Shown: piece by piece, positions 1-54,270 of the stretch
Layout: every line of letters starts with the position of its first letter
Numbering within the stretch: position 1 is the stretch's first letter
From: an uncultured Methanosarcinales archaeon
GTDB lineage: Archaea; Nanobdellota; Nanobdellia; Woesearchaeales; GW2011-AR9
DNA length: 54,270 nt
Direction: 5' to 3'
NCBI GenBank assembly: GCA_964439765.1
Contig: CAYTOG010000001.1
Span: 1-54,270, forward strand
Made by a program: the position numbers and the translations under genes
The notes under the pieces: generated by a model
What the model was told of the DNA's origin: nothing
Seen by the model: only the letters and a program-made list of their open reading frames with translations
Databases searched by the model: none

Positions 1-6
1 TTTTCT

Positions 7-1299
7 TTGTGGAGAAACTTAAAGAAAATCTACTCTTCCAAAACTGTTCGACTTGTTCTTTTAGCCCTCTCAATTGCTGCATTACTTGTTATTCCCCCAT
101 TTTTTCCCTCTTATTTTTCCCACCCACTTGCAAACCATATTTATACAACAGAAACATATGAATCTATTTCTATTGATTTTGATACTATAGAAACAGTTGA
201 TGCTAACGAATCAAAAGTTAGTTTGATTAATCGCCAAATTACTGACTTTGATGTTGAATTACCAGAAAATCAAAGAATACTTGTGTTTGTGATGGAAGAA
301 ATCACATGGAGTGATTTTGAAAGGGACAATGCAACTATCCCTATTGATGAAAATTTCTTTGACATAGTTTCTGATCAAACACATACTTACTCCAACTATT
401 ACTCAAATAATCAAGATAGCAAAACTGCAATTCAATCCATGCTATATTCTCTTTTTATCCCTTATGAATCCTACAGAGACCTTAACTGGGTTGAACTCTT
501 TGATGAAAAAGTAAGAAGTCAAGATGGTCTTTTAGAATTCTTTGATGAAAAAGATTATGAAAAAGTGTTTGCAATTTCCGCTGTAGATATTCCTTGGGTT
601 GGAAATTCCCATTATTCATGGGATCAAAGAATTGCAATTGATGAAGATATTTATTCAGAGTCTGACCCAGACTATCTTTGTTTACATGAATTGCAATATC
701 AACGCGCATGTGAAGATTTGAAGATCATTGAAGATGTACAAAAAGCAATATTAGAAAATGATCAATTATTTTTCTTACAAGAATTTGTATATGGGCATAC
801 GCAAACATACAAAGCGAGATATGGTTTATCCCCTGTTGAATATTACAACATGTACATTCTTCAAATCTACGAATTTCTCGAGGAGAATAATTTGCTTGAT
901 AATACCACAATAATTGTTGTCTCAGACCATGGTTCTAAAAGTGCAGCAGAAATGCTCACAGTAGATGCTTACCACATTCCACTTTTTGTGTATAACAATG
1001 GTTTTAGTTCATCTGACGACGATTCATTTTACTCCCAAGTTTACTTTAAAGATATTTTATTTTTCGAACTTGGGGTTCTTGAATCTCTTGAAAGTAATGA
1101 GTTTTTGTATACAGTTGGTGCAACAGCATCAAATTTAATTGGCTACCTCTCTGAAGAACACTATTTTATCCTTGATGAATCCCATGAAAATATTATGAAT
1201 ACAAATGGAATGAGTGAAGAAGAAATATTATCTGGATATGCCACATATTTATTGTATAAAGAAATGTTTGCAGATGACAGTGTGTTTATTAGTGAATAA
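7..1299 (+). CDS. Membrane-anchored alkaline-phosphatase-superfamily (sulfatase / LTA-synthase-like) protein; 5' end uncertain
   Basis: N-terminal hydrophobic helix (VRLVLLALSIAALLVIPPFF). 'TTIIVVSDHGSK' resembles the metal-ligand DHG motif of sulfatase/phosphoglycerol-transferase enzymes. The frame is open back to nt 1 and the codon at nt 7 is TTG, so the start is unresolved. Confidence 0.5.
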   Translation: MWRNLKKIYSSKTVRLVLLALSIAALLVIPPFFPSYFSHPLANHIYTTETYESISIDFDTIETVDANESKVSLINRQITDFDVELPENQRILVFVMEEITWSDFERDNATIPIDENFFDIVSDQTHTYSNYYSNNQDSKTAIQSMLYSLFIPYESYRDLNWVELFDEKVRSQDGLLEFFDEKDYEKVFAISAVDIPWVGNSHYSWDQRIAIDEDIYSESDPDYLCLHELQYQRACEDLKIIEDVQKAILENDQLFFLQEFVYGHTQTYKARYGLSPVEYYNMYILQIYEFLEENNLLDNTTIIVVSDHGSKSAAEMLTVDAYHIPLFVYNNGFSSSDDDSFYSQVYFKDILFFELGVLESLESNEFLYTVGATASNLIGYLSEEHYFILDESHENIMNTNGMSEEEILSGYATYLLYKEMFADDSVFISE

Positions 1300-1734
1300 T
1301 CATTTTTTATCCAATTCTGTGATCAACTCTTTTACTAACTTTTCTATTTTATCTCTGGCAGTCCTATAATCTTCCATCCTCTGTGGGATTTTTGTATCTG
1401 GATCTTCCACATTCCAAAATACAACATCACCTTGTTTATTTCTTTTCTTTAGATACTCTGGCCAATATCTTTTTTCACCAATTACAACTATTTTATCAGC
1501 AGACTCAGCTATCTTTGGCGTTATCTTCTTGCAAATATGCTCATCAACATTAATACCAATTTCTTTCATACACTTTGCTACAAACTCTGTATCTTTAAGC
1601 GATCTTCCCAACCAATCTTTTGGTGGTTTTACTCCTGCACTTGCCACTTGATGTTCTTGAATAAGGGCCTTGCATAATCCCTCTGCCATTTGGCTTCTAC
1701 CCATATTAGCTTTGCATACAAAAAGAATGTTCAT
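1300..1734 (-). CDS. Low-molecular-weight protein-tyrosine phosphatase / ArsC-type arsenate reductase family
   Basis: N-terminal 'ILFVCKANMGRSQMAE' matches the CX5R(S/T) P-loop of the LMW-PTP/ArsC family; size is 144 aa. Confidence 0.85.
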   Translation of the reverse strand: MNILFVCKANMGRSQMAEGLCKALIQEHQVASAGVKPPKDWLGRSLKDTEFVAKCMKEIGINVDEHICKKITPKIAESADKIVVIGEKRYWPEYLKKRNKQGDVVFWNVEDPDTKIPQRMEDYRTARDKIEKLVKELITELDKK

Positions 1735-1837
1735 GATTTTTGTTTTAATGATTTATTACTTAAGCTTTGTTATAAATTTAAAAAACATATGCTAGTAAAT
1801 ATGGAATCTTCTTTAACTGGTTCTTTTCTGTTTCTTT

Positions 1838-1930
1838 ATGTTCTATGAATTGCTTGGTGCCATTGTTCTTGGTATTCTTTCAGGTATTTTTACAGGCTTC
1901 TTCAACGCAAATTCAAAGATTGGATACTGA
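1838..1930 (+). pseudogene. Displaced, truncated N-terminus of a TctA/DUF112-like membrane protein gene (30 codons)
   Basis: Translates to MFYELLGAIVLGILSGIFTGFF-NANSKIGY*. The first 22 residues share 13 identities with the N-terminus of the 12124..13329 protein (MFVEILIAILLGVSAGTFTGLF-PGIHVN). Similarity stops exactly after codon 22. Confidence 0.6.
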
Positions 1931-1936
1931 TTCTGT

Positions 1937-1976
1937 AGTTTGTTAACAAACTGTTATACAACACTTCGTAGTGTTG
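1937..1976. promoter_or_regulatory. Two adjacent palindromes (candidate operator / recombination-directionality site) at the left end of element 1
   Basis: Perfect 16-bp palindrome AGTTTGTTAACAAACT (1937-1952), followed by CAACACT-tcgt-AGTGTTG (1959-1976). The ACACT-N4-AGTGT motif recurs at 11028-11041. Confidence 0.45.
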
Positions 1977-1996
1977 GTATAAATTGGAGACAAACT

Positions 1997-2488
1997 ATGA
2001 CATACTATATGAGAGTCGGAAACTGGAGAATAAGACGGAACGGAAGGAAAATCAATCTATTTGACATGGTTAAAGAGATTCGAAATGACCTCAAAGCCCT
2101 TGTTCCAGAATTATCTATGGATGGTGAGACTGTTCCAAATGATGTATTGATACCTCTCTTGAGCAAGATACGAACTTATTATCGTCACAAGAAGAAAGGT
2201 GTTCCACTTGGAAGAAAAGGTAGCAAGGGCTATAGGGATTTGACTCATGTAGAGAGAATTATCTTTGATTACATGATTCGAAATAAATTGAATCCTTGCA
2301 CCACATATAGATGGTTCATAGCTTCACGAGTTCCTGCTGATTTAATGGAAGAACTCAAAGAAGGAAAGATGAGTCAAAAGATGGCGATGAAACTTGCTGC
2401 TGCAAGGAAGAGAGATAAAGAAAGTGCTGTTGGACTTTACATCATGGAAGAAATCAGAAGCTTTGTTAAAAACATGAAATGGATTTGA
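1997..2488 (+). CDS. Hypothetical basic protein (element 1)
   Basis: ORF taken from the first ATG (1997), which lies downstream of the palindromes. The tracked 1940 start is TTG and sits inside the palindrome. No recognisable motif. Confidence 0.5.
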   Translation: MTYYMRVGNWRIRRNGRKINLFDMVKEIRNDLKALVPELSMDGETVPNDVLIPLLSKIRTYYRHKKKGVPLGRKGSKGYRDLTHVERIIFDYMIRNKLNPCTTYRWFIASRVPADLMEELKEGKMSQKMAMKLAAARKRDKESAVGLYIMEEIRSFVKNMKWI

Positions 2489-2943
2489 AAATGAAACAAG
2501 ACTATAATCAGGAAATTGAACTTTATGCTTTTGATAGTATGAACAATCTTTCTGATGAAAACATTGCATACATCAAGAAACTGTTAAAGAAAAACAACAC
2601 TTATGTGAAAAAGGATAGATGTTTCTTGAATGCAAAAAAGCTTGCTTTATTCTCAAGAGGAATCATTTCTTATGCTGAAGGATTTATTGCAATCAATGGC
2701 AATACAATAAAACATGCTTGGAACATCATTGAAGGAAAGCCATTTGACATTTCAAGAGATTCAACATTAACAAAGAAACTTCCAGAAAAGTATGAAGGAG
2801 TTATCATTCCGTATTCTTTACTCAAGAAACATTTCCAAGAACATGCTTATTCTGGAATGGTTGAGGAATTACTTGAATCATTCATTAGATGGAGAAAGGA
2901 GGTAGAGGAATTTGAGCGAAATAGAAAAAGACAAGACCAATAA
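2479..2943 (+). CDS. Hypothetical protein (element 1)
   Basis: 154-aa ORF that overlaps the previous stop by 10 nt, an operon-like arrangement. No recognisable motif. Confidence 0.5.
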   Translation: MDLKMKQDYNQEIELYAFDSMNNLSDENIAYIKKLLKKNNTYVKKDRCFLNAKKLALFSRGIISYAEGFIAINGNTIKHAWNIIEGKPFDISRDSTLTKKLPEKYEGVIIPYSLLKKHFQEHAYSGMVEELLESFIRWRKEVEEFERNRKRQDQ

Positions 2944-2956
2944 AATCATCATTGCA

Positions 2957-3988
2957 ATGAACAAAGCTTTGAAAGAGAAGAGACTTGGTCAAAGACAGTT
3001 GTATGAAGTCCTTCTGAGTCAGAAAGTTATAGCACCAAACTCTGAAAAAGATTTCAAGAAAATCTTTGAATGGGCAGTTGACAATAACTATGTAGACAAG
3101 AATCGATTGAAAAGAAAAGGAAAGAAAAGAGGGAAGCTTCCAAAGTATTTCACAAAAGACCAACTCATTAAAATCTTTGATGCCGTTGACAGACCAAAAG
3201 ATGCTGTTGCTTGTTATCTTGCTCTGGTTGCAGGACTCAGAATAAATGAAGTATGCAATCTACAAGTTGAAGACATTGATTTCAAGAGAGGAGAACTCAG
3301 AGTTGTTGATAGTAAAAATCCAAATAGGGGGATTGATAATTATGGAACTGATAGAATTGTTCCCTTTCCAGCATGTGTTCAAAATCCAGTCAAGGCTTGG
3401 ATTGATTACATTGGCGAAACAAGTAAATGGGTAATTCCTTCTGATAAAACTCCTGACAAACCTTTGAGAAAAAAATCATTACATGAAAGATTCAGAGGTT
3501 ATCTCAAACAAGCAGGATTACTTCAAGTTGATTATACAATTGAAGTTACTCAGAAAGTCAATGGAAATAAGATTACAAAGAAAGTTGATAGGCACAAATA
3601 CTACTTTCATTGTTTCAGACATACAGCAGGAAGTAAAGTTCAGAATGACCATAATGATGTTGCTTTAACTCAAGCTTTCTTAGGTCACAAACAAATTGAT
3701 ACAACAATGGTGTATGCAAAACTTACTCCAACAAGAGCAAAGAAAGCAATAGGTCAAACATGGTCGAGCAATGAGTATGAATACAAAAATGGACAACTCA
3801 AAGTTCCAGCACAAAAGCAAGAAGTAGTTGAAAAGGAAGTTGTAAAAGAAAAACCAACTGATAGAACAAAAGACATGCTTCTCGCTGAACAACAAAGAAT
3901 CATTCAAGAGATGGGTAAAGGTAACATTACAAGAGATGAATGTCAAAGAATGTTAAATGACATCAAAGAAGTTTCAGGCTTCATTTGA
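2957..3988 (+). CDS. Tyrosine recombinase / integrase (XerC/D-phage integrase family)
   Basis: Catalytic-signature-like motifs: 'GLRINEVCNL' (Arg I), 'HCFRHTAGS' (H-x-x-R) and 'LGHKQIDTTMVYAKL' (His + nucleophile Tyr). The first ATG is at 2957; the tracked 2912 start is TTG. Confidence 0.9.
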   Translation: MNKALKEKRLGQRQLYEVLLSQKVIAPNSEKDFKKIFEWAVDNNYVDKNRLKRKGKKRGKLPKYFTKDQLIKIFDAVDRPKDAVACYLALVAGLRINEVCNLQVEDIDFKRGELRVVDSKNPNRGIDNYGTDRIVPFPACVQNPVKAWIDYIGETSKWVIPSDKTPDKPLRKKSLHERFRGYLKQAGLLQVDYTIEVTQKVNGNKITKKVDRHKYYFHCFRHTAGSKVQNDHNDVALTQAFLGHKQIDTTMVYAKLTPTRAKKAIGQTWSSNEYEYKNGQLKVPAQKQEVVEKEVVKEKPTDRTKDMLLAEQQRIIQEMGKGNITRDECQRMLNDIKEVSGFI

Positions 3989-4004
3989 GATAAACTATGA
4001 TAAA

Positions 4005-4568
4005 ATGCAAGTAGCCATTTATGCAAGGGTGTCAACTACTGAACAGAATGTTGACATGCAAATAGAAGAACTCAGAAATTATTGCAATAGAATGCAGTAT
4101 TTAATCTATGAGGAGTATGTTGATGTAGGAGTGAGTGGAGCAAAGCAATCAAGACCTCAATTCAATGAGTTATTATCTGACATGAGAAAGAAGAAGTTTG
4201 ATGCAATCCTTGTATGGAAGCTTGACAGAATTGGAAGAAGCCTTCAGCATTTGCTTCACATCATGCAAGAGCTTCAACACAAAGGTATTGGCTTCATTTC
4301 CTACAATCAAAACATAGACACTACAACGCCTTCTGGAAAGCTCTTATTTCAGATAATGGGGGCATTTGCTGAGTTTGAAAGGGAAATCATCAGAGAACGT
4401 GTAAAGGCAGGAAAAGCCAAATCCAAGCTCAAACAAGGCAGAAAATCGCTCAAAATCAACAAATCAGAGGTTTTGAGGCTCAGAAAAGAGGGAAAGAGCC
4501 TTCGAGAGATAGGAAATCTGCTGAATGTCAGCTATGGAACTATTCGTAATTTAATAGTTACCACTTGA
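4005..4568 (+). CDS. Serine recombinase (resolvase/invertase type) with C-terminal HTH
   Basis: 'VAIYARVSTTEQNVDMQ' is the classic catalytic-Ser N-terminus; also 'ILVWKLDRIGRS'. The C-terminal 'GKSLREIGNLLNVSYGTIRN' looks like an HTH. The ATG at 4005 gives the canonical MQVAIYARVS start. Confidence 0.9.
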   Translation: MQVAIYARVSTTEQNVDMQIEELRNYCNRMQYLIYEEYVDVGVSGAKQSRPQFNELLSDMRKKKFDAILVWKLDRIGRSLQHLLHIMQELQHKGIGFISYNQNIDTTTPSGKLLFQIMGAFAEFEREIIRERVKAGKAKSKLKQGRKSLKINKSEVLRLRKEGKSLREIGNLLNVSYGTIRNLIVTT

Positions 4569-4664
4569 AAGTTAAGAAACAACCGAAAGGTTTATAAAGG
4601 TGCTGTGTTTCTCACTTATAAATACATAGTATAATCGATTATAATTACATGAGGTTAACCAAAA

Positions 4665-5867
4665 ATGGCAAAAAAACAAAACGTTTCAGAAGGACAGATG
4701 TTCTTTCATTCAGAAATTCTTGATGCTTATAGACTTGCAAGAGATTTTGCAGGAGAAGAAGGTAGAGTGGCTACAATGCCTGAAGTTATTGAAGCAAAAG
4801 CTGTAGCTGATGCATGGAGTCCAGTATGGACAAAGTATCTCATTACATCTTCTGGAGAATTTTATGGAAAATCAAAAGCAGGAAATCCTATTGTTGTTGT
4901 AGCACATGGCATTGATGGAGTCTTAAATGATGAAGGAATTATAGCTCATTCTACAAGAGATTTGAGAGAAAATAGTTACATTCAATTAACACCTGAGCAA
5001 TTTAGGGCAATAGAAGATGGAAAATTTGGAGATGCTACTGTTCTTGACCATGCACAAGTTGTTGGTATGAGACAATACCCTTCTTCAGTATTAAGCTTTG
5101 ATCAAGCTATGGAAGAGCCATTGCTTAGAGCAAGACTTGGTGGAAGCATGGAAGCATTCTTAAAAAAGCATAAAGAGATTACTCAAAAGGAATCTGGAAA
5201 CGATTATGTTTTAACAAATGACCATAGGTATCCATACATGAGAGATGGAGATTTATACACAGGAGGTTTACTTCACATTGGACAATTATGTAATGTTGGA
5301 AGATGTGGTGGAGAGCCAAGCAGTGTATCAAGCGAAGTTGATGTTGCAGACCTTGCAAGTGCAGGCAGGTTTATTGCAGTTCTTGGAAATGGAAAACTGG
5401 GAAAAGTAGGAGATGGTCTTGAACCAATACTTTCAAACCTTGGTGAAAACTGGGAAAAAATTGCAGTTCCAAATGAAGGAAATGGTCAGTCAATGTATAC
5501 TTTAATGCAAGTTGGAGATGAAACTTTCGTAATGTATGAAAAGGAAGGTGCAAGATTAGATTCAGGACTTCCAAAACACCATGTTGTTTCACTTAAACCA
5601 GTTAATGGAGAAATGCAATTCCAAACAACTGTTGGCGGTTATCATGGATTCTTCAAATACGGAATTGATGAAGTCCAAGCTTTAGCTCCTGAAGGTGCAA
5701 ACGCTTATAGGATGGGAGAACCTCAAAATGTTTGGGAAGGCGGAAATCCAGTTGCACAAGTTGCACCAATTCAGTTTTATAGAGCTGAAGTAGATACAAG
5801 CAAAAGAATTCTTCAACCTGAAGAAGTCAAAAAAGACGTAGGTCTTGTAAGACAGCTTGTTAAATAA
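4665..5867 (+). CDS. Hypothetical 400-aa protein, compositionally distinct cargo of element 1
   Basis: Long ORF preceded by a GAGGT-containing leader. Gly/Ala/Val-rich. One 60-nt line (5281-5340) spot-counts 26 G+C, against 19 in a backbone line (38221-38280). No motif recognised. Confidence 0.55.
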   Translation: MAKKQNVSEGQMFFHSEILDAYRLARDFAGEEGRVATMPEVIEAKAVADAWSPVWTKYLITSSGEFYGKSKAGNPIVVVAHGIDGVLNDEGIIAHSTRDLRENSYIQLTPEQFRAIEDGKFGDATVLDHAQVVGMRQYPSSVLSFDQAMEEPLLRARLGGSMEAFLKKHKEITQKESGNDYVLTNDHRYPYMRDGDLYTGGLLHIGQLCNVGRCGGEPSSVSSEVDVADLASAGRFIAVLGNGKLGKVGDGLEPILSNLGENWEKIAVPNEGNGQSMYTLMQVGDETFVMYEKEGARLDSGLPKHHVVSLKPVNGEMQFQTTVGGYHGFFKYGIDEVQALAPEGANAYRMGEPQNVWEGGNPVAQVAPIQFYRAEVDTSKRILQPEEVKKDVGLVRQLVK

Positions 5868-5938
5868 TTTTTAATTTTTTTAAAACTTCTTTCTTTATAA
5901 ATAAAACAATTAAATGCAATAGAAGGTATTTTTTAACA

Positions 5939-6205
5939 CTACTTTATCTCTCCAATCCATTTGAGAAAGTAGATTAAACCTATAATCAGAACTGCTCCAA
6001 TGATTCCCGGAAGTCCTGCAAGCCATTCAAGGATTCCAAGCCACCAAGGAATAGCTGATTCTGCCATGAGTTCAACACCTTCTTCAACATGAGTAATGTT
6101 TCCCGGGTCTTGACTGCTTTTCCAAGTCAGTTTCATTATACCAAAAAGAGTTGGAACTACAAATAGAACAAATACTACAAGAATCGCTATCTCTTTCGCT
6201 TTCAT
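5939..6205 (-). CDS. Small membrane protein (two predicted TM helices)
   Basis: The 88-aa product has two hydrophobic stretches (IAILVVFVLFVVPTLFGI and GLPGIIGAVLIIGLIYFL). It is the last gene of the leftward operon, after TerL. Confidence 0.5.
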   Translation of the reverse strand: MKAKEIAILVVFVLFVVPTLFGIMKLTWKSSQDPGNITHVEEGVELMAESAIPWWLGILEWLAGLPGIIGAVLIIGLIYFLKWIGEIK

Positions 6206-6242
6206 AGAATAAAGGAAGTATAACCTATTATAATAAGTTTAT

Positions 6243-7808
6243 TCAAATCAGGCTTCCACCACCTGAATCCCATCTACTACTTCTCTTTGCAGCCCATACC
6301 GCATAGTTTAAAGCATCACAGAAATCATCAGATGATTGGCTCAAATGAAAGAGTTTAGTCTTTCCTGAAGCAGTTATTTGATACTGAAACATTCGTAGTT
6401 CGAACTGAAGTTTTTGATGGTTCTTTGGAATGATTATTTGCTCATTCTCCATTCTTTTCTTCAGGTTATTGTAGGCTTCTTCTTTATTGTCTATTGTTGG
6501 TTTGAAGTATTCAACAGGCAAATCGTTCTCTTTGAGTTTCTCACATGCAGGAATAGATAATCCAGCCCATTCAGCAATGATGGTTCTGAATCTGTATCTT
6601 TGATGCAGTTTGATGATGTATGCTATTTGTTCTGAGAATGGTTTATTGTGTAACTCAATAATGTTTTCTACTTTGATAAACTCATCCTCTTCAGATACTA
6701 TGACAAATACTGATGAGTCATGTATTCTTCCCCAATCTATTCCCATAAAGTATCTCTTTGAGTTATCTGGAAAGTCATGAAGTGAATACTCTTTACTTAC
6801 TTTCTGAAGTAATTCAACTGAAAAGAAGTTATCAAGACTTTGCTTGAACTGAGCAAGAATCTCTTGTTCATAAACATGGATTGGCATCAATGCTTTCTGT
6901 TCTTCAAGCCAGTTGCTATCAATGAACTTGTTTCTTGAGGAAGGAATCTGCATTGTAGTAAAGAGTGATGAGTTAAAGCTTTCATAGAACTTGTTGTTCA
7001 CTCCATTTGGACTGCTAATGAGAATCATACTTCCGTATGTTCCTGTTCGTTCATTCTTTATGCTGAGCATTGGTTCTATTGAAGCAAAGACTTGCTCTGG
7101 ATTAACAAAGAATGCTGCTTCATCACATACAACAAAGTCAACATTCTGAAATCCTCTGATAAATGTGGTTGATGGAAGAGGTATTATCTCACTTCCATTT
7201 GAGAACTTTAACACTTCTTGATTTGAACTCTTGAAGTTTACGGAGTTAAACAGGTCATCATTCTGTGCTATGAACTCATGAATCTTGTTAAATAGTAACT
7301 TTGATTGTCTTTCCGTTGGTGAGATAATCAATTGTCTTTGGTTTGGATTGACAATGCTATTGTAAATCAGAAAGATAGCAACAGTAAATGATTTACCCGT
7401 TCCTCTTCCAGCACAGATACAAACTCTTTTCTTTGTTCTGAAATGCTCAAGCATTTCTTCTTGATAATCTTGAACATCAACCTTCAGTAAATCCAATGCA
7501 AACTTCTTTGGATTACCAATCCAGCTATGAAGTTGCTCATCTGAGAAAAAGAAATCTTTATTGGAATCAGAAATCCTTTCAAGACCTTGAAGTTGCATCA
7601 AACGAATAGCAAGATTATCATTTGACCTCTTTGAGTATGATGTAGGTTTTCCTGCAGAGGATTTCTTTACAGCCAAGTTATTCCTTGACATCACCATCCT
7701 GATGTTCTGTGGAGATGTATCAAAGTGTGCAGCAATAAAAGAGATGGACTTACCACTGTCTATGAGTTCTTTAATCAATTCTATGTCCTGTTTATTCCAT
7801 CTCGCCAT
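6243..7808 (-). CDS. terL: Terminase large subunit-like ATPase-nuclease with N-terminal HTH
   Basis: Walker A 'CAGRGTGKS', Walker B 'DFVVCDEAAFF' and coupling motif 'LISSPNG'. The C-terminal RNase-H-like nuclease acidic residues are 'GIDWGRIHDSS' and 'SSDDFCDALNYA'. The N-terminal 'GKSISFIAAHFDTSPQNIRMV' looks like an HTH. Confidence 0.8.
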   Translation of the reverse strand: MARWNKQDIELIKELIDSGKSISFIAAHFDTSPQNIRMVMSRNNLAVKKSSAGKPTSYSKRSNDNLAIRLMQLQGLERISDSNKDFFFSDEQLHSWIGNPKKFALDLLKVDVQDYQEEMLEHFRTKKRVCICAGRGTGKSFTVAIFLIYNSIVNPNQRQLIISPTERQSKLLFNKIHEFIAQNDDLFNSVNFKSSNQEVLKFSNGSEIIPLPSTTFIRGFQNVDFVVCDEAAFFVNPEQVFASIEPMLSIKNERTGTYGSMILISSPNGVNNKFYESFNSSLFTTMQIPSSRNKFIDSNWLEEQKALMPIHVYEQEILAQFKQSLDNFFSVELLQKVSKEYSLHDFPDNSKRYFMGIDWGRIHDSSVFVIVSEEDEFIKVENIIELHNKPFSEQIAYIIKLHQRYRFRTIIAEWAGLSIPACEKLKENDLPVEYFKPTIDNKEEAYNNLKKRMENEQIIIPKNHQKLQFELRMFQYQITASGKTKLFHLSQSSDDFCDALNYAVWAAKRSSRWDSGGGSLI

Positions 7809-7850
7809 TTTGTTACACTTTGTTATAGATTTATTGTTACAAATAACAAG

Positions 7851-9476
7851 TCAGTTTTTTCTGCAAGTGACCTCTTGATTTGCATCAAGAAAGAGATAGT
7901 CCATGTCTATGAGTTTGTCAACTCTTTCATCTCCAAACTCATCTTTGAGTTTCTCAACATTGATGCTGATACGATTCTGCATGAAATTGATAACTTCTTG
8001 CAAGTCATTATCAAGAACATACTCTTCTATTACTTCAAGTTCTTGTGAACCTTGCATTAACTTCTCATCTTGCTTTAAGACTTCTTTCCCTTGTTTTTCA
8101 AGGTTTGATGCCTTTTCGTTGTCTTTGTGAATTAAACTTCTCAACTTCTCACAAGTTACTGCTTGAGCAGTAATCTTTCTGTATAAATCTTCAAGAGTCA
8201 GTGTTTTTATGAAATTTTGAGAAGTTGAACTATCTATGTGTGTTAATAACTTGTTTATCGACTGTTTAAGCTCTTCTATAGTGAAATCTTGTTTTGAGAA
8301 GTTAATGAGAAGTTGTGACAAGTTATGAAAAGCTTGCCATTCATACTTGTTACTATAACCTTCAACCTTCCTGCTATCAACATAACCTTTACCTTTCATT
8401 TCATGCAAGGCTCTTGCAACTGTAGCTCTACTCATCTGAATGTCTGGATTCTCAACTATAGAATCAACACTCATCCATTCCTGACTTGTTAAAACTGCGA
8501 GTATCTTTTGATTGGATTCTCTCACATGCAAGTGTTCCATTCTATTGACTTTATCCCAAACCAACTTGGCAACTTCATAATCATCAAATGTAGAAACATA
8601 GTAATCTTTGACTTTCTCTCTTTGAAATCTGAAAGCATAAGTTACACATCTGATAAACGACAAGAACTTTGGAAAGCTTCGTCTATTGCTCTTTCTTGAT
8701 GGCTGAATCAAGTGAGCAAATGGAATAAAGACTTTGATTGGAGATTCTTTGATTAAATCAGTGAGTGCTTGTGCTACTTTGAAATCTTCAAGTTCTTTGA
8801 TTTCATCTCCACCAAAAGCAAGTTTATCTATTTGATGTTCATACACTATATGGTCTTGAGTCTTTGACTCATCAACATTAAACATTATGTATCGATTGCA
8901 GAGCTGTCCTTCATCATCTTCAGGAGTATTGACACTGTTTCTCCATACACTGTTGATTTCCTTGATTTCTATTCTTTTGAACTTCCCTTCTTTATCCACT
9001 GTTTCATGGCTTGGACTATCTCCACTCATATCTGTGTAAACTCTTTCAAGTGCTTGAGCATCTTTACTGTTTTCTGCTTCATCAAAGATTAAGATGCCTT
9101 TGTCAATCATTGCTCCCTTCTCTGATTTGTAGAACTGGCTTTTTGCACTTGAAGATGTTATTCTCTGGACTTTATTGAATGATTTGGAAGTGCTGTCCAT
9201 AACAGCAGTTTTTCCTTTCCCACTGCTTCCAACAGCCATAGTGTGTATAGTAAATTGTCTTTTGTATAAACCTGAACTTAAACCAGATAATAGAAGTAAC
9301 AAGATTGAGTCTTTCTCCCTACTGTGAATCTTTGCAACTGTTTCAACCAAGAACAGTAAAGGATTGCTATTCTTTGCAATCTTTTCAGCTTTATCCTTGT
9401 GAAATTCAGTGTAAGGTTTTGGAGAAGGTTTTGGCTCTTTCATCTCCTTTTTTACTTTATCAAGTCCTTTACTCAT
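7851..9476 (-). CDS. P-loop replicative helicase-like ATPase with C-terminal winged-helix
   Basis: Walker A 'GSSGKGKTAV' and Walker B 'ILIFDEAEN'. 'NRYIMFNVDESKTQ' parallels 'NRFIVVNVDETHEQ' in the element-2 protein. C-terminal 'MSRATVARALHEMKGKGYV'. The ATG at 9476 forms an ATGA overlap with the upstream primase stop. Confidence 0.75.
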   Translation of the reverse strand: MSKGLDKVKKEMKEPKPSPKPYTEFHKDKAEKIAKNSNPLLFLVETVAKIHSREKDSILLLLLSGLSSGLYKRQFTIHTMAVGSSGKGKTAVMDSTSKSFNKVQRITSSSAKSQFYKSEKGAMIDKGILIFDEAENSKDAQALERVYTDMSGDSPSHETVDKEGKFKRIEIKEINSVWRNSVNTPEDDEGQLCNRYIMFNVDESKTQDHIVYEHQIDKLAFGGDEIKELEDFKVAQALTDLIKESPIKVFIPFAHLIQPSRKSNRRSFPKFLSFIRCVTYAFRFQREKVKDYYVSTFDDYEVAKLVWDKVNRMEHLHVRESNQKILAVLTSQEWMSVDSIVENPDIQMSRATVARALHEMKGKGYVDSRKVEGYSNKYEWQAFHNLSQLLINFSKQDFTIEELKQSINKLLTHIDSSTSQNFIKTLTLEDLYRKITAQAVTCEKLRSLIHKDNEKASNLEKQGKEVLKQDEKLMQGSQELEVIEEYVLDNDLQEVINFMQNRISINVEKLKDEFGDERVDKLIDMDYLFLDANQEVTCRKN

Positions 9477-9985
9477 GCTGAAGCCCTCACCATAGTTTTC
9501 TTTATTCCAGTCTTCCAATGAGGACTCTCTTCCATAGCAATCATGCATTTATCAGATTTCTTCATTCCATCACAACCAAACTTCTGAATCAAGAATGCTC
9601 TGATAGCTTCTCTTTCATACCTTGAATGAAAAGCAAGTTCTTTGACATAGATGTGGATGTGAAAACCTCTTGAACCAGTAAAGTAAGCTTTATACTGAAA
9701 AGCATAGTCTTCTATGTTGTCACAAATCCAATGCAGATAGTCTTCACTGATTCTTTCATCTACATCAAGAACAATTTCACAAGGCAAGATTTCTCTATTG
9801 TCAACTCTTTCAAGAAATCGAAGACCTTCATCACTATGCCAACAGTCAAGAACACATCTCCAAGAACAAAACCCTTTTGAGCCATCTTTTCGTTTGTATG
9901 TGCAGGTTACTCTGAAATCACCCCATCTATTACATAGGTCTTGAAGATAGGCAACTTTGTGTTTAGGCAAGGTTTCACAAAACAT
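9473..9985 (-). CDS. Archaeo-eukaryotic primase (AEP / prim-pol) domain protein
   Basis: Motif I 'VLDVDE' and motif II 'GSRGFHIHIY'. 'MIAMEESPHWKTG' parallels 'MIAKENAPHWKIL' in the element-2 fusion protein. The start is taken at the internal ATG (9985), because the upstream part of the tracked ORF overlaps a better small ORF. Confidence 0.75.
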   Translation of the reverse strand: MFCETLPKHKVAYLQDLCNRWGDFRVTCTYKRKDGSKGFCSWRCVLDCWHSDEGLRFLERVDNREILPCEIVLDVDERISEDYLHWICDNIEDYAFQYKAYFTGSRGFHIHIYVKELAFHSRYEREAIRAFLIQKFGCDGMKKSDKCMIAMEESPHWKTGIKKTMVRASA

Positions 9986-10142
9986 CTTCAGAATCCTCAC
10001 GAATTGATTTAATTTGGTCTTTGTTGATGTGAAAGATAGTTCCATCTGGCATTTTAATTTTAACAAAGCCCCCTTTATCTTCAATGATTGTTCCTTTGAG
10101 GGCTTTGATTGTTCCAGAATCATCCCAAACTATTTTGTCCAT
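9975..10142 (-). CDS. Small 55-aa protein (not in ORF track), apparently translationally coupled to the primase
   Basis: Manual translation gives MDKIVWDDSGTIKALKGTIIEDKGGFVKIKMPDGTIFHINKDQIKSIREDSEDVL*. Its end overlaps the primase ATG (GATGTTTTGTGA). Confidence 0.4.
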   Translation of the reverse strand: MDKIVWDDSGTIKALKGTIIEDKGGFVKIKMPDGTIFHINKDQIKSIREDSEDVL

Positions 10143-10173
10143 AGAGCATCACCTATAAAAAAGAAGAAATGGG

Positions 10174-10590
10174 TTATACCCATTCGTTATCTGAGTTTAA
10201 TTTCTTCCACTCGTTATCAACAAATGCATGGACTTCATAGCTTTCTTTGTCTCTTTCTTTCATCCCATCAGCTATGTGAGAAATCTTGAGTTTGACTCCT
10301 GTCCCCATCTCTGTATTGAGTTTCTGAAAGATTTGTCGTATTTTTCCCCATACAGTCCAAGCTCTGACAGAATAAACTTTGTTTTCAACATCATAGATGT
10401 CAATCCCGAAATCTACACTTGAAAGTTTTTTATCAAACTTCTTTCCATCTTTACCTACAACAACTGTGTCAGTATTTTTCTTCACTCCTTTTACAATTAT
10501 TTCAATACTCTCTCCAACCTTTGGATGAGAGATGTATTTGTTCTCAGTGATGTCGCTCACTTTATCAAATTGTTCTTCATTTCCATTCAT
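10174..10590 (-). CDS. Hypothetical protein (beta-rich; possible OB-fold/ssDNA-binding, unverified)
   Basis: 138-aa ORF in the replication operon, between the RHH genes and the primase. No diagnostic motif. Confidence 0.45.
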   Translation of the reverse strand: MNGNEEQFDKVSDITENKYISHPKVGESIEIIVKGVKKNTDTVVVGKDGKKFDKKLSSVDFGIDIYDVENKVYSVRAWTVWGKIRQIFQKLNTEMGTGVKLKISHIADGMKERDKESYEVHAFVDNEWKKLNSDNEWV

Positions 10591-10591
10591 T

Positions 10592-10843
10592 TTATTTTTC
10601 CTCCTGTATTTTTTTCTTTAACATCTCTTCATGTAGAAGAGCATGAATCTGATTTGTTGCTGAATAAATCTCTCTGATTTGCTGTTCAGTTGATAATGAG
10701 TAGAGAAGTCTATGCCGAAGCCATTGGCTCATATTATGAAAGCCATCTGCTTCCATCTTGTTTTGCAGAAGTATTTTTTCTTGAGTAGAAACTCTTGTTA
10801 CAATTACTTCTTTCTGACTGCCTTTTCTGATTTTACTTTGCAT
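10592..10843 (-). CDS. Ribbon-helix-helix-like DNA-binding protein
   Basis: 'EVIVTRVSTQEKILLQNKMEADGFHNMSQWLRHRLL' fits a beta-strand followed by two helices. Confidence 0.5.
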   Translation of the reverse strand: MQSKIRKGSQKEVIVTRVSTQEKILLQNKMEADGFHNMSQWLRHRLLYSLSTEQQIREIYSATNQIHALLHEEMLKKKIQEEK

Positions 10844-10992
10844 AGTTTATCCACCAAAACATCATTTATCATAGCATGAAGCAAATTACTGACTGTCCTA
10901 TTCTGAGATTTCGCCATCTCTCGAAACTTTGCAGCTTGTGTTATAGTCACAAGAGTCTGCAACTTTACATCTCGTAGTTCGTTTGCTTGCAT
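10804..10992 (-). CDS. Ribbon-helix-helix (CopG/Arc-like) regulator, first gene of the leftward operon
   Basis: 'LVTITQAAKFREMAKSQNRTVSNLLHAMINDVL' fits the RHH pattern. The gene sits next to the palindromic sites at 11028-11062. Confidence 0.55.
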   Translation of the reverse strand: MQANELRDVKLQTLVTITQAAKFREMAKSQNRTVSNLLHAMINDVLVDKLCKVKSEKAVRKK

Positions 10993-11027
10993 GATAGATT
11001 ATAGTATCAAACAAGCAGAATATAGTT

Positions 11028-11062
11028 ACACTCCGTAGTGTGAAAGAATTACACTATGTAGT
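11028..11062. promoter_or_regulatory. Candidate operator pair in the divergent control region of element 1
   Basis: ACACTccgtAGTGT (11028-11041) and the half-degenerate ACACTatgtAGTtt (11051-11064) lie between divergent genes (10992 minus, 11090 plus). The same motif occurs at 1961-1974. Confidence 0.45.
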
Positions 11063-11089
11063 TTATAGAAACATTTAAATAGACATAGT

Positions 11090-11911
11090 ATGTTATACTA
11101 TAGTATGACCTATCAGTTTGTTGAACAAAAGGAAATAAAGGTAGTTACCAAGAATCAAGGTGCTACATGTAATGTGAACATTCCAAAATACATGCTTGTA
11201 GGTCTACGTTGGTTAAATCCTCATCTTGCAAAAGAGCAAATACCTGTGTTTGTTCGAGTATTGCCTGAGTTTGGTGAGATTGTGATAAGCCATAGAGAAG
11301 TGAAACCTTCTGATTTGTCTGACTTTCTCATGTTTGGTTATGCTGTTCCAAAAAACAATCCTATTCGAAAGATTGTAGATGATGATAAACAAGAGTTTAA
11401 TGATGCTGTTTGGATGGCAAGTGAAGATAAAATCAAAGAGAGAACTCAAAGGGTAATTGATGCAAAGAAAGAACATCTTGCTCAACTTGATGCAATGGAG
11501 AAAGACTATGCTTCAAAGATAAAGATGGTTCAAGACCATAAGAAATCATTGAAAGAAGACTTGAAGAAGTTTCCTCAGAACAAGAAGCAATGGGAACAGT
11601 TCATTAAATCTGAAAAAATCAGGTGGGGAATGTATGCAAAATACAGAGATACACGAGGCAAAAAGGATGAACATGACAGTAATTATCTTGAAGTTGGTAA
11701 AGACCACATAGAAGTAAGACATGTTCCAACAGGTCTGATTCAAGCAAAGAAAGTTAATTTGACACCTGCTCAAAAGAAAAGAATTGCTGAACAAAGAAAG
11801 ATGCTTGAGAGGGCAAAGACACCAACAAGCAAAAAGAAACGGGTATCAAAGTCCGGGAATACAAACAAGAAATCAAGAAAAACAGGGAAACAAAGGAGAA
11901 GTAATAAATGA
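11090..11911 (+). CDS. Hypothetical DNA-binding-like protein with Lys-rich coiled-coil and basic tail
   Basis: N-terminal 'CNVNIPKYMLVGLRWLN...VFVRVLPEFGEIVISH' resembles a swapped-hairpin (AbrB/SpoVT-like) 'v.iPk..l..l.w' pattern. Its architecture and position parallel 35625..36080 in element 2. Confidence 0.5.
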   Translation: MLYYSMTYQFVEQKEIKVVTKNQGATCNVNIPKYMLVGLRWLNPHLAKEQIPVFVRVLPEFGEIVISHREVKPSDLSDFLMFGYAVPKNNPIRKIVDDDKQEFNDAVWMASEDKIKERTQRVIDAKKEHLAQLDAMEKDYASKIKMVQDHKKSLKEDLKKFPQNKKQWEQFIKSEKIRWGMYAKYRDTRGKKDEHDSNYLEVGKDHIEVRHVPTGLIQAKKVNLTPAQKKRIAEQRKMLERAKTPTSKKKRVSKSGNTNKKSRKTGKQRRSNK

Positions 11912-12088
11912 AACGACACCTATCGACCCAAAACTATCACAGGGAAATTATACCTTTCACACCATCACAAAAATTGGAGGCATTTAAAAAAAAAGACAAA
12001 AAATAACACGCAACAAATTGCAGAAAAAGTGTCCAAAAAGTTTGAAAAAACTGACAACCAAACTGCAAAATTTGCGGAGAAGAAGACG

Positions 12089-12098
12089 TAAAATATAA
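12089..12098 (+). promoter_or_regulatory. TATA-like box upstream of the TctA-like gene
   Basis: 'TAAAATATAA' ends ~25 nt upstream of the ATG at 12124, the typical archaeal spacing for short or leaderless transcripts. Confidence 0.4.
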
Positions 12099-12123
12099 GA
12101 ATTGCAAAATTCACCTACTATAA

Positions 12124-13329
12124 ATGTTTGTTGAAATTTTGATTGCAATTCTGCTTGGTGTGTCCGCCGGGACATTCACTGGCCTTTTCCCAGGGATTCA
12201 TGTCAATTTAATTTCTGTTTTGGTTTTATCCTTGTCTCCTTTTCTATTGGTGTATACATCTGCTTTGATGCTTTCAGCATATATTATCTCTCTTGCAATC
12301 ACTCATTCTTTTTTAGATTCTCTACCATCAATTTATCTCGGAGCTCCTGATGAAGCTATGGCTCTTTCTGTTCTACCTGGACACAAACTATTACATCGTG
12401 GAGAAGGACACAATGCGATTGTGTGCACCATTATTGGAAGTTATGGTTGTTTAATTTGTTCTCTTTTGGTGTTTCCATTTTTTTTATTGGGGATGGCATT
12501 CATTTATCCAATAATTGACTCACTCATTGGATGGATACTGATTTTGATCATGGCAATTATGATCTTGCGAGAACGAGGGAAACGTTTGATTACACTTGTT
12601 TGTTTTTTACTTGCAGGTGCTCTTGGAATTGTTGTTCTTTCGATGGATTCACTATCGCAGCCGTTGTTTCCACTTCTTTCTGGACTCTTTGGTTTTTCTA
12701 TTATGCTTGTTAGTTTAATGCAACGCGCTGTTGTTCCTGCGCAAGATTTTGGAATAAAACTTAAATTGCCTTTTCATTCTGCTCTGCGCGCCATTGGTGC
12801 TGCAACCGGTGTTGGTTTCATTGCTGCCTTCTTACCTGGTTTTGGAAATTCACAAGCTGCGATTGTTGCAAATGAAGTTATTAAAGAAGGAGAAGCGGAA
12901 ATTTTCTTGACTCTTGTTGGAGGTATTAACACAGCTAACATGCTTATCAGTATTGGGACAATTTATGTTTTAGAGAAAGCTCGTAATGGGGCAATTGTGG
13001 CTGTAAAGGAACTTGTTGGTTTAGTTGATTTTCGAATGATGGTATTGTTTCTGGGAGTTGCATTGTTTGTTGGCAGTGTTGCATCAATTTTAACAGTGTA
13101 TCTTTCAAAAGGTTTTTCTCGTGTGATGTCTCATGTTAATTATACAGATGTGATTTTTGGGATCATATTATTGATTTGTTGTTTAACTTTTATTTTTGAT
13201 GGCTTCGTTGGTCTTCTGATTTTATTTGCTGCAACGTGTGTTGGTTTGCTTGCAAGTTTCTTTGCTGTTGGGAAGAATCATCTAATGGGAAGTTTGATTA
13301 TCCCAGTTATTTTGTATTTTGTTTTGTGA
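12124..13329 (+). CDS. Polytopic membrane protein, TctA/DUF112-like
   Basis: 401 aa, hydrophobic almost throughout. N-terminal 'GVSAGTFTGLFPGIHVN' resembles the G-x-x-x-G-x-(l/f)PG start of TctA-family permeases. The family assignment is tentative. Confidence 0.5.
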   Translation: MFVEILIAILLGVSAGTFTGLFPGIHVNLISVLVLSLSPFLLVYTSALMLSAYIISLAITHSFLDSLPSIYLGAPDEAMALSVLPGHKLLHRGEGHNAIVCTIIGSYGCLICSLLVFPFFLLGMAFIYPIIDSLIGWILILIMAIMILRERGKRLITLVCFLLAGALGIVVLSMDSLSQPLFPLLSGLFGFSIMLVSLMQRAVVPAQDFGIKLKLPFHSALRAIGAATGVGFIAAFLPGFGNSQAAIVANEVIKEGEAEIFLTLVGGINTANMLISIGTIYVLEKARNGAIVAVKELVGLVDFRMMVLFLGVALFVGSVASILTVYLSKGFSRVMSHVNYTDVIFGIILLICCLTFIFDGFVGLLILFAATCVGLLASFFAVGKNHLMGSLIIPVILYFVL

Positions 13330-13383
13330 AGCCACTGGTCAACTACTGCAAAAGTATTTATTCAATGTAACATCATAAAGATT

Positions 13384-14091
13384 ATGGGCATTAGAAAAAT
13401 TAAGAATGTTGAATTAAATGAGATTACTTCCTATTTAGCAGGAGTTATTATTGGTGATGGCCATATTTCAAATTCAACCAAATCAAAAATTGATTTGTCT
13501 CCAGATTATAGAATTACAATTGAACTTGTAGATAAGAGATATTTACAAGAGATCGTTGCCCTTATAAGGAAAGTGGTGACAACTAAAAGTAAGATCATTA
13601 CTAGAGTAAGACCAACAAAAAAGTGCGAGCACTATTATTTTCAATTTAGAAATAAAAGTTTTTACTATTTTTTAACTAAAGATCTTTTAATACCTTCTGG
13701 AAAGAAAAGTGGAATTGTGTTTATACCCACTCCTATTCTCAATGACTCTATACTTATTTCCCACTTTCTTGCTGGTCTTTTTGATACAGATGGAGGAATA
13801 CGTGGGAAAACAATTGGATTTACTTCTAAAAGTGAAATATTAATTATTCAAACACATAACTCGTTGTACAATTTAGGGATACACTCTTCGAAAGATTCTT
13901 GGGTTCATAGAAAATATAATCAAAGATATTTTGGACTACATATTCATAAAGAATCTGTAGATACCTTTTTAAATACGGTTCCAGTCAGAAATAAAGCTAA
14001 ACTATTGAAATCACACCGTCATGTGGACGTGCCGGAGTGGTCAAACGGGCTGGAAGATAGTAACAAAAAGGTACTATCTGGCTTTGCTTAG
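13384..14091 (+). CDS. LAGLIDADG homing endonuclease (double-motif, monomeric type)
   Basis: Two LAGLIDADG motifs, 'LAGVIIGDGHI' and 'LAGLFDTDGGI', lie ~110 aa apart. The 3' end of the ORF overlaps tRNA-Leu by 69 nt. Confidence 0.85.
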   Translation: MGIRKIKNVELNEITSYLAGVIIGDGHISNSTKSKIDLSPDYRITIELVDKRYLQEIVALIRKVVTTKSKIITRVRPTKKCEHYYFQFRNKSFYYFLTKDLLIPSGKKSGIVFIPTPILNDSILISHFLAGLFDTDGGIRGKTIGFTSKSEILIIQTHNSLYNLGIHSSKDSWVHRKYNQRYFGLHIHKESVDTFLNTVPVRNKAKLLKSHRHVDVPEWSNGLEDSNKKVLSGFA

Positions 14092-14138
14092 GACCCAGTA
14101 GCTTAGTGCTTACGCAGGTTCGAACCCTGCCGTCCACA
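14023..14138 (+). tRNA. tRNA-Leu(UAG) with a ~32-nt intron inside the anticodon stem (14054-14085)
   Basis: Acceptor GTGGACG/CGTCCAC with discriminator A. D-arm CCG..AGTGGTCAAA..CGG. T-arm GCAGG-TTCGAAC-CCTGC. Long variable arm T-AGC-TTAGT-GCT-TAC. Removing 14054-14085 gives a perfect anticodon arm, CTGGG-CTTAGGA-CCCAG. The intron contains an 8-bp hairpin (AGATAGTA/TACTATCT). Confidence 0.75.
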
Positions 14139-14295
14139 CTTTTTTCTTATCATTTTATTATTTAGCTTTCTTCCACACATTAAAGAAATTTGCTTTAAAC
14201 GATTCTACTAGGTCTTTATCCTTAATTACAGTAGAGCGAATATTTTTCTTAGAAAGTGACAAAGTATTTTTATTAGATCGTCAAATTATAAACTT

Positions 14296-14874
14296 ATGTT
14301 AGAATCATCATCCCAAACAGCAACCCAATTACCATATCACTTAGCAACAGTCACTGGAAAACATAGAGCAGCAGAAACATTACAACTGAGACCTTCCAAC
14401 CAAAAGCTAGATATTCTTGAAGTTGGACCTGCTTTTGGATACACAACCATAGATTTATTGACAATCTATCCCCAAGCCCAAGTTACTGCAATAGAAATCT
14501 CTGAGGACTATGCTAAACTCGCAAAAAAACATCTTTCAAGATATGGCGACAGAGTTCGGATCTTTAATGGAGATGGTTACTTTCTTGATGATGAACTCAA
14601 AAGATTAATTGGAGAACACACTGGTTTTGATAGAGTCTTTATGATGAACAACTTTTATTGGGCAGCTGCAGAAATGACCCCTCAGCAAATTGGAATGGTT
14701 GCAACAAACACATTTCAAGTTCTAAGAGAATCTGGATTGTGGACAATATCAAATGAATCAAATTATTTAACATTGCAAAGAAGAGGAAGAAAACTTCGAC
14801 TTAAAGAAAAGAAATTCTCTAATAATGAAACACTACGAAGATTATTTCGAACTTCAGTTAGGCAGACGTATTAA
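14296..14874 (+). CDS. SAM-dependent methyltransferase (class I)
   Basis: 'LDILEVGPAFGYTTIDL' matches motif I (E/DxGxGxG-like), and a later acidic 'VTAIEISEDY' matches motif II. Confidence 0.6.
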   Translation: MLESSSQTATQLPYHLATVTGKHRAAETLQLRPSNQKLDILEVGPAFGYTTIDLLTIYPQAQVTAIEISEDYAKLAKKHLSRYGDRVRIFNGDGYFLDDELKRLIGEHTGFDRVFMMNNFYWAAAEMTPQQIGMVATNTFQVLRESGLWTISNESNYLTLQRRGRKLRLKEKKFSNNETLRRLFRTSVRQTY

Positions 14875-14884
14875 AAACTTAACT

Positions 14885-17683
14885 TTACTGTGCCCCTTTC
14901 CACAAATAATCAAAATATTTGCGATAACTGTCAAAGATTTGTTTATCTTCATTTATTGTGATTACTGTGTTTTCTGCCCAGATAATATTTGCCACCTTAT
15001 TCCCATACAAACAAATAACATGTGGACTGGAAAGTTCTGGAGGTAGAGTCTTATACTCATAATATTTTACTTTTGATCTGTCTTGCCCTTCGAAGAGATT
15101 CGCTATTAATTTTGTGTCTATTAAATCATGCCACATTATTTTTTTCTTTATTCTTTCTTTATTGAAGTTCTTCCACAACTGGGGAAAATATTTTGTAATG
15201 CCATCATTGCCACCAATGAACCATACTTCTTTTTCTTTTAATATGCCATTTAGGAAATGTTCTGCTGCGGCTTCCCCTTCAAGTGTTATTGTTCGTTGAT
15301 TCCATAAATGTTCAAAATTTTTCTTGAGATTTTCACAAAGTATATTTGATTTAATCTCAAAGGCAACCATCTCTTTTGTCCATAATAACATTAGTACTGT
15401 TCCATTAGGATACAAATTGAATTGCATTTGAGAAGACATGTTCGGCGGAAGAACTCTGACTGCACTGGATTTCATTTCAGGGTCACCAGTTTTGGTCATG
15501 CTGTCATACACTGCTTTTTCATTTTCAGCAGTACTTAATAAACGAACGTGCACATTTTGTTTGACTCGATCTTTATGATATTTCAAAAACCATTTCTTTA
15601 ATTTTGTTTTAGATTCTCCAAGTGATGCTCCAAGAACAAGATATTCCTCTTTTGGATTCATTTCATCTAGCATCGACCAAAATCTTTTCGTTACTTCTTC
15701 AAATCCCTTGTGTACAATCACATCTTGATTCCACTGCTGCTCAAACTGTTTCTGAAATGCAGAAGTTATTTCTTTATTATTGATGGTAATAGTTGTTGGT
15801 TCTTCTCCTTGAAGCATAATTAATGTCTTTTCTTTGTATGGATAAATACTCACTGGAGAAATGTTTTTGTATGGGAGAAATTTGATTTCTCCCTTATCAT
15901 AATTTGGTCTGTTTTTTTCAATCATAGTATCTGTTCCTTGCTGAAACAACCAACGAGCGTGAACATTTTTTTTCTTTCTACGCTTATGAAACTCAGTAAA
16001 TAGTTTAGCGTATTCTTCATTCTTTTCTTTCACTCCAAATGCTGCACCAAGGGCATCGAATGTGTCTCCAGGTTTTATACCATCAATAAATTCATTTAAT
16101 GTTTCAAGCAGTGCATCCCATCCTTTCACAACAATTGTATCTTGATTCCATAGCTGTTCGAATTGCTTTTGGAATGCTCCAGAAATCTCTTTATTATCAA
16201 TTGTGATTGTTGTTGGTTCTTCTCCTTGTAACATGATTAAAGTTTTCTCTTTGTATGGATAAATACTCACTGGAGAAATGTTTTTGTAGGGGAGAAATTT
16301 GATTTCGCCATTTTTATGCCTTAATTTACTCTTTTCAATTAACTCATTAGTTCCTTGTTGGAACAACCAACGTGCATGAATGTCTTTTTTTTGTCGTCGT
16401 TTATCAAATTCAGCAAATAGTTTGGCGTATTGCTCATTCTTCTCTTTTACTCCAAATGCTGCTCCAATTACATCAAATGAGTCTCCTTTCTTAATGCCAT
16501 CAACAAATTCATTTAAAGTTTCAAGCAGTGCATCCCACCCTTTCATAACTGTTGTATCTTGATTCCACAGTTGTTCAAAATGAACTTGTTGACTTCTTGC
16601 AGTATCTTCATCTTCAATCAAGAAAGCAGTAGGATTATCTGTGAAATTTGCGTGGATTACTTTATCATTAAAAATCAATGTGACTCCTGGATTTTCATAC
16701 CCTGGAATAAATTTAAAATTTGCATACGCTTTTGTCACACTAGGAAGATTTTTATGCTTACTCCCCATGATTATTCTTGAAACTACTTTGCGTTTTCTTT
16801 TTTCATTTTGCCATTTAATAAAAAAATTTTCGCCAAGTGTTTGCACAATTTTTCTTCCTTCCCCAAGTGCACAATACTCACCAAAATCTATTGTTTGCCA
16901 ATATAAATTTTTTAGTGCTTCTTTTCCTTCGAAAACTTTAATTTTTTGATTCCATACTCCTTCAAAACGCTCCCTCATTGTGTCTGCAAGACTTTGATTT
17001 GTTACTTGAATCCACAAACGGTCCTTTGGCATAGAGAACAACACTGTGTCCTTGTAGACTAACGTTGCAACTGTATTTCCCATTTGAGGGACCACTTTAA
17101 CTTTTGTTCTTAGCATCGCATCAAGAACTTTTACCATCTTTTGTAAACTTGGGCCAAACACTGCACGAAAATTAATTTTATGTTTTACACGTTTCTTATG
17201 AAACCTTATCAGAAAATTTTGAAACGTTTCATCGACATCAGAAAAACCCATGGCAATTAATTCATCACTTTTTTTACAAGAACTTAATATGTTATCAAAG
17301 GCAGTTTGAGCACCCTTCAATCCTTTGAACACAAGTGTTTCTGATTTATTTTCTGTCATCGCTTGTTTCATTTCAAGCTCTGGAAGCAACGCTTCAACAC
17401 TTTTGGTTTGTTCTTGAATTGTTTTTTCTTTTTCTTTGAGGTAATCTACAAGTCTTTTTGGAGAAGCTGCTTCGTAATGCTTGACACCACCTTTTATTAC
17501 AAAAGAAACAAGACCTTTTTGCATCAACTTTTCAAGAACTTCATAAATTTTTGAAGAAGCAGCCCCTGATTTCTCTACAACTGGGCCAGTGGAACTTGAC
17601 CCCAATTCTAGTAAGGCTAAGTATACTTTAATTTCAGACTTTGTGAGGCCAATATTCTCAAGTAAGTTGGTGATTTCTGGCAT
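14885..17683 (-). CDS. TrmB-family HTH regulator fused to six tandem ~130-140 aa effector-like modules
   Basis: The N-terminus 'LENIGLTKSEIKVYLALLELGSSSTGPVVEKSGAASSKIYEVLEKLMQKGLV' is a typical TrmB wHTH. Six successive modules each end in F(E/D)xLW(N/K)(Q/G). The start is taken at ATG 17683 because a TATA-like box lies inside the longer tracked ORF. Confidence 0.8.
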   Translation of the reverse strand: MPEITNLLENIGLTKSEIKVYLALLELGSSSTGPVVEKSGAASSKIYEVLEKLMQKGLVSFVIKGGVKHYEAASPKRLVDYLKEKEKTIQEQTKSVEALLPELEMKQAMTENKSETLVFKGLKGAQTAFDNILSSCKKSDELIAMGFSDVDETFQNFLIRFHKKRVKHKINFRAVFGPSLQKMVKVLDAMLRTKVKVVPQMGNTVATLVYKDTVLFSMPKDRLWIQVTNQSLADTMRERFEGVWNQKIKVFEGKEALKNLYWQTIDFGEYCALGEGRKIVQTLGENFFIKWQNEKRKRKVVSRIIMGSKHKNLPSVTKAYANFKFIPGYENPGVTLIFNDKVIHANFTDNPTAFLIEDEDTARSQQVHFEQLWNQDTTVMKGWDALLETLNEFVDGIKKGDSFDVIGAAFGVKEKNEQYAKLFAEFDKRRQKKDIHARWLFQQGTNELIEKSKLRHKNGEIKFLPYKNISPVSIYPYKEKTLIMLQGEEPTTITIDNKEISGAFQKQFEQLWNQDTIVVKGWDALLETLNEFIDGIKPGDTFDALGAAFGVKEKNEEYAKLFTEFHKRRKKKNVHARWLFQQGTDTMIEKNRPNYDKGEIKFLPYKNISPVSIYPYKEKTLIMLQGEEPTTITINNKEITSAFQKQFEQQWNQDVIVHKGFEEVTKRFWSMLDEMNPKEEYLVLGASLGESKTKLKKWFLKYHKDRVKQNVHVRLLSTAENEKAVYDSMTKTGDPEMKSSAVRVLPPNMSSQMQFNLYPNGTVLMLLWTKEMVAFEIKSNILCENLKKNFEHLWNQRTITLEGEAAAEHFLNGILKEKEVWFIGGNDGITKYFPQLWKNFNKERIKKKIMWHDLIDTKLIANLFEGQDRSKVKYYEYKTLPPELSSPHVICLYGNKVANIIWAENTVITINEDKQIFDSYRKYFDYLWKGAQ
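15722..16555. repeat. Near-identical tandem duplication (2 x 417 nt) inside the TrmB-like gene
   Basis: The phase marker 'atcttgattcca' recurs at 15722, 16139 and 16556, an exact 417-nt period (139 codons). The encoded modules are almost identical (...KGWDALLETLNEF(V/I)DGIK...EIKFLPYKNISPVSIYPYKEKTLIMLQGEEPTTITI...). Confidence 0.9.
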
Positions 17684-17704
17684 GTTGTGAATATAGCTAT
17701 TTTC

Positions 17705-17712
17705 AATATAAA
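17705..17712 (-). promoter_or_regulatory. TATA-like box for the TrmB-like gene
   Basis: The minus strand reads TTTATATT, ending ~21 nt upstream of ATG 17683. Confidence 0.4.
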
Positions 17713-17824
17713 TCTTTGTATTTCTCCCCCTCACGGGTTAGGCAATGTTTATATTGTTTATTGAGAGAATGTTCACTATTAGATAATAGTTAATGTCTAA
17801 ATAAGCAAAAAAAGAGATAGAAAC

Positions 17825-18490
17825 ATGAAAAATGGAATTGCCAAATTACTTACATTAGGAACACTTGCATGGCCAGCAGTTATGCCTGGAGTTGCAAACG
17901 CAGGAGGACAGGTAGATCTTGTTCCAAACACAAGCGGATTATTAGTAGATGTTGTTGCTCTTGGTAAAACACCAGGAGACGTTTACACAGGAGGATTTTG
18001 TCGAGCCCGTGCAATGCACACCTGGGCAGAAGAAGGAGATAATGTTTTCATGCTTTGTGAAGGAAGCGTTGGTTACAAAGGAGTTTCTCTTGGATTGCAA
18101 GAGAGGTTTATGGCTTCCGCTGATTACCAAGTTGCACCATTTGCAGGACTTGGTTTGAAAGGAAAAGTTGACGTTGGAGAACACGAACTTTCTGGATCCG
18201 CTTCATTTGGGGCATCTCTTCCAGACCCAACAGGAGTTTTAGAATTACGTTTAGCAGGATCTGCAGATATTGAAAGTTCTAGATGGTATGTTCCAAATAC
18301 AGTTGAAGCTGAAAGTTTTACCTGGAGAAAAGCAGAAGGTATTTCACCTGAAGGATTTAGTGGAGCTGAAAGAGCATTTGTTGGTTATAGTCTTGGTGGA
18401 CTTACTTTTGGCCCATCTTTAGAAGTTGATTGGTCTGTAAATGAAGGCGCTAAGTTTGCCCCAGGATTGAAAATTCGGTATGGAGAATAA
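17825..18490 (+). CDS. Secreted Gly-rich, beta-strand-rich protein of unknown function (compositionally foreign)
   Basis: Signal-peptide-like N-terminus (KLLTLGTLAWPAVMPGVANA) with alternating hydrophobic/polar segments. The line 17881-17940 spot-counts 29/60 G+C, far above the backbone. Confidence 0.55.
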   Translation: MKNGIAKLLTLGTLAWPAVMPGVANAGGQVDLVPNTSGLLVDVVALGKTPGDVYTGGFCRARAMHTWAEEGDNVFMLCEGSVGYKGVSLGLQERFMASADYQVAPFAGLGLKGKVDVGEHELSGSASFGASLPDPTGVLELRLAGSADIESSRWYVPNTVEAESFTWRKAEGISPEGFSGAERAFVGYSLGGLTFGPSLEVDWSVNEGAKFAPGLKIRYGE

Positions 18491-18517
18491 TTGTTTTATT
18501 TTTTTCTTTTTTAAATT

Positions 18518-19252
18518 TTAAATGCCATATTGGTGCAAAACCATTTTTCTTGGATTAAGATCATCAATAAGAGTTGCCACAGTTCTTCTTTTTTCATCTA
18601 AAAATAGATGGTTTGTTCCACAGAGGTGAACTACTTTTCCTAAATCCACTCCCATTAATTCTCGAAGCCGTCTTGCTGGACCTACTTCTCTTGCCCCATC
18701 CATAAACCTTTGCATATCAAGATATTGAGTTTGCTCCATTATATCCCCTCTTGTAAGCATCCCACTATGTCTCCGGTAATTCACCATTATCTCTTCTTGT
18801 GTTTCCATCCTTTGACCCATTCCCTCTAACATAGACAAAAATGACTGTGAACCATCATAAATTTGTTCAACAATACGAAGATTGTTTACAATTATATTTT
18901 GAATTTCAGTTTCTTCTATTGGCTCAACTGGAATTCCCACCCGCCGGTGATATTCTAAAGCTATCCGAGGTTCATAGAATTGAACTTTTGAAAGAAATGT
19001 TAAAGATTCTATGCGTTCTTGGAGGGGAAGCCGCCTCATCTTTTTACGAATTTTATCTGCAAACAAATCATATTCAGATTTTCTTTCTTTTTTCTTGCGC
19101 CCTTCTTTTGGACGAAGAAAATCTAACACAGCAGCACTTGTTTCAAGGGTGATATAATCTGGGCGTTCGATTTCAAGTGCATGAGCTAATCTTTCTGCAC
19201 CAGAACGATCAAAATGATTTAATCCGATTAGTACTAATTCTGCCATATTCAA
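18518..19252 (-). CDS. Possible TraB/GumN-family protein
   Basis: N-terminal 'LVLIGLNHFDRSGAERLAHALEIERPDYITLE' and C-terminal 'VHLCGTNHL' resemble the GTAH...PD.VavE and GAGHL motifs of the TraB family. The match is weak. Confidence 0.4.
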   Translation of the reverse strand: MNMAELVLIGLNHFDRSGAERLAHALEIERPDYITLETSAAVLDFLRPKEGRKKKERKSEYDLFADKIRKKMRRLPLQERIESLTFLSKVQFYEPRIALEYHRRVGIPVEPIEETEIQNIIVNNLRIVEQIYDGSQSFLSMLEGMGQRMETQEEIMVNYRRHSGMLTRGDIMEQTQYLDMQRFMDGAREVGPARRLRELMGVDLGKVVHLCGTNHLFLDEKRRTVATLIDDLNPRKMVLHQYGI

Positions 19253-19363
19253 ATACTACTCTTTAATTTTAATCACCCAAGAACACCAATAATACTAATT
19301 TTTGTATCTGAAGATATAAGTCTTGTGGAAACATTTAAATACGTTGAGTCTACAAAGCAGATT

Positions 19364-19501
19364 ATGTCTACAAAGTCTACAACTATTCGAATAGACCATT
19401 CTACAAAAAAGAAACTTGATAAATTAGATTTTGTTAGAAAAGATACTTTTGATGATATTCTAAACAAACTCATTAAATTTTATGAAAAGAATAAAAAATG
19501 A
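19364..19501 (+). CDS. Small RHH-like protein (45 aa, not in ORF track)
   Basis: Manual translation gives MSTKSTTIRIDHSTKKKLDKLDFVRKDTFDDILNKLIKFYEKNKK*, a CopG-like strand-helix-helix pattern. It has an ATGA overlap with the next gene. The tracked antisense ORF 19273..19473 is rejected in its favour. Confidence 0.5.
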   Translation: MSTKSTTIRIDHSTKKKLDKLDFVRKDTFDDILNKLIKFYEKNKK

Positions 19502-21816
19502 AATATACACAAAAACAAGTAAAAACTTTATTCATTTACCTAGTTATTATTATTCTTAGTTCAACTTTTATTCTTGCAGCGACACCATCCATTGGATCAA
19601 TTGTATTAAATTCAACAGATGGATCTAATTTTACAACAGTTAACCTAACTGCATATCCAATAACTCTTTCAGATGGGGCAAATGTGATTTATGACTGGAA
19701 ATTAAATGATAGTTCTATTAAATTATTTGAGATGCCAATGGATGGTGGCACTTTATGTGATAATGGTGGAACAGCAACTGTTTGTGAATATATTTATGGC
19801 AGAAACGCTTCAGTTGAGGGTGCCCCAACATATTCTTCTACTGCTGGGTACGGGGGGACTGGAGTTTATACATTTGATGGCAACAACGATTATTTGGATG
19901 TTCATCCAGACCTCTCCCTCACGAATAGTTTTTCCATAACTGGGTGGGTAAAACGATCAAATGCTGGAGGCAATGTTGATACGATTTTCTCAACAAGAGA
20001 AGGAGGAGGGACTAATCAAAATGTTTTTCTTAGTTTTACGACTAGCAACTATTTTAGATTTGGTTTTCAAAATAATAATTTAAACTCAAATAGCCAATTT
20101 ACAAGCACAACTGAATGGTATTTTTTTGCTGCAACATATGATTGGGATACCAATGATCGAAGAATTTACATAGATGGGGGATTCGATAAAGGAGACACAT
20201 CACTTCTGGACCCTGATTTAGATGTGTCTGGAGATACTTATATTGGGGCGTTTGTTGGCGGAGCTGGTGCCACTGACCATTACAGAGGAGAAATTGATGA
20301 CATTATTGTTTGGAACAGAACTTTAACACCAGAACAAATTGAAGCACTTTATCTTAACAGAACAGACTTAATTTCATTTAATGAAACTTCAAATGATGAT
20401 GTCTGGTCAGTTTGTGGTATTCCAAATAACAACTCTGAAAATGGAACTGCTATTTGCAGTAATAGTTTAACAGTACAAGCAGATACAACTAATCCATTAA
20501 TTGACATTAGTTCTCCGACTAATAACACAAATACTAGTGTTAACACCCTAAATATCAATTATACTGTAACAGATAACATTGCAATCGATTCTTGTTGGTA
20601 TTCTAATGACACTATGCTAAGTAATACAACACTTGCAGACTGCGAGACAAACATTACAACAATAACTTGGGGCGAAGGAGAACATAATGTTACAGTGTGG
20701 GCCAATGACACTTCTGGAAATGAAAATAGTTCCAGTGTGACTTTTACTATAGATAGCACTGGCCCAACATTTACCACCATTGCAAATCAAACTATTGCAT
20801 CTACTGACGACTTAGGTTATCAAATAGAAGCTACAGATGCATTTGGAGTTAGTTGCTTTAACGTTAATGACACTACAAACTTTCAAATCAACTGTTCGGG
20901 ATACTTGGAAAACAATACTGCTTTAAGTGCAGGAGTGTATAATCTTAATATCACAGTTAATGATACTCTTGGAAATAATAATTCTGCGACAATGTGGGTC
21001 GAGGTAACTGCACCTGCAACTACAGAAACTACCACAACAACTACAACTACTTCAAGTTCAGGTGGTGGTGGATCAACCGGTTCTTCCGGAGCAATTTCCA
21101 GTACAACTAGTAGTTCACACCAGGAAGTTTGGGCATCAATCTATGAGGGCGAAACTGCTGAAGTTGAAATTAATAACGAAATCATTTCTATAACTAGTGT
21201 TGACTTTGAGGTCACAGAAGACGTTTATGGGCCTTGGATTAAAGTCGAACTACAAGAAAGCGAAGACCTTCCAAGTGATGTTGATGAGATGGATGTTACT
21301 GTTCAGAGTTATTACTATGTGCAAACAGGTCTTACTCTAACCAATGACGTAATTGAAAACGTTGACTTTGAATTTCAAGTGGAACTAGATTGGTTTGAAG
21401 AAAATGATCTTAGTGCAACAGAAATTGCAATGCATCACTTCGATGAAAACACTGGAGTTTGGAGTGAGCTTGTAACGGTTCACACAGGTAGCGATGAGAC
21501 TTTTGAGTATTATACAGCAGAAGCTGAAGGATTCAGTTACTTTGCTGTAGCTCAAGCAAGTGACACTATAGAATCTCTTGTAAGTTCTGTTTCGGTGGAA
21601 ACTGAAGCAATAAGTGAAATTGAAGAAGTTGAAGCTGAAGAAGAAATTGTTGAAGAAACAATTGAAGTTGAACAAACTTTTTTAGAAGGCACAATTGCTA
21701 AATTGTCTTGGTTAGCTATTGTGATTCTTACTATGCTCTTTGTTGTTGTAGTTATTTTAAGAGAAAAGAAAGGGAAACCTGTTTCTAAAAAGAAAAAGTG
21801 TAAAAAGAAAAAGTAG
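19498..21816 (+). CDS. Cell-surface glycoprotein-like protein: signal/TM anchor, LamG (concanavalin-A-like) domain, Ig-like repeats, Thr/Ser/Gly linker, PGF-pre-PGF-like domain, C-terminal TM anchor
   Basis: 'YTFDGNNDYLDV...FSITGWVKR...FFAATYD...RIYIDG...GEIDDIIVWNRTLTPEQIEALY' fits the LamG pattern. It has many N-x-S/T sequons, the linker 'TTETTTTTTTTSSSGGGGSTGSSG', and a C-terminal 'LSWLAIVILTMLFVVVVIL' followed by a Lys-rich tail. Confidence 0.7.
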   Translation: MKYTQKQVKTLFIYLVIIILSSTFILAATPSIGSIVLNSTDGSNFTTVNLTAYPITLSDGANVIYDWKLNDSSIKLFEMPMDGGTLCDNGGTATVCEYIYGRNASVEGAPTYSSTAGYGGTGVYTFDGNNDYLDVHPDLSLTNSFSITGWVKRSNAGGNVDTIFSTREGGGTNQNVFLSFTTSNYFRFGFQNNNLNSNSQFTSTTEWYFFAATYDWDTNDRRIYIDGGFDKGDTSLLDPDLDVSGDTYIGAFVGGAGATDHYRGEIDDIIVWNRTLTPEQIEALYLNRTDLISFNETSNDDVWSVCGIPNNNSENGTAICSNSLTVQADTTNPLIDISSPTNNTNTSVNTLNINYTVTDNIAIDSCWYSNDTMLSNTTLADCETNITTITWGEGEHNVTVWANDTSGNENSSSVTFTIDSTGPTFTTIANQTIASTDDLGYQIEATDAFGVSCFNVNDTTNFQINCSGYLENNTALSAGVYNLNITVNDTLGNNNSATMWVEVTAPATTETTTTTTTTSSSGGGGSTGSSGAISSTTSSSHQEVWASIYEGETAEVEINNEIISITSVDFEVTEDVYGPWIKVELQESEDLPSDVDEMDVTVQSYYYVQTGLTLTNDVIENVDFEFQVELDWFEENDLSATEIAMHHFDENTGVWSELVTVHTGSDETFEYYTAEAEGFSYFAVAQASDTIESLVSSVSVETEAISEIEEVEAEEEIVEETIEVEQTFLEGTIAKLSWLAIVILTMLFVVVVILREKKGKPVSKKKKCKKKK

Positions 21817-21830
21817 CCCCTCGCGGAGCA
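21807..21830. repeat. Degenerate third copy of the tRNA-Gln att core
   Basis: 'gaaaaagtagcccctcgcggagca' matches 23831-23854 'gagaaagtagccccgcgcggagca' at 22 of 24 positions. It overlaps the stop codon of the surface-protein gene. Confidence 0.6.
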
Positions 21831-21839
21831 AATGAACTA

Positions 21840-23753
21840 TTATTCTTGTTCTATTGTTTCTTCTGAACTTTCATCATTTGATTCACTTTCAGAATCATCA
21901 CTCTCAGAACCACTATCACCTGATTCACTAGAATCTTCTGTTTCTGTACTTTCAGAATCTGCCCCATTGTCGTCAGATTCTTCCTCTTCTGATCCCTCAT
22001 CACTACTTTCAGATTCTTCAGAACTATCATCTTCAGAAGATGCTTCTTCACTTTCAGAACTTCCTGAATCAGAATCATCTGAACTAGACGGTGGCCCATT
22101 TTCACCATAACCTAAACAAACACACTGATCGTTTACACAGTCAGTATTTTGATCACCACATTCTTGTTCACAACCATCTGAACATTCACTGTATGGATAT
22201 TCTACACACTCACCATATTCGCAGTAAGTATTTTCTGGACAAAGAATGACATCACAACCTTCCGTCCAATCATCTGTCTCCTTTTCTTCATATTCCTCTT
22301 CTTCCTCATATTGTCCAAAGTCAATACAAGTTAGGTCTACTGGACATTCATAACCATCGCCTGAATCGCCCATGATTGGTTCATCTCCCGCATTATCTCC
22401 ATACAGGTCCCGACATTCAGCTTTCTTAACTGACCAATCTTCTTCAGTCATACAATTACCACTATCACCATATTGTCCAAAGTCAATACAGATTATATCA
22501 ATTGAACATTCATAACCATCACCCGAATCCCCCATAATTGGTTCATCTCCCGCATTATCTCCATACAGATCTCGACATTCAGCTTTCTTAACTGACCAAT
22601 CCTCCTCAGTCATACAAGGGCCATCATAATTTTCATTGTCGTAGCCATCATAGCCACTAACTTGCATTGCTGCTTTATCATAACAATCTAATCGCTCCAT
22701 AGAATCTTCAATTTCTTGACAATCAAAATCAATGTAGAAATTATTTTCTTCATTAACTTCACCATAGAAATCGTCATAGAAATCGTCACATTCACTTTGG
22801 TCCGTAATCCCTGCTTCAACACATTCTGGAGAGTATATTTCCATCATTATTTTATCACAGATTTCTCTGCCTTCCTCCTCTGTTGAGACATCTGCTTCTA
22901 GTATTGCATCTTTGCATTCTTCGGGAGTATGCATGTCATACTGAGATTCTTTAATATCATCTTCTAAGTCATCAAAAACCTCTTGCAAATGTTCTGGTAG
23001 CTCTGGCATTTCTATTTCATTTAATAAGTCACACGCTTCTTCATCTCCTTCAATATCACATGCAACAGCGAGTGGTGCTGCCTTAGAACAAACATCTGCA
23101 AATTCATCGAATGGTATCTCTTCGCATCTACAATCTTGCCCTGATGTTTCAAAACATTCAGACATTATTTCTCCAAAATTTTTTGCTTCAGCAATTTGTT
23201 CATTTGTTAAATCTTCATCTAATTCTTGTAACCACTTAGGAGAATCGTCATCTGTTTTACAAATCTCATAATATTGAACTGGATCCAACTCTGATAATTC
23301 TCTGCATAATTCATTGATCTTATCTGCTATTTCAGCTGCAGTTGCAATATCACTTTCTTGATTTATTATATCATCTACAAATTCTTCTTTGTAGTCTTCA
23401 TGGATCTGTGATTCTAAATCATTTAACACTTGCTCAATTAAAGCAGCACTTTCAATAACTTCTTCTTTTCTTTCTGGAGATACTTCTTGTTCTAACTTTT
23501 CTGCATAATCATAATACCCTTCTAGTGCAATTTTTGCAGATTCATAATCTTCATTTTCAACCATTAATTTGATTTCAGCTACTCTTTCTTCTTTAACTGT
23601 AAGTTCATCACCAAATTGATCAAAGAATTGGTCTATAAAATAAAGTGAACTGTCTGGAGCAATACCACCATCAGTTAATTGTAAATCATCTTCAGCAGAC
23701 ACAGACATTACTAATAAACTTAAGATTAGAATAACCATCAACAACTTTTTCAT
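21840..23753 (-). CDS. Secreted, very acidic Cys-rich protein with internal 54-aa tandem repeat and Ser/Asp/Glu tail
   Basis: Signal peptide MKKLLMVILILSLLVMSVSA. The block 'CMTEEDWSVKKAECRDLYGDNAGDEPIMGDSGDGYEC' is duplicated. The C-terminal ~90 aa are almost entirely S/D/E. Confidence 0.7.
   Translation of the reverse strand: MKKLLMVILILSLLVMSVSAEDDLQLTDGGIAPDSSLYFIDQFFDQFGDELTVKEERVAEIKLMVENEDYESAKIALEGYYDYAEKLEQEVSPERKEEVIESAALIEQVLNDLESQIHEDYKEEFVDDIINQESDIATAAEIADKINELCRELSELDPVQYYEICKTDDDSPKWLQELDEDLTNEQIAEAKNFGEIMSECFETSGQDCRCEEIPFDEFADVCSKAAPLAVACDIEGDEEACDLLNEIEMPELPEHLQEVFDDLEDDIKESQYDMHTPEECKDAILEADVSTEEEGREICDKIMMEIYSPECVEAGITDQSECDDFYDDFYGEVNEENNFYIDFDCQEIEDSMERLDCYDKAAMQVSGYDGYDNENYDGPCMTEEDWSVKKAECRDLYGDNAGDEPIMGDSGDGYECSIDIICIDFGQYGDSGNCMTEEDWSVKKAECRDLYGDNAGDEPIMGDSGDGYECPVDLTCIDFGQYEEEEEYEEKETDDWTEGCDVILCPENTYCEYGECVEYPYSECSDGCEQECGDQNTDCVNDQCVCLGYGENGPPSSSDDSDSGSSESEEASSEDDSSEESESSDEGSEEEESDDNGADSESTETEDSSESGDSGSESDDSESESNDESSEETIEQE
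22311..22617. repeat. Tandem 162-nt repeat within the acidic secreted-protein gene
   Basis: 'ttgtccaaagtcaataca' begins at 22311 and 22473 (period 162 nt). The following ~145 nt are highly similar between copies. Confidence 0.85.
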
Positions 23754-23826
23754 TTTTATAACCTCTTTTTGATCAATTTGGTTAGTTATTAGTATAAAGA
23801 ATCATAAGTATAAAAATATTCCTTGG

Positions 23827-23851
23827 AAAAGAGAAAGTAGCCCCGCGCGGA
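23827..23851. repeat. attL: displaced 3' end of tRNA-Gln
   Basis: Identical to 36097-36121. It contains the last 14 nt of the tRNA (tagccccgcgcgga on the plus strand) plus 11 nt of downstream flank. Confidence 0.85.
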
Positions 23852-23947
23852 GCATGGTAACTTCTGTCCCTTTTTCTAGGACTTTTTCCCCAGGGGTTGA
23901 TGTATTAGCAAAAACACCCTTAAGTTCTGAATGTTTCCAATGAAACA

Positions 23948-25144
23948 ATGCAAGAAGAAAAGCACAAGAAGAACTATTTTAGGTATTTGAAAAAACTTGA
24001 AGAAGGTCGCTGCTGCAAATATCAACTCAACAGAGAGTTGATTCTACGCTTTCTAAAAGACTGTGAGATGGGTAAAACTATCCTCAAAGGTCAGAAGAAA
24101 AAGATTGGTTATGGGCGGTTATCACGCCTTGCAGGGCTGCTTGTCAAGATGGACACGGCGTGGTTAAAAGTCGAGTTGGACAAAGTAACACAAGAACAGA
24201 TGGATTCCTTCATTCTAAACTTAGAGAGGGGATTAATAACACACAATGGAAACCCATACACTTCAGAAACTCAAAAGACAATGAAGAAAGTAGTACGCAA
24301 ATTCTACAAATGGCTATTTGGGAACAATGAAACATATCCCGCGCTGGTGCGTTACATTGACACTTCTGGTCCAATCCCAGAGATCAAAGCCATTTTGAAA
24401 GATGATGTGGATCGAATGATTTCTGGTACTGGCAGTCTTGCACATAAGTTTCTGATTGCAACTCTTTTTGATTCTGGTGCTCGTGCACAAGAATATTTCA
24501 ATCTGAAGATAAAAGACATTGCGTTTACTGGTGAGTATTACCAAATTCGAATAAGTAAATCCAAGACCAAACCACGAACCATCAGTTTGCCATTGTACAC
24601 AGATTTGATTAAAGAATACTTAGAATGGCACCCACAGAAAGAGAATTCTAATGCAGCACTAAGTGTTCACCATTATGATAGCGCTAAGAAGATACTGAAG
24701 AGAGTTGCAGCAAAAACTCTTAGTGTAAATGTGTACTGCCACAAACTGCGGCACAGCTCTGCTACATTCTACGCTAATCATCTGACACATTACCAAATGT
24801 GCAATCGCTATGGCTGGGCTATGAGTTCTGATATGCCTAATCGTTACATTGACTTCGCAGGAATTAGAGAGCAGGAAACTGCAGCAAAGATTATGGCACA
24901 TCAAGGACAGAAGCAAATGAAAGAGCAGAGCGTGCTGCGTTCAGAGCTGGACATTATGAAGCAGACGCTATTAGAAATGAAAAACCAAGAAGAACTTCGA
25001 CGTAAAGAACAAGACCTGCACAATGAGTTGTTTAAGAAATTATCAAGCTATGATAATAAAGATGGACTGACTGATGTGCGAGAGATGTTATATCAAATAT
25101 TGAAAAAAGACAATGCACTTGTAGATAAATTAAGGCAATTTTGA
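23948..25144 (+). CDS. Tyrosine recombinase / integrase
   Basis: 'LFDSGARAQEYFNLKIKDI' (Arg I), 'HKLRHSSATFYAN' (H-x-x-R) and 'MSSDMPNRYIDF' (Tyr region). The gene abuts attL. Confidence 0.85.
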   Translation: MQEEKHKKNYFRYLKKLEEGRCCKYQLNRELILRFLKDCEMGKTILKGQKKKIGYGRLSRLAGLLVKMDTAWLKVELDKVTQEQMDSFILNLERGLITHNGNPYTSETQKTMKKVVRKFYKWLFGNNETYPALVRYIDTSGPIPEIKAILKDDVDRMISGTGSLAHKFLIATLFDSGARAQEYFNLKIKDIAFTGEYYQIRISKSKTKPRTISLPLYTDLIKEYLEWHPQKENSNAALSVHHYDSAKKILKRVAAKTLSVNVYCHKLRHSSATFYANHLTHYQMCNRYGWAMSSDMPNRYIDFAGIREQETAAKIMAHQGQKQMKEQSVLRSELDIMKQTLLEMKNQEELRRKEQDLHNELFKKLSSYDNKDGLTDVREMLYQILKKDNALVDKLRQF

Positions 25145-25165
25145 GTTATTAATGACACAAACACT

Positions 25166-25205
25166 ATCTATTACTACGTGTTTGTTACGTTAGACTTTGA
25201 GACTG
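25166..25205. repeat. Left ~30-40 nt imperfect direct repeat bounding the GHKL cassette
   Basis: 'atctatt(actacgtg)tttgttacgttagactttgagactg' versus 29423-29452 'atctatttgttaagtgagactttgagactg'. A 14-nt exact core, agactttgagactg, lies at 25192-25205 and 29439-29452. Confidence 0.7.
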
Positions 25206-25268
25206 CAAAGCTAAGAGAACGGTAGATGAGAAATATAATCTATTAATTTGAAGATTTAATAAAATATT

Positions 25269-25823
25269 TTATTTGTGGTTTTGAAGAAATCTCTGTCCCA
25301 AAGAATATGCTCTTCCTAAAGCTTCAGTGTTCTTATCAACTTCTAAAAACATTGGAGAACAAGAACCAACACCCATCATTTCAAAGACATCAAGACCACA
25401 CATTGCTAAGTGGCCTGCCCTATGTTCCAAAATGGCACCATAAGTGTCATCTTTTTGTTGACTATGTGTGTAAACAAGTAACGTTGGTAATTTCTTTCCT
25501 AATCGTGGATGAGTAAACATAAAAAACCTTTCAAGGAACCCTTGTGTTGCAGAACTTATGTTACCTATGTATATCGGTGTTGCAATGACTATTCCATCAG
25601 ATTGATCCACGTAATTTCTTAATTCAGAAAAATCTTGTTGAACGCAACCACTTTGATCTCTACATCCGCCATCGCTCCTACAACCTCTTGTGAGATAATC
25701 TTCAATATAAACTACTTCTGTTGCAAAACCATTTGCTTCAGCTCCTTCTAAAACAGTTCTCACTAAAGTATTAGTATTCCCTTCTTTTCGTGGGCTTCCA
25801 ACGAAACCGGTTATTTTTCTCAT
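25269..25823 (-). CDS. NAD(P)H-dependent FMN reductase / flavodoxin-fold flavoprotein
   Basis: The N-terminus 'ITGFVGSPRKEGNTNTLV' is the typical FMN_red / iron-sulfur-flavoprotein start; size is 184 aa. Confidence 0.75.
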   Translation of the reverse strand: MRKITGFVGSPRKEGNTNTLVRTVLEGAEANGFATEVVYIEDYLTRGCRSDGGCRDQSGCVQQDFSELRNYVDQSDGIVIATPIYIGNISSATQGFLERFFMFTHPRLGKKLPTLLVYTHSQQKDDTYGAILEHRAGHLAMCGLDVFEMMGVGSCSPMFLEVDKNTEALGRAYSLGQRFLQNHK

Positions 25824-25850
25824 TTTAATGGTATCAATCTTTTTAGTTAA

Positions 25851-28139
25851 TCATCCATAAAACGCAGTAAGTAATGCACGATAATTTGGTTTAGAATCTA
25901 ATCGTGTTTCAGTTAGCGGGAAAGATCTACTTCGCCGATTAGTTAAACCTGATGTGAGACGATCCATTGTTTTCTTTGGAACAGTTTCTCTTTGGAAACT
26001 TCTTCGCAGAAGATGTTTCAGATCAGTTTGTTCTATTCCAACAACGATTCCTGTGACAACTGGACCTTCAAAATCAACAAGATAGGCTTCGCGGCGAGAG
26101 AATGATATTCCAGATCCACCAAAATCTCCGACCTTTGATAATTCTTCTTCAAGACTGGATCTTAAGCCAGTAACTTCAGTTTGATCAACGCGGAATGCGT
26201 ATGCTAAAGATTCTTTACTAGGAAGATATGCAACCTTTCGATCAGTAATGACTACTTGGCCTTTGAATCTTTCAGGAAATAAGATTCTCAAGAAGCCCCC
26301 AACAGCTCCTGGAGAAATAACATAACAAGACGGTTGTTCAGCTCCCGCAAGATTTTCTATCCCTTCTGGAAGGGCAGATTCTGCTTCCATTCTATCTAAT
26401 AATCGTGCAGAAGAATACTCTGCTTGTTGAAAAAATGCAGCTTGCATTGCATCATTTTTCGCATACTTCTCTGGGGGATCCATTTCCCTTAGAGCAGCAT
26501 ATAATGTTAATCTTCCATCAAGTAATTTAATCACATTGGTAACATCTCGCCCAAGGACCTTTGCTTTTCCCCAACTTGATCCTCGATTTAGAAAACCACC
26601 CGTATTTTTAGTTTGATATGCTCTTCCAGTAACAAGCAATGCTTCACCAAGCTTCCTTTCAGATAAAACCCCTGAAGAAATAAGTCGTTTTAATTCAACG
26701 TTGCTTAAGCCAGTTCGTGTCGGGAGTTCACGTAAGTGATATAATCGATTAGCATTTGTCCGTAGAGTTGGATCAAATCTTTTGTGTTGTTTTTCTCGTG
26801 GAATGATTGATGATAATGTTTTTCCTTTAGATCGACGATCACCATATAACGCTCTTGACACACGAAGAACATGATCTTCATAATCTTCTTGTCCATTGAT
26901 ATCAGCAATAAGACTCACCGCAGCATACTCACCAATTCTAGCAAGAGCTGCTCGTACTTCCTTTGGTTGAATACCACTCATAAGTAAAGCTGATGAGTGA
27001 GGATTAACATAAACTGTTTTTGCATCACGATCAACATATACTAAATCTCCTGCTTTCCGCGCACTAAATACAAATTCAAAAGGATTTTGACTCGGATTTT
27101 CTACACCTGCAAGCGTTGCGAGTTCTCGACCAACAGTGGGTAATGTTTCAAGAAATACTCTTTGTGCTTTTTCAACTTGTCTATCTCTACTATCCCCATC
27201 CATATCTCGCCGTACCTGTTTCATGACCTCACGAAGATATTCATGTAAACGTGTAACTTCAGGGCAATCCAAAAATCCAGAACGGTCAAAACGAATCTTA
27301 GATTCTAATCCATCGACATTAACAACACCATATAATTTTTTTGCCATGCCCATTGCACTACTGGCTCCAAAAAGGTCTTCATTTTGCCCACCTACTGCTC
27401 GACCATTGACTTTTGTAAACACTCCTCGTTGACCAGGAGGTAATGTTTTCTTAGAGTAAAATAAACTACCATTCACTCCACCAATTCCTGGAAGTTTTGT
27501 CTCAATAAAGTATTCAACAACATTTCTTAAGCCAGTGGGAGTTACTAACTGTCCGTTTAAAGTTAAATCAAAAGAGCCGGGTTCAATCGGAAGTTCATTA
27601 GCTAACATTGCACGTAATCGTTCAACACTAAACTGCCCACTATCTGGTCGGAAGCGCAAATTTCTCATTGCAATTTTAACACCATGAACTTCTTCAGAAC
27701 CTGCTTTGCTAAAAATAGAAATTGGTTTATCGTCTCTATCTCCTTCGGAAAACTTTTCGCTAGCAGTATACTGCGTTCCTTCACGCCAGGAATCTAAGGT
27801 ATAATCTCTTGAAATCATCCGAAGTGCAAGTGATGCAATACCAAACTTTCCAATAACAACTCGCCCACCTTCAGAGATTGGATTTGATTTTTTAAGACTA
27901 TCACCCATCCGAAAGAATGATTCCAATCCTTCAGGGCCCATACCACAACCATTATCTCCAATTGTCAAAGAACCCTTATCTGGTTTATAAGTAACAGTAA
28001 CTTGAGTAGCATCAGCATCATATGAATTAGCAACTAACTCAAGAACACACGCTTCTAAAGATGGTAATAGGTTGTTACCCATAGTAACAGAAAGATCTTG
28101 ACCATGTGTCCTTGATACAACAAAACTGGCATCAACCAT
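25851..28139 (-). CDS. MORC/paraMORC-like GHKL (Bergerat-fold) ATPase with ~550-aa uncharacterised C-terminal region
   Basis: N box 'LELVANSYDADAT', G1 box 'IGDNGCGM' and G2 box 'IGKFGIASLA' all lie in the first ~110 aa. The rest has no motif I can name. Confidence 0.75.
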   Translation of the reverse strand: MVDASFVVSRTHGQDLSVTMGNNLLPSLEACVLELVANSYDADATQVTVTYKPDKGSLTIGDNGCGMGPEGLESFFRMGDSLKKSNPISEGGRVVIGKFGIASLALRMISRDYTLDSWREGTQYTASEKFSEGDRDDKPISIFSKAGSEEVHGVKIAMRNLRFRPDSGQFSVERLRAMLANELPIEPGSFDLTLNGQLVTPTGLRNVVEYFIETKLPGIGGVNGSLFYSKKTLPPGQRGVFTKVNGRAVGGQNEDLFGASSAMGMAKKLYGVVNVDGLESKIRFDRSGFLDCPEVTRLHEYLREVMKQVRRDMDGDSRDRQVEKAQRVFLETLPTVGRELATLAGVENPSQNPFEFVFSARKAGDLVYVDRDAKTVYVNPHSSALLMSGIQPKEVRAALARIGEYAAVSLIADINGQEDYEDHVLRVSRALYGDRRSKGKTLSSIIPREKQHKRFDPTLRTNANRLYHLRELPTRTGLSNVELKRLISSGVLSERKLGEALLVTGRAYQTKNTGGFLNRGSSWGKAKVLGRDVTNVIKLLDGRLTLYAALREMDPPEKYAKNDAMQAAFFQQAEYSSARLLDRMEAESALPEGIENLAGAEQPSCYVISPGAVGGFLRILFPERFKGQVVITDRKVAYLPSKESLAYAFRVDQTEVTGLRSSLEEELSKVGDFGGSGISFSRREAYLVDFEGPVVTGIVVGIEQTDLKHLLRRSFQRETVPKKTMDRLTSGLTNRRSRSFPLTETRLDSKPNYRALLTAFYG

Positions 28140-28263
28140 GCTGTTTTATGTCAAAAATTGAATTTATATATGTTATTGTTGTCAAAACGTCTAATGCTCG
28201 CTACTACTTTCAAGTAAAAACTTGAGGTAAATTTTATAAAGTTCACTTCATTTCAGGGAAAGT

Positions 28264-29379
28264 ATGGTCCTAAAAGATCTTTACCAAGTTATTAATGCTC
28301 CAGGTTACTTTGAAACATTAGAATCTTTCAGAGATCATGCTTTAGAAGGTGATTACGAGGAAGGAACAAAATTACTTAATGGAGATGGTTGTTTAGAAGA
28401 GGATGCAGTTTCTCATTTATTGTTAACATTAGCTGTTTCGACAGATTCTGAACCATTAGAAGAAGCATCTGATAATCTCACTTTACTGGATGGAGTCATT
28501 TATGCAGCAAGACATTTAGATGGAAACAACTCCTTTCCATTATGTGCTGCATTAGATTTCAAATCTGAACGTATCAGAGATATTTCAGAAGAATATAGAT
28601 CAACACTAGGTGCACTTGTTACAGAGAGTTCACAAAATAATTCTGAAGATATGCAAGTTAGCTTTTTAGGTTTTAAAGTAAAAGGGCTTCGAAGATTGTT
28701 TGGACACTTATTATCTGCTGGAGAAATTGATGAAGGTTTAATTCGATTCCAAGAAACGTTAAGGGCTTTAGAGGAAGCAAGTGATTATTTTTCACCAGGA
28801 AGAGTCTCTTTAACATACACTATGGCATTATCTGATCTAAGGGACACTATGCGAACACATCGTAGCAACTTAGATGTTTCTCAACGACTTGCTGAAGCAT
28901 ACAGTTCTGGAATGAATTCTTTCTTTGCCGTTTGTAGAAACGACCAAGGAACTGTGCCGTTAGATACAGAATCTGGAAGTGAACTGTTACAAGGAAATCT
29001 TGCATGTGGCTTAGTATATTGTGAACTTTTAGGATTATTAGATGAACCTGAACAAACTTACATTGACCGAGCAGTTCAAGGGATAAATTTTGCTCATTTA
29101 TTAGGTACTCAGATGGGAGAAGATCCTTTTGAATTTGCATTAGATATGGCAGAAGCAGTGTATCAAGTAAACTCTTCAATGGGATTAGCTTGTTTTGAAA
29201 ATGCACGACAAATTCCTCTGCAAGGTTTAGATGTTGGAAGCCCAGTGTATGAAGGTACAAGAGTATCAGCCAATGGGACTGTTGATGATCGATTACTAGA
29301 ATTGGGCGCAGTTACAACTAATTCTTCACCAAGTTATGGAATGTTTGGACTTGGTGGAAGCAGTCCAATTGATTGTTAA
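28264..29379 (+). CDS. Hypothetical acidic, helix-rich 371-aa protein divergent from the GHKL ATPase gene
   Basis: A long ORF with the same elevated G+C character as its neighbour, sharing a 124-nt divergent intergenic region with it. No recognisable motif. Confidence 0.55.
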   Translation: MVLKDLYQVINAPGYFETLESFRDHALEGDYEEGTKLLNGDGCLEEDAVSHLLLTLAVSTDSEPLEEASDNLTLLDGVIYAARHLDGNNSFPLCAALDFKSERIRDISEEYRSTLGALVTESSQNNSEDMQVSFLGFKVKGLRRLFGHLLSAGEIDEGLIRFQETLRALEEASDYFSPGRVSLTYTMALSDLRDTMRTHRSNLDVSQRLAEAYSSGMNSFFAVCRNDQGTVPLDTESGSELLQGNLACGLVYCELLGLLDEPEQTYIDRAVQGINFAHLLGTQMGEDPFEFALDMAEAVYQVNSSMGLACFENARQIPLQGLDVGSPVYEGTRVSANGTVDDRLLELGAVTTNSSPSYGMFGLGGSSPIDC

Positions 29380-29422
29380 GTAGTTTTCTCATATTCTCAC
29401 CCACCAAACACATTATAATATA

Positions 29423-29452
29423 ATCTATTTGTTAAGTGAGACTTTGAGACTG
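29423..29452. repeat. Right direct repeat bounding the GHKL cassette
   Basis: See 25166-25205; the exact core agactttgagactg lies at 29439-29452. Confidence 0.7.
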
Positions 29453-29492
29453 ACTGTGTGGCATGAGAAGTATCCCCTTTTGATATAGTTTA

Positions 29493-29717
29493 CTACATTA
29501 TTTTTGAGAAGAATTTTTCAATTAGGTCAATATCTTTCAAATCAGAAACAAACAATAATACTGCCAAGATAATCAAGATCCAATTAATAACACTGAACTT
29601 GATTCCAAATAAATCTGGGCCCAAGACATTGGAAAGTGCATCTAAAATAAGGACTGCCACAACTAAAACAAGAATACCTTTTATATTTCCAAGCATTATT
29701 TTTGTTGTTGATTCCAT
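29493..29717 (-). CDS. Small membrane protein (two TM helices)
   Basis: 74 aa with hydrophobic stretches ILVLVVAVLILDAL and INWILIILAVLLFV. Confidence 0.45.
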   Translation of the reverse strand: MESTTKIMLGNIKGILVLVVAVLILDALSNVLGPDLFGIKFSVINWILIILAVLLFVSDLKDIDLIEKFFSKIM

Positions 29718-29752
29718 AATTTCATTTAGATGGTGAGCCTCTCTTGTTTTGA

Positions 29753-30268
29753 TTAATACCCCACTGCTTGAACACCATATTCAGCTTCTTCGCTAGTAAA
29801 TCCTTCAAACTCTAATTGATCAATTAATCCTTCTCGTGAAAATCCATTGATATCCAAATAAGATTTGGCTTTTAATGCAGCTTGTTCATACCAATCTGCA
29901 TTAGTGTTATCAACCCCATATACTGATTCTTCATTAGTAAATCCTTCAAACTCTAATTGATCAATTAATCCTTCTCGTGAAAATGCCATAATGCTCAAAT
30001 AAGATTCAGCTTTTATTAATGCATTTAGTTCACCAAGTGTTGCAGTATCTGATTCTTCTTCTACATCTGAAGTTGTTTCATCCCGAGTATTACTTTCTTC
30101 TACTATTTCATCTTCATCTGAAGTCTCATCATCATCACAGATTGAATTATTATTTTCATCTAAACAACAAGAATCTCCATAATTAATGTAAGGTTCATTG
30201 CAAACAACTGGAGTACAACCAACTAGCAAGATTAAGAGAACTAAACTAATAAATATTGAATATTTCAT
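29753..30268 (-). CDS. Ltp-family lipoprotein (two 'host cell surface-exposed lipoprotein' repeats), candidate superinfection-exclusion factor
   Basis: Lipobox-like 'LLVGC' follows the signal peptide. Two repeats, 'NALIKAESYLSIMAFSREGLIDQLEFEGFTNEESVYGVDN' and 'AALKAKSYLDINGFSREGLIDQLEFEGFTSEEAEYGVQA', fit the Ltp repeat pattern (A..sYL....FS..gLi.QL..eGF..e.A.Ya). Confidence 0.75.
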   Translation of the reverse strand: MKYSIFISLVLLILLVGCTPVVCNEPYINYGDSCCLDENNNSICDDDETSDEDEIVEESNTRDETTSDVEEESDTATLGELNALIKAESYLSIMAFSREGLIDQLEFEGFTNEESVYGVDNTNADWYEQAALKAKSYLDINGFSREGLIDQLEFEGFTSEEAEYGVQAVGY

Positions 30269-30717
30269 ATGATCATTAAATATTAGGAATTTATAAACAT
30301 TTACTGCATATGTGACAAAGTTAAAGTACTTCTAATAGTCACTCAACCCAATGGAAGAATACATTGCCCAACAAGAAGTAACACTCAATGGACAGAAACA
30401 CCTAGCATACATCAAACGAGTAGCTAGTAAGATTGAGAATGGAGAAGTTACTGATACTGTTCTAAAGGCGTTTATTAGAAAAATATAAATACTATTTTTA
30501 GATTATTAATAGAGTGAATTAAACATTTATTGCTTTGATCAGTTTTCTCTCTAGCTTGGTTGGGCTTCTTTTTTCAACTGAACTCATTATTTTAATAAAT
30601 TGTTCAGTTTCTGATCGATTTAAACTTGGTGTTGCTCTAATTGGTTTTGCCATTTTTTACTTCTCTTGTACCAAAATCACCCAGATATTTAAATATTCCC
30701 TTCACTACTACTAAATA

Positions 30718-31362
30718 CTAAAAACCAAGCAATCTCTTTTTAGTCCTTATTATATGGTATAAATCAAGATAAAGGGGCGTTGTTCCAGATTTTTGTTTGG
30801 CAATATCTGCATCAGTTTTTCCGCTTCTTTTTTTTAATATCTTAAATCCATATTTTTTATAAAAATGGAATGAATCTTTGTCTTTTTTGGGGTTTCTTTT
30901 TGCATCTAATGTGATAAATCTACAAGCAACATTTTGATTCAAGTAAATTATTCTTCTTATTGATTCAAATAGAAGGCATTTTCCAATTCCTTTCTTTTGA
31001 TATTCATCACCTACACAGATTCTACCAATCTTCAATGAAGGTAATGATCTATACCCTATCCCTTTTTGCTTAAACCTAGTTTTTAGGCTCGAATCAAGAC
31101 TAATACTGTCTGTTAAAATTGTAACGTATCCTAAAAGAATGAGTTCTTCACCATTTTTTTTATTTCTAGTGAAATTTCCTTTGTCAAATACAAGGAGTGT
31201 GTTAGAAACGCACATCTCTTGAGAAAAAAAAGCATCTTCAACTAAAAAATCTTTCAAATCTTGTTCAAATGTTTCAAATTTTTTCAACAAATATTTATGT
31301 CTTGGTTTTATTCTATCGAACTGAAGATCTTTAATTTGATAATCTTTCTTTAATTCGAACAT
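30718..31362 (-). CDS. GNAT-family N-acetyltransferase
   Basis: Motif A 'YQKKGIGKCLLFESIRRI' (Q/RxxGxG) and C-terminal 'FYKKYGFK'. Confidence 0.75.
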   Translation of the reverse strand: MFELKKDYQIKDLQFDRIKPRHKYLLKKFETFEQDLKDFLVEDAFFSQEMCVSNTLLVFDKGNFTRNKKNGEELILLGYVTILTDSISLDSSLKTRFKQKGIGYRSLPSLKIGRICVGDEYQKKGIGKCLLFESIRRIIYLNQNVACRFITLDAKRNPKKDKDSFHFYKKYGFKILKKRSGKTDADIAKQKSGTTPLYLDLYHIIRTKKRLLGF

Positions 31363-31379
31363 TTCCTTATGTCTCTTTA

Positions 31380-31631
31380 TTATTGAATTGATATATTTTT
31401 CCCTTTTAATGTTAATTTATACATCTTATGAATTCGATCTTTTGGATTCAAACATTTCACTAACTTTTTTTCTTCCAACTCAAGAATTGTTCTTCTCACA
31501 TGAGTTCGATACAATCCAGTTGCATGATGCAATTCTGCTTGCGTCATTGAATCCTTCTTAGAAAGCTCTTTGAGTATCCTAATCCGATTTTTTCCTCTCT
31601 TAACAAAAGCAATTAAGTATGCATCAACCAT
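31380..31631 (-). CDS. Small winged-helix (ArsR/MarR-like) DNA-binding protein, upstream of and co-oriented with the GNAT gene
   Basis: 'RIRILKELSKKDSMTQAELHHATGLYRTHVRRTILELEEKKLVKCL' fits the wHTH pattern. An 18-nt gap separates it from the GNAT start. Confidence 0.65.
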   Translation of the reverse strand: MVDAYLIAFVKRGKNRIRILKELSKKDSMTQAELHHATGLYRTHVRRTILELEEKKLVKCLNPKDRIHKMYKLTLKGKNISIQ

Positions 31632-31706
31632 ATGACCAAGATAAGACCAAATAGATATTTAATTGAATAAGACCACAATGTGACCAAAATATTAATAAGG
31701 AAGTAA

Positions 31707-32057
31707 ATGTTTGATTATACTATGGCAAAAAGAACTGCAGAATTTATTGTCGGACTAATTGGTGGAATATTTGGTATCTTAGGTGGATTACTAGGTATGA
31801 TGATCGGTGGTATGAGTGCTGCATTTGGTGGTGGGGCAAGTGTTGTGTGGTTAGGAATATCTGCAATTGCTTTTTCCATCTTAGGAATTGTTGGTTCGGC
31901 AACTGTTCGTCATAATTCAAAGAAAGGAGGATGGATGATGTTAATCGCTGCTGTTGGTGGAACCATTAGTGTTAGTTTTGCTTATGCTTTAGCAGGACCA
32001 TTACTCTTAGTTGCGGGTTTATTGGCACTCATTAGAAAAGAGGGTGAACTAAAATGA
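31707..32057 (+). CDS. Gly-rich small membrane protein
   Basis: 116 aa with three or four Gly/Ala-rich hydrophobic segments (FIVGLIGGIFGILGGLLGMMIGG...). ATGA-type overlap with the next gene. Confidence 0.5.
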   Translation: MFDYTMAKRTAEFIVGLIGGIFGILGGLLGMMIGGMSAAFGGGASVVWLGISAIAFSILGIVGSATVRHNSKKGGWMMLIAAVGGTISVSFAYALAGPLLLVAGLLALIRKEGELK

Positions 32058-33052
32058 AATTTTATGTCATTGCAATTTTAATTTTTTCTTTATTCTTATT
32101 TTCCTGTACTTCCTCATCAAGCAGCTTAGTAAATGAATGCACTGATCTTTGTTTTGAAACAGGAGGAGTAAACAGTCAGGCAGCAAAAGATGCGTGTGAA
32201 TCAGCTTGTTCTCAATATTTGTATTATGGTGGCGAAGATAAAATAAATGAACTTATCGATGCATACAGAACTGAAAGTGAAGCCAATGAAGTGATCTATG
32301 GGACATCAAATGAACTGGATGGGGTTGACATAAATGCTGTTGAAAACATTGAAGAATGTCAAGATCTTGAACAAGATTCAAAAAATGTTTGTGTAATGAA
32401 GTTTATTGAAGCTGATGAGGATTTTGATGATGCATTAGTTTGTAGTTGGATTACGACTGAAAAGTCAGAGTGTTTATTCACTCTAAATTTTAGAAAAGCA
32501 ACAAAAAATAAAGATCCCACTTTCTGTTTACCCACAGATGATTTTGAAGGGTGTTATATAGATTATCTAATTGATGAAAATTTATGTCCTGCACCAAAGG
32601 TGGATCAAATGGAACAAGATCTTTGTATTTTAGGTTTTATTGAAGAATTAGGTGGCGATTTAGATATTGATTTAATCAGAAGTGGATTTTCATCTCATGG
32701 GCGAACTGTCTTAAGTGACTTATCAATGATAGAGGCAGTATATTCTTCTGACTACAATAGTTGTGATTCTCTTTGCGAAAATGACCCTGAAGGATGGAGT
32801 AGAAATTCAGAAGATTGTGACCGAGCTCAATGTTTATCAATAGTAACCATTTATGACCCAAGTAAAACCTATCGGGAATGTAACGAACATTATCTTGAAG
32901 ATCCTTTTTGGGGAGAGAACGAAGGGATTGTTAGTTGTTTGATGGCACAAGCAAAGCGAGATAATGATTTACTATTATGTGAAGATTTAGAGCAAACTAG
33001 TCCACCTTTTGTAGACATATGTAAGAGTAATGTGGAAACTTGGAATCAATAG
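32054..33052 (+). CDS. Secreted Cys-rich acidic protein (lipobox-like LFSC)
   Basis: Signal sequence MKFYVIAILIFSLFLFSC, more than 20 Cys, acidic composition. Confidence 0.55.
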   Translation: MKFYVIAILIFSLFLFSCTSSSSSLVNECTDLCFETGGVNSQAAKDACESACSQYLYYGGEDKINELIDAYRTESEANEVIYGTSNELDGVDINAVENIEECQDLEQDSKNVCVMKFIEADEDFDDALVCSWITTEKSECLFTLNFRKATKNKDPTFCLPTDDFEGCYIDYLIDENLCPAPKVDQMEQDLCILGFIEELGGDLDIDLIRSGFSSHGRTVLSDLSMIEAVYSSDYNSCDSLCENDPEGWSRNSEDCDRAQCLSIVTIYDPSKTYRECNEHYLEDPFWGENEGIVSCLMAQAKRDNDLLLCEDLEQTSPPFVDICKSNVETWNQ

Positions 33053-33410
33053 TCCTGTCTTGCACTACACAATAAAGAAATGTGTAAATGATTTTGTTAT
33101 TTTCTACTCCCATGCCACATCTTATGCCAATTAATCTTAACACTTTAACCTTTTCTTTAATTGTTCCTTTATCACCAAAAGCATGTTCTTTGATCACTTC
33201 TAGATACATTAAGATATCAAAAGCACTTGCAGTGGAGTCAAGAATTTGGTGATGTATCCAGTCCAAATCGTTCTGTGATAACTTTCTTTTTTTTAATTCT
33301 CTAAGACGAGCAGATTCTCGCTTTCTTTTTGACCTTTTTTTTCCACCAATCTGGCCCAATTCTCTTGCTCGTTCCTTGCTTGTGATGGGGATCAAATTTG
33401 ATTTTACCAT
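32997..33410 (-). CDS. Hypothetical protein with basic N-terminus
   Basis: The 137-aa ORF has 'SKERARELGQIGGKKRSKRKRESARLRELKKRK', suggesting nucleic-acid binding. Its 3' end overlaps the convergent gene by 56 nt, so the real C-terminus is uncertain. Confidence 0.4.
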   Translation of the reverse strand: MVKSNLIPITSKERARELGQIGGKKRSKRKRESARLRELKKRKLSQNDLDWIHHQILDSTASAFDILMYLEVIKEHAFGDKGTIKEKVKVLRLIGIRCGMGVENNKIIYTFLYCVVQDRTIDSKFPHYSYICLQKVD

Positions 33411-33459
33411 GGAAATTTAACCAGTTTAACCAATTTTAACAGTTGAGGGGGAAAAACAA

Positions 33460-35325
33460 TTATGCTCCTACTTTTTTTTCCGCAACCCCTGAAGTTGCTT
33501 CAGTTGGTTCATTTACTTTTAACTTTTCAAAGGTTTTCAGTTTGATACTAATTGGTTCACCCACCCGGTACTTTGTAACGGGCTTAGATAAAAGATCTTC
33601 CGATACGCACGCGGTGTCCAACAAACCAAGATTAGATAATTTTCCCAACCATTTACACCAGGTATTTAAAGAAACATAAGCATGTGTTGCATGAATTTGA
33701 GCTGCATGAACAGGACCATCTCTCGCAATTAAAACAATACATTGCTCTAATGCACGTTTTTCTCGATGACTTAATCCAAAGAAATTTCCTTTATCTAATA
33801 CCTTCTGTTGATATAATTTTCTAACTACTTCATAATCTTCTCCTGTTGCAATGACCCTTCCTTCTTTATCTCTTTCTCTTTGATGTTGATAAAGTGCTGC
33901 ATGGCTTTGAATCAGTGCTAAGAAACGATCAAAATCACGTTTAACTCTTTGCATGCCAACATGAAATTGTTCCCAGATCTTATTTGCATATGGTACAGAC
34001 ACTTCCACATTCTTTAAGCCTTTAAGTGCATTTCTTATTATTGCACTATACTGTTGGCTCCCACCAACACATATTTTTGCTTGAAACTCTAAAACTTTCC
34101 CGATCTGTTCGTGAGTTTCATCAACATTTACTACAATAAAACGATTAGACATTTCATCTTGCAGATCAACATTTGCTGTTGTAGTGAAAATTGTTGGTTT
34201 TCCCTTGATAGATATCTCTTGTGATTTCCCATCTTTTACACTGATTGTTCGAGATAGACCATCACTTACAAACACCTTAAATGTCTCGCTGTTCATTAAG
34301 CAATGCTGTGCATCTTCTATGTACAACAACTTACTGTCCCATGTGAATTCTTTTTTGTCAGCTCCATAATATGCTAACGCCTGAGGTGTTATCTTACTAC
34401 ACATTACTATGCGCCCCGTTAATTCAAAAAGTTTACAAACACTTTTTGTTATGTGGCTCTTCCCGCTACTGGATTGCGAACTTTTCATTATGTTAGGGTT
34501 TTGTCTTGCGTTATTAAGGAAAACTGAACATAGCGCAATTAAGTCGAATCTAACACTTCCCCCATCTCCGACTACTTTTTTACTAATTTCACTACAAAGA
34601 ATATTGAGCAAATTCTTATCTTGAAGAACACTAATGTCTACAGGTGCATGACTCTCTAATTTCTTTTCAAGGGTTTCAATATCGAACCAGGTGTCACATC
34701 CAAAACACCACCCATTATTAGACTCCTGATAAAAAGTCATACTTGGAGTGTTTTCATCATGAAAAATACACAATGCTTGGTTTTGTGAATTAATTTCTAC
34801 ACCATGTTTCTGCGCCACCAATAAAATGTCTCCAGTTGATTGTGTTACCTTGAGCTTCTTCTTACTTAATTCAATCAAATCTTCCTCAATTTTGTTAGGC
34901 ATACCTTCGTTGTGATCTGAAATTAATCTCTTTGTCTTATAATTAGTCATATTCTTTGCAAGAATTTTCCAATGAGGTGCATTCTCTTTTGCAATCATAT
35001 GTTTTCCTGTAAGAGATAAATCAACTTTATCCGGGTTTCCTGCATATTTCAATAAAAAAGATTTTTTGTATCCCATCCTTTTCTTAGGACTTAGTTCACG
35101 TAGACCAATAATATTTCTTACATGAATATGTGGACATTTTCCGTTATGATCCCAGACCTCAAAAGAATATTTTCCACCTAATTTTTTAACAGTGTCATCG
35201 GTGAATTTTAAGCCTTCTTCTCTTGTGCAATCATCGTGCTCAATCACAATTTCATCAGTAGCTATTTTCCGCAAGTATGGGCTTTTCCCAGCCCACGCTT
35301 GTTTCATCATTTCCTTAATGCTCAT
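33460..35325 (-). CDS. Fused AEP-primase / CHC2 zinc-finger / P-loop helicase replication protein
   Basis: N-terminal 'VIEHDD...GKCPHIHVRN...MIAKENAPHWKIL' is homologous to the element-1 primase. The CHC2 finger is 'CIFHDENTPSMTFYQESNNGWCFGCDTWFD'. Walker A 'SSSGKSHITKS' and Walker B 'LLYIEDAQH'. 'NRFIVVNVDETHEQ' is shared with the element-1 helicase. The first ATG is at 35325. Confidence 0.8.
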   Translation of the reverse strand: MSIKEMMKQAWAGKSPYLRKIATDEIVIEHDDCTREEGLKFTDDTVKKLGGKYSFEVWDHNGKCPHIHVRNIIGLRELSPKKRMGYKKSFLLKYAGNPDKVDLSLTGKHMIAKENAPHWKILAKNMTNYKTKRLISDHNEGMPNKIEEDLIELSKKKLKVTQSTGDILLVAQKHGVEINSQNQALCIFHDENTPSMTFYQESNNGWCFGCDTWFDIETLEKKLESHAPVDISVLQDKNLLNILCSEISKKVVGDGGSVRFDLIALCSVFLNNARQNPNIMKSSQSSSGKSHITKSVCKLFELTGRIVMCSKITPQALAYYGADKKEFTWDSKLLYIEDAQHCLMNSETFKVFVSDGLSRTISVKDGKSQEISIKGKPTIFTTTANVDLQDEMSNRFIVVNVDETHEQIGKVLEFQAKICVGGSQQYSAIIRNALKGLKNVEVSVPYANKIWEQFHVGMQRVKRDFDRFLALIQSHAALYQHQRERDKEGRVIATGEDYEVVRKLYQQKVLDKGNFFGLSHREKRALEQCIVLIARDGPVHAAQIHATHAYVSLNTWCKWLGKLSNLGLLDTACVSEDLLSKPVTKYRVGEPISIKLKTFEKLKVNEPTEATSGVAEKKVGA

Positions 35326-35380
35326 TTTCAAACCCCTTTAGTTTCTCTTCTATTGCACGACGAAGTAAGTATTTTGTTAA

Positions 35381-35527
35381 TTCAGTTATCTCTGCCATCT
35401 TTTTCACCAATATATTTTCTAAGAGCAACTCTGCACAACTGAGACACGTTTCGCTCCTCTCGTATGCAACGTTGCAATATTTCATCCCGCATTTTTTCAG
35501 GCACTTTTACACAGATTGTTGTTTCCA
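35381..35527 (-). CDS. CopG-like ribbon-helix-helix regulator (48 aa, not in ORF track)
   Basis: Manual translation gives METTICVKVPEKMRDEILQRCIREERNVSQLCRVALRKYIGEKDGRDN*. It lies directly upstream of the primase-helicase gene and next to a 16-bp palindrome. Confidence 0.55.
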
Positions 35528-35575
35528 TGCAAACATAAATAGTAAGACCCAGTCATAAAGGGTTTTTCAAAACAT

Positions 35576-35591
35576 CTTTCCCCTAGGGGAA
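35576..35591. promoter_or_regulatory. Perfect 16-bp palindrome TTTCCCCTAGGGGAAA in the divergent control region of element 2
   Basis: Lies between RHH (35527, minus) and 35625 (plus). The related TTCCCCAGGGG occurs at 23886-23896, upstream of the integrase gene. Confidence 0.5.
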
Positions 35592-35624
35592 ATCATTATA
35601 TATTATTAAGAAATACTCAGTAAT

Positions 35625-36080
35625 ATGTGGAAATACAGAAGTGTTGTAAAGCTACGATATCCAGAGGGTAAGAAAGATGAAAGCAAGGCAGAATACTCTG
35701 TTACTGTTCCAAAGAAAGCGCTGAAGCAGCTAGATTGGAATGTTAAGAATATGAGGGGACAAAAATCCATTCGTTGCATAGTCGACCACAATAACAGGAT
35801 TATCTTGAATCCAATTCGTGAATTCAACTTTATAGAAGAAGCCGCAAAAAGTATGCAAAGAAGATCTAGATTCTTCAAACACTTAGTCAAAGTTGACAAA
35901 GGCAGTATGCGTTATGCTCATGCTAAGGAAGAGTGGAAGAAGAAGCAATTAGATTCATTGAAAGTGGAAGAAGGGGAGTTAATCAGAGAAATCAAGGTTC
36001 AACAGAAATATTTGAGAACACTAAGATCAGTTATCAAAAAGAAACAACAGGAGGCAAAGAAACACTCAGAAGAAGAGTAG
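35625..36080 (+). CDS. Hypothetical DNA-binding-like protein with Lys-rich coiled-coil (counterpart of 11090..11911)
   Basis: 'YSVTVPKKALKQLDWNVKNMRGQKSIRCIVDHNNRIILNPI' fits an AbrB/SpoVT-like pattern. It occupies the same position (last gene before the right att) as its counterpart in element 1. Confidence 0.5.
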   Translation: MWKYRSVVKLRYPEGKKDESKAEYSVTVPKKALKQLDWNVKNMRGQKSIRCIVDHNNRIILNPIREFNFIEEAAKSMQRRSRFFKHLVKVDKGSMRYAHAKEEWKKKQLDSLKVEEGELIREIKVQQKYLRTLRSVIKKKQQEAKKHSEEE

Positions 36081-36096
36081 CTCTTAAAAAAGGGAC

Positions 36097-36121
36097 AAAA
36101 GAGAAAGTAGCCCCGCGCGGA
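36097..36121. repeat. attR core overlapping the 3' end of tRNA-Gln
   Basis: Identical to 23827-23851. Confidence 0.85.
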
Positions 36122-36180
36122 TTCGAACCGCGGTCAACGCCTCCAAAGGGCGCTATGATAGTCCACTACACTACGGGGCT
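36108..36180 (-). tRNA. tRNA-Gln(UUG)
   Basis: The minus strand reads AGCCCCG-TA-GTGTAGTGGACTATCAT-A-GCGCC-CTTTGGA-GGCGT-TGAC-CGCGG-TTCGAAT-CCGCG-CGGGGCT-A, a cloverleaf with anticodon TTG. No CCA is encoded. Confidence 0.9.
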
Positions 36181-36289
36181 GTAATAATGCTTTGCCTTAT
36201 TTTGCTTTATAAAAGTTTTGGGGTTTAACCACTAGTCACAGGTCAGACACAGGTGAATTTTAAGAATCTGAAGAACCAAGTATTATTTC

Positions 36290-36517
36290 ATGCCAGCCTA
36301 CATCTTCCTATGCAATAAATGCTCTCTTTGGGGTACTGGAGAAACTAGTGATTTGAAAAAATACAGCTATCAATGCTACAGATGTCATAGAAAAGAAAAA
36401 ATTGTTCTCAAACAATTAGGCACACAAGTTAGATACAAGGGGCCACTTAGTGCTCAATATGCTGTGAGGCTAGTTCAAGAAGTTAATAGAGAAATTCAAA
36501 TGAAATTTGAAGGGTAA
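36290..36517 (+). CDS. Small zinc-ribbon protein (DUF1922-like)
   Basis: The two Cys pairs CNKC...CYRC, followed by a helical tail, fit the archaeal small Zn-ribbon pattern. Confidence 0.5.
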   Translation: MPAYIFLCNKCSLWGTGETSDLKKYSYQCYRCHRKEKIVLKQLGTQVRYKGPLSAQYAVRLVQEVNREIQMKFEG

Positions 36518-36542
36518 GAAAAAAAGAAAAGAAAAAATAAAT

Positions 36543-36995
36543 TTATTCCAGATACATCTTAAGACGTTTTCTATCAAGTTTCCAATCCTTTGCAAGACGT
36601 CCACTTTCTTTGTAATATTTCTCCAGTCTCCGGATTTTGGAATCTGTTAATAATCTTCCACGCTTTGCAGTCTGATCGTGTTTGTTCCTTTCCATATGTG
36701 TTTGGATTGCAACAAGACGTTTAATCAAATCCATCATATCTTCAGGAATTTCTTTTTGCATGCCAGCAGTATCAAGGTGTTCACCTAATTTCTTTCCAGT
36801 AATTGCTCTAACTGATGCAATACCATAAGTATCTCGTAAAATCATTCCGATTTCACTTGTACTTTTCCCTTGTTTACGATACTTCTGTGCTAGCTTACTG
36901 ATTTCTTCTGCGCTATAACTTGTCCATGCAGGTTTGTCGCCATGAGGCCTTCTTGAACCTGCTTTTCCTTTCTTTCTACTATGCATTCGTGCCAT
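36543..36995 (-). CDS. rps15: 30S ribosomal protein S15 (uS15, archaeal/eukaryotic S13e type)
   Basis: 'MARMHSRKKGKAGSRRP...PAW' is the characteristic archaeal uS15 N-terminus; size is 150 aa. Confidence 0.92.
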   Translation of the reverse strand: MARMHSRKKGKAGSRRPHGDKPAWTSYSAEEISKLAQKYRKQGKSTSEIGMILRDTYGIASVRAITGKKLGEHLDTAGMQKEIPEDMMDLIKRLVAIQTHMERNKHDQTAKRGRLLTDSKIRRLEKYYKESGRLAKDWKLDRKRLKMYLE

Positions 36996-37144
36996 TATTT
37001 ATTCACCATATGTTTTTTTCAAGATGAGAAAAGTAGAAATTGATCTATCTTATCTCCAGTATAGCCAAGCCGAAACCCTGCTACCTCTTGATATTATGCT
37101 CAAGGCACGGTTTCTTTATAAATTATTGGGATGGAATTAGTATA

Positions 37145-37738
37145 ATGATATTTCCTTATCCACTATACGATATTCACATTATTCTTGATTCACTCGATTC
37201 TGAAAGATTACATGGATTACTTGCCCCTCTTGGATTTTCAGAACAAAAGCTTCTTGGCATTTTTCCTTGTTTACAATCACAAAATAAAGATCTTGGAAGT
37301 CTTATTTTTCACGAAACACCATCAGAACTTCTCACCCCCACAAAAAGAGCATTACTTGAAGCTAGATATGGCATATTGGCACCTGAAACTCATTTAGAAT
37401 ATGGTTCTTGCAGACTCTACCCTGAGGAAATCGCCACTGTGGGGGCAGTTGTTAGATGTTTGTTTGATGCAAAAGAATCTTATGTTATTGGAATCACACA
37501 AGAATCTATCTTCGATGATTCCGTAGATGTTGGTATGGTCATTATGGGAGGGAATCCTTCCACAGGAGAATATTTTGAAGCCACAAATAAATTGCCACTG
37601 TTATGTTCTGCTCTTCGATCTGCAATTGGTTCTAACGAAAGAAATTTCTTAGAAGCCCCAGGAACCTACGCCCTTGTTTCACAAGAAAGAATTGAACAAG
37701 CTCATGATTCTTCTGTTCAAAGATTGTATTTACAGTAA
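37145..37738 (+). CDS. Hypothetical protein
   Basis: ORF taken from the first ATG (the tracked start is non-ATG, 105 nt upstream). No motif recognised. Confidence 0.45.
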   Translation: MIFPYPLYDIHIILDSLDSERLHGLLAPLGFSEQKLLGIFPCLQSQNKDLGSLIFHETPSELLTPTKRALLEARYGILAPETHLEYGSCRLYPEEIATVGAVVRCLFDAKESYVIGITQESIFDDSVDVGMVIMGGNPSTGEYFEATNKLPLLCSALRSAIGSNERNFLEAPGTYALVSQERIEQAHDSSVQRLYLQ

Positions 37739-37749
37739 GGATTTAGAAA

Positions 37750-38181
37750 TTAAATATCTAACAGTACTTGACAACTCCAGCCACCCTTTACTTCTTTTAC
37801 TTCGAAAAGATGAAGAGTAATTGCTTTGACATCAAGTTTACGATCATGTTTGCCTTCTTTGGTTATTTCGCCCTTAGCTATTCCAGATACCTTCCATTTG
37901 CCAGACTCCATTTGTTCAACTTTAAGATCAAAATCTGAAAAGAAAAGAAGTTCAGAATCTTTGTACATCAAAAGTTCGTCAAGAAAATCAAATAAAAGAT
38001 ATTCAATTGTATTTGCTTCAACACTAATTTCTCTTGTTTCTTTTTTGTCTACTGTTTCAAGATCAGTCATTGTTGCAAATGTTGCAATACCTGCTTGCCT
38101 AAATAATTCAGATAGAGTTTCTGCCTCTGCTCTGAATAAGACATCTGCAGTATGATCTAAAAACCAATATTTGTTTTCCAT
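37750..38181 (-). CDS. Archease (RtcB tRNA-ligase activator family)
   Basis: 'FLDHTADVLFRAEAETLSELF' plus the C-terminal 'VKAITLHLFEVKE' match archease signatures; size is 143 aa. Confidence 0.88.
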   Translation of the reverse strand: MENKYWFLDHTADVLFRAEAETLSELFRQAGIATFATMTDLETVDKKETREISVEANTIEYLLFDFLDELLMYKDSELLFFSDFDLKVEQMESGKWKVSGIAKGEITKEGKHDRKLDVKAITLHLFEVKEVKGGWSCQVLLDI

Positions 38182-38199
38182 TTATTTTTCCTTTTTTGA

Positions 38200-40782
38200 T
38201 TATTTGTTTGCACTCGCTTTCTCTACAAACTCTTTTATCTCTTTTTGAAATCTTTCTATTGTCTTTGGTACATACTCTGCTTGCACTCTAAAAATTACTG
38301 CAACTAGTTCTAAAATCTCAGTATCACACCCATTACAAACTTCTGGTTTTTCTACAATTAATTCTCCAGTGAATGCCTTGCCTTTTTTTACAGCCTTTCT
38401 CCCTTTCTTCCACAGAGCAAAAAGTGCGCTACAATAACTTGGTAACTCTGCTACAGAACAACTAAGTAATTTTGCTGCATCTTTAGTTATTTGAGCTCCA
38501 CCTTCTAACTTTTGTTTCGCTGCATCCCCTGCCAAATATTGTATCCTTACAACACCATCACTAATCTTACTGGAATTTATTATGATTATTTTCTCTGCTT
38601 CAAAAGTATTATTCAAATGGGTTCCACCGCACGCTTCAATATCTACGCCAACAATATCTACCATCCGCAAAGTTTTTCCAGGAGCCACCCCCCCTTGATA
38701 AATTCTAACACCAAATTTTTGTTCAGCTTCTGTTCTTGGCATGAAAAATTTCTCAACTATAATTCCTTCTTTGATTATTTTATTCGCTTCAGTTTCTATT
38801 TCCTCTTCTTCCTTTTTTGTTAACGCTTGGAAGTGAGTTATATCTAAATGAGCAGAGTTTACTTTCTTGTGTGCACCTGCTTGATTAATATGATTACCAA
38901 GAACACGTCTTGCTGCTGCATTTACTATGTGCGCTGCAGTGTGATGTTGCGCTAATTGTTTTCTTCTTGCTATGTCTATTTGGCATTCGACCATACCACC
39001 TTCTTTGAAAGTTGCTTCATTTTTTAGAATGTGCACAATATGTTTTCCAATTCGGTGTAAACTTTCAATATTTATTCCACTAATTGTTCCATTATCATGT
39101 TCTTGTCCACCTGATGTGGGGTAGAAATAACTCTTATCCAATATTACTTTTTTTCCTTCAACAAAAAGAACTTTTGCAGTGAATTTTGGAATGTTCCAGT
39201 CATTATAGTATAATATTTCTGTCTCTTTTATTGCACTTAGGGTTTGTTCATCTAAAATCTTCTCTTTTTCTTGAATGGTATTTTTCTTCTGTGCTCTTTT
39301 TTCTTGCAACTCTGCTACAAGCATGTAAAAATTTTCAGGGACATTTACCTTATGATTATTCTTTACTGCATACTCTTTCACCAGTTCTGGTGTAACACCA
39401 TTACTATCATAAAGTTCTATTAATTTGTCTGTAGTCATTTCTTTGAAAGAAATGTTTTCAAGGATTGATGCTGCATTCTTCTTTGATTCAGTGTATTTTC
39501 TGTTCTCTACTTTCAACAGTTTAACAACATCTTCAATATTTTCTAAAAGTTCTGGAAATAATCCTTTGAGTTCCTCTGCATGCCATCTTGCTATTTCTTC
39601 TAACCTAATATCCCATTTAAATTTGTCAATGAATGATAAAGAACGTCTTAGAATTACTCTGAGATTATAACCACCACCACTGTTACTTGGAAGCTGACCA
39701 TCGGCAAGTGCTACAAGCAATGCCCTTGTATGTTCAGTGATTGCATATGCAGCAACCATTGGCATAATTTGGATTTTCAGTTTGTTTCCATTTTCTATTC
39801 CTATTTTTTTTGCAACATTATCCCATGCTATAGCGATATCTTCTACTTCATCAACGTTAAGGTTTCCAGCATATACACTAAATTTACTAAAAAGGTCAAT
39901 ATCATAATCAATGTTGATTCTCTCTCTTACTTTTCCGAGTGTTATTGGAAAAATTGCCTCATACATATTTGCTGTACCTTGGCTGAACCATGTGATCCTC
40001 TCCATCCCAAGGCCCATATCCAAAACTTTTTGACTAAGTTCTTTTGTTTCTCCATTTGGCAATTGCTCATACATCATATACACTTGATTAAATAATTCTA
40101 AACCTGCTGCGAAAAATTCCATACATGGACCAAAATTTCCCCCACCAGCCCAAGCATCTTCATGAAGTACAAGTTCATTTTTGTCTAAACCTAATGTTTC
40201 AATTAAAAAATCATAAATGTCTTTGAATGCTTTTTCTTGATCCCACTCTTCTGGCTTTACAAACTGGTGCTGACCAATCATTACAAAACCAGTACAATGA
40301 GATCCAGTAATTCCTACATTATCAATATCAACAAACCTCAAACAAAATTGAGGGATTACTAAACGTTTTGCCGGAGGTTCTACAACCCCTGCTATCACAA
40401 ATGGTTGAAATGCTGCAATACTTGCTATTGTAAAATCTATTGTTGGATTCCATCTGGCAACAACAGGATAACGTTTTATTGCCTTGTAATTTCGCTTTTC
40501 AAAATGTCCTTTGAATGAATTCCACACATCAATGTATGAGAGTTTTTTACTACATAGAGTATTTCCTGCTACACTGAAAGTTCCAACACAACCATTATCT
40601 CCACAAATGATTCTCTTTTTATCAGTTGACCAAAAGAATAAATTACATTTAATACAATTAGATCTATGAAAACCTTCACTCCTTAGAACACTAGTTGCAT
40701 AGTACTCATCTGGATTTTTTGAAGCTTTTGCTTTTAATTCCTTTTTTAGCTCCTTATCTGTTTTCATTACTGGTATATTCAC
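38200..40782 (-). CDS. alaS: Alanyl-tRNA synthetase (archaeal type)
   Basis: 860 aa. The editing-domain motifs 'HHTAAHIVNAAARRVLG' and 'CGGTHL' are present, with class II catalytic-core similarity throughout. Confidence 0.95.
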   Translation of the reverse strand: MNIPVMKTDKELKKELKAKASKNPDEYYATSVLRSEGFHRSNCIKCNLFFWSTDKKRIICGDNGCVGTFSVAGNTLCSKKLSYIDVWNSFKGHFEKRNYKAIKRYPVVARWNPTIDFTIASIAAFQPFVIAGVVEPPAKRLVIPQFCLRFVDIDNVGITGSHCTGFVMIGQHQFVKPEEWDQEKAFKDIYDFLIETLGLDKNELVLHEDAWAGGGNFGPCMEFFAAGLELFNQVYMMYEQLPNGETKELSQKVLDMGLGMERITWFSQGTANMYEAIFPITLGKVRERINIDYDIDLFSKFSVYAGNLNVDEVEDIAIAWDNVAKKIGIENGNKLKIQIMPMVAAYAITEHTRALLVALADGQLPSNSGGGYNLRVILRRSLSFIDKFKWDIRLEEIARWHAEELKGLFPELLENIEDVVKLLKVENRKYTESKKNAASILENISFKEMTTDKLIELYDSNGVTPELVKEYAVKNNHKVNVPENFYMLVAELQEKRAQKKNTIQEKEKILDEQTLSAIKETEILYYNDWNIPKFTAKVLFVEGKKVILDKSYFYPTSGGQEHDNGTISGINIESLHRIGKHIVHILKNEATFKEGGMVECQIDIARRKQLAQHHTAAHIVNAAARRVLGNHINQAGAHKKVNSAHLDITHFQALTKKEEEEIETEANKIIKEGIIVEKFFMPRTEAEQKFGVRIYQGGVAPGKTLRMVDIVGVDIEACGGTHLNNTFEAEKIIIINSSKISDGVVRIQYLAGDAAKQKLEGGAQITKDAAKLLSCSVAELPSYCSALFALWKKGRKAVKKGKAFTGELIVEKPEVCNGCDTEILELVAVIFRVQAEYVPKTIERFQKEIKEFVEKASANK

Positions 40783-40821
40783 CTCTATTTCTATTTATAT
40801 TCTTTGTTTATTTTAAAGTTC

Positions 40822-40968
40822 TTCAAGTCATGATAGCGCAAAGCCAGGCCGGGCCACTTTTTTCAAGTTCGCCTTGATTTTGCACTGCTTTACAGCACAA
40901 AATGCTCCTTGAAGTTCACTCCTTAATTTTTTCAGTCCGGCAATGGGCTAACGCGCCAATGACTTGAA
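40822..40968 (+). ncRNA. Candidate structured non-coding RNA (rod-like nested helices); identity unknown, strand tentative
   Basis: Nested complementary segments: 40822-30/40960-68 (9 bp), GCGC 40836-39/40953-56, AGCC 40842-45/GGCT 40946-49, GCCGGGC 40848-54/GTCCGGC 40935-41 (one G.U on the plus strand, which would be C.A on the minus strand), TTCAAG 40862-67/CTTGAA 40908-13, ATTTTG 40877-82/CAAAAT 40898-903. These are GC-rich islands in an AT-rich intergenic region. Confidence 0.4.
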
Positions 40969-41026
40969 TTGTGATAGTATTTACCTATACCAAACCCTTA
41001 AATACGTACAAACTTTCTTTTTTAAC

Positions 41027-41392
41027 ATGGCACTCTCAGACATTCCATCAGATAATTTGCCAGCTGCTGTGCAATTGCTCCTTGAAGAATTTGTAGAAAA
41101 AGTTGCACCAATCCTTGAATGGCTAAGTTGGCTCCTTGGAGGGATTTTTGGACTTTATCTTATTCTCGTTCTGGTGAGATTATATTTTGAGAGAAAAAAA
41201 GTGAAGATGCTCAAAGAACTACATGGTGATGTTGAATTTTTAAAATCACGCAGTCTTAGCGAACCTGAACTTGAGCGGCTCCGAGTGATATTAAGAGGTT
41301 ATGGTAGTGAGAAAAAACAAGTTGGAAAAAAGAAAAAACCGATTAAGAAGAGTGGAATTAGAAAGTCTCGCGGCACTCGAAAGAAAAAATAA
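41027..41392 (+). CDS. Small single-pass membrane protein with Lys/Arg-rich tail
   Basis: The first ATG is at 41027. TM segment 'WLSWLLGGIFGLYLILVLV', basic C-terminus. Confidence 0.45.
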   Translation: MALSDIPSDNLPAAVQLLLEEFVEKVAPILEWLSWLLGGIFGLYLILVLVRLYFERKKVKMLKELHGDVEFLKSRSLSEPELERLRVILRGYGSEKKQVGKKKKPIKKSGIRKSRGTRKKK

Positions 41393-41446
41393 TTAACTAT
41401 ATTCTTAACCACAACTCTTTTATACAATTTCTGAACTAGTATTACT

Positions 41447-43161
41447 ATGAATTTTAAAGAGAAGTTAATTACACTTTTATCTTCAGAGACTAAGCTTTCT
41501 AGTGAAGATGTTGCACAACAAATTTCTATTCCTCCTGACCCTAGGCTTGGTGACTTTGCATTCCCTTGTTTTAAATTAGCTCCTATTTGGAAAATCTCTC
41601 CAAAAGACGCTGCGAACAAATTAAAAAAAGAATTAACACTCCCTGAGTGGATTAGTTCAGTTGCTGTTGTTGGCCCTTATTTGAATTTTTATTTAGATAA
41701 AGAACTGCTTGCAAAAGAAACTCTTTTGGCAATTTGGAAAAGAAAAGAGAAGTATGGCGCTGGCACCACAAAAAAAGAAACAATCATGGTTGAATTTTTT
41801 CATGCCAACACACATAAGGGTGTGCATATTGGACATTTACGGAATATCTCTATTGGGTCAGCTCTTGCAAATATTTTAGAGTTCTCAGGTTATAACATAC
41901 TTAGAACAAATTATCAAGGAGATATTGGTCCACATGTTGCTAAGTGTATTTGGGGTTACCAAAAATTTGCTAATGAACTTAAAGAACCAACAGGAGATAA
42001 AGGAATTTGGCTTGGAAAATTATATTCAAAAGTAAGTATTGCAAACAAAGGCGATGCAAACGCAGAAGAAGAAATCAGGGAGCTTACAAAAAAAATTATA
42101 TGAACATAGTGACCCAAAAATTGAAGCCCTCTGGGAAAAAAACAAGAGGATGGTGCCTTGATGATTTTGAAGTCTTTTACAAAGAGTTCGGCGTGAAATT
42201 TGATAGATTATATTTTGAAAGTGAATGTGAAGTTCCTGGTAAAAAAATCTTTGATGAATTAATCGCTAAAAATATTGCAGAAAAAAGTGATGGTGCGATT
42301 ATTGTTAACTTAGAAAAATTTGGTTTGAATATTTATGTTGGCCTCACAAGCAAAGGATACCCCACATATCAAGGAAAAGAAATGGGCCTTGCTACAATTA
42401 AACAAAAAGAGTTTAATTTTGATAAAAGCCTACATGTTGTTGGTTCTGAACAAGAATTATTTTTCAAACAAGTTTTCAAAACATATGAACTTATGGAGTC
42501 CCCCATGGCAGGTAAGTCTACTCATATCAGTTATGGGCTTGTAAATCTTCCTGAAGGGAAGATGAGTTCTCGTCTTGGCACAATGGTACTCTATGCTGAC
42601 TTATTCTCTAAAATGATGGATAGAGTTCGTCCAGAAGTTAAAGAAAGGCATCCAGCACTTGATGACTCTGAAATTGAGAAGCGAACAAAAATGATTTCTT
42701 TTGCTGCGTTAAAATTTTCTATGCAAATTAAAGAAACTCATCGAAGAATGACTTTTGATTGGGAGAGAGCCTTAGATTTACATGGTGACACCGGGCCATA
42801 TGTCCAATATGCTCACGCAAGAGCATCAAGTATTTTACGGAAAGCAGGGCCAATAGTTAAGAAGATTAATTCTTCTGTTGATTTTTCAAAACTTGATGCT
42901 GATACAGAGAAACAAATTTTATTGAAGCTTTCAAAGTATACAAATACAGTATCTGAAGCTGCTTTGAAATATCGGCCATACTTAATTGCCCAGTACGTAT
43001 TAGAACTCTCACAATTATTTAACGAATTTTATCATGCAGAACAAGTCTTGGTTGAAGATAAAGACCTCATGATAGCTCGACTCTTATTAGTTGATTCTGT
43101 TCGACAAGTGTTATCTAATGGTCTAAAACTTCTTGGAATTGAAGCTCCTGAAGAGATGTAG
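41447..43161 (+). CDS. argS: Arginyl-tRNA synthetase, reading frame interrupted twice (+1 each) at A8 and A7 runs
   Basis: N-terminal ORF (41447-42103) carries 'HKGVHIGHLRN' (HIGH). C-terminal ORF (to 43161) carries 'YVQYAHARASSILRK'. The ArgRS-like stretch LYEHSDPKIEALWEK is readable only in the third frame, between 42096 and 42140. Confidence 0.85.
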
Positions 43162-43164
43162 AAA

Positions 43165-43707
43165 ATGGCATTATATTTTATCACTGGAAATGTGCATAAA
43201 TTTTCTGAAGCAAAAAAAGTATTGCAAGATATTGAACAAGTGAATTTTGATTTAGATGAAATTCAATCCATGGATTCAAAAGAGATTATTGCCCACAAAT
43301 TAAAGCAAGCAATGTTAAAACACAATGGACCACTTTTTTGTGAAGACGTTTCTTTATGCATTTCTTCATTTAATGGTTTTCCAGGACCACTTGTAAAATG
43401 GTGGAATAATTCTATTCCAGAGGAAGACAGGGTTCGCTCAGTGCATTTATCTTCAGATCATAGAGCAAAAATTATTTGTACAATTGGATATTTTAACGGT
43501 ACAGAAATGCATTTTTTTGAGGGAATAATTGATGGCACAATTGTTATGCCTAGAGGCAAAAGTGATTTTGGCTTTGACCCCATATTTGAACCCAAAGGGA
43601 CTTCTAAAACATTTGCAGAAATGACTATTGAAGAGAAAAATGCTGTTAGCCATAGATTCCTTGCTCTTAAGGAGCTCAAAAAATTTCTTGAATCAAGAAA
43701 TAAGTAA
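43165..43707 (+). CDS. Non-canonical purine NTP pyrophosphatase (Ham1/RdgB/ITPase family)
   Basis: 'FITGNVHKFSEA', 'GFPGPLVKWW' and 'FGFDPIFEPKG...TFAEM...EKN..SHR' match family signatures. Confidence 0.9.
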   Translation: MALYFITGNVHKFSEAKKVLQDIEQVNFDLDEIQSMDSKEIIAHKLKQAMLKHNGPLFCEDVSLCISSFNGFPGPLVKWWNNSIPEEDRVRSVHLSSDHRAKIICTIGYFNGTEMHFFEGIIDGTIVMPRGKSDFGFDPIFEPKGTSKTFAEMTIEEKNAVSHRFLALKELKKFLESRNK

Positions 43708-43732
43708 TTTAAACGTCTATTTTGGAAGTTTT

Positions 43733-44227
43733 TTACAGACTTAATTTATGCACTCCTTTTTTGACATTTCTTTTAAGAGAAGAAATCCTTCCAAGCATAG
43801 CACTTGCAAAAATAATTTCAAAACTACTTGACAAAAATGCTACACTCAAGAAAAATGTTGGAATCCAAGCCCATGCAATCCCCTTTAATGAAATTATTAA
43901 AGCAAATACACTCAGAGTGGCGTAGCTTAGAACATAATACAACGGTAAAATGTAATACACATGTGGTGCCTTATAATGCCGGAAAAGGGCTACAAAGAAA
44001 AATGTGGCAACAAAAAGAATCATTGCGAAAAGACCTGAAAAAACTGTAAACCATGTTTGCTGCCAACCAAGAATATTTGAGACTACATCTACAAGACCCA
44101 TTGCCCCATTCACTAATGCGATAAATAAGTACACATGCACTAGCGTTTCTCCAAATCTCCTCATATTTTTTATGATCTTTTCTTGGTTTATATTTGTTTG
44201 CAGAAGTATAGACTGCAAGACAATCAC
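43733..44227 (-). CDS. Hypothetical polytopic membrane protein
   Basis: 164 aa with four hydrophobic segments. No family recognised. Confidence 0.5.
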   Translation of the reverse strand: MIVLQSILLQTNINQEKIIKNMRRFGETLVHVYLFIALVNGAMGLVDVVSNILGWQQTWFTVFSGLFAMILFVATFFFVALFRHYKAPHVYYILPLYYVLSYATLSVFALIISLKGIAWAWIPTFFLSVAFLSSSFEIIFASAMLGRISSLKRNVKKGVHKLSL

Positions 44228-44261
44228 AAGTAATAAAAAGAAGTAGATAAATGAATTAATA

Positions 44262-44495
44262 ATGGGAGTTATAATCTATACTACACCAACTTGTGAATGG
44301 TCAACTAAGGCAAAGGCCTACTTAAAAAAGAAAAAAATTGGTTTTGAAGAAAAAGATCTTACAGAGGATAAACCTGCTCGCAGAGAAATGATTGATAAAA
44401 GTGCTCAAATTGGAACACCTGTCCTCCATATAGGTTCAGATATCATTGTAGGGTTTAATCCAAAAAAAATTGATTCTGCACTTGCTAAATTGTGA
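44262..44495 (+). CDS. Glutaredoxin-like thioredoxin-fold protein (single active-site Cys)
   Basis: 'VIIYTTPTCEWSTKAKAYLKKKKIGFEEKDL...GTPVLHIG' has the glutaredoxin/NrdH layout, but CEWS replaces CxxC. Confidence 0.6.
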   Translation: MGVIIYTTPTCEWSTKAKAYLKKKKIGFEEKDLTEDKPARREMIDKSAQIGTPVLHIGSDIIVGFNPKKIDSALAKL

Positions 44496-44547
44496 TTTTT
44501 CTTTATAATTCCAATTTCTACACCTATTTTTGGCCCACAGATAATTG

Positions 44548-44720
44548 GAAACTTACAAAAATTGAAGATTTCTGAACTTTCTTCTGCCCGTTGGGCCTCA
44601 GAAAGCTATGATAATCAAAGATTTTCAATATTTCTGCATCCACTTTGTGTTTCAAACTTACAGAAATCAAAGATTTCTGAACTTTCTTCTGCCCGTTGGG
44701 CCTCAGAAACTTACAAAAAT
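44548..44720. repeat. Two 57-nt direct repeats (each containing a 40-nt hairpin-forming core) plus a third partial unit, upstream of rpl44e
   Basis: Exact 40-mer 'aagatttctgaactttcttctgcccgttgggcctcagaaa' at 44565-44604 and 44670-44709. Each copy is preceded by (g/c)aaacttaca(a/g)aaat (44548, 44653), which recurs at 44706. The core can fold as TTTCTGA...GCCC-GTT-GGGC...TCAGAAA. Confidence 0.85.
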
Positions 44721-44764
44721 GGGGCATTTTTGAACTTTTCTCGGTACTTTGTACCTCCAAAAGC

Positions 44765-44772
44765 TTTATAAA
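44765..44772 (+). promoter_or_regulatory. TATA-like box for the rpl44e-rps27e operon
   Basis: 'TTTATAAA' ends ~25 nt upstream of the ATG at 44797. Confidence 0.45.
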
Positions 44773-44796
44773 CAGGCAGCCTTCCAAACGAACATT

Positions 44797-45105
44797 ATGA
44801 AGATGCCTAAAATGCAGAAAAGACTCTGTGTCAAGTGCCGTAAACACACTGAACACAAAGTTGCACAGAATAAACGGAAAACAGCAAGCTCTCTTAGTAA
44901 AGGTAGCAAAGTAAGGGCTCGCCGAAGAGGTCTTGCTAGAGGAATAGGTTCCCTTGGGCGATATTCAAAACCAGCTATTACTAAATTTAAACGTACTGGA
45001 GCAAAATCAACTAAAAAAACAGACCTCAGGTACACTTGCCAAGTCTGTAAGAAAAGTTCCGTTCAATCAAAAGGAATCAGAAGTAAACGTGTAGAATTAA
45101 TATAG
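44797..45105 (+). CDS. rpl44e: 50S ribosomal protein L44e
   Basis: 'MKMPKMQKRLCVKCRKHTEHKV...YTCQVCKK' shows the L44e zinc-ribbon pattern. The start is taken at ATG 44797, downstream of the TATA box. Confidence 0.9.
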   Translation: MKMPKMQKRLCVKCRKHTEHKVAQNKRKTASSLSKGSKVRARRRGLARGIGSLGRYSKPAITKFKRTGAKSTKKTDLRYTCQVCKKSSVQSKGIRSKRVELI

Positions 45106-45115
45106 GAATACAAAA

Positions 45116-45292
45116 ATGAAAACAGAAACACATTCCAAATTTATCAAAGTGCGCTGTCCAAAGTGTAAAAACGAACAAACAATCTTTGGAAATGCCTCCA
45201 CTGTTGTTACTTGTCTTGTTTGCTCACGCGAACTTGTCTATCCAACCGGTGGAAAAAGTAAAATTTCTGCACGAGTCTTAGAGATCTTTTAG
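45116..45292 (+). CDS. rps27e: 30S ribosomal protein S27e (not in ORF track, 58 aa)
   Basis: Manual translation gives MKTETHSKFIKVRCPKCKNEQTIFGNASTVVTCLVCSRELVYPTGGKSKISARVLEIF*, with the C4 zinc ribbon typical of S27e. Confidence 0.88.
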   Translation: MKTETHSKFIKVRCPKCKNEQTIFGNASTVVTCLVCSRELVYPTGGKSKISARVLEIF

Positions 45293-45365
45293 ATCCCATT
45301 AAACTACACTTGTACAGCTTGGCTAAATATTCAGCCATTTTGCATAAGAGAAAAGGTATTTAACA

Positions 45366-46157
45366 ATGCTTTACAAACAAAAAGGATATCCAGAAGAAGG
45401 CGAACTCGTTCTATGCCGCGTAACTAAAATATTTCCCAACTCTGTTTTTGCACAAATGGTGGAATATAATGATTCTGGAATGATCCATATTAGTGAAATT
45501 GCACCTGGAAGAATTCGAAATCTTCGCGAATATGTTAAAATTGGTAAACAGATTGTTTGTGTCGTTCTTCGCGTGAAAAAAGATCGAGGACACATTGATT
45601 TATCATTGCGTCGTGTTGGAACTGGTGCGCGCCTCAAAAAACTTGATGAAATCAAACAAGAACTAAAAGCAGAACAAATTATTGCAAAGCTCGCTAAAAG
45701 ACTGAATCAAAAAACTGAAGATTTATACAAGAAAGTTTCAGAAATTATCTTCAAAGAATATCCTCTCCTTCATCTTGCATTCAAAGATGTTGTGTCTGGC
45801 CATACCAATTTCGAAGATCTTGGTTTTGATTCTAAACTATCCAAAGATCTTTTTGGTGCCGTGAAAGAAAAATTCAAAGAACCTATAGCTACTTTCAGAG
45901 GAGAAATTGAACTTCACACTTACGCGAGTAATGGGGTTGAAAAAGTTAAAAAAACTCTTAGAAAAATTGCTGATTTGCGTTCTGGGATGCAAGTAGTATA
46001 TCTTGGAGCAGGAAAATACAAGTTTACTTTTACAGATAAAGAAATTAAAACGGCAGAGAAAGATATTTCTGCCATAGAAAAAATACTTGGAAAATTCCAG
46101 GATAAACTATCAACATTCACATTTAACAGAGAAAAAGCAGACTTTGATGCCTCATGA
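45366..46157 (+). CDS. eif2a: Translation initiation factor aIF2 alpha subunit
   Basis: N-terminal S1 domain 'PEEGELVLCRVTKIFPNSVFAQMVEY...GMIHISEIAPGRIRNLREYVKIGKQIVCVVLRV'; size is 263 aa. Confidence 0.92.
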   Translation: MLYKQKGYPEEGELVLCRVTKIFPNSVFAQMVEYNDSGMIHISEIAPGRIRNLREYVKIGKQIVCVVLRVKKDRGHIDLSLRRVGTGARLKKLDEIKQELKAEQIIAKLAKRLNQKTEDLYKKVSEIIFKEYPLLHLAFKDVVSGHTNFEDLGFDSKLSKDLFGAVKEKFKEPIATFRGEIELHTYASNGVEKVKKTLRKIADLRSGMQVVYLGAGKYKFTFTDKEIKTAEKDISAIEKILGKFQDKLSTFTFNREKADFDAS

Positions 46158-46330
46158 AAAAAATACTTACTTGCCAAACGTGTTCTTTGTATACTATGAA
46201 ACAGTTATGTCCTAAATGTTCAGGTAAAACTGTTGAAGCAAAGCCACCTAAATTTTCTCTTGATGACAAATATGCTTCTTATCGAAGAGAAGTTAAGGAA
46301 ACATCTCGTGAAGAGAAAGGATTGATTTGA
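46154..46330 (+). CDS. nop10: H/ACA RNP protein Nop10 (not in ORF track, 58 aa)
   Basis: Manual translation gives MKKILTCQTCSLYTMKQLCPKCSGKTVEAKPPKFSLDDKYASYRREVKE..., with the Zn-ribbon and PP(K/R)FS motif of Nop10. ATGA overlap with the aIF2a stop. Confidence 0.85.
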   Translation: MKKILTCQTCSLYTMKQLCPKCSGKTVEAKPPKFSLDDKYASYRREVKETSREEKGLI

Positions 46331-46343
46331 TCGTTGTTTATTT

Positions 46344-47000
46344 CTAATCGTTAAGTACTTTTACTTGTTTTGTTATTGGACTAATAAGGTGTTTAAATTT
46401 TCTCATTATGTACTTAATATCCTCTGTAAACATTTCAGGGTGTTCAGAAATTTCTTGCTCTAATTCCTCTTTTGAGAATACTTGTATTCCACATGATTCT
46501 TTGTCAATGAAACGAATAGCTCCATCATAATATCCTAAATAAAATTGAGTCATGCTTGGTTCAACCCAGATTCTTCCCTCTGGTCCTTTTCTTTTGGATT
46601 GATAATTATCTAAGAAGTTTATTTTTGTTAATATTGCGAGAATGTGTAAATCTGTTGTTGTAACACTATGTATGAATTCTTCTTCCTTCACAATAGTTGA
46701 TGGGATTCCTAGCTCTTCTGCGCACTCTTTGAGCATTGTCAGATCAAAACTTTCTCCAGAACCTACATGCCCACCTATTGTTTTATCCCAAAGACCCGCA
46801 TTGTCACCTTTCCATTTAGAACGTCTCTGTAATATTATTCTCCCTTGAGAAGTGAGCAGAAATAATCGAACATCTTTATGGCGGGAAGATACTTTCCCTG
46901 TGATCATAAACTCTTGGCGCATCTCTTCATGAAATTCTTTTTTTTCTTTTTGACCAACTAGTTCTCCTTCTACAGAGTATACATCAAGCATTTCTCTCAT
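46344..47000 (-). CDS. Nudix hydrolase
   Basis: Nudix box 'GGHVGSGESFDLTMLKECAEELGI' (GX5EX7REUXEEXGU-like). Confidence 0.8.
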   Translation of the reverse strand: MREMLDVYSVEGELVGQKEKKEFHEEMRQEFMITGKVSSRHKDVRLFLLTSQGRIILQRRSKWKGDNAGLWDKTIGGHVGSGESFDLTMLKECAEELGIPSTIVKEEEFIHSVTTTDLHILAILTKINFLDNYQSKRKGPEGRIWVEPSMTQFYLGYYDGAIRFIDKESCGIQVFSKEELEQEISEHPEMFTEDIKYIMRKFKHLISPITKQVKVLND

Positions 47001-47077
47001 AGAATTTTCAAGATAAGACTATATTAAAAAGATTATTGTAGAGAAATCTCAATATGCTACCCAACTGATGTGGTCCC

Positions 47078-47884
47078 CTACCCAATATAACTTTGTTCTT
47101 TATTACGTAGTTTTCCGCCAGCTTGTGTTGTACTGGAAAGCTCTGCTAGCCACTCTTTTGTCTTAACCAAAACTTCTTTTTCTAACGCAGAAATTTCTTT
47201 ACTCATCTTATCGATTTTTATTTTTAATTTGAACTGTTTATTCAAAACTTTGAGAATCTCTGTTGCTCCTTTTACCCCAAGATACATTTGATGTGCAAAC
47301 GTCTCAGCTAGAAGTGCTGCGGCATTAATTTGTTTTCTTTGTGCTGCTCCTAGCAATACTCCACTAACACCAATTATTGGCCCAACTACACCAAATATTT
47401 GGGTTTCAACTTTTAGTGTTTTCTTCTGAAATTTTTTTAAGAATTCTTTATTGTTTGCAGTTACATAGACTTTTGGATGCTCAGGAAGGGCTTGCAAACC
47501 AATACCACCAGTTGTAATAACTTCAGTTGCTCCAAATTCTGTTACTATTTTGATAACCTCTTCACAAAATGAGTAACAACTCCTCTCATCAATTGGTTGA
47601 ACATCTCCAGTAAGAAGAAGTATGTCTCTTTTCTTTGGATCTTTATACTTTTTATACCAAAGTTCGATTTTTGGAACCTCTACCAAATTATCTTCATTAA
47701 TGAATACTGAATGTGGAAATGAATGAGAATAAAAACTTGCTAAATGCTTCGCTTTAAGTTCTTGTGTTAGAAAATCTACTGCAATTTTTCCAACATTGGC
47801 AATCCCTGGTAACCCTTCAATTAACAACGCTTTGTGTAAATCTGGCTTTCTCTTAACATGCCATTCAATTTCCCAAGAAGTCAT
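47078..47884 (-). CDS. PAC2-family proteasome assembly chaperone-like protein
   Basis: 'ALLIEGLPGIANVGKIAVDFL' and the overall 268-aa layout match archaeal PAC2/PbaA-like proteins. Confidence 0.7.
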   Translation of the reverse strand: MTSWEIEWHVKRKPDLHKALLIEGLPGIANVGKIAVDFLTQELKAKHLASFYSHSFPHSVFINEDNLVEVPKIELWYKKYKDPKKRDILLLTGDVQPIDERSCYSFCEEVIKIVTEFGATEVITTGGIGLQALPEHPKVYVTANNKEFLKKFQKKTLKVETQIFGVVGPIIGVSGVLLGAAQRKQINAAALLAETFAHQMYLGVKGATEILKVLNKQFKLKIKIDKMSKEISALEKEVLVKTKEWLAELSSTTQAGGKLRNKEQSYIG

Positions 47885-47966
47885 AATAAGTAATAGGATA
47901 TTTAGAGTTTAAATAGTTTGTTGTTTGTAAAATAAGCTATAAGAAAAGAAATTTTAATTAAAAAAG

Positions 47967-48013
47967 TGCGAGGGACGTGATTTGAACACACGTACACCAC
48001 CAAGTACAGCAGC
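47967..48013 (-). pseudogene. Truncated tRNA-Leu-like 3' segment (T-arm, acceptor 3' strand, diverged variable arm); no 5' half
   Basis: A 26-nt exact repeat of the 3' end and flank of the tRNA-Leu(GAG) gene (47964-47989 = 48068-48093), followed by diverged similarity (gtac..cagc). No matching GCGAGGG 5' acceptor strand or D-arm lies upstream. Confidence 0.6.
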
Positions 48014-48070
48014 ATTTGATAGTGCATGAGGCATTCGCTAACGCTCAACCTCATTAAAGAATAAAAGAAG

Positions 48071-48154
48071 TGCGAGGGACGTGATTTGAACACGCGTACC
48101 CACTAAGGGACAGCCCCCTCAAGGCTGCGGATTTGACCACTCTCCCACCCTCGC
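48071..48154 (-). tRNA. tRNA-Leu(GAG)
   Basis: The minus strand reads GCGAGGG-TG-GGAGAGTGGTCAAATCC-G-CAGCC-TTGAGGG-GGCTG-TCCCTTAGTGGGTAC-GCGTG-TTCAAAT-CACGT-CCCTCGC-A, with a long variable arm and anticodon GAG. Confidence 0.88.
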
Positions 48155-48220
48155 ACGAAAAGTATTTTGATGATATTCTTTTATAAAATTATCTTAAGAA
48201 GAAAGAAAAACGAGAAATGA

Positions 48221-48913
48221 TCACACAATAACGCCAAAAATTGCACCAACAACATATCCTAATGCCCCTGCACCAATACCAACACCCACTATTTCTAACC
48301 CCGACACCATCCAACTCCTGTGAGTGACTGTGCTTTTTCCAACACCAACAGCGAATAGCATAGCGATTGTAAGACATGCACTAATTATCATAACACTAAT
48401 TGATCCTCCAAAAAAGAATGGAACTATTGGAAACATAGACCCTAACGAAAATGCAATAAACATGGCTGATGCATCATGAAATGGATGTGACACCCCTTTA
48501 GGTGAGACATGTAATTTTTTTTGAAGATAATTAATAGCAAAAGTTTCTTTATTGTGATGTAAAAAGTGACGCATCATTGAATTTATTTCATCTTCATCAA
48601 ATTGTTCCTTTGTTAGAAGAGCACGCATTTCTTTACTTGCTTTTTTAGGATTTTTCTTCACTAATTCTTTTGCTTTTGTGACTTCAGCATCATAGACTTC
48701 GCCAACACTCTTACTTGAAAGATACGCTCCCGCACTCATACTCAAAGCTCCAGCAAACATACTTGCAAGGCCACTTAACAGAACTACATGTGCATCTCTT
48801 GTTGCCACCCAAACAGCTAGAACTATCCCTAAATTGGACACCAAACCATCTTCCATTCCAAAGACTAACTCACGCATAAATCCTTTGAGCCCACCAATCA
48901 TTTTTTGTTTCAT
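48221..48913 (-). CDS. VIT1/CCC1-family iron/manganese transporter
   Basis: 'VFGMEDGLVSNLGIVLAV' together with the C-terminal TM bundle is typical of the VIT family. Confidence 0.85.
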   Translation of the reverse strand: MKQKMIGGLKGFMRELVFGMEDGLVSNLGIVLAVWVATRDAHVVLLSGLASMFAGALSMSAGAYLSSKSVGEVYDAEVTKAKELVKKNPKKASKEMRALLTKEQFDEDEINSMMRHFLHHNKETFAINYLQKKLHVSPKGVSHPFHDASAMFIAFSLGSMFPIVPFFFGGSISVMIISACLTIAMLFAVGVGKSTVTHRSWMVSGLEIVGVGIGAGALGYVVGAIFGVIV

Positions 48914-48939
48914 TAGTTACCTTACTTTTTATTGAATTT

Positions 48940-49215
48940 TTATTCAACACTCACAACAGTACAAGCACCTTCTACACATTTTGCTGCTGCTTGTCCGCAA
49001 TCCATTGTTCCTTCTTGACAGTCTGCACTACAAAGTATTCCACTACAATCTGGCGCGTTATCAATGTTTACAGAATCACTTGCATGACAACAAACTGCTG
49101 CAGTACAATCTGCATCGACATCACACTGAAGTTCTGCTGGAACAGAACCACAAGATGTTAGTATAATTGACAAGCTTAGTGTTATAAGAATTATGAACAT
49201 TTGTCCTTTTTGCAT
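48940..49215 (-). CDS. Small secreted/lipoprotein-like Cys-rich protein
   Basis: From ATG 49215: MQKGQMFIILITLSLSIILTSCGS (lipobox-like), followed by 10 Cys in ~65 aa. Confidence 0.5.
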   Translation of the reverse strand: MQKGQMFIILITLSLSIILTSCGSVPAELQCDVDADCTAAVCCHASDSVNIDNAPDCSGILCSADCQEGTMDCGQAAAKCVEGACTVVSVE

Positions 49216-49285
49216 TTTTGCCACCCCTTTGCTACAGAGAAACAAGTTCTTTTGATCCAAAGTAGCTTAGTAAAAGTAATAAGTC

Positions 49286-50602
49286 TTATGATATAAAATC
49301 TTTTGTGTATTTTAACTTCTCGTTGATCTCTCCACGCAAATTTGTTTGCATTAATTCTTTGACTTTCTCTTTGTCAGGTTCATTTGCTAAAAGCCATGCT
49401 AGTTTTACTTGGGCTGTTGTTGCGAGCATGTCTTTACCACTGATAATTCCTATTTCTAATTGATCTCTTCCTTTACTATAAACATTCATATTAACTGATC
49501 CGAACAAACAACTGGTTGTCATTACAATTACTGTCCCACCTTTAACTAATTGCTTAATCTCTTCTTTAATTTTTTCATGTTCTTCGCAACCTTTTGTTGG
49601 CACATGAATAGGAGTATGACCAAGACCTGTTCCTTCCAAAATTAACCCTTTGAATCTTCGGAACGCCATAAATTGTTCTACAAACATATTTGTGTGAATT
49701 TTAAGAACGCCAACTTTCTCTTCCATATAATCTTTGATTATGCATTCTTCTTTTGATTTTTTTGAATAATCTTCGGAAGTGAATGTTATTTTGTCTTCTT
49801 TGTAATATACTCTTGCAATTGATTCATTGTTTACTGCTTGGAAGGCGTCACGTCTGCTAGAATGAAGTTTATATGTTTTTGTTGCAGGAAGAATATTACA
49901 ATACTCATCTTCAGCTGAACCATGCATACAAATTGCAACTCCTGCAAAATCTGTTTTTGTGATGAACTTTGCTGCACAAATTAAATTCATTGCAGCATCG
50001 GCTGAACCCCTATCACTTGATCTTTGAGAACCTACAAAAATAATTGGCACTGGGGTTTTTTCAACAATGAATGCTACTGCTGCTGCTGCAACTGCCAAAT
50101 TATCTGTTCCTATACCAATAATAATTCCATTTGTTCCTTTCTTTATTTTTTTTTCAATTGCTCTTGCAATTTTAAGATAATGAATATATCTTAAATCATC
50201 ACTCCACATTTGTGCTATCAATTCTGAATCAATATTTGCAATAGTTTTTAACTCAGGAAATAGTGCAATAAGATCTCTTGGTGTAAACGAAGTAACAACG
50301 CCACCCGTTCTATAATCTACTTTACTTGCAATTGTTCCACCAGTATGTAAAATAGAAATAGTTGGTAACGCTTTGTTTTTTGGTATTTGGACTTCTTCTG
50401 TTACTTTTTTGTGTGATTTTTCTTTCTTTTTGATTTTTATTTCTTCAATATCACTTCTTTCAAAACCCACATTATAACCTGTTGAAAGTTTTATTAGAAT
50501 AATATCTTCTCTACTGCTGGGCATTACAAGGCCAGATTCCTTATGTTTGTTTTTTAGAAGAATTTCTACAGAATCTCCTGGATTTATCTGTTCTTTTGAC
50601 AT
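49286..50602 (-). CDS. gatD: Glutamyl-tRNA(Gln) amidotransferase subunit D
   Basis: The N-terminal extension plus asparaginase-like 'ISILHTGGTIASKVDYRTGGV', and the 438-aa size, are typical of archaeal GatD. Confidence 0.9.
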   Translation of the reverse strand: MSKEQINPGDSVEILLKNKHKESGLVMPSSREDIILIKLSTGYNVGFERSDIEEIKIKKKEKSHKKVTEEVQIPKNKALPTISILHTGGTIASKVDYRTGGVVTSFTPRDLIALFPELKTIANIDSELIAQMWSDDLRYIHYLKIARAIEKKIKKGTNGIIIGIGTDNLAVAAAAVAFIVEKTPVPIIFVGSQRSSDRGSADAAMNLICAAKFITKTDFAGVAICMHGSAEDEYCNILPATKTYKLHSSRRDAFQAVNNESIARVYYKEDKITFTSEDYSKKSKEECIIKDYMEEKVGVLKIHTNMFVEQFMAFRRFKGLILEGTGLGHTPIHVPTKGCEEHEKIKEEIKQLVKGGTVIVMTTSCLFGSVNMNVYSKGRDQLEIGIISGKDMLATTAQVKLAWLLANEPDKEKVKELMQTNLRGEINEKLKYTKDFIS

Positions 50603-50818
50603 AATCTCTTTCTTAGCCTAAATCTTTATATAGCTTCTGCTGCGCTGCTAATATTAGCAAGCACTAGTTGCTCGTAAAGAGATATTTGGCTTTGCTGAAT
50701 GTCCCTCTTTGGTGTTCACCTACAAAATAGTACAGTACTATATTTCTGCTTGCGCATTAGATGTATCTATATAATATGGATTAAATAAAAGTAAAAATAT
50801 AAGAAAAGGTGAACACAA

Positions 50819-52252
50819 ATGAATATGAATAATAATGAACAAGAAAATAACACAAATACAGATTACAAAGTGAAAGACATCTCCCTTGCTGATTGGGGCC
50901 GCAAAGAAATTACTATAGCAGAGAAAGAAATGCCTGGTTTGATGGCCCTTCGTGAAAAATATTCTGGATCTAAGCCACTCGCTGGTGCTAAGATTATGGG
51001 CTCATTGCACATGACTATTCAAACTGCGGTTCTCATTGAAACATTAGTAAAACTTGGCGCAGATGTTAGATGGGTTAGTTGTAATATTTTTTCTACGCAA
51101 GATCATGCAGCTGCAATAATCGCGAAATCTGGTGTTCCAGTTTTTGCATGGAAAGGAGAAACACTTCCTGAATATTGGTGGTGCACTAAAAAAGCACTTG
51201 TCTGGCCCGATGGAAGTGGTCCTGAAATGATTGTTGATGATGGTGGAGACGCTACTCTCTTTATCCACCGTGGTGCACTTGCTGAAGTTAATCCATCAAT
51301 CCTTGATAACGATGAAGGTAATGAGGAAGTAGCACAAGTGAATATTCAAATTAGAGAAGTTCTAGCTAAAGATGCTACATTCTTCTCTCGTACTCTTGCA
51401 TCAATGAAAGGCGTTAGTGAGGAGACTACAACTGGTGTACACCGCCTGTATCAAATGCTCGAGAAAGGAGAATTAAAAATTCCCGCAATCAATGTAAATG
51501 ACGCTGTTACCAAATCAAAGTTCGATAACTTATACGGTTGCCGTGAAAGCCTTGTTGATGGAATCAAACGAGCAACCGATGTTATGCTCGCAGGAAAAGT
51601 TGCTGTTGTTGCAGGCTACGGTGATGTCGGTAAAGGTTGTGTGCAGTCACTTAAAGGATATGGTTGCAGAGTGATTGTTACTGAAATTGATCCAATTAAT
51701 GCTCTTCAGGCAGTTATGGAAGGATTCGAAGTTAAACCAATGGATGAAGCCGTTCAGATCGGAGACCTTTTTGTTACCACAACAGGGAATAAAGATATCA
51801 TTGTTGGTCGGCATTTTAACGCAATGAAAGATCAAGCAATTGTCTGTAACATTGGACACTTCGACAACGAAATTGATATGTCTTGGTTAAATGGTAGTAG
51901 TGGGGCCGTGCGCGATGAAATTAAACCACAATATGATAGATACACTTTTTCTAATGGCCGTGAGATTTATGTTCTAGCTGAAGGCAGGCTTGTGAATTTA
52001 GGTTGTGCAACAGGACACCCATCTTTTGTTATGAGTGCTTCATTTACAAATCAAGTGCTTGCGCAAATTGAACTATGGACGAAACCACACACAGTTGGTG
52101 TTACCGTTCTTCCCAAGATTCTTGATGAAGAAGTTGCTAGACTCCATTTGTCTAAATTAGGTGTAAAGCTAGAAGTTATGACTGATTCACAATCTTCCTA
52201 TCTTGGTGTTCCAAAAGGTGGACCATATAAGTCAGAACATTATAGGTATTAG
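50819..52252 (+). CDS. ahcY: S-adenosyl-L-homocysteine hydrolase
   Basis: '[33 protein letters not shown]' and the NAD-binding '[11 protein letters not shown]'; size is 477 aa. Confidence 0.95.
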
Positions 52253-52345
52253 GTTGAGATTTTTTTGTTTTTTTTATTATTATTTAATCATTAATATTCG
52301 TAACACATAAATTGATCACAATGAAAAAGAGTTTGAGGAAATACT

Positions 52346-53335
52346 ATGAACAAAACAATTGATGTAATGGGAATTGGAAACGCTTTGATGGATCTCTTGA
52401 TAGAGGTTGATGATAACACACTTGTTGATTTTGACTTAAAAAAAGGTGAAATGCATTTAGTTGACCACGATACTGCAAAAAAAACACTCGCCACTATGCA
52501 AGAAAAAGATTTGACAATCGATGTTGTTCCAGGAGGTTCAGTTGCTAACACACTTAAAGGACTTGCACTCTTCGGAGGCCACGTTGTTCTTTGTGGTAAA
52601 GTTGGACAAGATGATCATGGAGACACGTATGTTCAAGAGATGGAAAAAAAAGGCGTTCAAAGTAATATCAACGGACATTCAGCAATTACTGGACACGCAC
52701 TTACATTCATAACTCCTGATTCCGAAAGAACCTTTTCTGTGCATCTTGGTGCTTCTGTGCATCTTGCAAAAGAAGACATCCTTGAAGAAGATATTGCTAA
52801 AAGCAAAGTGTTACACTTAGAAGGATACCAACTTGAAGGGCAAACTAAAGACGCTATTCTTCACGCAATTGATCTTGCTAAAAAACACAACACACTTGTT
52901 TCACTCGATCTTTCTGATCCTGCCCTCATTCGCCGTAACAAAGAATTTTTTATGGAGTTAGTTCAATCTCGTGTTGACATTGTTTTCATGAATGAACTTG
53001 AGGCAAAAGAATTTACTGGTCTTGAAGAGAAAGAAGCATTGCTTGCATTACCTGAAAATCTTACAATTGCTGCTGTTAAACTTGGAAAAGAAGGTTCCCT
53101 TATTCGATACAATGGTGAAGTTATTGAAGTTCCAGCAGTTATTGCAACTGCCGTTGACACAACTGGGGCTGGTGATAGTTACGCTGCTGGTTTGTTGTAT
53201 GGATTTACACATCATTGGCCACTTCTAAAAGCAGCTACGCTTGGAGCGACGCTTGCTAGAAAAGTGATTGAACAAAAAGGAGTGCACATGCGAGGAATTA
53301 ATCCAGAGACATTAATTCAAGGAGTGTTGAAATAA
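52346..53335 (+). CDS. PfkB-family ribokinase-like kinase, adenosine-kinase-like
   Basis: 'GIGNALMDLLIEVDD' at the N-terminus and 'DTTGAGDSYAAGLLYG' as the PfkB signature. The genomic context (ahcY, MTAP) supports a nucleoside kinase role. Confidence 0.8.
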   Translation: MNKTIDVMGIGNALMDLLIEVDDNTLVDFDLKKGEMHLVDHDTAKKTLATMQEKDLTIDVVPGGSVANTLKGLALFGGHVVLCGKVGQDDHGDTYVQEMEKKGVQSNINGHSAITGHALTFITPDSERTFSVHLGASVHLAKEDILEEDIAKSKVLHLEGYQLEGQTKDAILHAIDLAKKHNTLVSLDLSDPALIRRNKEFFMELVQSRVDIVFMNELEAKEFTGLEEKEALLALPENLTIAAVKLGKEGSLIRYNGEVIEVPAVIATAVDTTGAGDSYAAGLLYGFTHHWPLLKAATLGATLARKVIEQKGVHMRGINPETLIQGVLK

Positions 53336-54124
53336 ATGGAAATAAAAATAGGTATCATTGGTGGATCGGGCATTGATAGCCCAGATATTCTTGATAACAG
53401 AACAACTGTTCTCGTTGAGACTAAATGGGGCAAACCATCTAGCGAAATTTCTCTTGGTAAAATTTCAGGAGTTAATGTTGCAATCATTTCCAGGCATGGT
53501 CCAGGCCATGGGATTAATCCAACTCACGTACCATACGCTGCGAACATTGCTGCATTGAAGCAGATTGGTTGCACACATATCATTGGTGCAACTGCTGTTG
53601 GATCACTCAAAGAAGGATATAAACCAGGAGACATTGTTATTAGTGATCAATTTATTGATAGAACAACTAAGCGCACACAAACATTTTACGAAGGCAGTGA
53701 AGTTTGCCACATCTCTGTTGCGGACCCATTTTGTTTATCTCTTCGAAATCTTCTGATCAATACCTCTAAAGAACTCCAACTTCCAGTTCATTCTACTGGA
53801 ACTTGTGTTGTTATTGAAGGGCCACGTTTCTCTACTAAAGCAGAATCCCACTTATTTCGTTCATGGAACGCAGAAATTATTGGTATGACTTTAGTTCCAG
53901 AAGCCTGTTTAGCACGAGAAGCAGAGATTCCCTATGCTAACATTTCAATGGTAACTGATTATGATGTTTGGCGCGAAGGTGAAGAAGTGAGCGCAGAAAA
54001 AGTTATTCAAACTATGGCCGAAAATGTTGCAAAGTTGAAATTGTTGCTTAAGTCAGTTGTCCCACTTATACAATATGATGCAGAAAACCCCATCCGGTCT
54101 GCACTTAAAGGAGCACTATTTTAA
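53336..54124 (+). CDS. mtnP: S-methyl-5'-thioadenosine phosphorylase
   Basis: 'IGIIGGSG', 'ISRHGPGH...P' and 'IGMTLVPEACLAREAEIPYA' are typical MTAP/PNP-family motifs. Confidence 0.9.
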   Translation: MEIKIGIIGGSGIDSPDILDNRTTVLVETKWGKPSSEISLGKISGVNVAIISRHGPGHGINPTHVPYAANIAALKQIGCTHIIGATAVGSLKEGYKPGDIVISDQFIDRTTKRTQTFYEGSEVCHISVADPFCLSLRNLLINTSKELQLPVHSTGTCVVIEGPRFSTKAESHLFRSWNAEIIGMTLVPEACLAREAEIPYANISMVTDYDVWREGEEVSAEKVIQTMAENVAKLKLLLKSVVPLIQYDAENPIRSALKGALF

Positions 54125-54132
54125 TCGAGGTG

Positions 54133-54270
54133 AAATAAAATGGATCTAAAATCAGTTATCAGAACAATTCCAAACGTCCCAAACTATCTTTTACAAAAGG
54201 ATAGAACCCAAAGAGGTGCACCTTTGGTAGCACAAATAAAAATAGGTAAATAAAATGGATCTAAAATCAG
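54133..54270. repeat. 23-nt direct repeat duplicating a gene start (54133-54155 and 54248-54270), enclosing a 37-codon ORF
   Basis: 'aaataaaatggatctaaaatcag' occurs twice. The first copy starts the ORF MDLKSVIRTIPNVPNYLLQKDRTQRGAPLVAQIKIGK* (54140-54253). The second copy restarts MDLKS.. and runs off the window. Confidence 0.7.

Follow-up and report, generated by a model that had tools for sequence, protein, structure and literature searches.

A circular element of about 10.3 kb very probably entered the 5' end of a conserved gene for a TctA-like membrane protein in a tiny DPANN archaeon through site-specific recombination by a tyrosine recombinase; the source is a metagenome-assembled genome. 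We analyzed a 54,270-nucleotide stretch of it (the window). We propose that the crossover took place in the gene's Thr19-Gly20 codon pair, which serves as a 6-bp core (ACNGGC). On the free element, the P arm side of attP would provide a promoter of its own plus a TctA mimic covering codons 1–18; on the P' arm side, a short tail that soon runs into a stop would precede the integration genes. Integration would strand the host promoter and the original codons 1–20 at attL as a 30-codon stub (1838–1930), and the stranded promoter would then read toward the genes for a partner protein and the integrase. At attR, the element's promoter and mimic would be fused in frame to codon 21 onward (gene start at 12124), leaving TctA intact with a foreign promoter and first transmembrane segment. 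The original prediction of 5'-end integration with a replacement promoter and N-terminus is supported by an empty site, a host-like promoter at the stub and an element-like attR arm.

The stub, the attachment core and their recurrence

The stub ORF (1838..1930, forward strand) encodes MFYELLGAIVLGILSGIFTGFF followed by NANSKIGY and a stop; its codons 1–20 would be host-derived, the stranded original TctA 5' end, and the 10 codons after them element-derived, making 30 in all. The intact, apparently chimeric TctA-like gene (12124..13329, forward strand; 401 aa; Pfam TctA, 1–422 of 423, E=1e-43) begins MFVEILIAILLGVSAGTFTGLF followed by PGIHVNL. As predicted, 13 of 22 residues are identical between the two starts; at the nucleotide level 36/60 bases agree over codons 1–20. 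The prediction also had the similarity ending at codon 22, before a conserved PG, and it does halt immediately before the invariant PGIHVNL, but the crossover would lie at codons 19–20. A six-frame scan of the whole window gave no other 22-mer with nine or more identities to the stub, and the best 22-mer match in 40 Markov-random control windows had 10 identities, making the stub match both the only one of its kind in the window and better than chance. Against the N-termini of 28 same-family orthologues the stub scores 7–16 identities out of 22, with 16/22 for G097, the closest relative.

A search for the same element at the same gene in other assemblies, suggested with the original prediction, was productive. 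The module of TctA stub, ~155-aa protein and tyrosine integrase occurs at 111 loci in Woesearchaeota/Pacearchaeota-type sequences (four more family genomes, 30 GTDB contigs and 80 metagenome contigs), and the stub was detected in 83 of them. Homologues of the ~155-aa partner protein (36–57% identical) sit between stub and integrase at the 111 loci, and the core lies 82–263 nt upstream of the partner gene, mostly 97–118 and most commonly 109. In every stub examined TctA similarity stops at the Thr19-Gly20 codons, and 53 of 66 distinct stubs end no more than 10 codons past the core, with an unconserved tail. The stub is not an independent conserved gene, an outcome that would have spoken against the prediction: across the 83 loci its first ~20 codons track TctA and the tail does not. 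Hydrophobic N-termini of membrane proteins can resemble each other, and the match might be put down to chance, to a small membrane-protein gene in its own right, or to a partial duplication at the locus in which the element had no part. We regard this as extremely improbable, since the match is beyond random expectation and the stub keeps a near-fixed distance from the integrase module at 83 loci.

The attL core in the window is ACAGGC (1892..1897, forward strand), the Thr19-Gly20 codons of the stub and the same position as the exact core of eight other elements; the attR core is ACTGGC (12178..12183, forward strand), within TctA codons 19–20. Five of the six bases agree. For each of the eight other elements (4.5–24 kb), one contig covers both junctions, in the same orientation, and an exact 6-bp core is common to the two. 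The hexamer co-varies between junctions: ACAGGC, which is the commonest (37/66 distinct stubs), ACCGGC, ACTGGC and even AGCGGC. Across the family the third position of the core is variable, so that a single mismatch may be tolerable; the one in the window would be either a post-integration mutation or heterology tolerated during integration. No exact long repeat exists at the junctions: a search across 1200–13400 gave chance-level repeat families only, and the longest exact in-register run between the junctions is 6 bp (CTTGGT, stub versus TctA). The prediction had likewise missed an exact core repeat and had offered a very short site as one reason, which fits a core of just 6 bp that carries a mismatch here. 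The exact repeat that would define a site-specific element is thus lacking in the window, a point against the integration reading.

Reading the P' arm (1898..1996, forward strand) from its sequence, we recognize a 16-bp palindrome, AGTTTGTTAACAAACT, and tandem heptamers, TGTTAAC-N4-TGTTATAC, which recur with an 11-bp period at matching offset in many related elements. A further palindrome, ACACTtcgtAGTGT, is read at 1961–1974; its form, ACACT-N4-AGTGT, is exact in the window only there and at 11028–11041, where it is operator-like and lies upstream of two ribbon-helix-helix (RHH)-type genes. As to arm-type sites, 8-mers common to the P and P' arms are no commoner than in shuffles. The scan of viral contigs yielded no free circular form, no locus contig has a terminal overlap and no circular contig with attP was found.

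Together, the stub, partner gene, integrase and ACNGGC core at TctA codons 19–20 make a precise marker for delimiting elements. It is useful in Woesearchaeota/Pacearchaeota, where mobile elements are poorly charted and assemblies often break at this site. Many related contigs break off at the att site, ~250 nt 5' of the partner gene, so assemblers evidently struggle there, and the metagenome contig could in principle falsely join an element to the TctA locus. Such an artefact is highly improbable: the window contig spans both junctions, and the same architecture is found in nine independent assemblies.

Empty site, host flanks and direction of exchange

The left host flank holds a sulfatase-family gene (7..1299, forward strand; Pfam Sulfatase, E=5e-11). 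In G097 its homologue, 57% identical, lies directly 5' of an intact TctA gene, separated by ~50 bp and with the element absent. The G097 locus is an empty site for the element, from another species (TctA 81% identical) that also lacks the arsC-like gene of the window. An empty site thus exists as predicted, with the sulfatase gene rather than the arsC-like gene as the neighbour. The latter (1300..1734, reverse strand; low-molecular-weight phosphatase/ArsC-like; Pfam LMWPc, E=3.7e-16; match to NCBIfam arsC_pI258 below cut-off) is ruled out as empty-site neighbour, since none of the four same-genus genomes has it and it flanks none of 30 TctA loci. It is a separate strain-specific insertion outside the element. 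The element integrase, too, is found in 0/4 same-genus genomes, and the 10-kb block is not vertically conserved, another outcome that would have told against the prediction.

The TctA-like gene is single-copy in the source genome and present in 84 of 100 family genomes. The direction of exchange can be read from the regions upstream of stub and gene. Local alignments mark 1778..1837 (forward strand), now 5' of the stub, as the B arm, probably the promoter region native to TctA. These 60 nt align to the TctA upstream region of a second relative, G088, with a score of 19, reached by 2 of 1000 shuffles (p=0.002), and to that of G097 with a score of 13 (p about 0.05). Local alignment gave the region 5' of the working TctA gene no similarity to its counterparts in relatives (p>0.8), and the regions 5' of the stub and 5' of the working gene have nothing in common. 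These alignments suggest that the stub retains a genus-typical TctA promoter and that the working gene's upstream region is foreign. The latter, the P arm (11912..12123, forward strand), would be element-supplied and has a BRE/TATA-like CGTAAAATATAAG ~25–30 nt before the ATG, pointing to a putative promoter.

The first 20 codons of the working gene, including the attR core (12124..12183, forward strand), likewise appear to be supplied by the element, judging by attR-class comparison. Their core-proximal 30 nt are identical at 26/30 positions to the attR of element L061 from an unrelated host and at 20/30 to G097; the corresponding 30 nt of the stub match G097 at 24/30. Among nine elements, attR arms have a mean identity of 68% to one another versus 51% to their own attL, forming a DNA-level class common to elements in unrelated hosts (TGCTTGGTGTG...CGGGAC). 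Upstream region and codons 1–18 of the intact TctA both belong to this element class. The call of direction rests on the core-proximal 30 nt and the upstream regions, because the whole 60-nt comparison to G097 is not decisive (attL 44 versus attR 42 identities).

The same data bear on the reverse assignment, in which the stub belongs to the element, all of the working TctA is native and the crossover lies 5' of the stub; an element-free TctA of the same species would then not be expected to start MFVEILIAILLGVSAGTF. In its favour, the attP of the free element must also hold a TctA-like mini-ORF, and such element-borne mini-ORFs do exist, as three of 67 stubs have an element-type arm. We nevertheless consider it very unlikely. 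The sequences 5' of the stub and of TctA share nothing, the similarity stops exactly at the core, and a genus-typical promoter at the stub contrasts with element-class codons 1–18 in the working gene; in other genomes the stub adjoins TctA's ancestral neighbour. This neighbour is a cation-antiporter gene, which divergently adjoins intact TctA in at least 14 family genomes and adjoins the stub in G012, G014 and G095.

In each of these three genomes one contig has the stub module and another the intact TctA; in G012, TctA is preceded by 19 kb of ordinary host genes, on a contig extending 67 kb upstream of it. This split layout needs an extra rearrangement and counts against the integration reading. 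The integration module of the three is about as diverged as host genes and shows conserved synteny, suggesting long residence in some lineages.

Gene content of the element

The element opens with the partner gene (1997..2488, forward strand; ~155–163 aa, without known family). Between it and the integrase lies, in this element only, a 154-aa ORF of unknown function (2479..2943, forward strand); most relatives have the integrase immediately after the partner gene. The tyrosine integrase (2912..3988, forward strand; Pfam Phage_integrase, PF00589, 79–273, E=1e-23; PHROG integrase, E=4e-36) is followed by a small serine recombinase of resolvase/invertase type with a C-terminal HTH (3957..4568, forward strand; Pfam Resolvase, E=6.7e-50), homologues of which are present in several related elements.

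A 400-aa cargo protein (4665..5867, forward strand) is modelled by AF2 (pLDDT 90.5) with a C-type-lectin fold, and Foldseek matches the model to 5ioo_A (E=5e-12, TM 0.75 on target). By this model it resembles a Nanoarchaeota variable protein of a diversity-generating retroelement (DGR). An active DGR is rejected, because the genome gave no RVT_1 (reverse transcriptase) match and no template repeat, the 3' region being present once; the C-type-lectin fold also rejects this ORF as a capsid or portal protein.

On the reverse strand lie a terminase large subunit (TerL)-like gene (6243..7808; PHROG_2, E=8e-45; Pfam Terminase_6N and Terminase_6C) and a gene for a 565-aa P-loop NTPase with a winged-helix segment (7851..9548; Walker A/B in the translation, weak wHTH matches), a putative replicative helicase. 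They are followed by a gene for an AEP primase small-subunit-like protein (9473..10123; Pfam DNA_primase_S, E=4e-4, below cut-off; NCBIfam PriS, E=8e-6), with a homologue of 38% identity in the related element L059, and by two RHH-type regulator genes (10592..10992; weak NikA-like and RHH_5 matches). The last element gene encodes a 273-aa lysine-rich protein of unknown function (11090..11911, forward strand). Of the mobile-element genes listed in the original prediction, the two recombinases, TerL and the RHH regulators stand, the AEP-primase match is weak and the helicase is putative.

Pfam and PHROG gave no match to capsid, portal, tail or conjugation genes in the element. A tailed provirus (Caudoviricetes) is rejected for want of portal, capsid and tail matches, TerL notwithstanding; the C-type-lectin protein is the sole large protein of unassigned role. 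With capsid, portal and conjugation genes absent, the transfer route of the element is hard to see. This absence, the one-base difference between the window cores as against the exact cores of eight related elements, and the host-like divergence and synteny in G012, G014 and G095 would all suit an element of the same origin that has become fixed through core mismatch or other decay, a resident island that is no longer active. We think this rather unlikely, though deserving of serious consideration. Every element ORF is intact, both recombinases included; the element is missing from the four same-genus genomes; and the third core position varies across the family. The stub matches G097 at 44/60 positions, compared with 37/60 between G097 and G088, so it shows no extra decay; by such comparisons stub and promoter appear no more decayed than orthologous functional 5' ends. 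Active or fixed, site-specific integration at codons 19–20 would be the origin.

Integrase, partner protein and comparison with known systems

The partner protein (1997..2488) has no match in Pfam, PHROG, NCBIfam or PDB sequences; its AF2 model (pLDDT 78.6) is mostly helical, without a fold match in PDB or BFVD. These sequence and fold searches did not confirm it as a recognisable split-off core-binding domain. The integrase matches NCBIfam XerA_Arch with 93 bits against a 220-bit cut-off; being below it and lacking the two-domain architecture, it was rejected as a XerA/XerC/XerD chromosome-dimer recombinase. When the integrases of five relatives were scanned, the catalytic domain began at residue 11–22 in four and at residue 80 in one, and Arg-I falls at residue 40–59 in 82 of 96 complete ORFs. 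Most integrases of the family would accordingly seem to be bare catalytic domains without an N-terminal DNA-binding domain, and because of this we infer that the integrase acts with the ~155-aa partner.

We tentatively raise the possibility, which we do not expect to hold in full, of a two-protein recombinase acting on a 6-bp core, in which a ~155-aa DNA-binding partner replaces the core-binding domain of a catalytic-only integrase, combined with promoter swapping and mosaic TctA N-termini. If so, the promoter swap at integration would let elements control transcription of the TctA-like protein, the integration genes would fall under the host TctA promoter, and the TctA N-termini of woesearchaea would be a mosaic record of earlier integrations. 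A partner that is always linked and has no known fold, next to an integrase without its extra domain, suggests a recombinase architecture that is undescribed and testable, with a very short core. In Methanococcus maripaludis and Methanoculleus thermophilus, natural transformation requires TctA-like homologues (PMC10133366). Because the target family thus serves DNA uptake in two methanogens, control of its promoter by an element could bear on gene flow in symbiotic archaea.

Gene-restoring integration into a 5' end is a known strategy, of which the archaeal variant looks new. Hochhut and Waldor (1999) are reported to have found that SXT brings a promoter and 5' coding sequence that replace those of prfC and keep it functional. 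In SXT/R391 elements a tyrosine integrase puts the element in the 5' end of the conserved chromosomal gene prfC (PMC2791158, citing Hochhut and Waldor 1999). Those elements are bacterial, conjugative and ~100 kb long; their attP and attB match almost perfectly along a longer segment, and they rely on a classical two-domain Int with Xis. Here we have a DPANN archaeon, elements of 4.5–24 kb (the window copy without conjugation genes), a 6-bp core, and an integrase family mostly without N-terminal domain, always paired with an unrelated ~155-aa protein. Lacking an IntSXT-like integrase and conjugation genes, the window element is an analogue of SXT/R391, not a member.

Among archaea, thaumarchaeal integrated elements have tyrosine recombinases and short att sites, were validated against empty sites in relatives, and can form tandem arrays at one site; all 14 of their 14 reported protein-gene integrations are in 3'-distal regions (PMC6563490), whereas the window element sits at a 5' end and would replace promoter and N-terminus. 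In the literature searched we found no archaeal 5'-end integration replacing both promoter and N-terminus of a conserved gene. The archaeal SNJ2 tyrosine integrase is co-transcribed with small Orf2/Orf3, needed for integration, and targets tRNA-Met with a 14-bp core (PMC5861418). Here the partner protein may likewise be required.

Lambda-type and tRNA-targeting integrases follow the same attL/attR logic, the element bringing a replacement copy of the displaced gene end, but typically use a tRNA 3' end and 15–70 bp of identity, where we see 6 bp and a diverged coding mimic. Tyrosine recombinases needing little or no overlap-region homology are exemplified by CTnDOT IntDOT and Tn916 Int, and a similarly low need could explain the 6-bp core and its tolerated mismatch. 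Those two enzymes are not strict about their targets and restore no genes; the elements studied here use a single, specific codon pair in a single gene.

Two 5' ends of one TctA gene

The element is bounded on the left by a 30-codon stub open reading frame (1838-1930, beginning MFYELLGAIVLGILSGIFTGFF) and on the right by an intact gene of the TctA family (12124-13329, 401 aa, beginning MFVEILIAILLGVSAGTFTGLF; Pfam PF01970, E = 1e-43, full model covered). The original prediction that the stub resembles the TctA start is borne out: 13 of 22 residues are identical, as are 36 of the 60 bases of codons 1-20. Elsewhere in the window, 22-mers of every frame stay below nine identities, and the best 22-mer match in 40 random windows of the same composition has 10. 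The N-termini of 28 same-family orthologues also fit the stub, whose similarity to TctA is lost just ahead of the invariant PGIHVNL. The source genome, which is metagenome-assembled (1.15 Mb in 92 contigs, the window being contig 1), has one TctA copy, and the gene is carried by 84 of 100 sampled genomes of the family.

In the closest relative, a genome of another species (G097) with a TctA 81% identical to that of the window, a sulfatase homologue (57% identical to window 7-1299) stops ~50 bp before an intact TctA. The integrase was found in none of the four same-genus genomes searched. The anticipated empty site is thus present in G097, but its neighbour is the sulfatase gene and not, as predicted, the arsC-like (LMW-phosphatase) gene at 1300-1734, which was found neither in these four genomes nor flanking 30 TctA loci. 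The arsC-like gene sits directly against the stop codon of the sulfatase gene, without any spacer, and is a small insertion of its own, specific to this strain, that parts the sulfatase gene from the TctA promoter. It adjoins the att site yet lies outside the element.

Which of the two 5' ends is native was addressed by comparing their surroundings. The 60 nt 5' of the stub align with the TctA upstream region of G088, a further relative, with a score of 19 (reached by 0.2% of shuffles) and with that of G097 with a score of 13 (reached by 5%), and a BRE/TATA-like block, TGAAAAG..TTTAA, is common to all three. The 60 nt 5' of the working TctA show no similarity to the relatives' TctA upstream regions (p>0.8). 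In the working gene, codons 9-18 (CTGCTTGGTGTGTCCGCCGGGACATTC) are identical at 26 of 30 positions to the matching arm of an element in an unrelated host (L061) and at 20 of 30 to G097; for the same 30 nt, the stub is identical to G097 at 24. Across nine elements, right-junction arms (the type reading TGCTTGGTGTG...CGGGAC) have a mean identity to one another of 68% over 30 nt, left-junction arms of 53% to each other, and left and right arms within one element of 51%. These upstream alignments and arm identities argue that the stub and its promoter are most probably host DNA, and that the putative promoter and first 18-20 codons of the working TctA are most probably element DNA. The TctA starts in three family genomes (G027, G012 and G004) and in L061, several of them GTG, have in common a DNA-level leader, AAAGTGGCATTTTTAG (V/M-A-F-L...). 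Judged from its sequence, this leader looks like a shared N-terminus type derived from elements, and hence like a footprint of past integrations.

Replacement of promoter and N-terminus was reportedly described by Hochhut and Waldor in 1999 for the SXT/R391 element at prfC. In Thaumarchaeota, 14 integrations into protein genes have been reported, every one of them 3'-distal (PMC6563490), whereas here the 5' end of TctA is targeted. A review of archaeal tyrosine recombinases makes no mention of DPANN or Woesearchaeota, and our search of the literature for this integration module or a TctA target found no description. In two methanogens, TctA-like archaeal proteins, which resemble the DPANN TctA at the family level, are essential for natural transformation (PMC10133366).

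A six-base crossover core

We compared the two junctions in eight other elements where both share a contig and an orientation. The 21-kb element of G027 shares an exact 16-bp core, CGGTATCATTACCGGA. The shared core is ACAGGC in the elements at loci L060 (8 kb), L098 (4.5 kb) and L062 (~24 kb), ACTGGC(A) in L061 (5.6 kb), ACCGGC in L059 (~12.5 kb), AGCGGC in L068 (~14 kb) and ACAGGCTTA in L070 (~11 kb). The hexamer co-varies between both junctions, the rare Ser-Gly variant included, with flanks that differ, and is therefore the crossover core. In the window, the two hexamers (ACAGGC at 1892-1897, ACTGGC at 12178-12183) set the element length at 10,286 bp. That no exact junction repeat had been seen at the outset holds, because the core is just 6 bp and one base differs. 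This mismatch is synonymous in TctA; the empty sites read ACAGGC in G097 and ACTGGC in G088. It could be a later substitution, or could instead reflect heterology tolerated in recombination. No free circular form was found in a viral-contig scan, and no locus contig has terminal overlaps.

Recurrence of the integration module

Homologues of the partner protein (ORF 1997-2488) and of the integrase (2912-3988) lie behind a TctA stub in four other family genomes, in 30 contigs from GTDB genomes that bear the label Woesearchaeota, Pacearchaeota or Nanoarchaeota, and in 80 metagenome contigs; two loci coincide with family-genome contigs (L079 is contig 44 of G014, L073 contig 24 of G095). The integrase was detected in 108 of 111 loci and the stub in 83, among them 64 of the 76 with at least 330 nt of upstream sequence. 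The distance from the core Thr codon to the downstream partner gene is 82-263 nt; most values fall within 97-118, and 109 is the commonest. All stubs examined cease to resemble TctA at codons 19-20, which encode Thr-Gly or, rarely, Ser-Gly, to within one or two residues. Among 66 distinct stubs, 30 have a stop codon no more than two codons past the core and 53 no more than ten. Assemblies break at the att site: many contigs stop ~250 nt short of the partner gene on its upstream side, and among the metagenome contigs L089-L168 many begin ~190-260 nt ahead of it, which suggests breakage owing to the duplicated TctA 5' end or to strain heterogeneity.

A gene for a 569-aa cation antiporter stands divergently beside intact TctA in at least 14 family genomes. 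The same gene adjoins the stub in G012, G014 and G095, which confirms that stubs mark the native TctA position. In these three genomes the stub-partner-integrase module at the ancestral position and the intact TctA are on separate contigs (5 and 2, 44 and 56, and 24 and 35, respectively; L052-L057), and TctA lies behind ordinary host genes; in G012, the 19 kb before TctA that we examined are host genes, and the contig extends 67 kb upstream of it. This implies either that attL and attR were parted by a later rearrangement or that the assembly is at fault. In another genome, G114, two elements lie in tandem, their cores, ACCGGC and ACAGGC, being 11 kb apart (L065 and L058 on contig CAYHPN010000005.1; L181). 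The TctA that follows has no mimic or TctA-like N-terminus, with a stop codon just upstream of SGLFPGIH, and may be truncated.

Integrase, partner protein and cargo

In a Pfam scan of five relatives' integrases, four catalytic domains begin within residues 11-22 and the fifth at residue 80. Among 96 complete integrase ORFs (median length 294 aa), 82 have the catalytic Arg-I (GLRxxE) at residue 40-59, and the window integrase is among the 14 with Arg-I at residue 100-119, an N-terminal extension of ~60-70 aa. From the early domain start and Arg-I position, integrases of this family are predicted to be without the core-binding domain that usually forms the N-terminus. The partner protein, invariably linked upstream of the integrase, is ~155 aa long and mostly helical (AF2 model, pLDDT 78.6); searches with its sequence and model returned no sequence-family or fold match. 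We infer that it is a DNA-binding partner of the integrase, a putative role with an archaeal precedent in the accessory proteins Orf2 and Orf3, both of which the SNJ2 integrase requires for integration (PMC5861418).

The P' arm carries, at 1940-1960, tandem heptamers with an 11-bp period, TGTTAAC-N4-TGTTATAC; this layout recurs at equal offset in many relatives, its sequence varying by subfamily. Within the 54-kb window, exact copies of the palindrome ACACT-N4-AGTGT occur only at 1961-1974, upstream of the partner gene, and at 11028-11041, between the RHH operon and gene 11090. That both sit in control regions of the element suggests a candidate shared operator through which the RHH switch would be coupled to the integration genes.

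The element also encodes a small serine recombinase, an AEP primase (a weak match), a P-loop NTPase, two RHH proteins and a TerL (6243-7808; PHROG_2, E=8e-45). TerL is the sole recognisable virion-related gene of its 10.3 kb, with no portal, capsid or tail gene found. A 400-aa cargo protein (4665-5867) has a confident model (pLDDT 90.5) whose match is AvpA (5ioo_A, E=5e-12), a DGR variable protein from Nanoarchaeota with a C-type-lectin fold; neither a reverse transcriptase nor a template repeat was found in the source genome. Homologues of this protein occur in both Nanoarchaeota and Patescibacteria. Cargo varies among the elements, which have the integration module alone in common.

What the first reader, a model, noticed from the sequence alone, without database searches (positions are those of the whole stretch)
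6243..7808. Orphan terminase large subunit in a 10-kb element with no recognisable portal, capsid or tail genes
The 521-aa protein carries the full TerL signature set: Walker A CAGRGTGKS, Walker B VVCDEAAFF, coupling motif SSPNG, and RNase-H-type nuclease acidic motifs GIDWGRIHDSS and DDFCDALNYA. It also has an N-terminal HTH that could replace a small terminase.

The element is only ~10 kb. Its other genes are recombination, replication and regulation functions plus a few unknowns, the largest being the 400-aa, compositionally distinct ORF at 4665-5867. TerL is the penultimate gene of the replication operon that starts at the RHH genes.

Two explanations are possible. This could be an extremely reduced head-tail-type provirus. 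More interestingly, it could be a satellite or PICI-like element that brings its own packaging enzyme to hijack a helper virus's capsids. I am not aware of that lifestyle being established for DPANN-type archaea.
Basis: partly seen in the sequence, partly recalled or inferred. Interest (0 to 1): 0.62.

Follow-up and report, generated by a model that had tools for sequence, protein, structure and literature searches.

The report
Capsid-less archaeal element carrying a terminase
A 10-kb mobile element integrated in a tiny (DPANN) archaeon carries an intact virus DNA-packaging enzyme but no capsid genes; about twenty similar small elements do the same, which suggests parasites that hijack the capsids of head-tailed archaeal viruses, though this is unproven.

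Summary
ORF 6243-7808(-) is a genuine, intact large terminase (TerL) by sequence, profile and predicted fold, with an N-terminal HTH domain. The ~10.3-kb element (about 1.9-12.2 kb) sits in the 5' end of a TctA transporter gene. I detected no portal or HK97 capsid gene in it. The 400-aa ORF is an AvpA-like C-type-lectin protein.

It is not a one-off. About 45 close homologues exist in DPANN archaea. In the 16-18 distinct loci examined, HTH-TerL sits in 5-12-kb elements with interchangeable replication modules, usually a wHTH gene and often an integrase. TerL is the only gene they all share.

A 95%-identical TerL lies in an unrelated element. For that pair dN/dS is 0.03 at dS 0.93. The 40 nt upstream, holding three TAACAA repeats, are 39/40 identical.

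One real head-tailed virus contig carries a related HTH-TerL (36-45% identical) followed by portal and capsid genes.

Best reading (~45%): integrated plasmid-like satellites whose self-targeting terminase packages them into helper capsids. Rivals are exaptation, interference, a selfish cassette or a relic. The relic reading is disfavoured.

The parts
1838..1930 (+). Orphan, diverged copy of the first 22 codons of the TctA gene (MFYELLGAIVLGILSGIFTGFF, then 8 unrelated codons and a stop). It marks the left junction of the element.
   Evidence: BLASTP against the protein of 12124-13329: residues 1-22 match 1-22, 59% identity, E=4e-6. DNA alignment; sequence.
1940..2488 (+). Unknown ORF.
   Evidence: ORF list. 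No hit in Pfam, PHROGs, NCBIfam or PADLOC. Too small to be a portal or HK97 capsid protein.
2479..2943 (+). Unknown ORF, 154 aa.
   Evidence: No significant family hit.
2912..3988 (+). Tyrosine recombinase (integrase), 358 aa.
   Evidence: Pfam Phage_integrase 1e-23; phrog_1 integrase 4e-36.
3957..4568 (+). Small serine recombinase (resolvase/invertase type) with a C-terminal HTH, 203 aa.
   Evidence: Pfam Resolvase 6.7e-50, HTH_38; phrog_125 4e-58.
4665..5867 (+). AvpA-like protein with a C-type-lectin fold plus a C-terminal beta-rich domain, 400 aa. It is cargo, not a capsid or portal protein.
   Evidence: phmmer against PDB 5ioo (AvpA), E=5e-9. AF2 pLDDT 90.5. Foldseek PDB gives only 5ioo_A, E=4e-12, TMt 0.75. 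Nothing below 1e-3 in BFVD. Homologues in Nanoarchaeota and Patescibacteria. No template-repeat copy in the window.
5939..6205 (-). 88-aa hydrophobic (probably two-TM) protein, last gene downstream of TerL on the same strand.
   Evidence: ORF list. No family hit. Membrane character inferred from the sequence.
6243..7808 (-). HTH-TerL. N-terminal HTH (about residues 1-45), conserved linker helix (about 65-80), ASCE ATPase (about 100-340), RNase-H-like nuclease (about 350-510).
   Evidence: dN/dS 0.031 against the L009 copy.
7809..7848 (-). Conserved 40-nt segment directly upstream of TerL, with three TAACAA direct repeats (7810-7815, 7820-7825, 7834-7839). Candidate recognition site (pac-like or operator) and/or promoter.
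   Evidence: 39/40 identical to L009 while synonymous sites of the adjoining gene are 53% different; homology stops at 7848. The only TAACAA-N3-12-TAACAA cluster in the window, expected 0.27. Related triple repeats upstream of TerL in 9 of 18 loci: 31 motif copies against 1.6 expected.
7851..9548 (-). Putative replication protein, 565 aa: P-loop (GSSGKGKT / LIFDEAE) plus a winged HTH.
   Evidence: phmmer groups it with the proteins directly upstream of TerL in L010 (607 aa, PF27228) and L027. wHTH hits at residues 342-410. No PDB sequence hit. Walker motifs read from the sequence.
9473..10123 (-). Small archaeo-eukaryotic primase (PriS-like) candidate, 216 aa.
   Evidence: NCBIfam PriS 8e-6 and Pfam DNA_primase_S 4e-4, both local and below cut-off.
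10174..10590 (-). Unknown ORF, 138 aa.
   Evidence: No hits.
10592..10992 (-). Two small probable ribbon-helix-helix regulators (83 aa at 10592-10843; 62 aa at 10804-10992) at the head of the minus-strand operon.
   Evidence: Sub-threshold NikA-like 2.8e-4, RHH_5 6e-3 and Tn5252_Orf10 2e-3.
11090..11911 (+). 273-aa lysine-rich protein, divergently transcribed. Last ORF inside the element.
   Evidence: No significant family.
12124..12189 (+). First 22 codons of the intact TctA-family transporter gene (12124-13329). Right junction and target of integration.
   Evidence: Pfam TctA 1e-43. Duplicate of 1838-1903.

Best explanation
The element at about 1.9-12.2 kb is an integrated, plasmid-like replicon. 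It has a tyrosine integrase, a serine recombinase, a P-loop/wHTH Rep, a PriS-like primase and RHH regulators. It belongs to a previously undescribed family of small DPANN-archaeal elements whose only common gene is an HTH-fused large terminase.

**Proposed mechanism (inferred)**
1. A head-tailed virus of the lineage represented by contig L006 infects the cell.
2. The element excises and replicates with its own machinery.
3. Its TerL uses the built-in HTH in place of a small terminase. It recognises the TAACAA repeat cluster next to its own gene and cuts there.
4. TerL docks on the helper's portal and pumps element DNA into helper procapsids, probably as multimers by headful packaging.

This would be a satellite that brings a complete, self-targeting packaging enzyme instead of capsid genes.

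**Shown**
- TerL identity and intact active sites.
- No detectable capsid or portal genes.
- The family-wide architecture.
- Strong purifying selection on the gene and on the upstream repeats.
- A real virus with a related HTH-TerL.

**Inferred**
- Binding of the repeats by the HTH.
- Helper dependence.
- Encapsidation.
For: 1. **TerL is complete and conserved.**
   - Profile, PDB and fold matches.
   - ATPase and nuclease catalytic residues invariant in 37 homologues.
   - dN/dS = 0.031 at dS = 0.93 between the window and L009.

2. **No detectable structural genes.**
   - None in the element or the rest of the window.
   - PHROGs does detect portal, protease and MCP in the related virus L006.

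3. **It is a family.**
   - About 45 homologues at 36-95% identity.
   - Named hosts are Iainarchaeum, Woesearchaeota and Nanohaloarchaea MAGs.
   - In 16-18 distinct loci TerL lies in 5-12-kb islands, nearly always as the last gene after a replication or wHTH gene of varied family. These are D5_N/DUF5906 helicase, PF27228/CHC2 primase-like, an approximately 520-aa family and an approximately 290-aa wHTH family.
   - Integrases lie within a few kb in many of these loci.
   - This is the int / pri-rep / packaging layout of bacterial PICI and P4-type satellites (general knowledge).

4. **Only TerL is shared among the elements**.
   - Nucleotide homology between the window and L009 is limited to the gene, 40 nt upstream and 14 nt downstream.

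5. **The upstream segment is constrained.**
   - 39/40 identical.
   - It carries three TAACAA repeats. These recur, with clade-specific variants and variable spacers, upstream of TerL across the family.

6. **A related virus exists.**
   - L006 (IMG/VR, 26 kb) encodes an HTH-TerL 36-45% identical to those of the small elements, followed by portal, protease, decoration and MCP genes.
   - L006 groups with the small-element TerLs at 92% NJ bootstrap.

7. **The HTH is DNA-binding in type.** It is of the resolvase / transposase / GcrA class.
Against: - No direct evidence of mobilisation. There are no excision or circle junctions in the two low-depth runs that hold the sequence.
- No family member other than the virus L006 was found in IMG/VR.
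- No helper provirus is present in the window.
- Only one related virus contig was found, its host is unknown, and it is only 36-45% identical. That may be too distant for portal compatibility.
- The repeats could simply be a promoter or operator.
- Several loci (L009, L001, L086, L011) show no recognisable integrase.
- A 10-kb genome would have to be packaged as multimers, or into remodelled capsids for which no gene is seen.
- In most family members the Walker B Asp is Asn. The catalytic Glu is invariant.
- The tree is neighbour-joining only, and monophyly of the small-element TerLs excluding L006 has 24% support.
Confidence: 0.45

Rival explanations
1. Exaptation. The HTH-TerL has been recruited by plasmid-like elements for a job that is not virion packaging. 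Examples are site-specific cutting and resolution of replication concatemers, or ATP-driven export of element DNA through vesicles or cell-cell contacts.
For: - TerL nearly always follows a replication gene as the last gene of that operon.
- No helper or particle evidence exists.
- In the window a small membrane protein follows TerL on the same strand.
- Many loci lack a recognisable integrase.
- Strong selection fits any function.
Against: - To my knowledge, all characterised TerLs work on a portal vertex.
- No partner protein is conserved across the elements.
- The closest relatives with known context are virus terminases, including one with the same HTH fusion.
- The downstream small genes differ between loci.
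Confidence: 0.18
2. Interference or defence. The element-borne terminase mainly sabotages an infecting head-tailed virus by competing for portals or miscutting viral concatemers. This protects the host population, with or without transfer of the element.
For: - Bacterial satellites commonly block helper packaging (general knowledge; e.g. the PLE paper listed).
- Related loci carry defence-type cargo: Cas4-like nuclease, Vsr, methylases, Mrr/SNF2 and PIN.
- TerL is related to a virus terminase.
Against: - No PADLOC model matches TerL or its neighbours.
- The conserved self-adjacent repeat cluster suggests recognition of the element's own DNA rather than viral DNA.
- This reading overlaps the satellite model rather than excluding it.
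Confidence: 0.14
3. Selfish cassette. TerL plus its 40-nt upstream site is a mobile unit of its own that inserts into diverse replicons. Its HTH and RNase-H-like nuclease would act in a homing- or transposase-like way.
For: - Homology between the window and L009 is confined to the gene plus 40 nt upstream and 14 nt downstream, inside otherwise unrelated elements.
- A Rep of the same family occurs with TerL (7851-9548, L010, L027) and without it (33460-35331).
- A partial second TerL copy lies on the same Woesearchaeota contig (L022/L024).
Against: - No terminal inverted repeats or target duplications at the cassette ends.
- dS of 0.93 shows the two copies are old, not recently moved.
- The ATPase is as conserved as the nuclease, which a homing nuclease would not need.
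- Ordinary modular recombination between elements explains the pattern.
Confidence: 0.1
4. Relic. The element is the decayed remnant of a head-tailed provirus, or a plasmid that picked up a dead terminase gene. This is how NitKor-E1 of Nitrosopumilus koreensis was interpreted.
For: - The precedent in the literature is PMC6563490.
- No structural genes remain.
Against: - dN/dS is 0.031.
- All catalytic residues are invariant in 37 full-length homologues.
- The same arrangement recurs in about 18 independent loci from several DPANN orders.
- The neighbouring non-coding repeats are conserved.
Confidence: 0.05
5. Complete minimal virus. The element encodes an unrecognised capsid and portal among its unknown ORFs.
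For: Five to six ORFs have no assignable function.
Against: - The only ORFs large enough are excluded. The 400-aa ORF has an AvpA-like fold with no capsid match in PDB or BFVD. The 565-aa ORF is a P-loop/wHTH Rep.
- No protein other than TerL is conserved across the elements, even with phmmer.
- The smallest relatives are about 5 kb.
Confidence: 0.04

Closest known systems
NitKor-E1, a cryptic integrated element of Ca. Nitrosopumilus koreensis AR1 (Krupovic et al. 2019, PMC6563490)
   Same: An archaeal integrated element with a tyrosine integrase and terminase genes but no other head-tail virus genes. The authors called its terminase 'enigmatic' and noted that terminases had not been seen in non-viral elements.
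   Different: - NitKor-E1 is a single case. It has separate TerS and TerL genes and was read as a probable relic.
- Here TerS is replaced by a fused HTH, and the element carries its own replication module.
- The arrangement recurs in about 18 loci under strong purifying selection.
- Sequence relatedness to NitKor-E1 was not tested directly. A Nitrososphaerales TerL (P0047) is only 27% identical.
Bacterial phage satellites: PICIs/SaPIs, P4-like elements and capsid-forming PICIs
   Same: Small integrated islands laid out as integrase, regulators, primase/helicase replication module and packaging function. They lack most or all structural genes and rely on a helper's capsids (general knowledge; the SatelliteFinder paper PMC10085698 is listed).
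   Different: - SaPI-type PICIs bring a small terminase and use the helper's TerL.
- P4 uses helper cos recognition.
- cf-PICIs bring TerL together with TerS, capsid, portal and connectors.
- A satellite whose sole virus-derived gene is a complete TerL with a built-in DNA-binding domain is not among the described types, as far as I know.
- Helper dependence is not shown here.
Archaeal satellites pSSVx/pSSVi, the SRCE/PL6-type elements of (nano)haloarchaea, and the putative Asgard satellite NMV2S
   Same: Plasmid-derived replicons in archaea that carry an incomplete virus morphogenetic module, in some cases just the packaging or morphogenesis ATPase, and are proposed or shown to ride in helper virions.
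   Different: - Most of those parasitise spindle-shaped viruses and carry an AAA+ ATPase and/or a spindle-virus capsid protein.
- NMV2S is associated with a head-tailed Asgard virus, but it is not described there as encoding a terminase.
- The present family carries a Duplodnaviria terminase. That implies head-tailed helpers, for which only that putative case has been reported in archaea.
TerL of head-tailed archaeal viruses (Halogranum tailed virus 1; IMG/VR contig L006)
   Same: Same two-domain enzyme and catalytic motifs. L006 shares even the N-terminal HTH extension.
   Different: In those viruses terL is followed by portal, protease and capsid genes. In the window and its relatives it is not.

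Membership tests
Large terminase subunit (TerL) of head-tailed viruses | N-terminal ASCE P-loop ATPase with Walker A, Walker B and a catalytic glutamate | tested here: met
   Walker A at residues 132-140 and Walker B at 226-234. G134, R135, K139 and E230 are invariant in 37 homologues. Terminase_6N 3.8e-12. Foldseek TMt 0.74 to the P74-26 ATPase.
Large terminase subunit (TerL) of head-tailed viruses | C-terminal RNase-H-like nuclease with a conserved acidic triad | tested here: met
   D358, E413 and D495 (plus D364 and D494) are invariant. PDB phmmer to the G20c/P74-26 nuclease, 3e-8. Foldseek TMt 0.82, rmsd 2.5 A. Pfam Terminase_6C is just below its cut-off.
Large terminase subunit (TerL) of head-tailed viruses | Encoded next to portal and HK97 capsid genes | tested here: not met
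   No portal or MCP in the element, in the window, or in about 18 related loci. The feature is met only in the virus contig L006.
Large terminase subunit (TerL) of head-tailed viruses | ATP-driven DNA translocation into procapsids and concatemer cutting | not testable with these tools
   Needs biochemistry.
Head-tailed (Caudoviricetes) provirus | HK97-fold major capsid protein and portal protein | tested here: not met
   The 400-aa ORF has an AvpA-like fold, with no capsid match in PDB or BFVD. The 565-aa ORF is a P-loop/wHTH Rep. The other ORFs are 273 aa or less with no hits. The small ORFs were not modelled.
Virus satellite (PICI/P4-like lifestyle) | Own integration and replication modules, no structural genes | tested here: met
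   Integrase, serine recombinase, Rep and PriS-like primase. No detectable structural genes (as above).
Virus satellite (PICI/P4-like lifestyle) | A gene product that redirects helper packaging to satellite DNA | tested here: inconclusive
   The HTH-TerL and the adjacent conserved repeats fit this role. Binding and redirection were not shown.
Virus satellite (PICI/P4-like lifestyle) | Helper-dependent induction and encapsidation in helper virions | tested here: inconclusive
   No junction reads in two low-depth runs. No family member in IMG/VR apart from the virus L006. Neither test has the power to exclude it.
NitKor-E1-type cryptic integrated element with a terminase | Integrated non-viral element with an integrase, whose only Caudoviricetes-like genes are terminase genes | tested here: met
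NitKor-E1-type cryptic integrated element with a terminase | Separate TerS gene immediately upstream of TerL | tested here: not met
   The upstream gene is a 565-aa Rep. The DNA-binding function is a fused HTH.
DGR variable protein (AvpA type), for ORF 4665-5867 only | C-type-lectin fold | tested here: met
DGR variable protein (AvpA type), for ORF 4665-5867 only | Nearby template repeat and reverse transcriptase | tested here: not met
   No repeat of any part of the gene in the 54-kb window. No RT appeared among the ORFs scanned, but not every ORF was scanned.

The most novel reading that the evidence does not exclude
A widespread family of DPANN-archaeal integrated replicons uses a single self-targeting enzyme, an HTH-fused large terminase with a cognate repeat site beside its gene, as its only tool to get packaged into the capsids of head-tailed helper viruses. 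These would be the first satellites of archaeal head-tailed viruses beyond one putative Asgard case, and a hijacking strategy (bring the whole motor, nothing else) not described in bacteria either.
Probability: 0.4. Interest if true: 0.85.

Novelty: new variant of a known kind. Interest (0 to 1): 0.72.

Why it matters
- **A viral hallmark in a non-viral setting.** Terminases are treated as hallmark genes that flag a head-tailed virus. The one archaeal exception on record was dismissed as a relic. Here a terminase is the conserved core of a whole family of capsid-less elements in several DPANN lineages, and it is kept under strong selection.
- **A missing layer of parasitism.** If these are satellites, they add that layer to DPANN archaea, which are themselves symbionts. 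They would also reveal a minimal packaging-piracy design.
- **A practical warning.** TerL-based provirus calling will over-call viruses in these genomes.
- **If the enzyme has another role.** It would be the first terminase working outside a virion.
- **Testability.** Either way, the HTH-TerL plus its 40-nt site is a compact system that can be tested directly.

Tried and rejected
- **att repeats.** Generic and boundary-focused repeat searches found no convincing att-type direct repeat. The boundaries came instead from the duplicated 5' end of the TctA gene. A 21-nt inverted pair at 1751/11889 is within chance for AT-rich DNA.
- **tRNA target.** There is no tRNA near the element.
- **Excision evidence.** Two runs hold the region, only as low-depth contigs. 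No joints were found.
- **DGR hypothesis for the 400-aa ORF.** There is no template-repeat copy in the window.
- **Defence-system membership.** There are no PADLOC hits for TerL or its neighbours.
- **More helper-like viruses.** An IMG/VR scan with the L006 TerL returned only L006. A scan with the family alignment returned only distant viruses at about 25% identity.
- **Small flanking genes as hidden integrases or capsids.** The small flanking genes of the integrase-less relatives gave nothing interpretable in Pfam.
- **Technical failures.** The 37-sequence alignment was too divergent for locus search. One background script timed out. One run request was a base too long.
- **'Compositionally distinct' 400-aa ORF.** This is not borne out at the nucleotide level.
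Full report
**1. The observation**

ORF 6243-7808 on the minus strand is 521 aa and starts with ATG.

It matches the main PHROG terminase family over residues 91-510 (phrog_2, E=8e-45). It also matches Pfam Terminase_6N (3.8e-12). Terminase_6C is just below its cut-off.

Sequence search of the PDB hits both halves separately. The ATPase half hits T4 gp17 and P74-26. The nuclease half hits G20c and P74-26.

An AlphaFold2 model built on 37 homologues has pLDDT 85.4. Its first 42 Foldseek hits in the PDB are all phage large terminases: T4 gp17 E=9e-24, P74-26 ATPase TMt 0.74, G20c nuclease TMt 0.82. The best hit among deposited phage genomes is the TerL of the archaeal Halogranum tailed virus 1 (30.6% identity, E=4e-45).

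Residues 1-100 lie outside that alignment. They are a tri-helical HTH of the resolvase / transposase / GcrA / sigma-70-r4 type. The evidence is weak per sequence but consistent over 19 family members.

**2. The element and its limits**

The first 22 codons of the TctA-family transporter gene at 12124-13329 (Pfam 1e-43) reappear in diverged form at 1838-1903. The copy is in the same orientation and is followed by a stop. The match is 59% identical, E=4e-6.

This is the footprint of integration into the 5' end of that gene. It sets the element at roughly 1.9-12.2 kb, about 10.3 kb.

The plus strand carries:
- two unknown ORFs
- a tyrosine integrase (2912-3988)
- a small serine recombinase (3957-4568)
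- the 400-aa ORF

The minus strand carries:
- two probable RHH regulators (sub-threshold hits only)
- a 138-aa unknown ORF
- a PriS-like primase candidate (9473-10123)
- a 565-aa P-loop/wHTH protein (7851-9548)
- TerL
- an 88-aa hydrophobic protein

A 273-aa lysine-rich ORF (11090-11911) closes the element.

The host is a DPANN archaeon. Its alanyl-tRNA synthetase is closest to sequences labelled Woesearchaeota or Nanoarchaeota (54% identity to named ones, 74% to unnamed ones).

**3. No detectable capsid or portal**

None of the element's proteins hits a structural family in Pfam, PHROGs or NCBIfam.

The 400-aa ORF was the only capsid-sized unknown. Its N-terminal half matches AvpA, the C-type-lectin variable protein of a nanoarchaeal diversity-generating retroelement (PDB 5ioo, E=5e-9). 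A confident model (pLDDT 90.5) finds only 5ioo in the PDB (E=4e-12, TMt 0.75). It finds nothing below 1e-3 among predicted viral structures. Its homologues are in Nanoarchaeota and Patescibacteria.

The 565-aa ORF has Walker A and B motifs and a winged HTH. It groups by phmmer with the primase-like plasmid replication proteins that precede TerL in L010 and L027.

The ten largest other ORFs in the window give no portal or capsid hit.

As a positive control, the same library recognises portal (5e-41), protease and MCP (2e-9) in the related virus contig L006.

**4. It is a family**

The large protein database holds about 45 homologues at 36-95% identity, all about 520-570 aa. After that there is a gap to ordinary virus terminases at 32% identity or less. 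Genome and metagenome scans place them in Iainarchaeum (Diapherotrites), Woesearchaeota, Nanohaloarchaea and unclassified archaeal MAGs.

I examined 16-18 distinct loci. In every one TerL lies in a small island of about 5-12 kb between ordinary host genes.

TerL is nearly always the last gene after a replication-type or DNA-binding gene. Four or more unrelated families fill that position:
- D5_N/DUF5906 helicase
- PF27228/CHC2 primase-like protein
- an approximately 520-aa family
- an approximately 290-aa wHTH family

A 75-90-aa winged-helix gene and an integrase are often within a few kb. Some relatives are as small as about 5 kb (L009, L086).

By BLAST and by phmmer, TerL is the only protein common to all these elements.

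The window also holds a second island at 23.9-36.1 kb, next to tRNA-Gln. Its Rep belongs to the same family but has no TerL.

**5. Selection and the portable module**

The TerL of locus L009 is 95% identical in protein and 87% in DNA. Homology runs only from 40 nt upstream of the start codon to 14 nt past the stop. Everything else in the two elements is unrelated.

For this pair dS = 0.93, dN = 0.029 and dN/dS = 0.031. The copies are therefore old and under strong purifying selection.

Across 37 homologues the Walker A lysine, the catalytic glutamate and the nuclease acidic residues are invariant.

The 40 upstream nucleotides are 39/40 identical although half the synonymous sites in the gene differ. 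They contain three TAACAA direct repeats. This is the only such cluster in the 54-kb window (expected 0.27).

Equivalent triplets lie in the 50 nt before TerL in 9 of 18 loci. They read TAACA or ATAACA in some clades and GGTAATA or GTAACAG in another. Where close relatives can be compared, the spacers vary while the repeats stay the same.

The motif [GA]TAA[CT]A occurs 31 times in these 18 upstream segments against 1.6 expected. That test is inflated, because the motif was chosen after the fact and some loci are related.

The segment is a functional cis-element. Whether it is a promoter or operator, or a recognition site for the TerL HTH, cannot be told from sequence.

**6. A related real virus**

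IMG/VR contig L006 (26 kb) encodes an HTH-TerL that is 36-45% identical to the small-element proteins. It carries an extra insert of about 300 aa, probably an intein. Portal, protease, decoration and major capsid genes follow it.

In a neighbour-joining tree it groups with the small-element TerLs at 92% bootstrap. Whether it is sister to them or nested among them is unresolved (24%).

The next relatives are:
- a Methanomassiliicoccaceae locus, again without recognisable structural genes
- ordinary proviruses with capsid genes

**7. What it most likely is**

The gene content copies the layout of bacterial phage satellites: integrase, regulators, own primase/helicase, plus a single virus-derived packaging function. 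The difference is that the packaging function is a whole terminase with its own DNA-binding domain, rather than a small terminase.

The simplest model uses all the conserved features: both enzyme activities, the HTH, the adjacent repeats, and the kinship to a virus terminase with the same fusion. In that model the element packages itself into the procapsids of a head-tailed helper.

I put this at about 45%. The rivals are:
- exaptation for a non-virion DNA-processing or export role, about 18%
- a mainly interfering or defensive role, about 14%, overlapping the satellite model
- a self-mobile TerL cassette, about 10%
- a relic, about 5%
- a complete virus with a hidden capsid, about 4%

The relic reading was given to the only published precedent, NitKor-E1 of Nitrosopumilus koreensis (PMC6563490). 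It is hard to keep here in the face of dN/dS 0.03 and about 18 independent occurrences.

**8. What is missing**

Nothing shows mobilisation:
- The two public runs that hold the sequence are shallow and show no excision joints.
- No small element of the family is in IMG/VR.
- No helper provirus is present in the window.
- The one related virus has no assigned host.

**9. Known and new**

Archaeal satellites described so far mostly ride spindle-shaped viruses: pSSVx, pSSVi and the SRCE elements. One putative Asgard satellite, NMV2S, is associated with a head-tailed virus but is not reported to encode a terminase.

Bacterial satellites either lack TerL or, in the capsid-forming PICIs, carry it together with capsid and portal genes (general knowledge).

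A recurrent TerL-only element is therefore a new variant of a known kind. The lifestyle remains to be demonstrated.

Noticed in passing
window 23948-36180: A second integrated island. It holds a tyrosine integrase (23948-25144), an HATPase_c_3 protein resembling a type II REase (25851-28139), an Ltp lipoprotein, a GNAT acetyltransferase and a wHTH gene (31380-31631) similar to genes in the TerL elements. It also holds a 623-aa CHC2-zinc-finger Rep (33460-35331) homologous to the Rep upstream of TerL in L010. It ends at tRNA-Gln (36107-36180) and has no TerL.
   Followed up: partly
window 4148-5871: Single contigs in runs X1 and X2 diverge from the window at 4148 or 4681 and rejoin at 5863 or 5871. 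In part of the population the AvpA-like gene seems to be replaced by other sequence, so it may be a variable cargo slot.
   Followed up: no
window 4665-5867: An AvpA-like C-type-lectin protein sits inside a mobile element with no template repeat or reverse transcriptase nearby. Full-length homologues exist in both DPANN archaea and Patescibacteria at about 30% identity.
   Followed up: partly
window 13384-14091: A free-standing LAGLIDADG homing-endonuclease-like ORF (235 aa) lies just downstream of the TctA gene into which the element is inserted.
   Followed up: no
L006 4435-5364 (within TerL ORF 2854-5364): The virus TerL is 836 aa. About 300 extra residues near the C-terminus hit PHROGs that also occur in helicases and polymerases. 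That is the pattern of an intein.
   Followed up: no
L021 5820-10932; L023 6786-13282; L043 1897-5462: In gammaproteobacterial MAGs a distant TerL (26-27% identical) sits in an analogous arrangement: a primase-polymerase of about 780 aa, two small genes, TerL, then (in L023 and L043) a large serine recombinase. This may be a bacterial counterpart or a capsid-forming satellite. The other genes were not annotated.
   Followed up: partly
L022 9992-11557 and L024 10016-10549 (same contig CAYUWX010000004.1): A Woesearchaeota contig carries a full TerL and, about 15 kb away, a fragment matching only TerL residues 434-513.
   Followed up: no
alignment A2, column of window residue D229: In most family members the Walker B aspartate is asparagine (consensus NEA instead of DEA). 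The following catalytic glutamate is invariant. The window protein keeps DE.
   Followed up: no
L009 11631-15532 and L011 12748-16702: Two different TerL elements (TerLs 41% identical) sit beside the same host gene cluster (DAGK_cat, DUF3419, epimerase, UbiA) in different genomes. This may be a shared insertion hotspot.
   Followed up: no
window 42007-43161 and 52346-53335: Two apparently chromosomal ORFs give strong hits to PHROGs of unknown function: phrog_15344 at 3e-60 and phrog_15334 at 1.5e-25.
   Followed up: no
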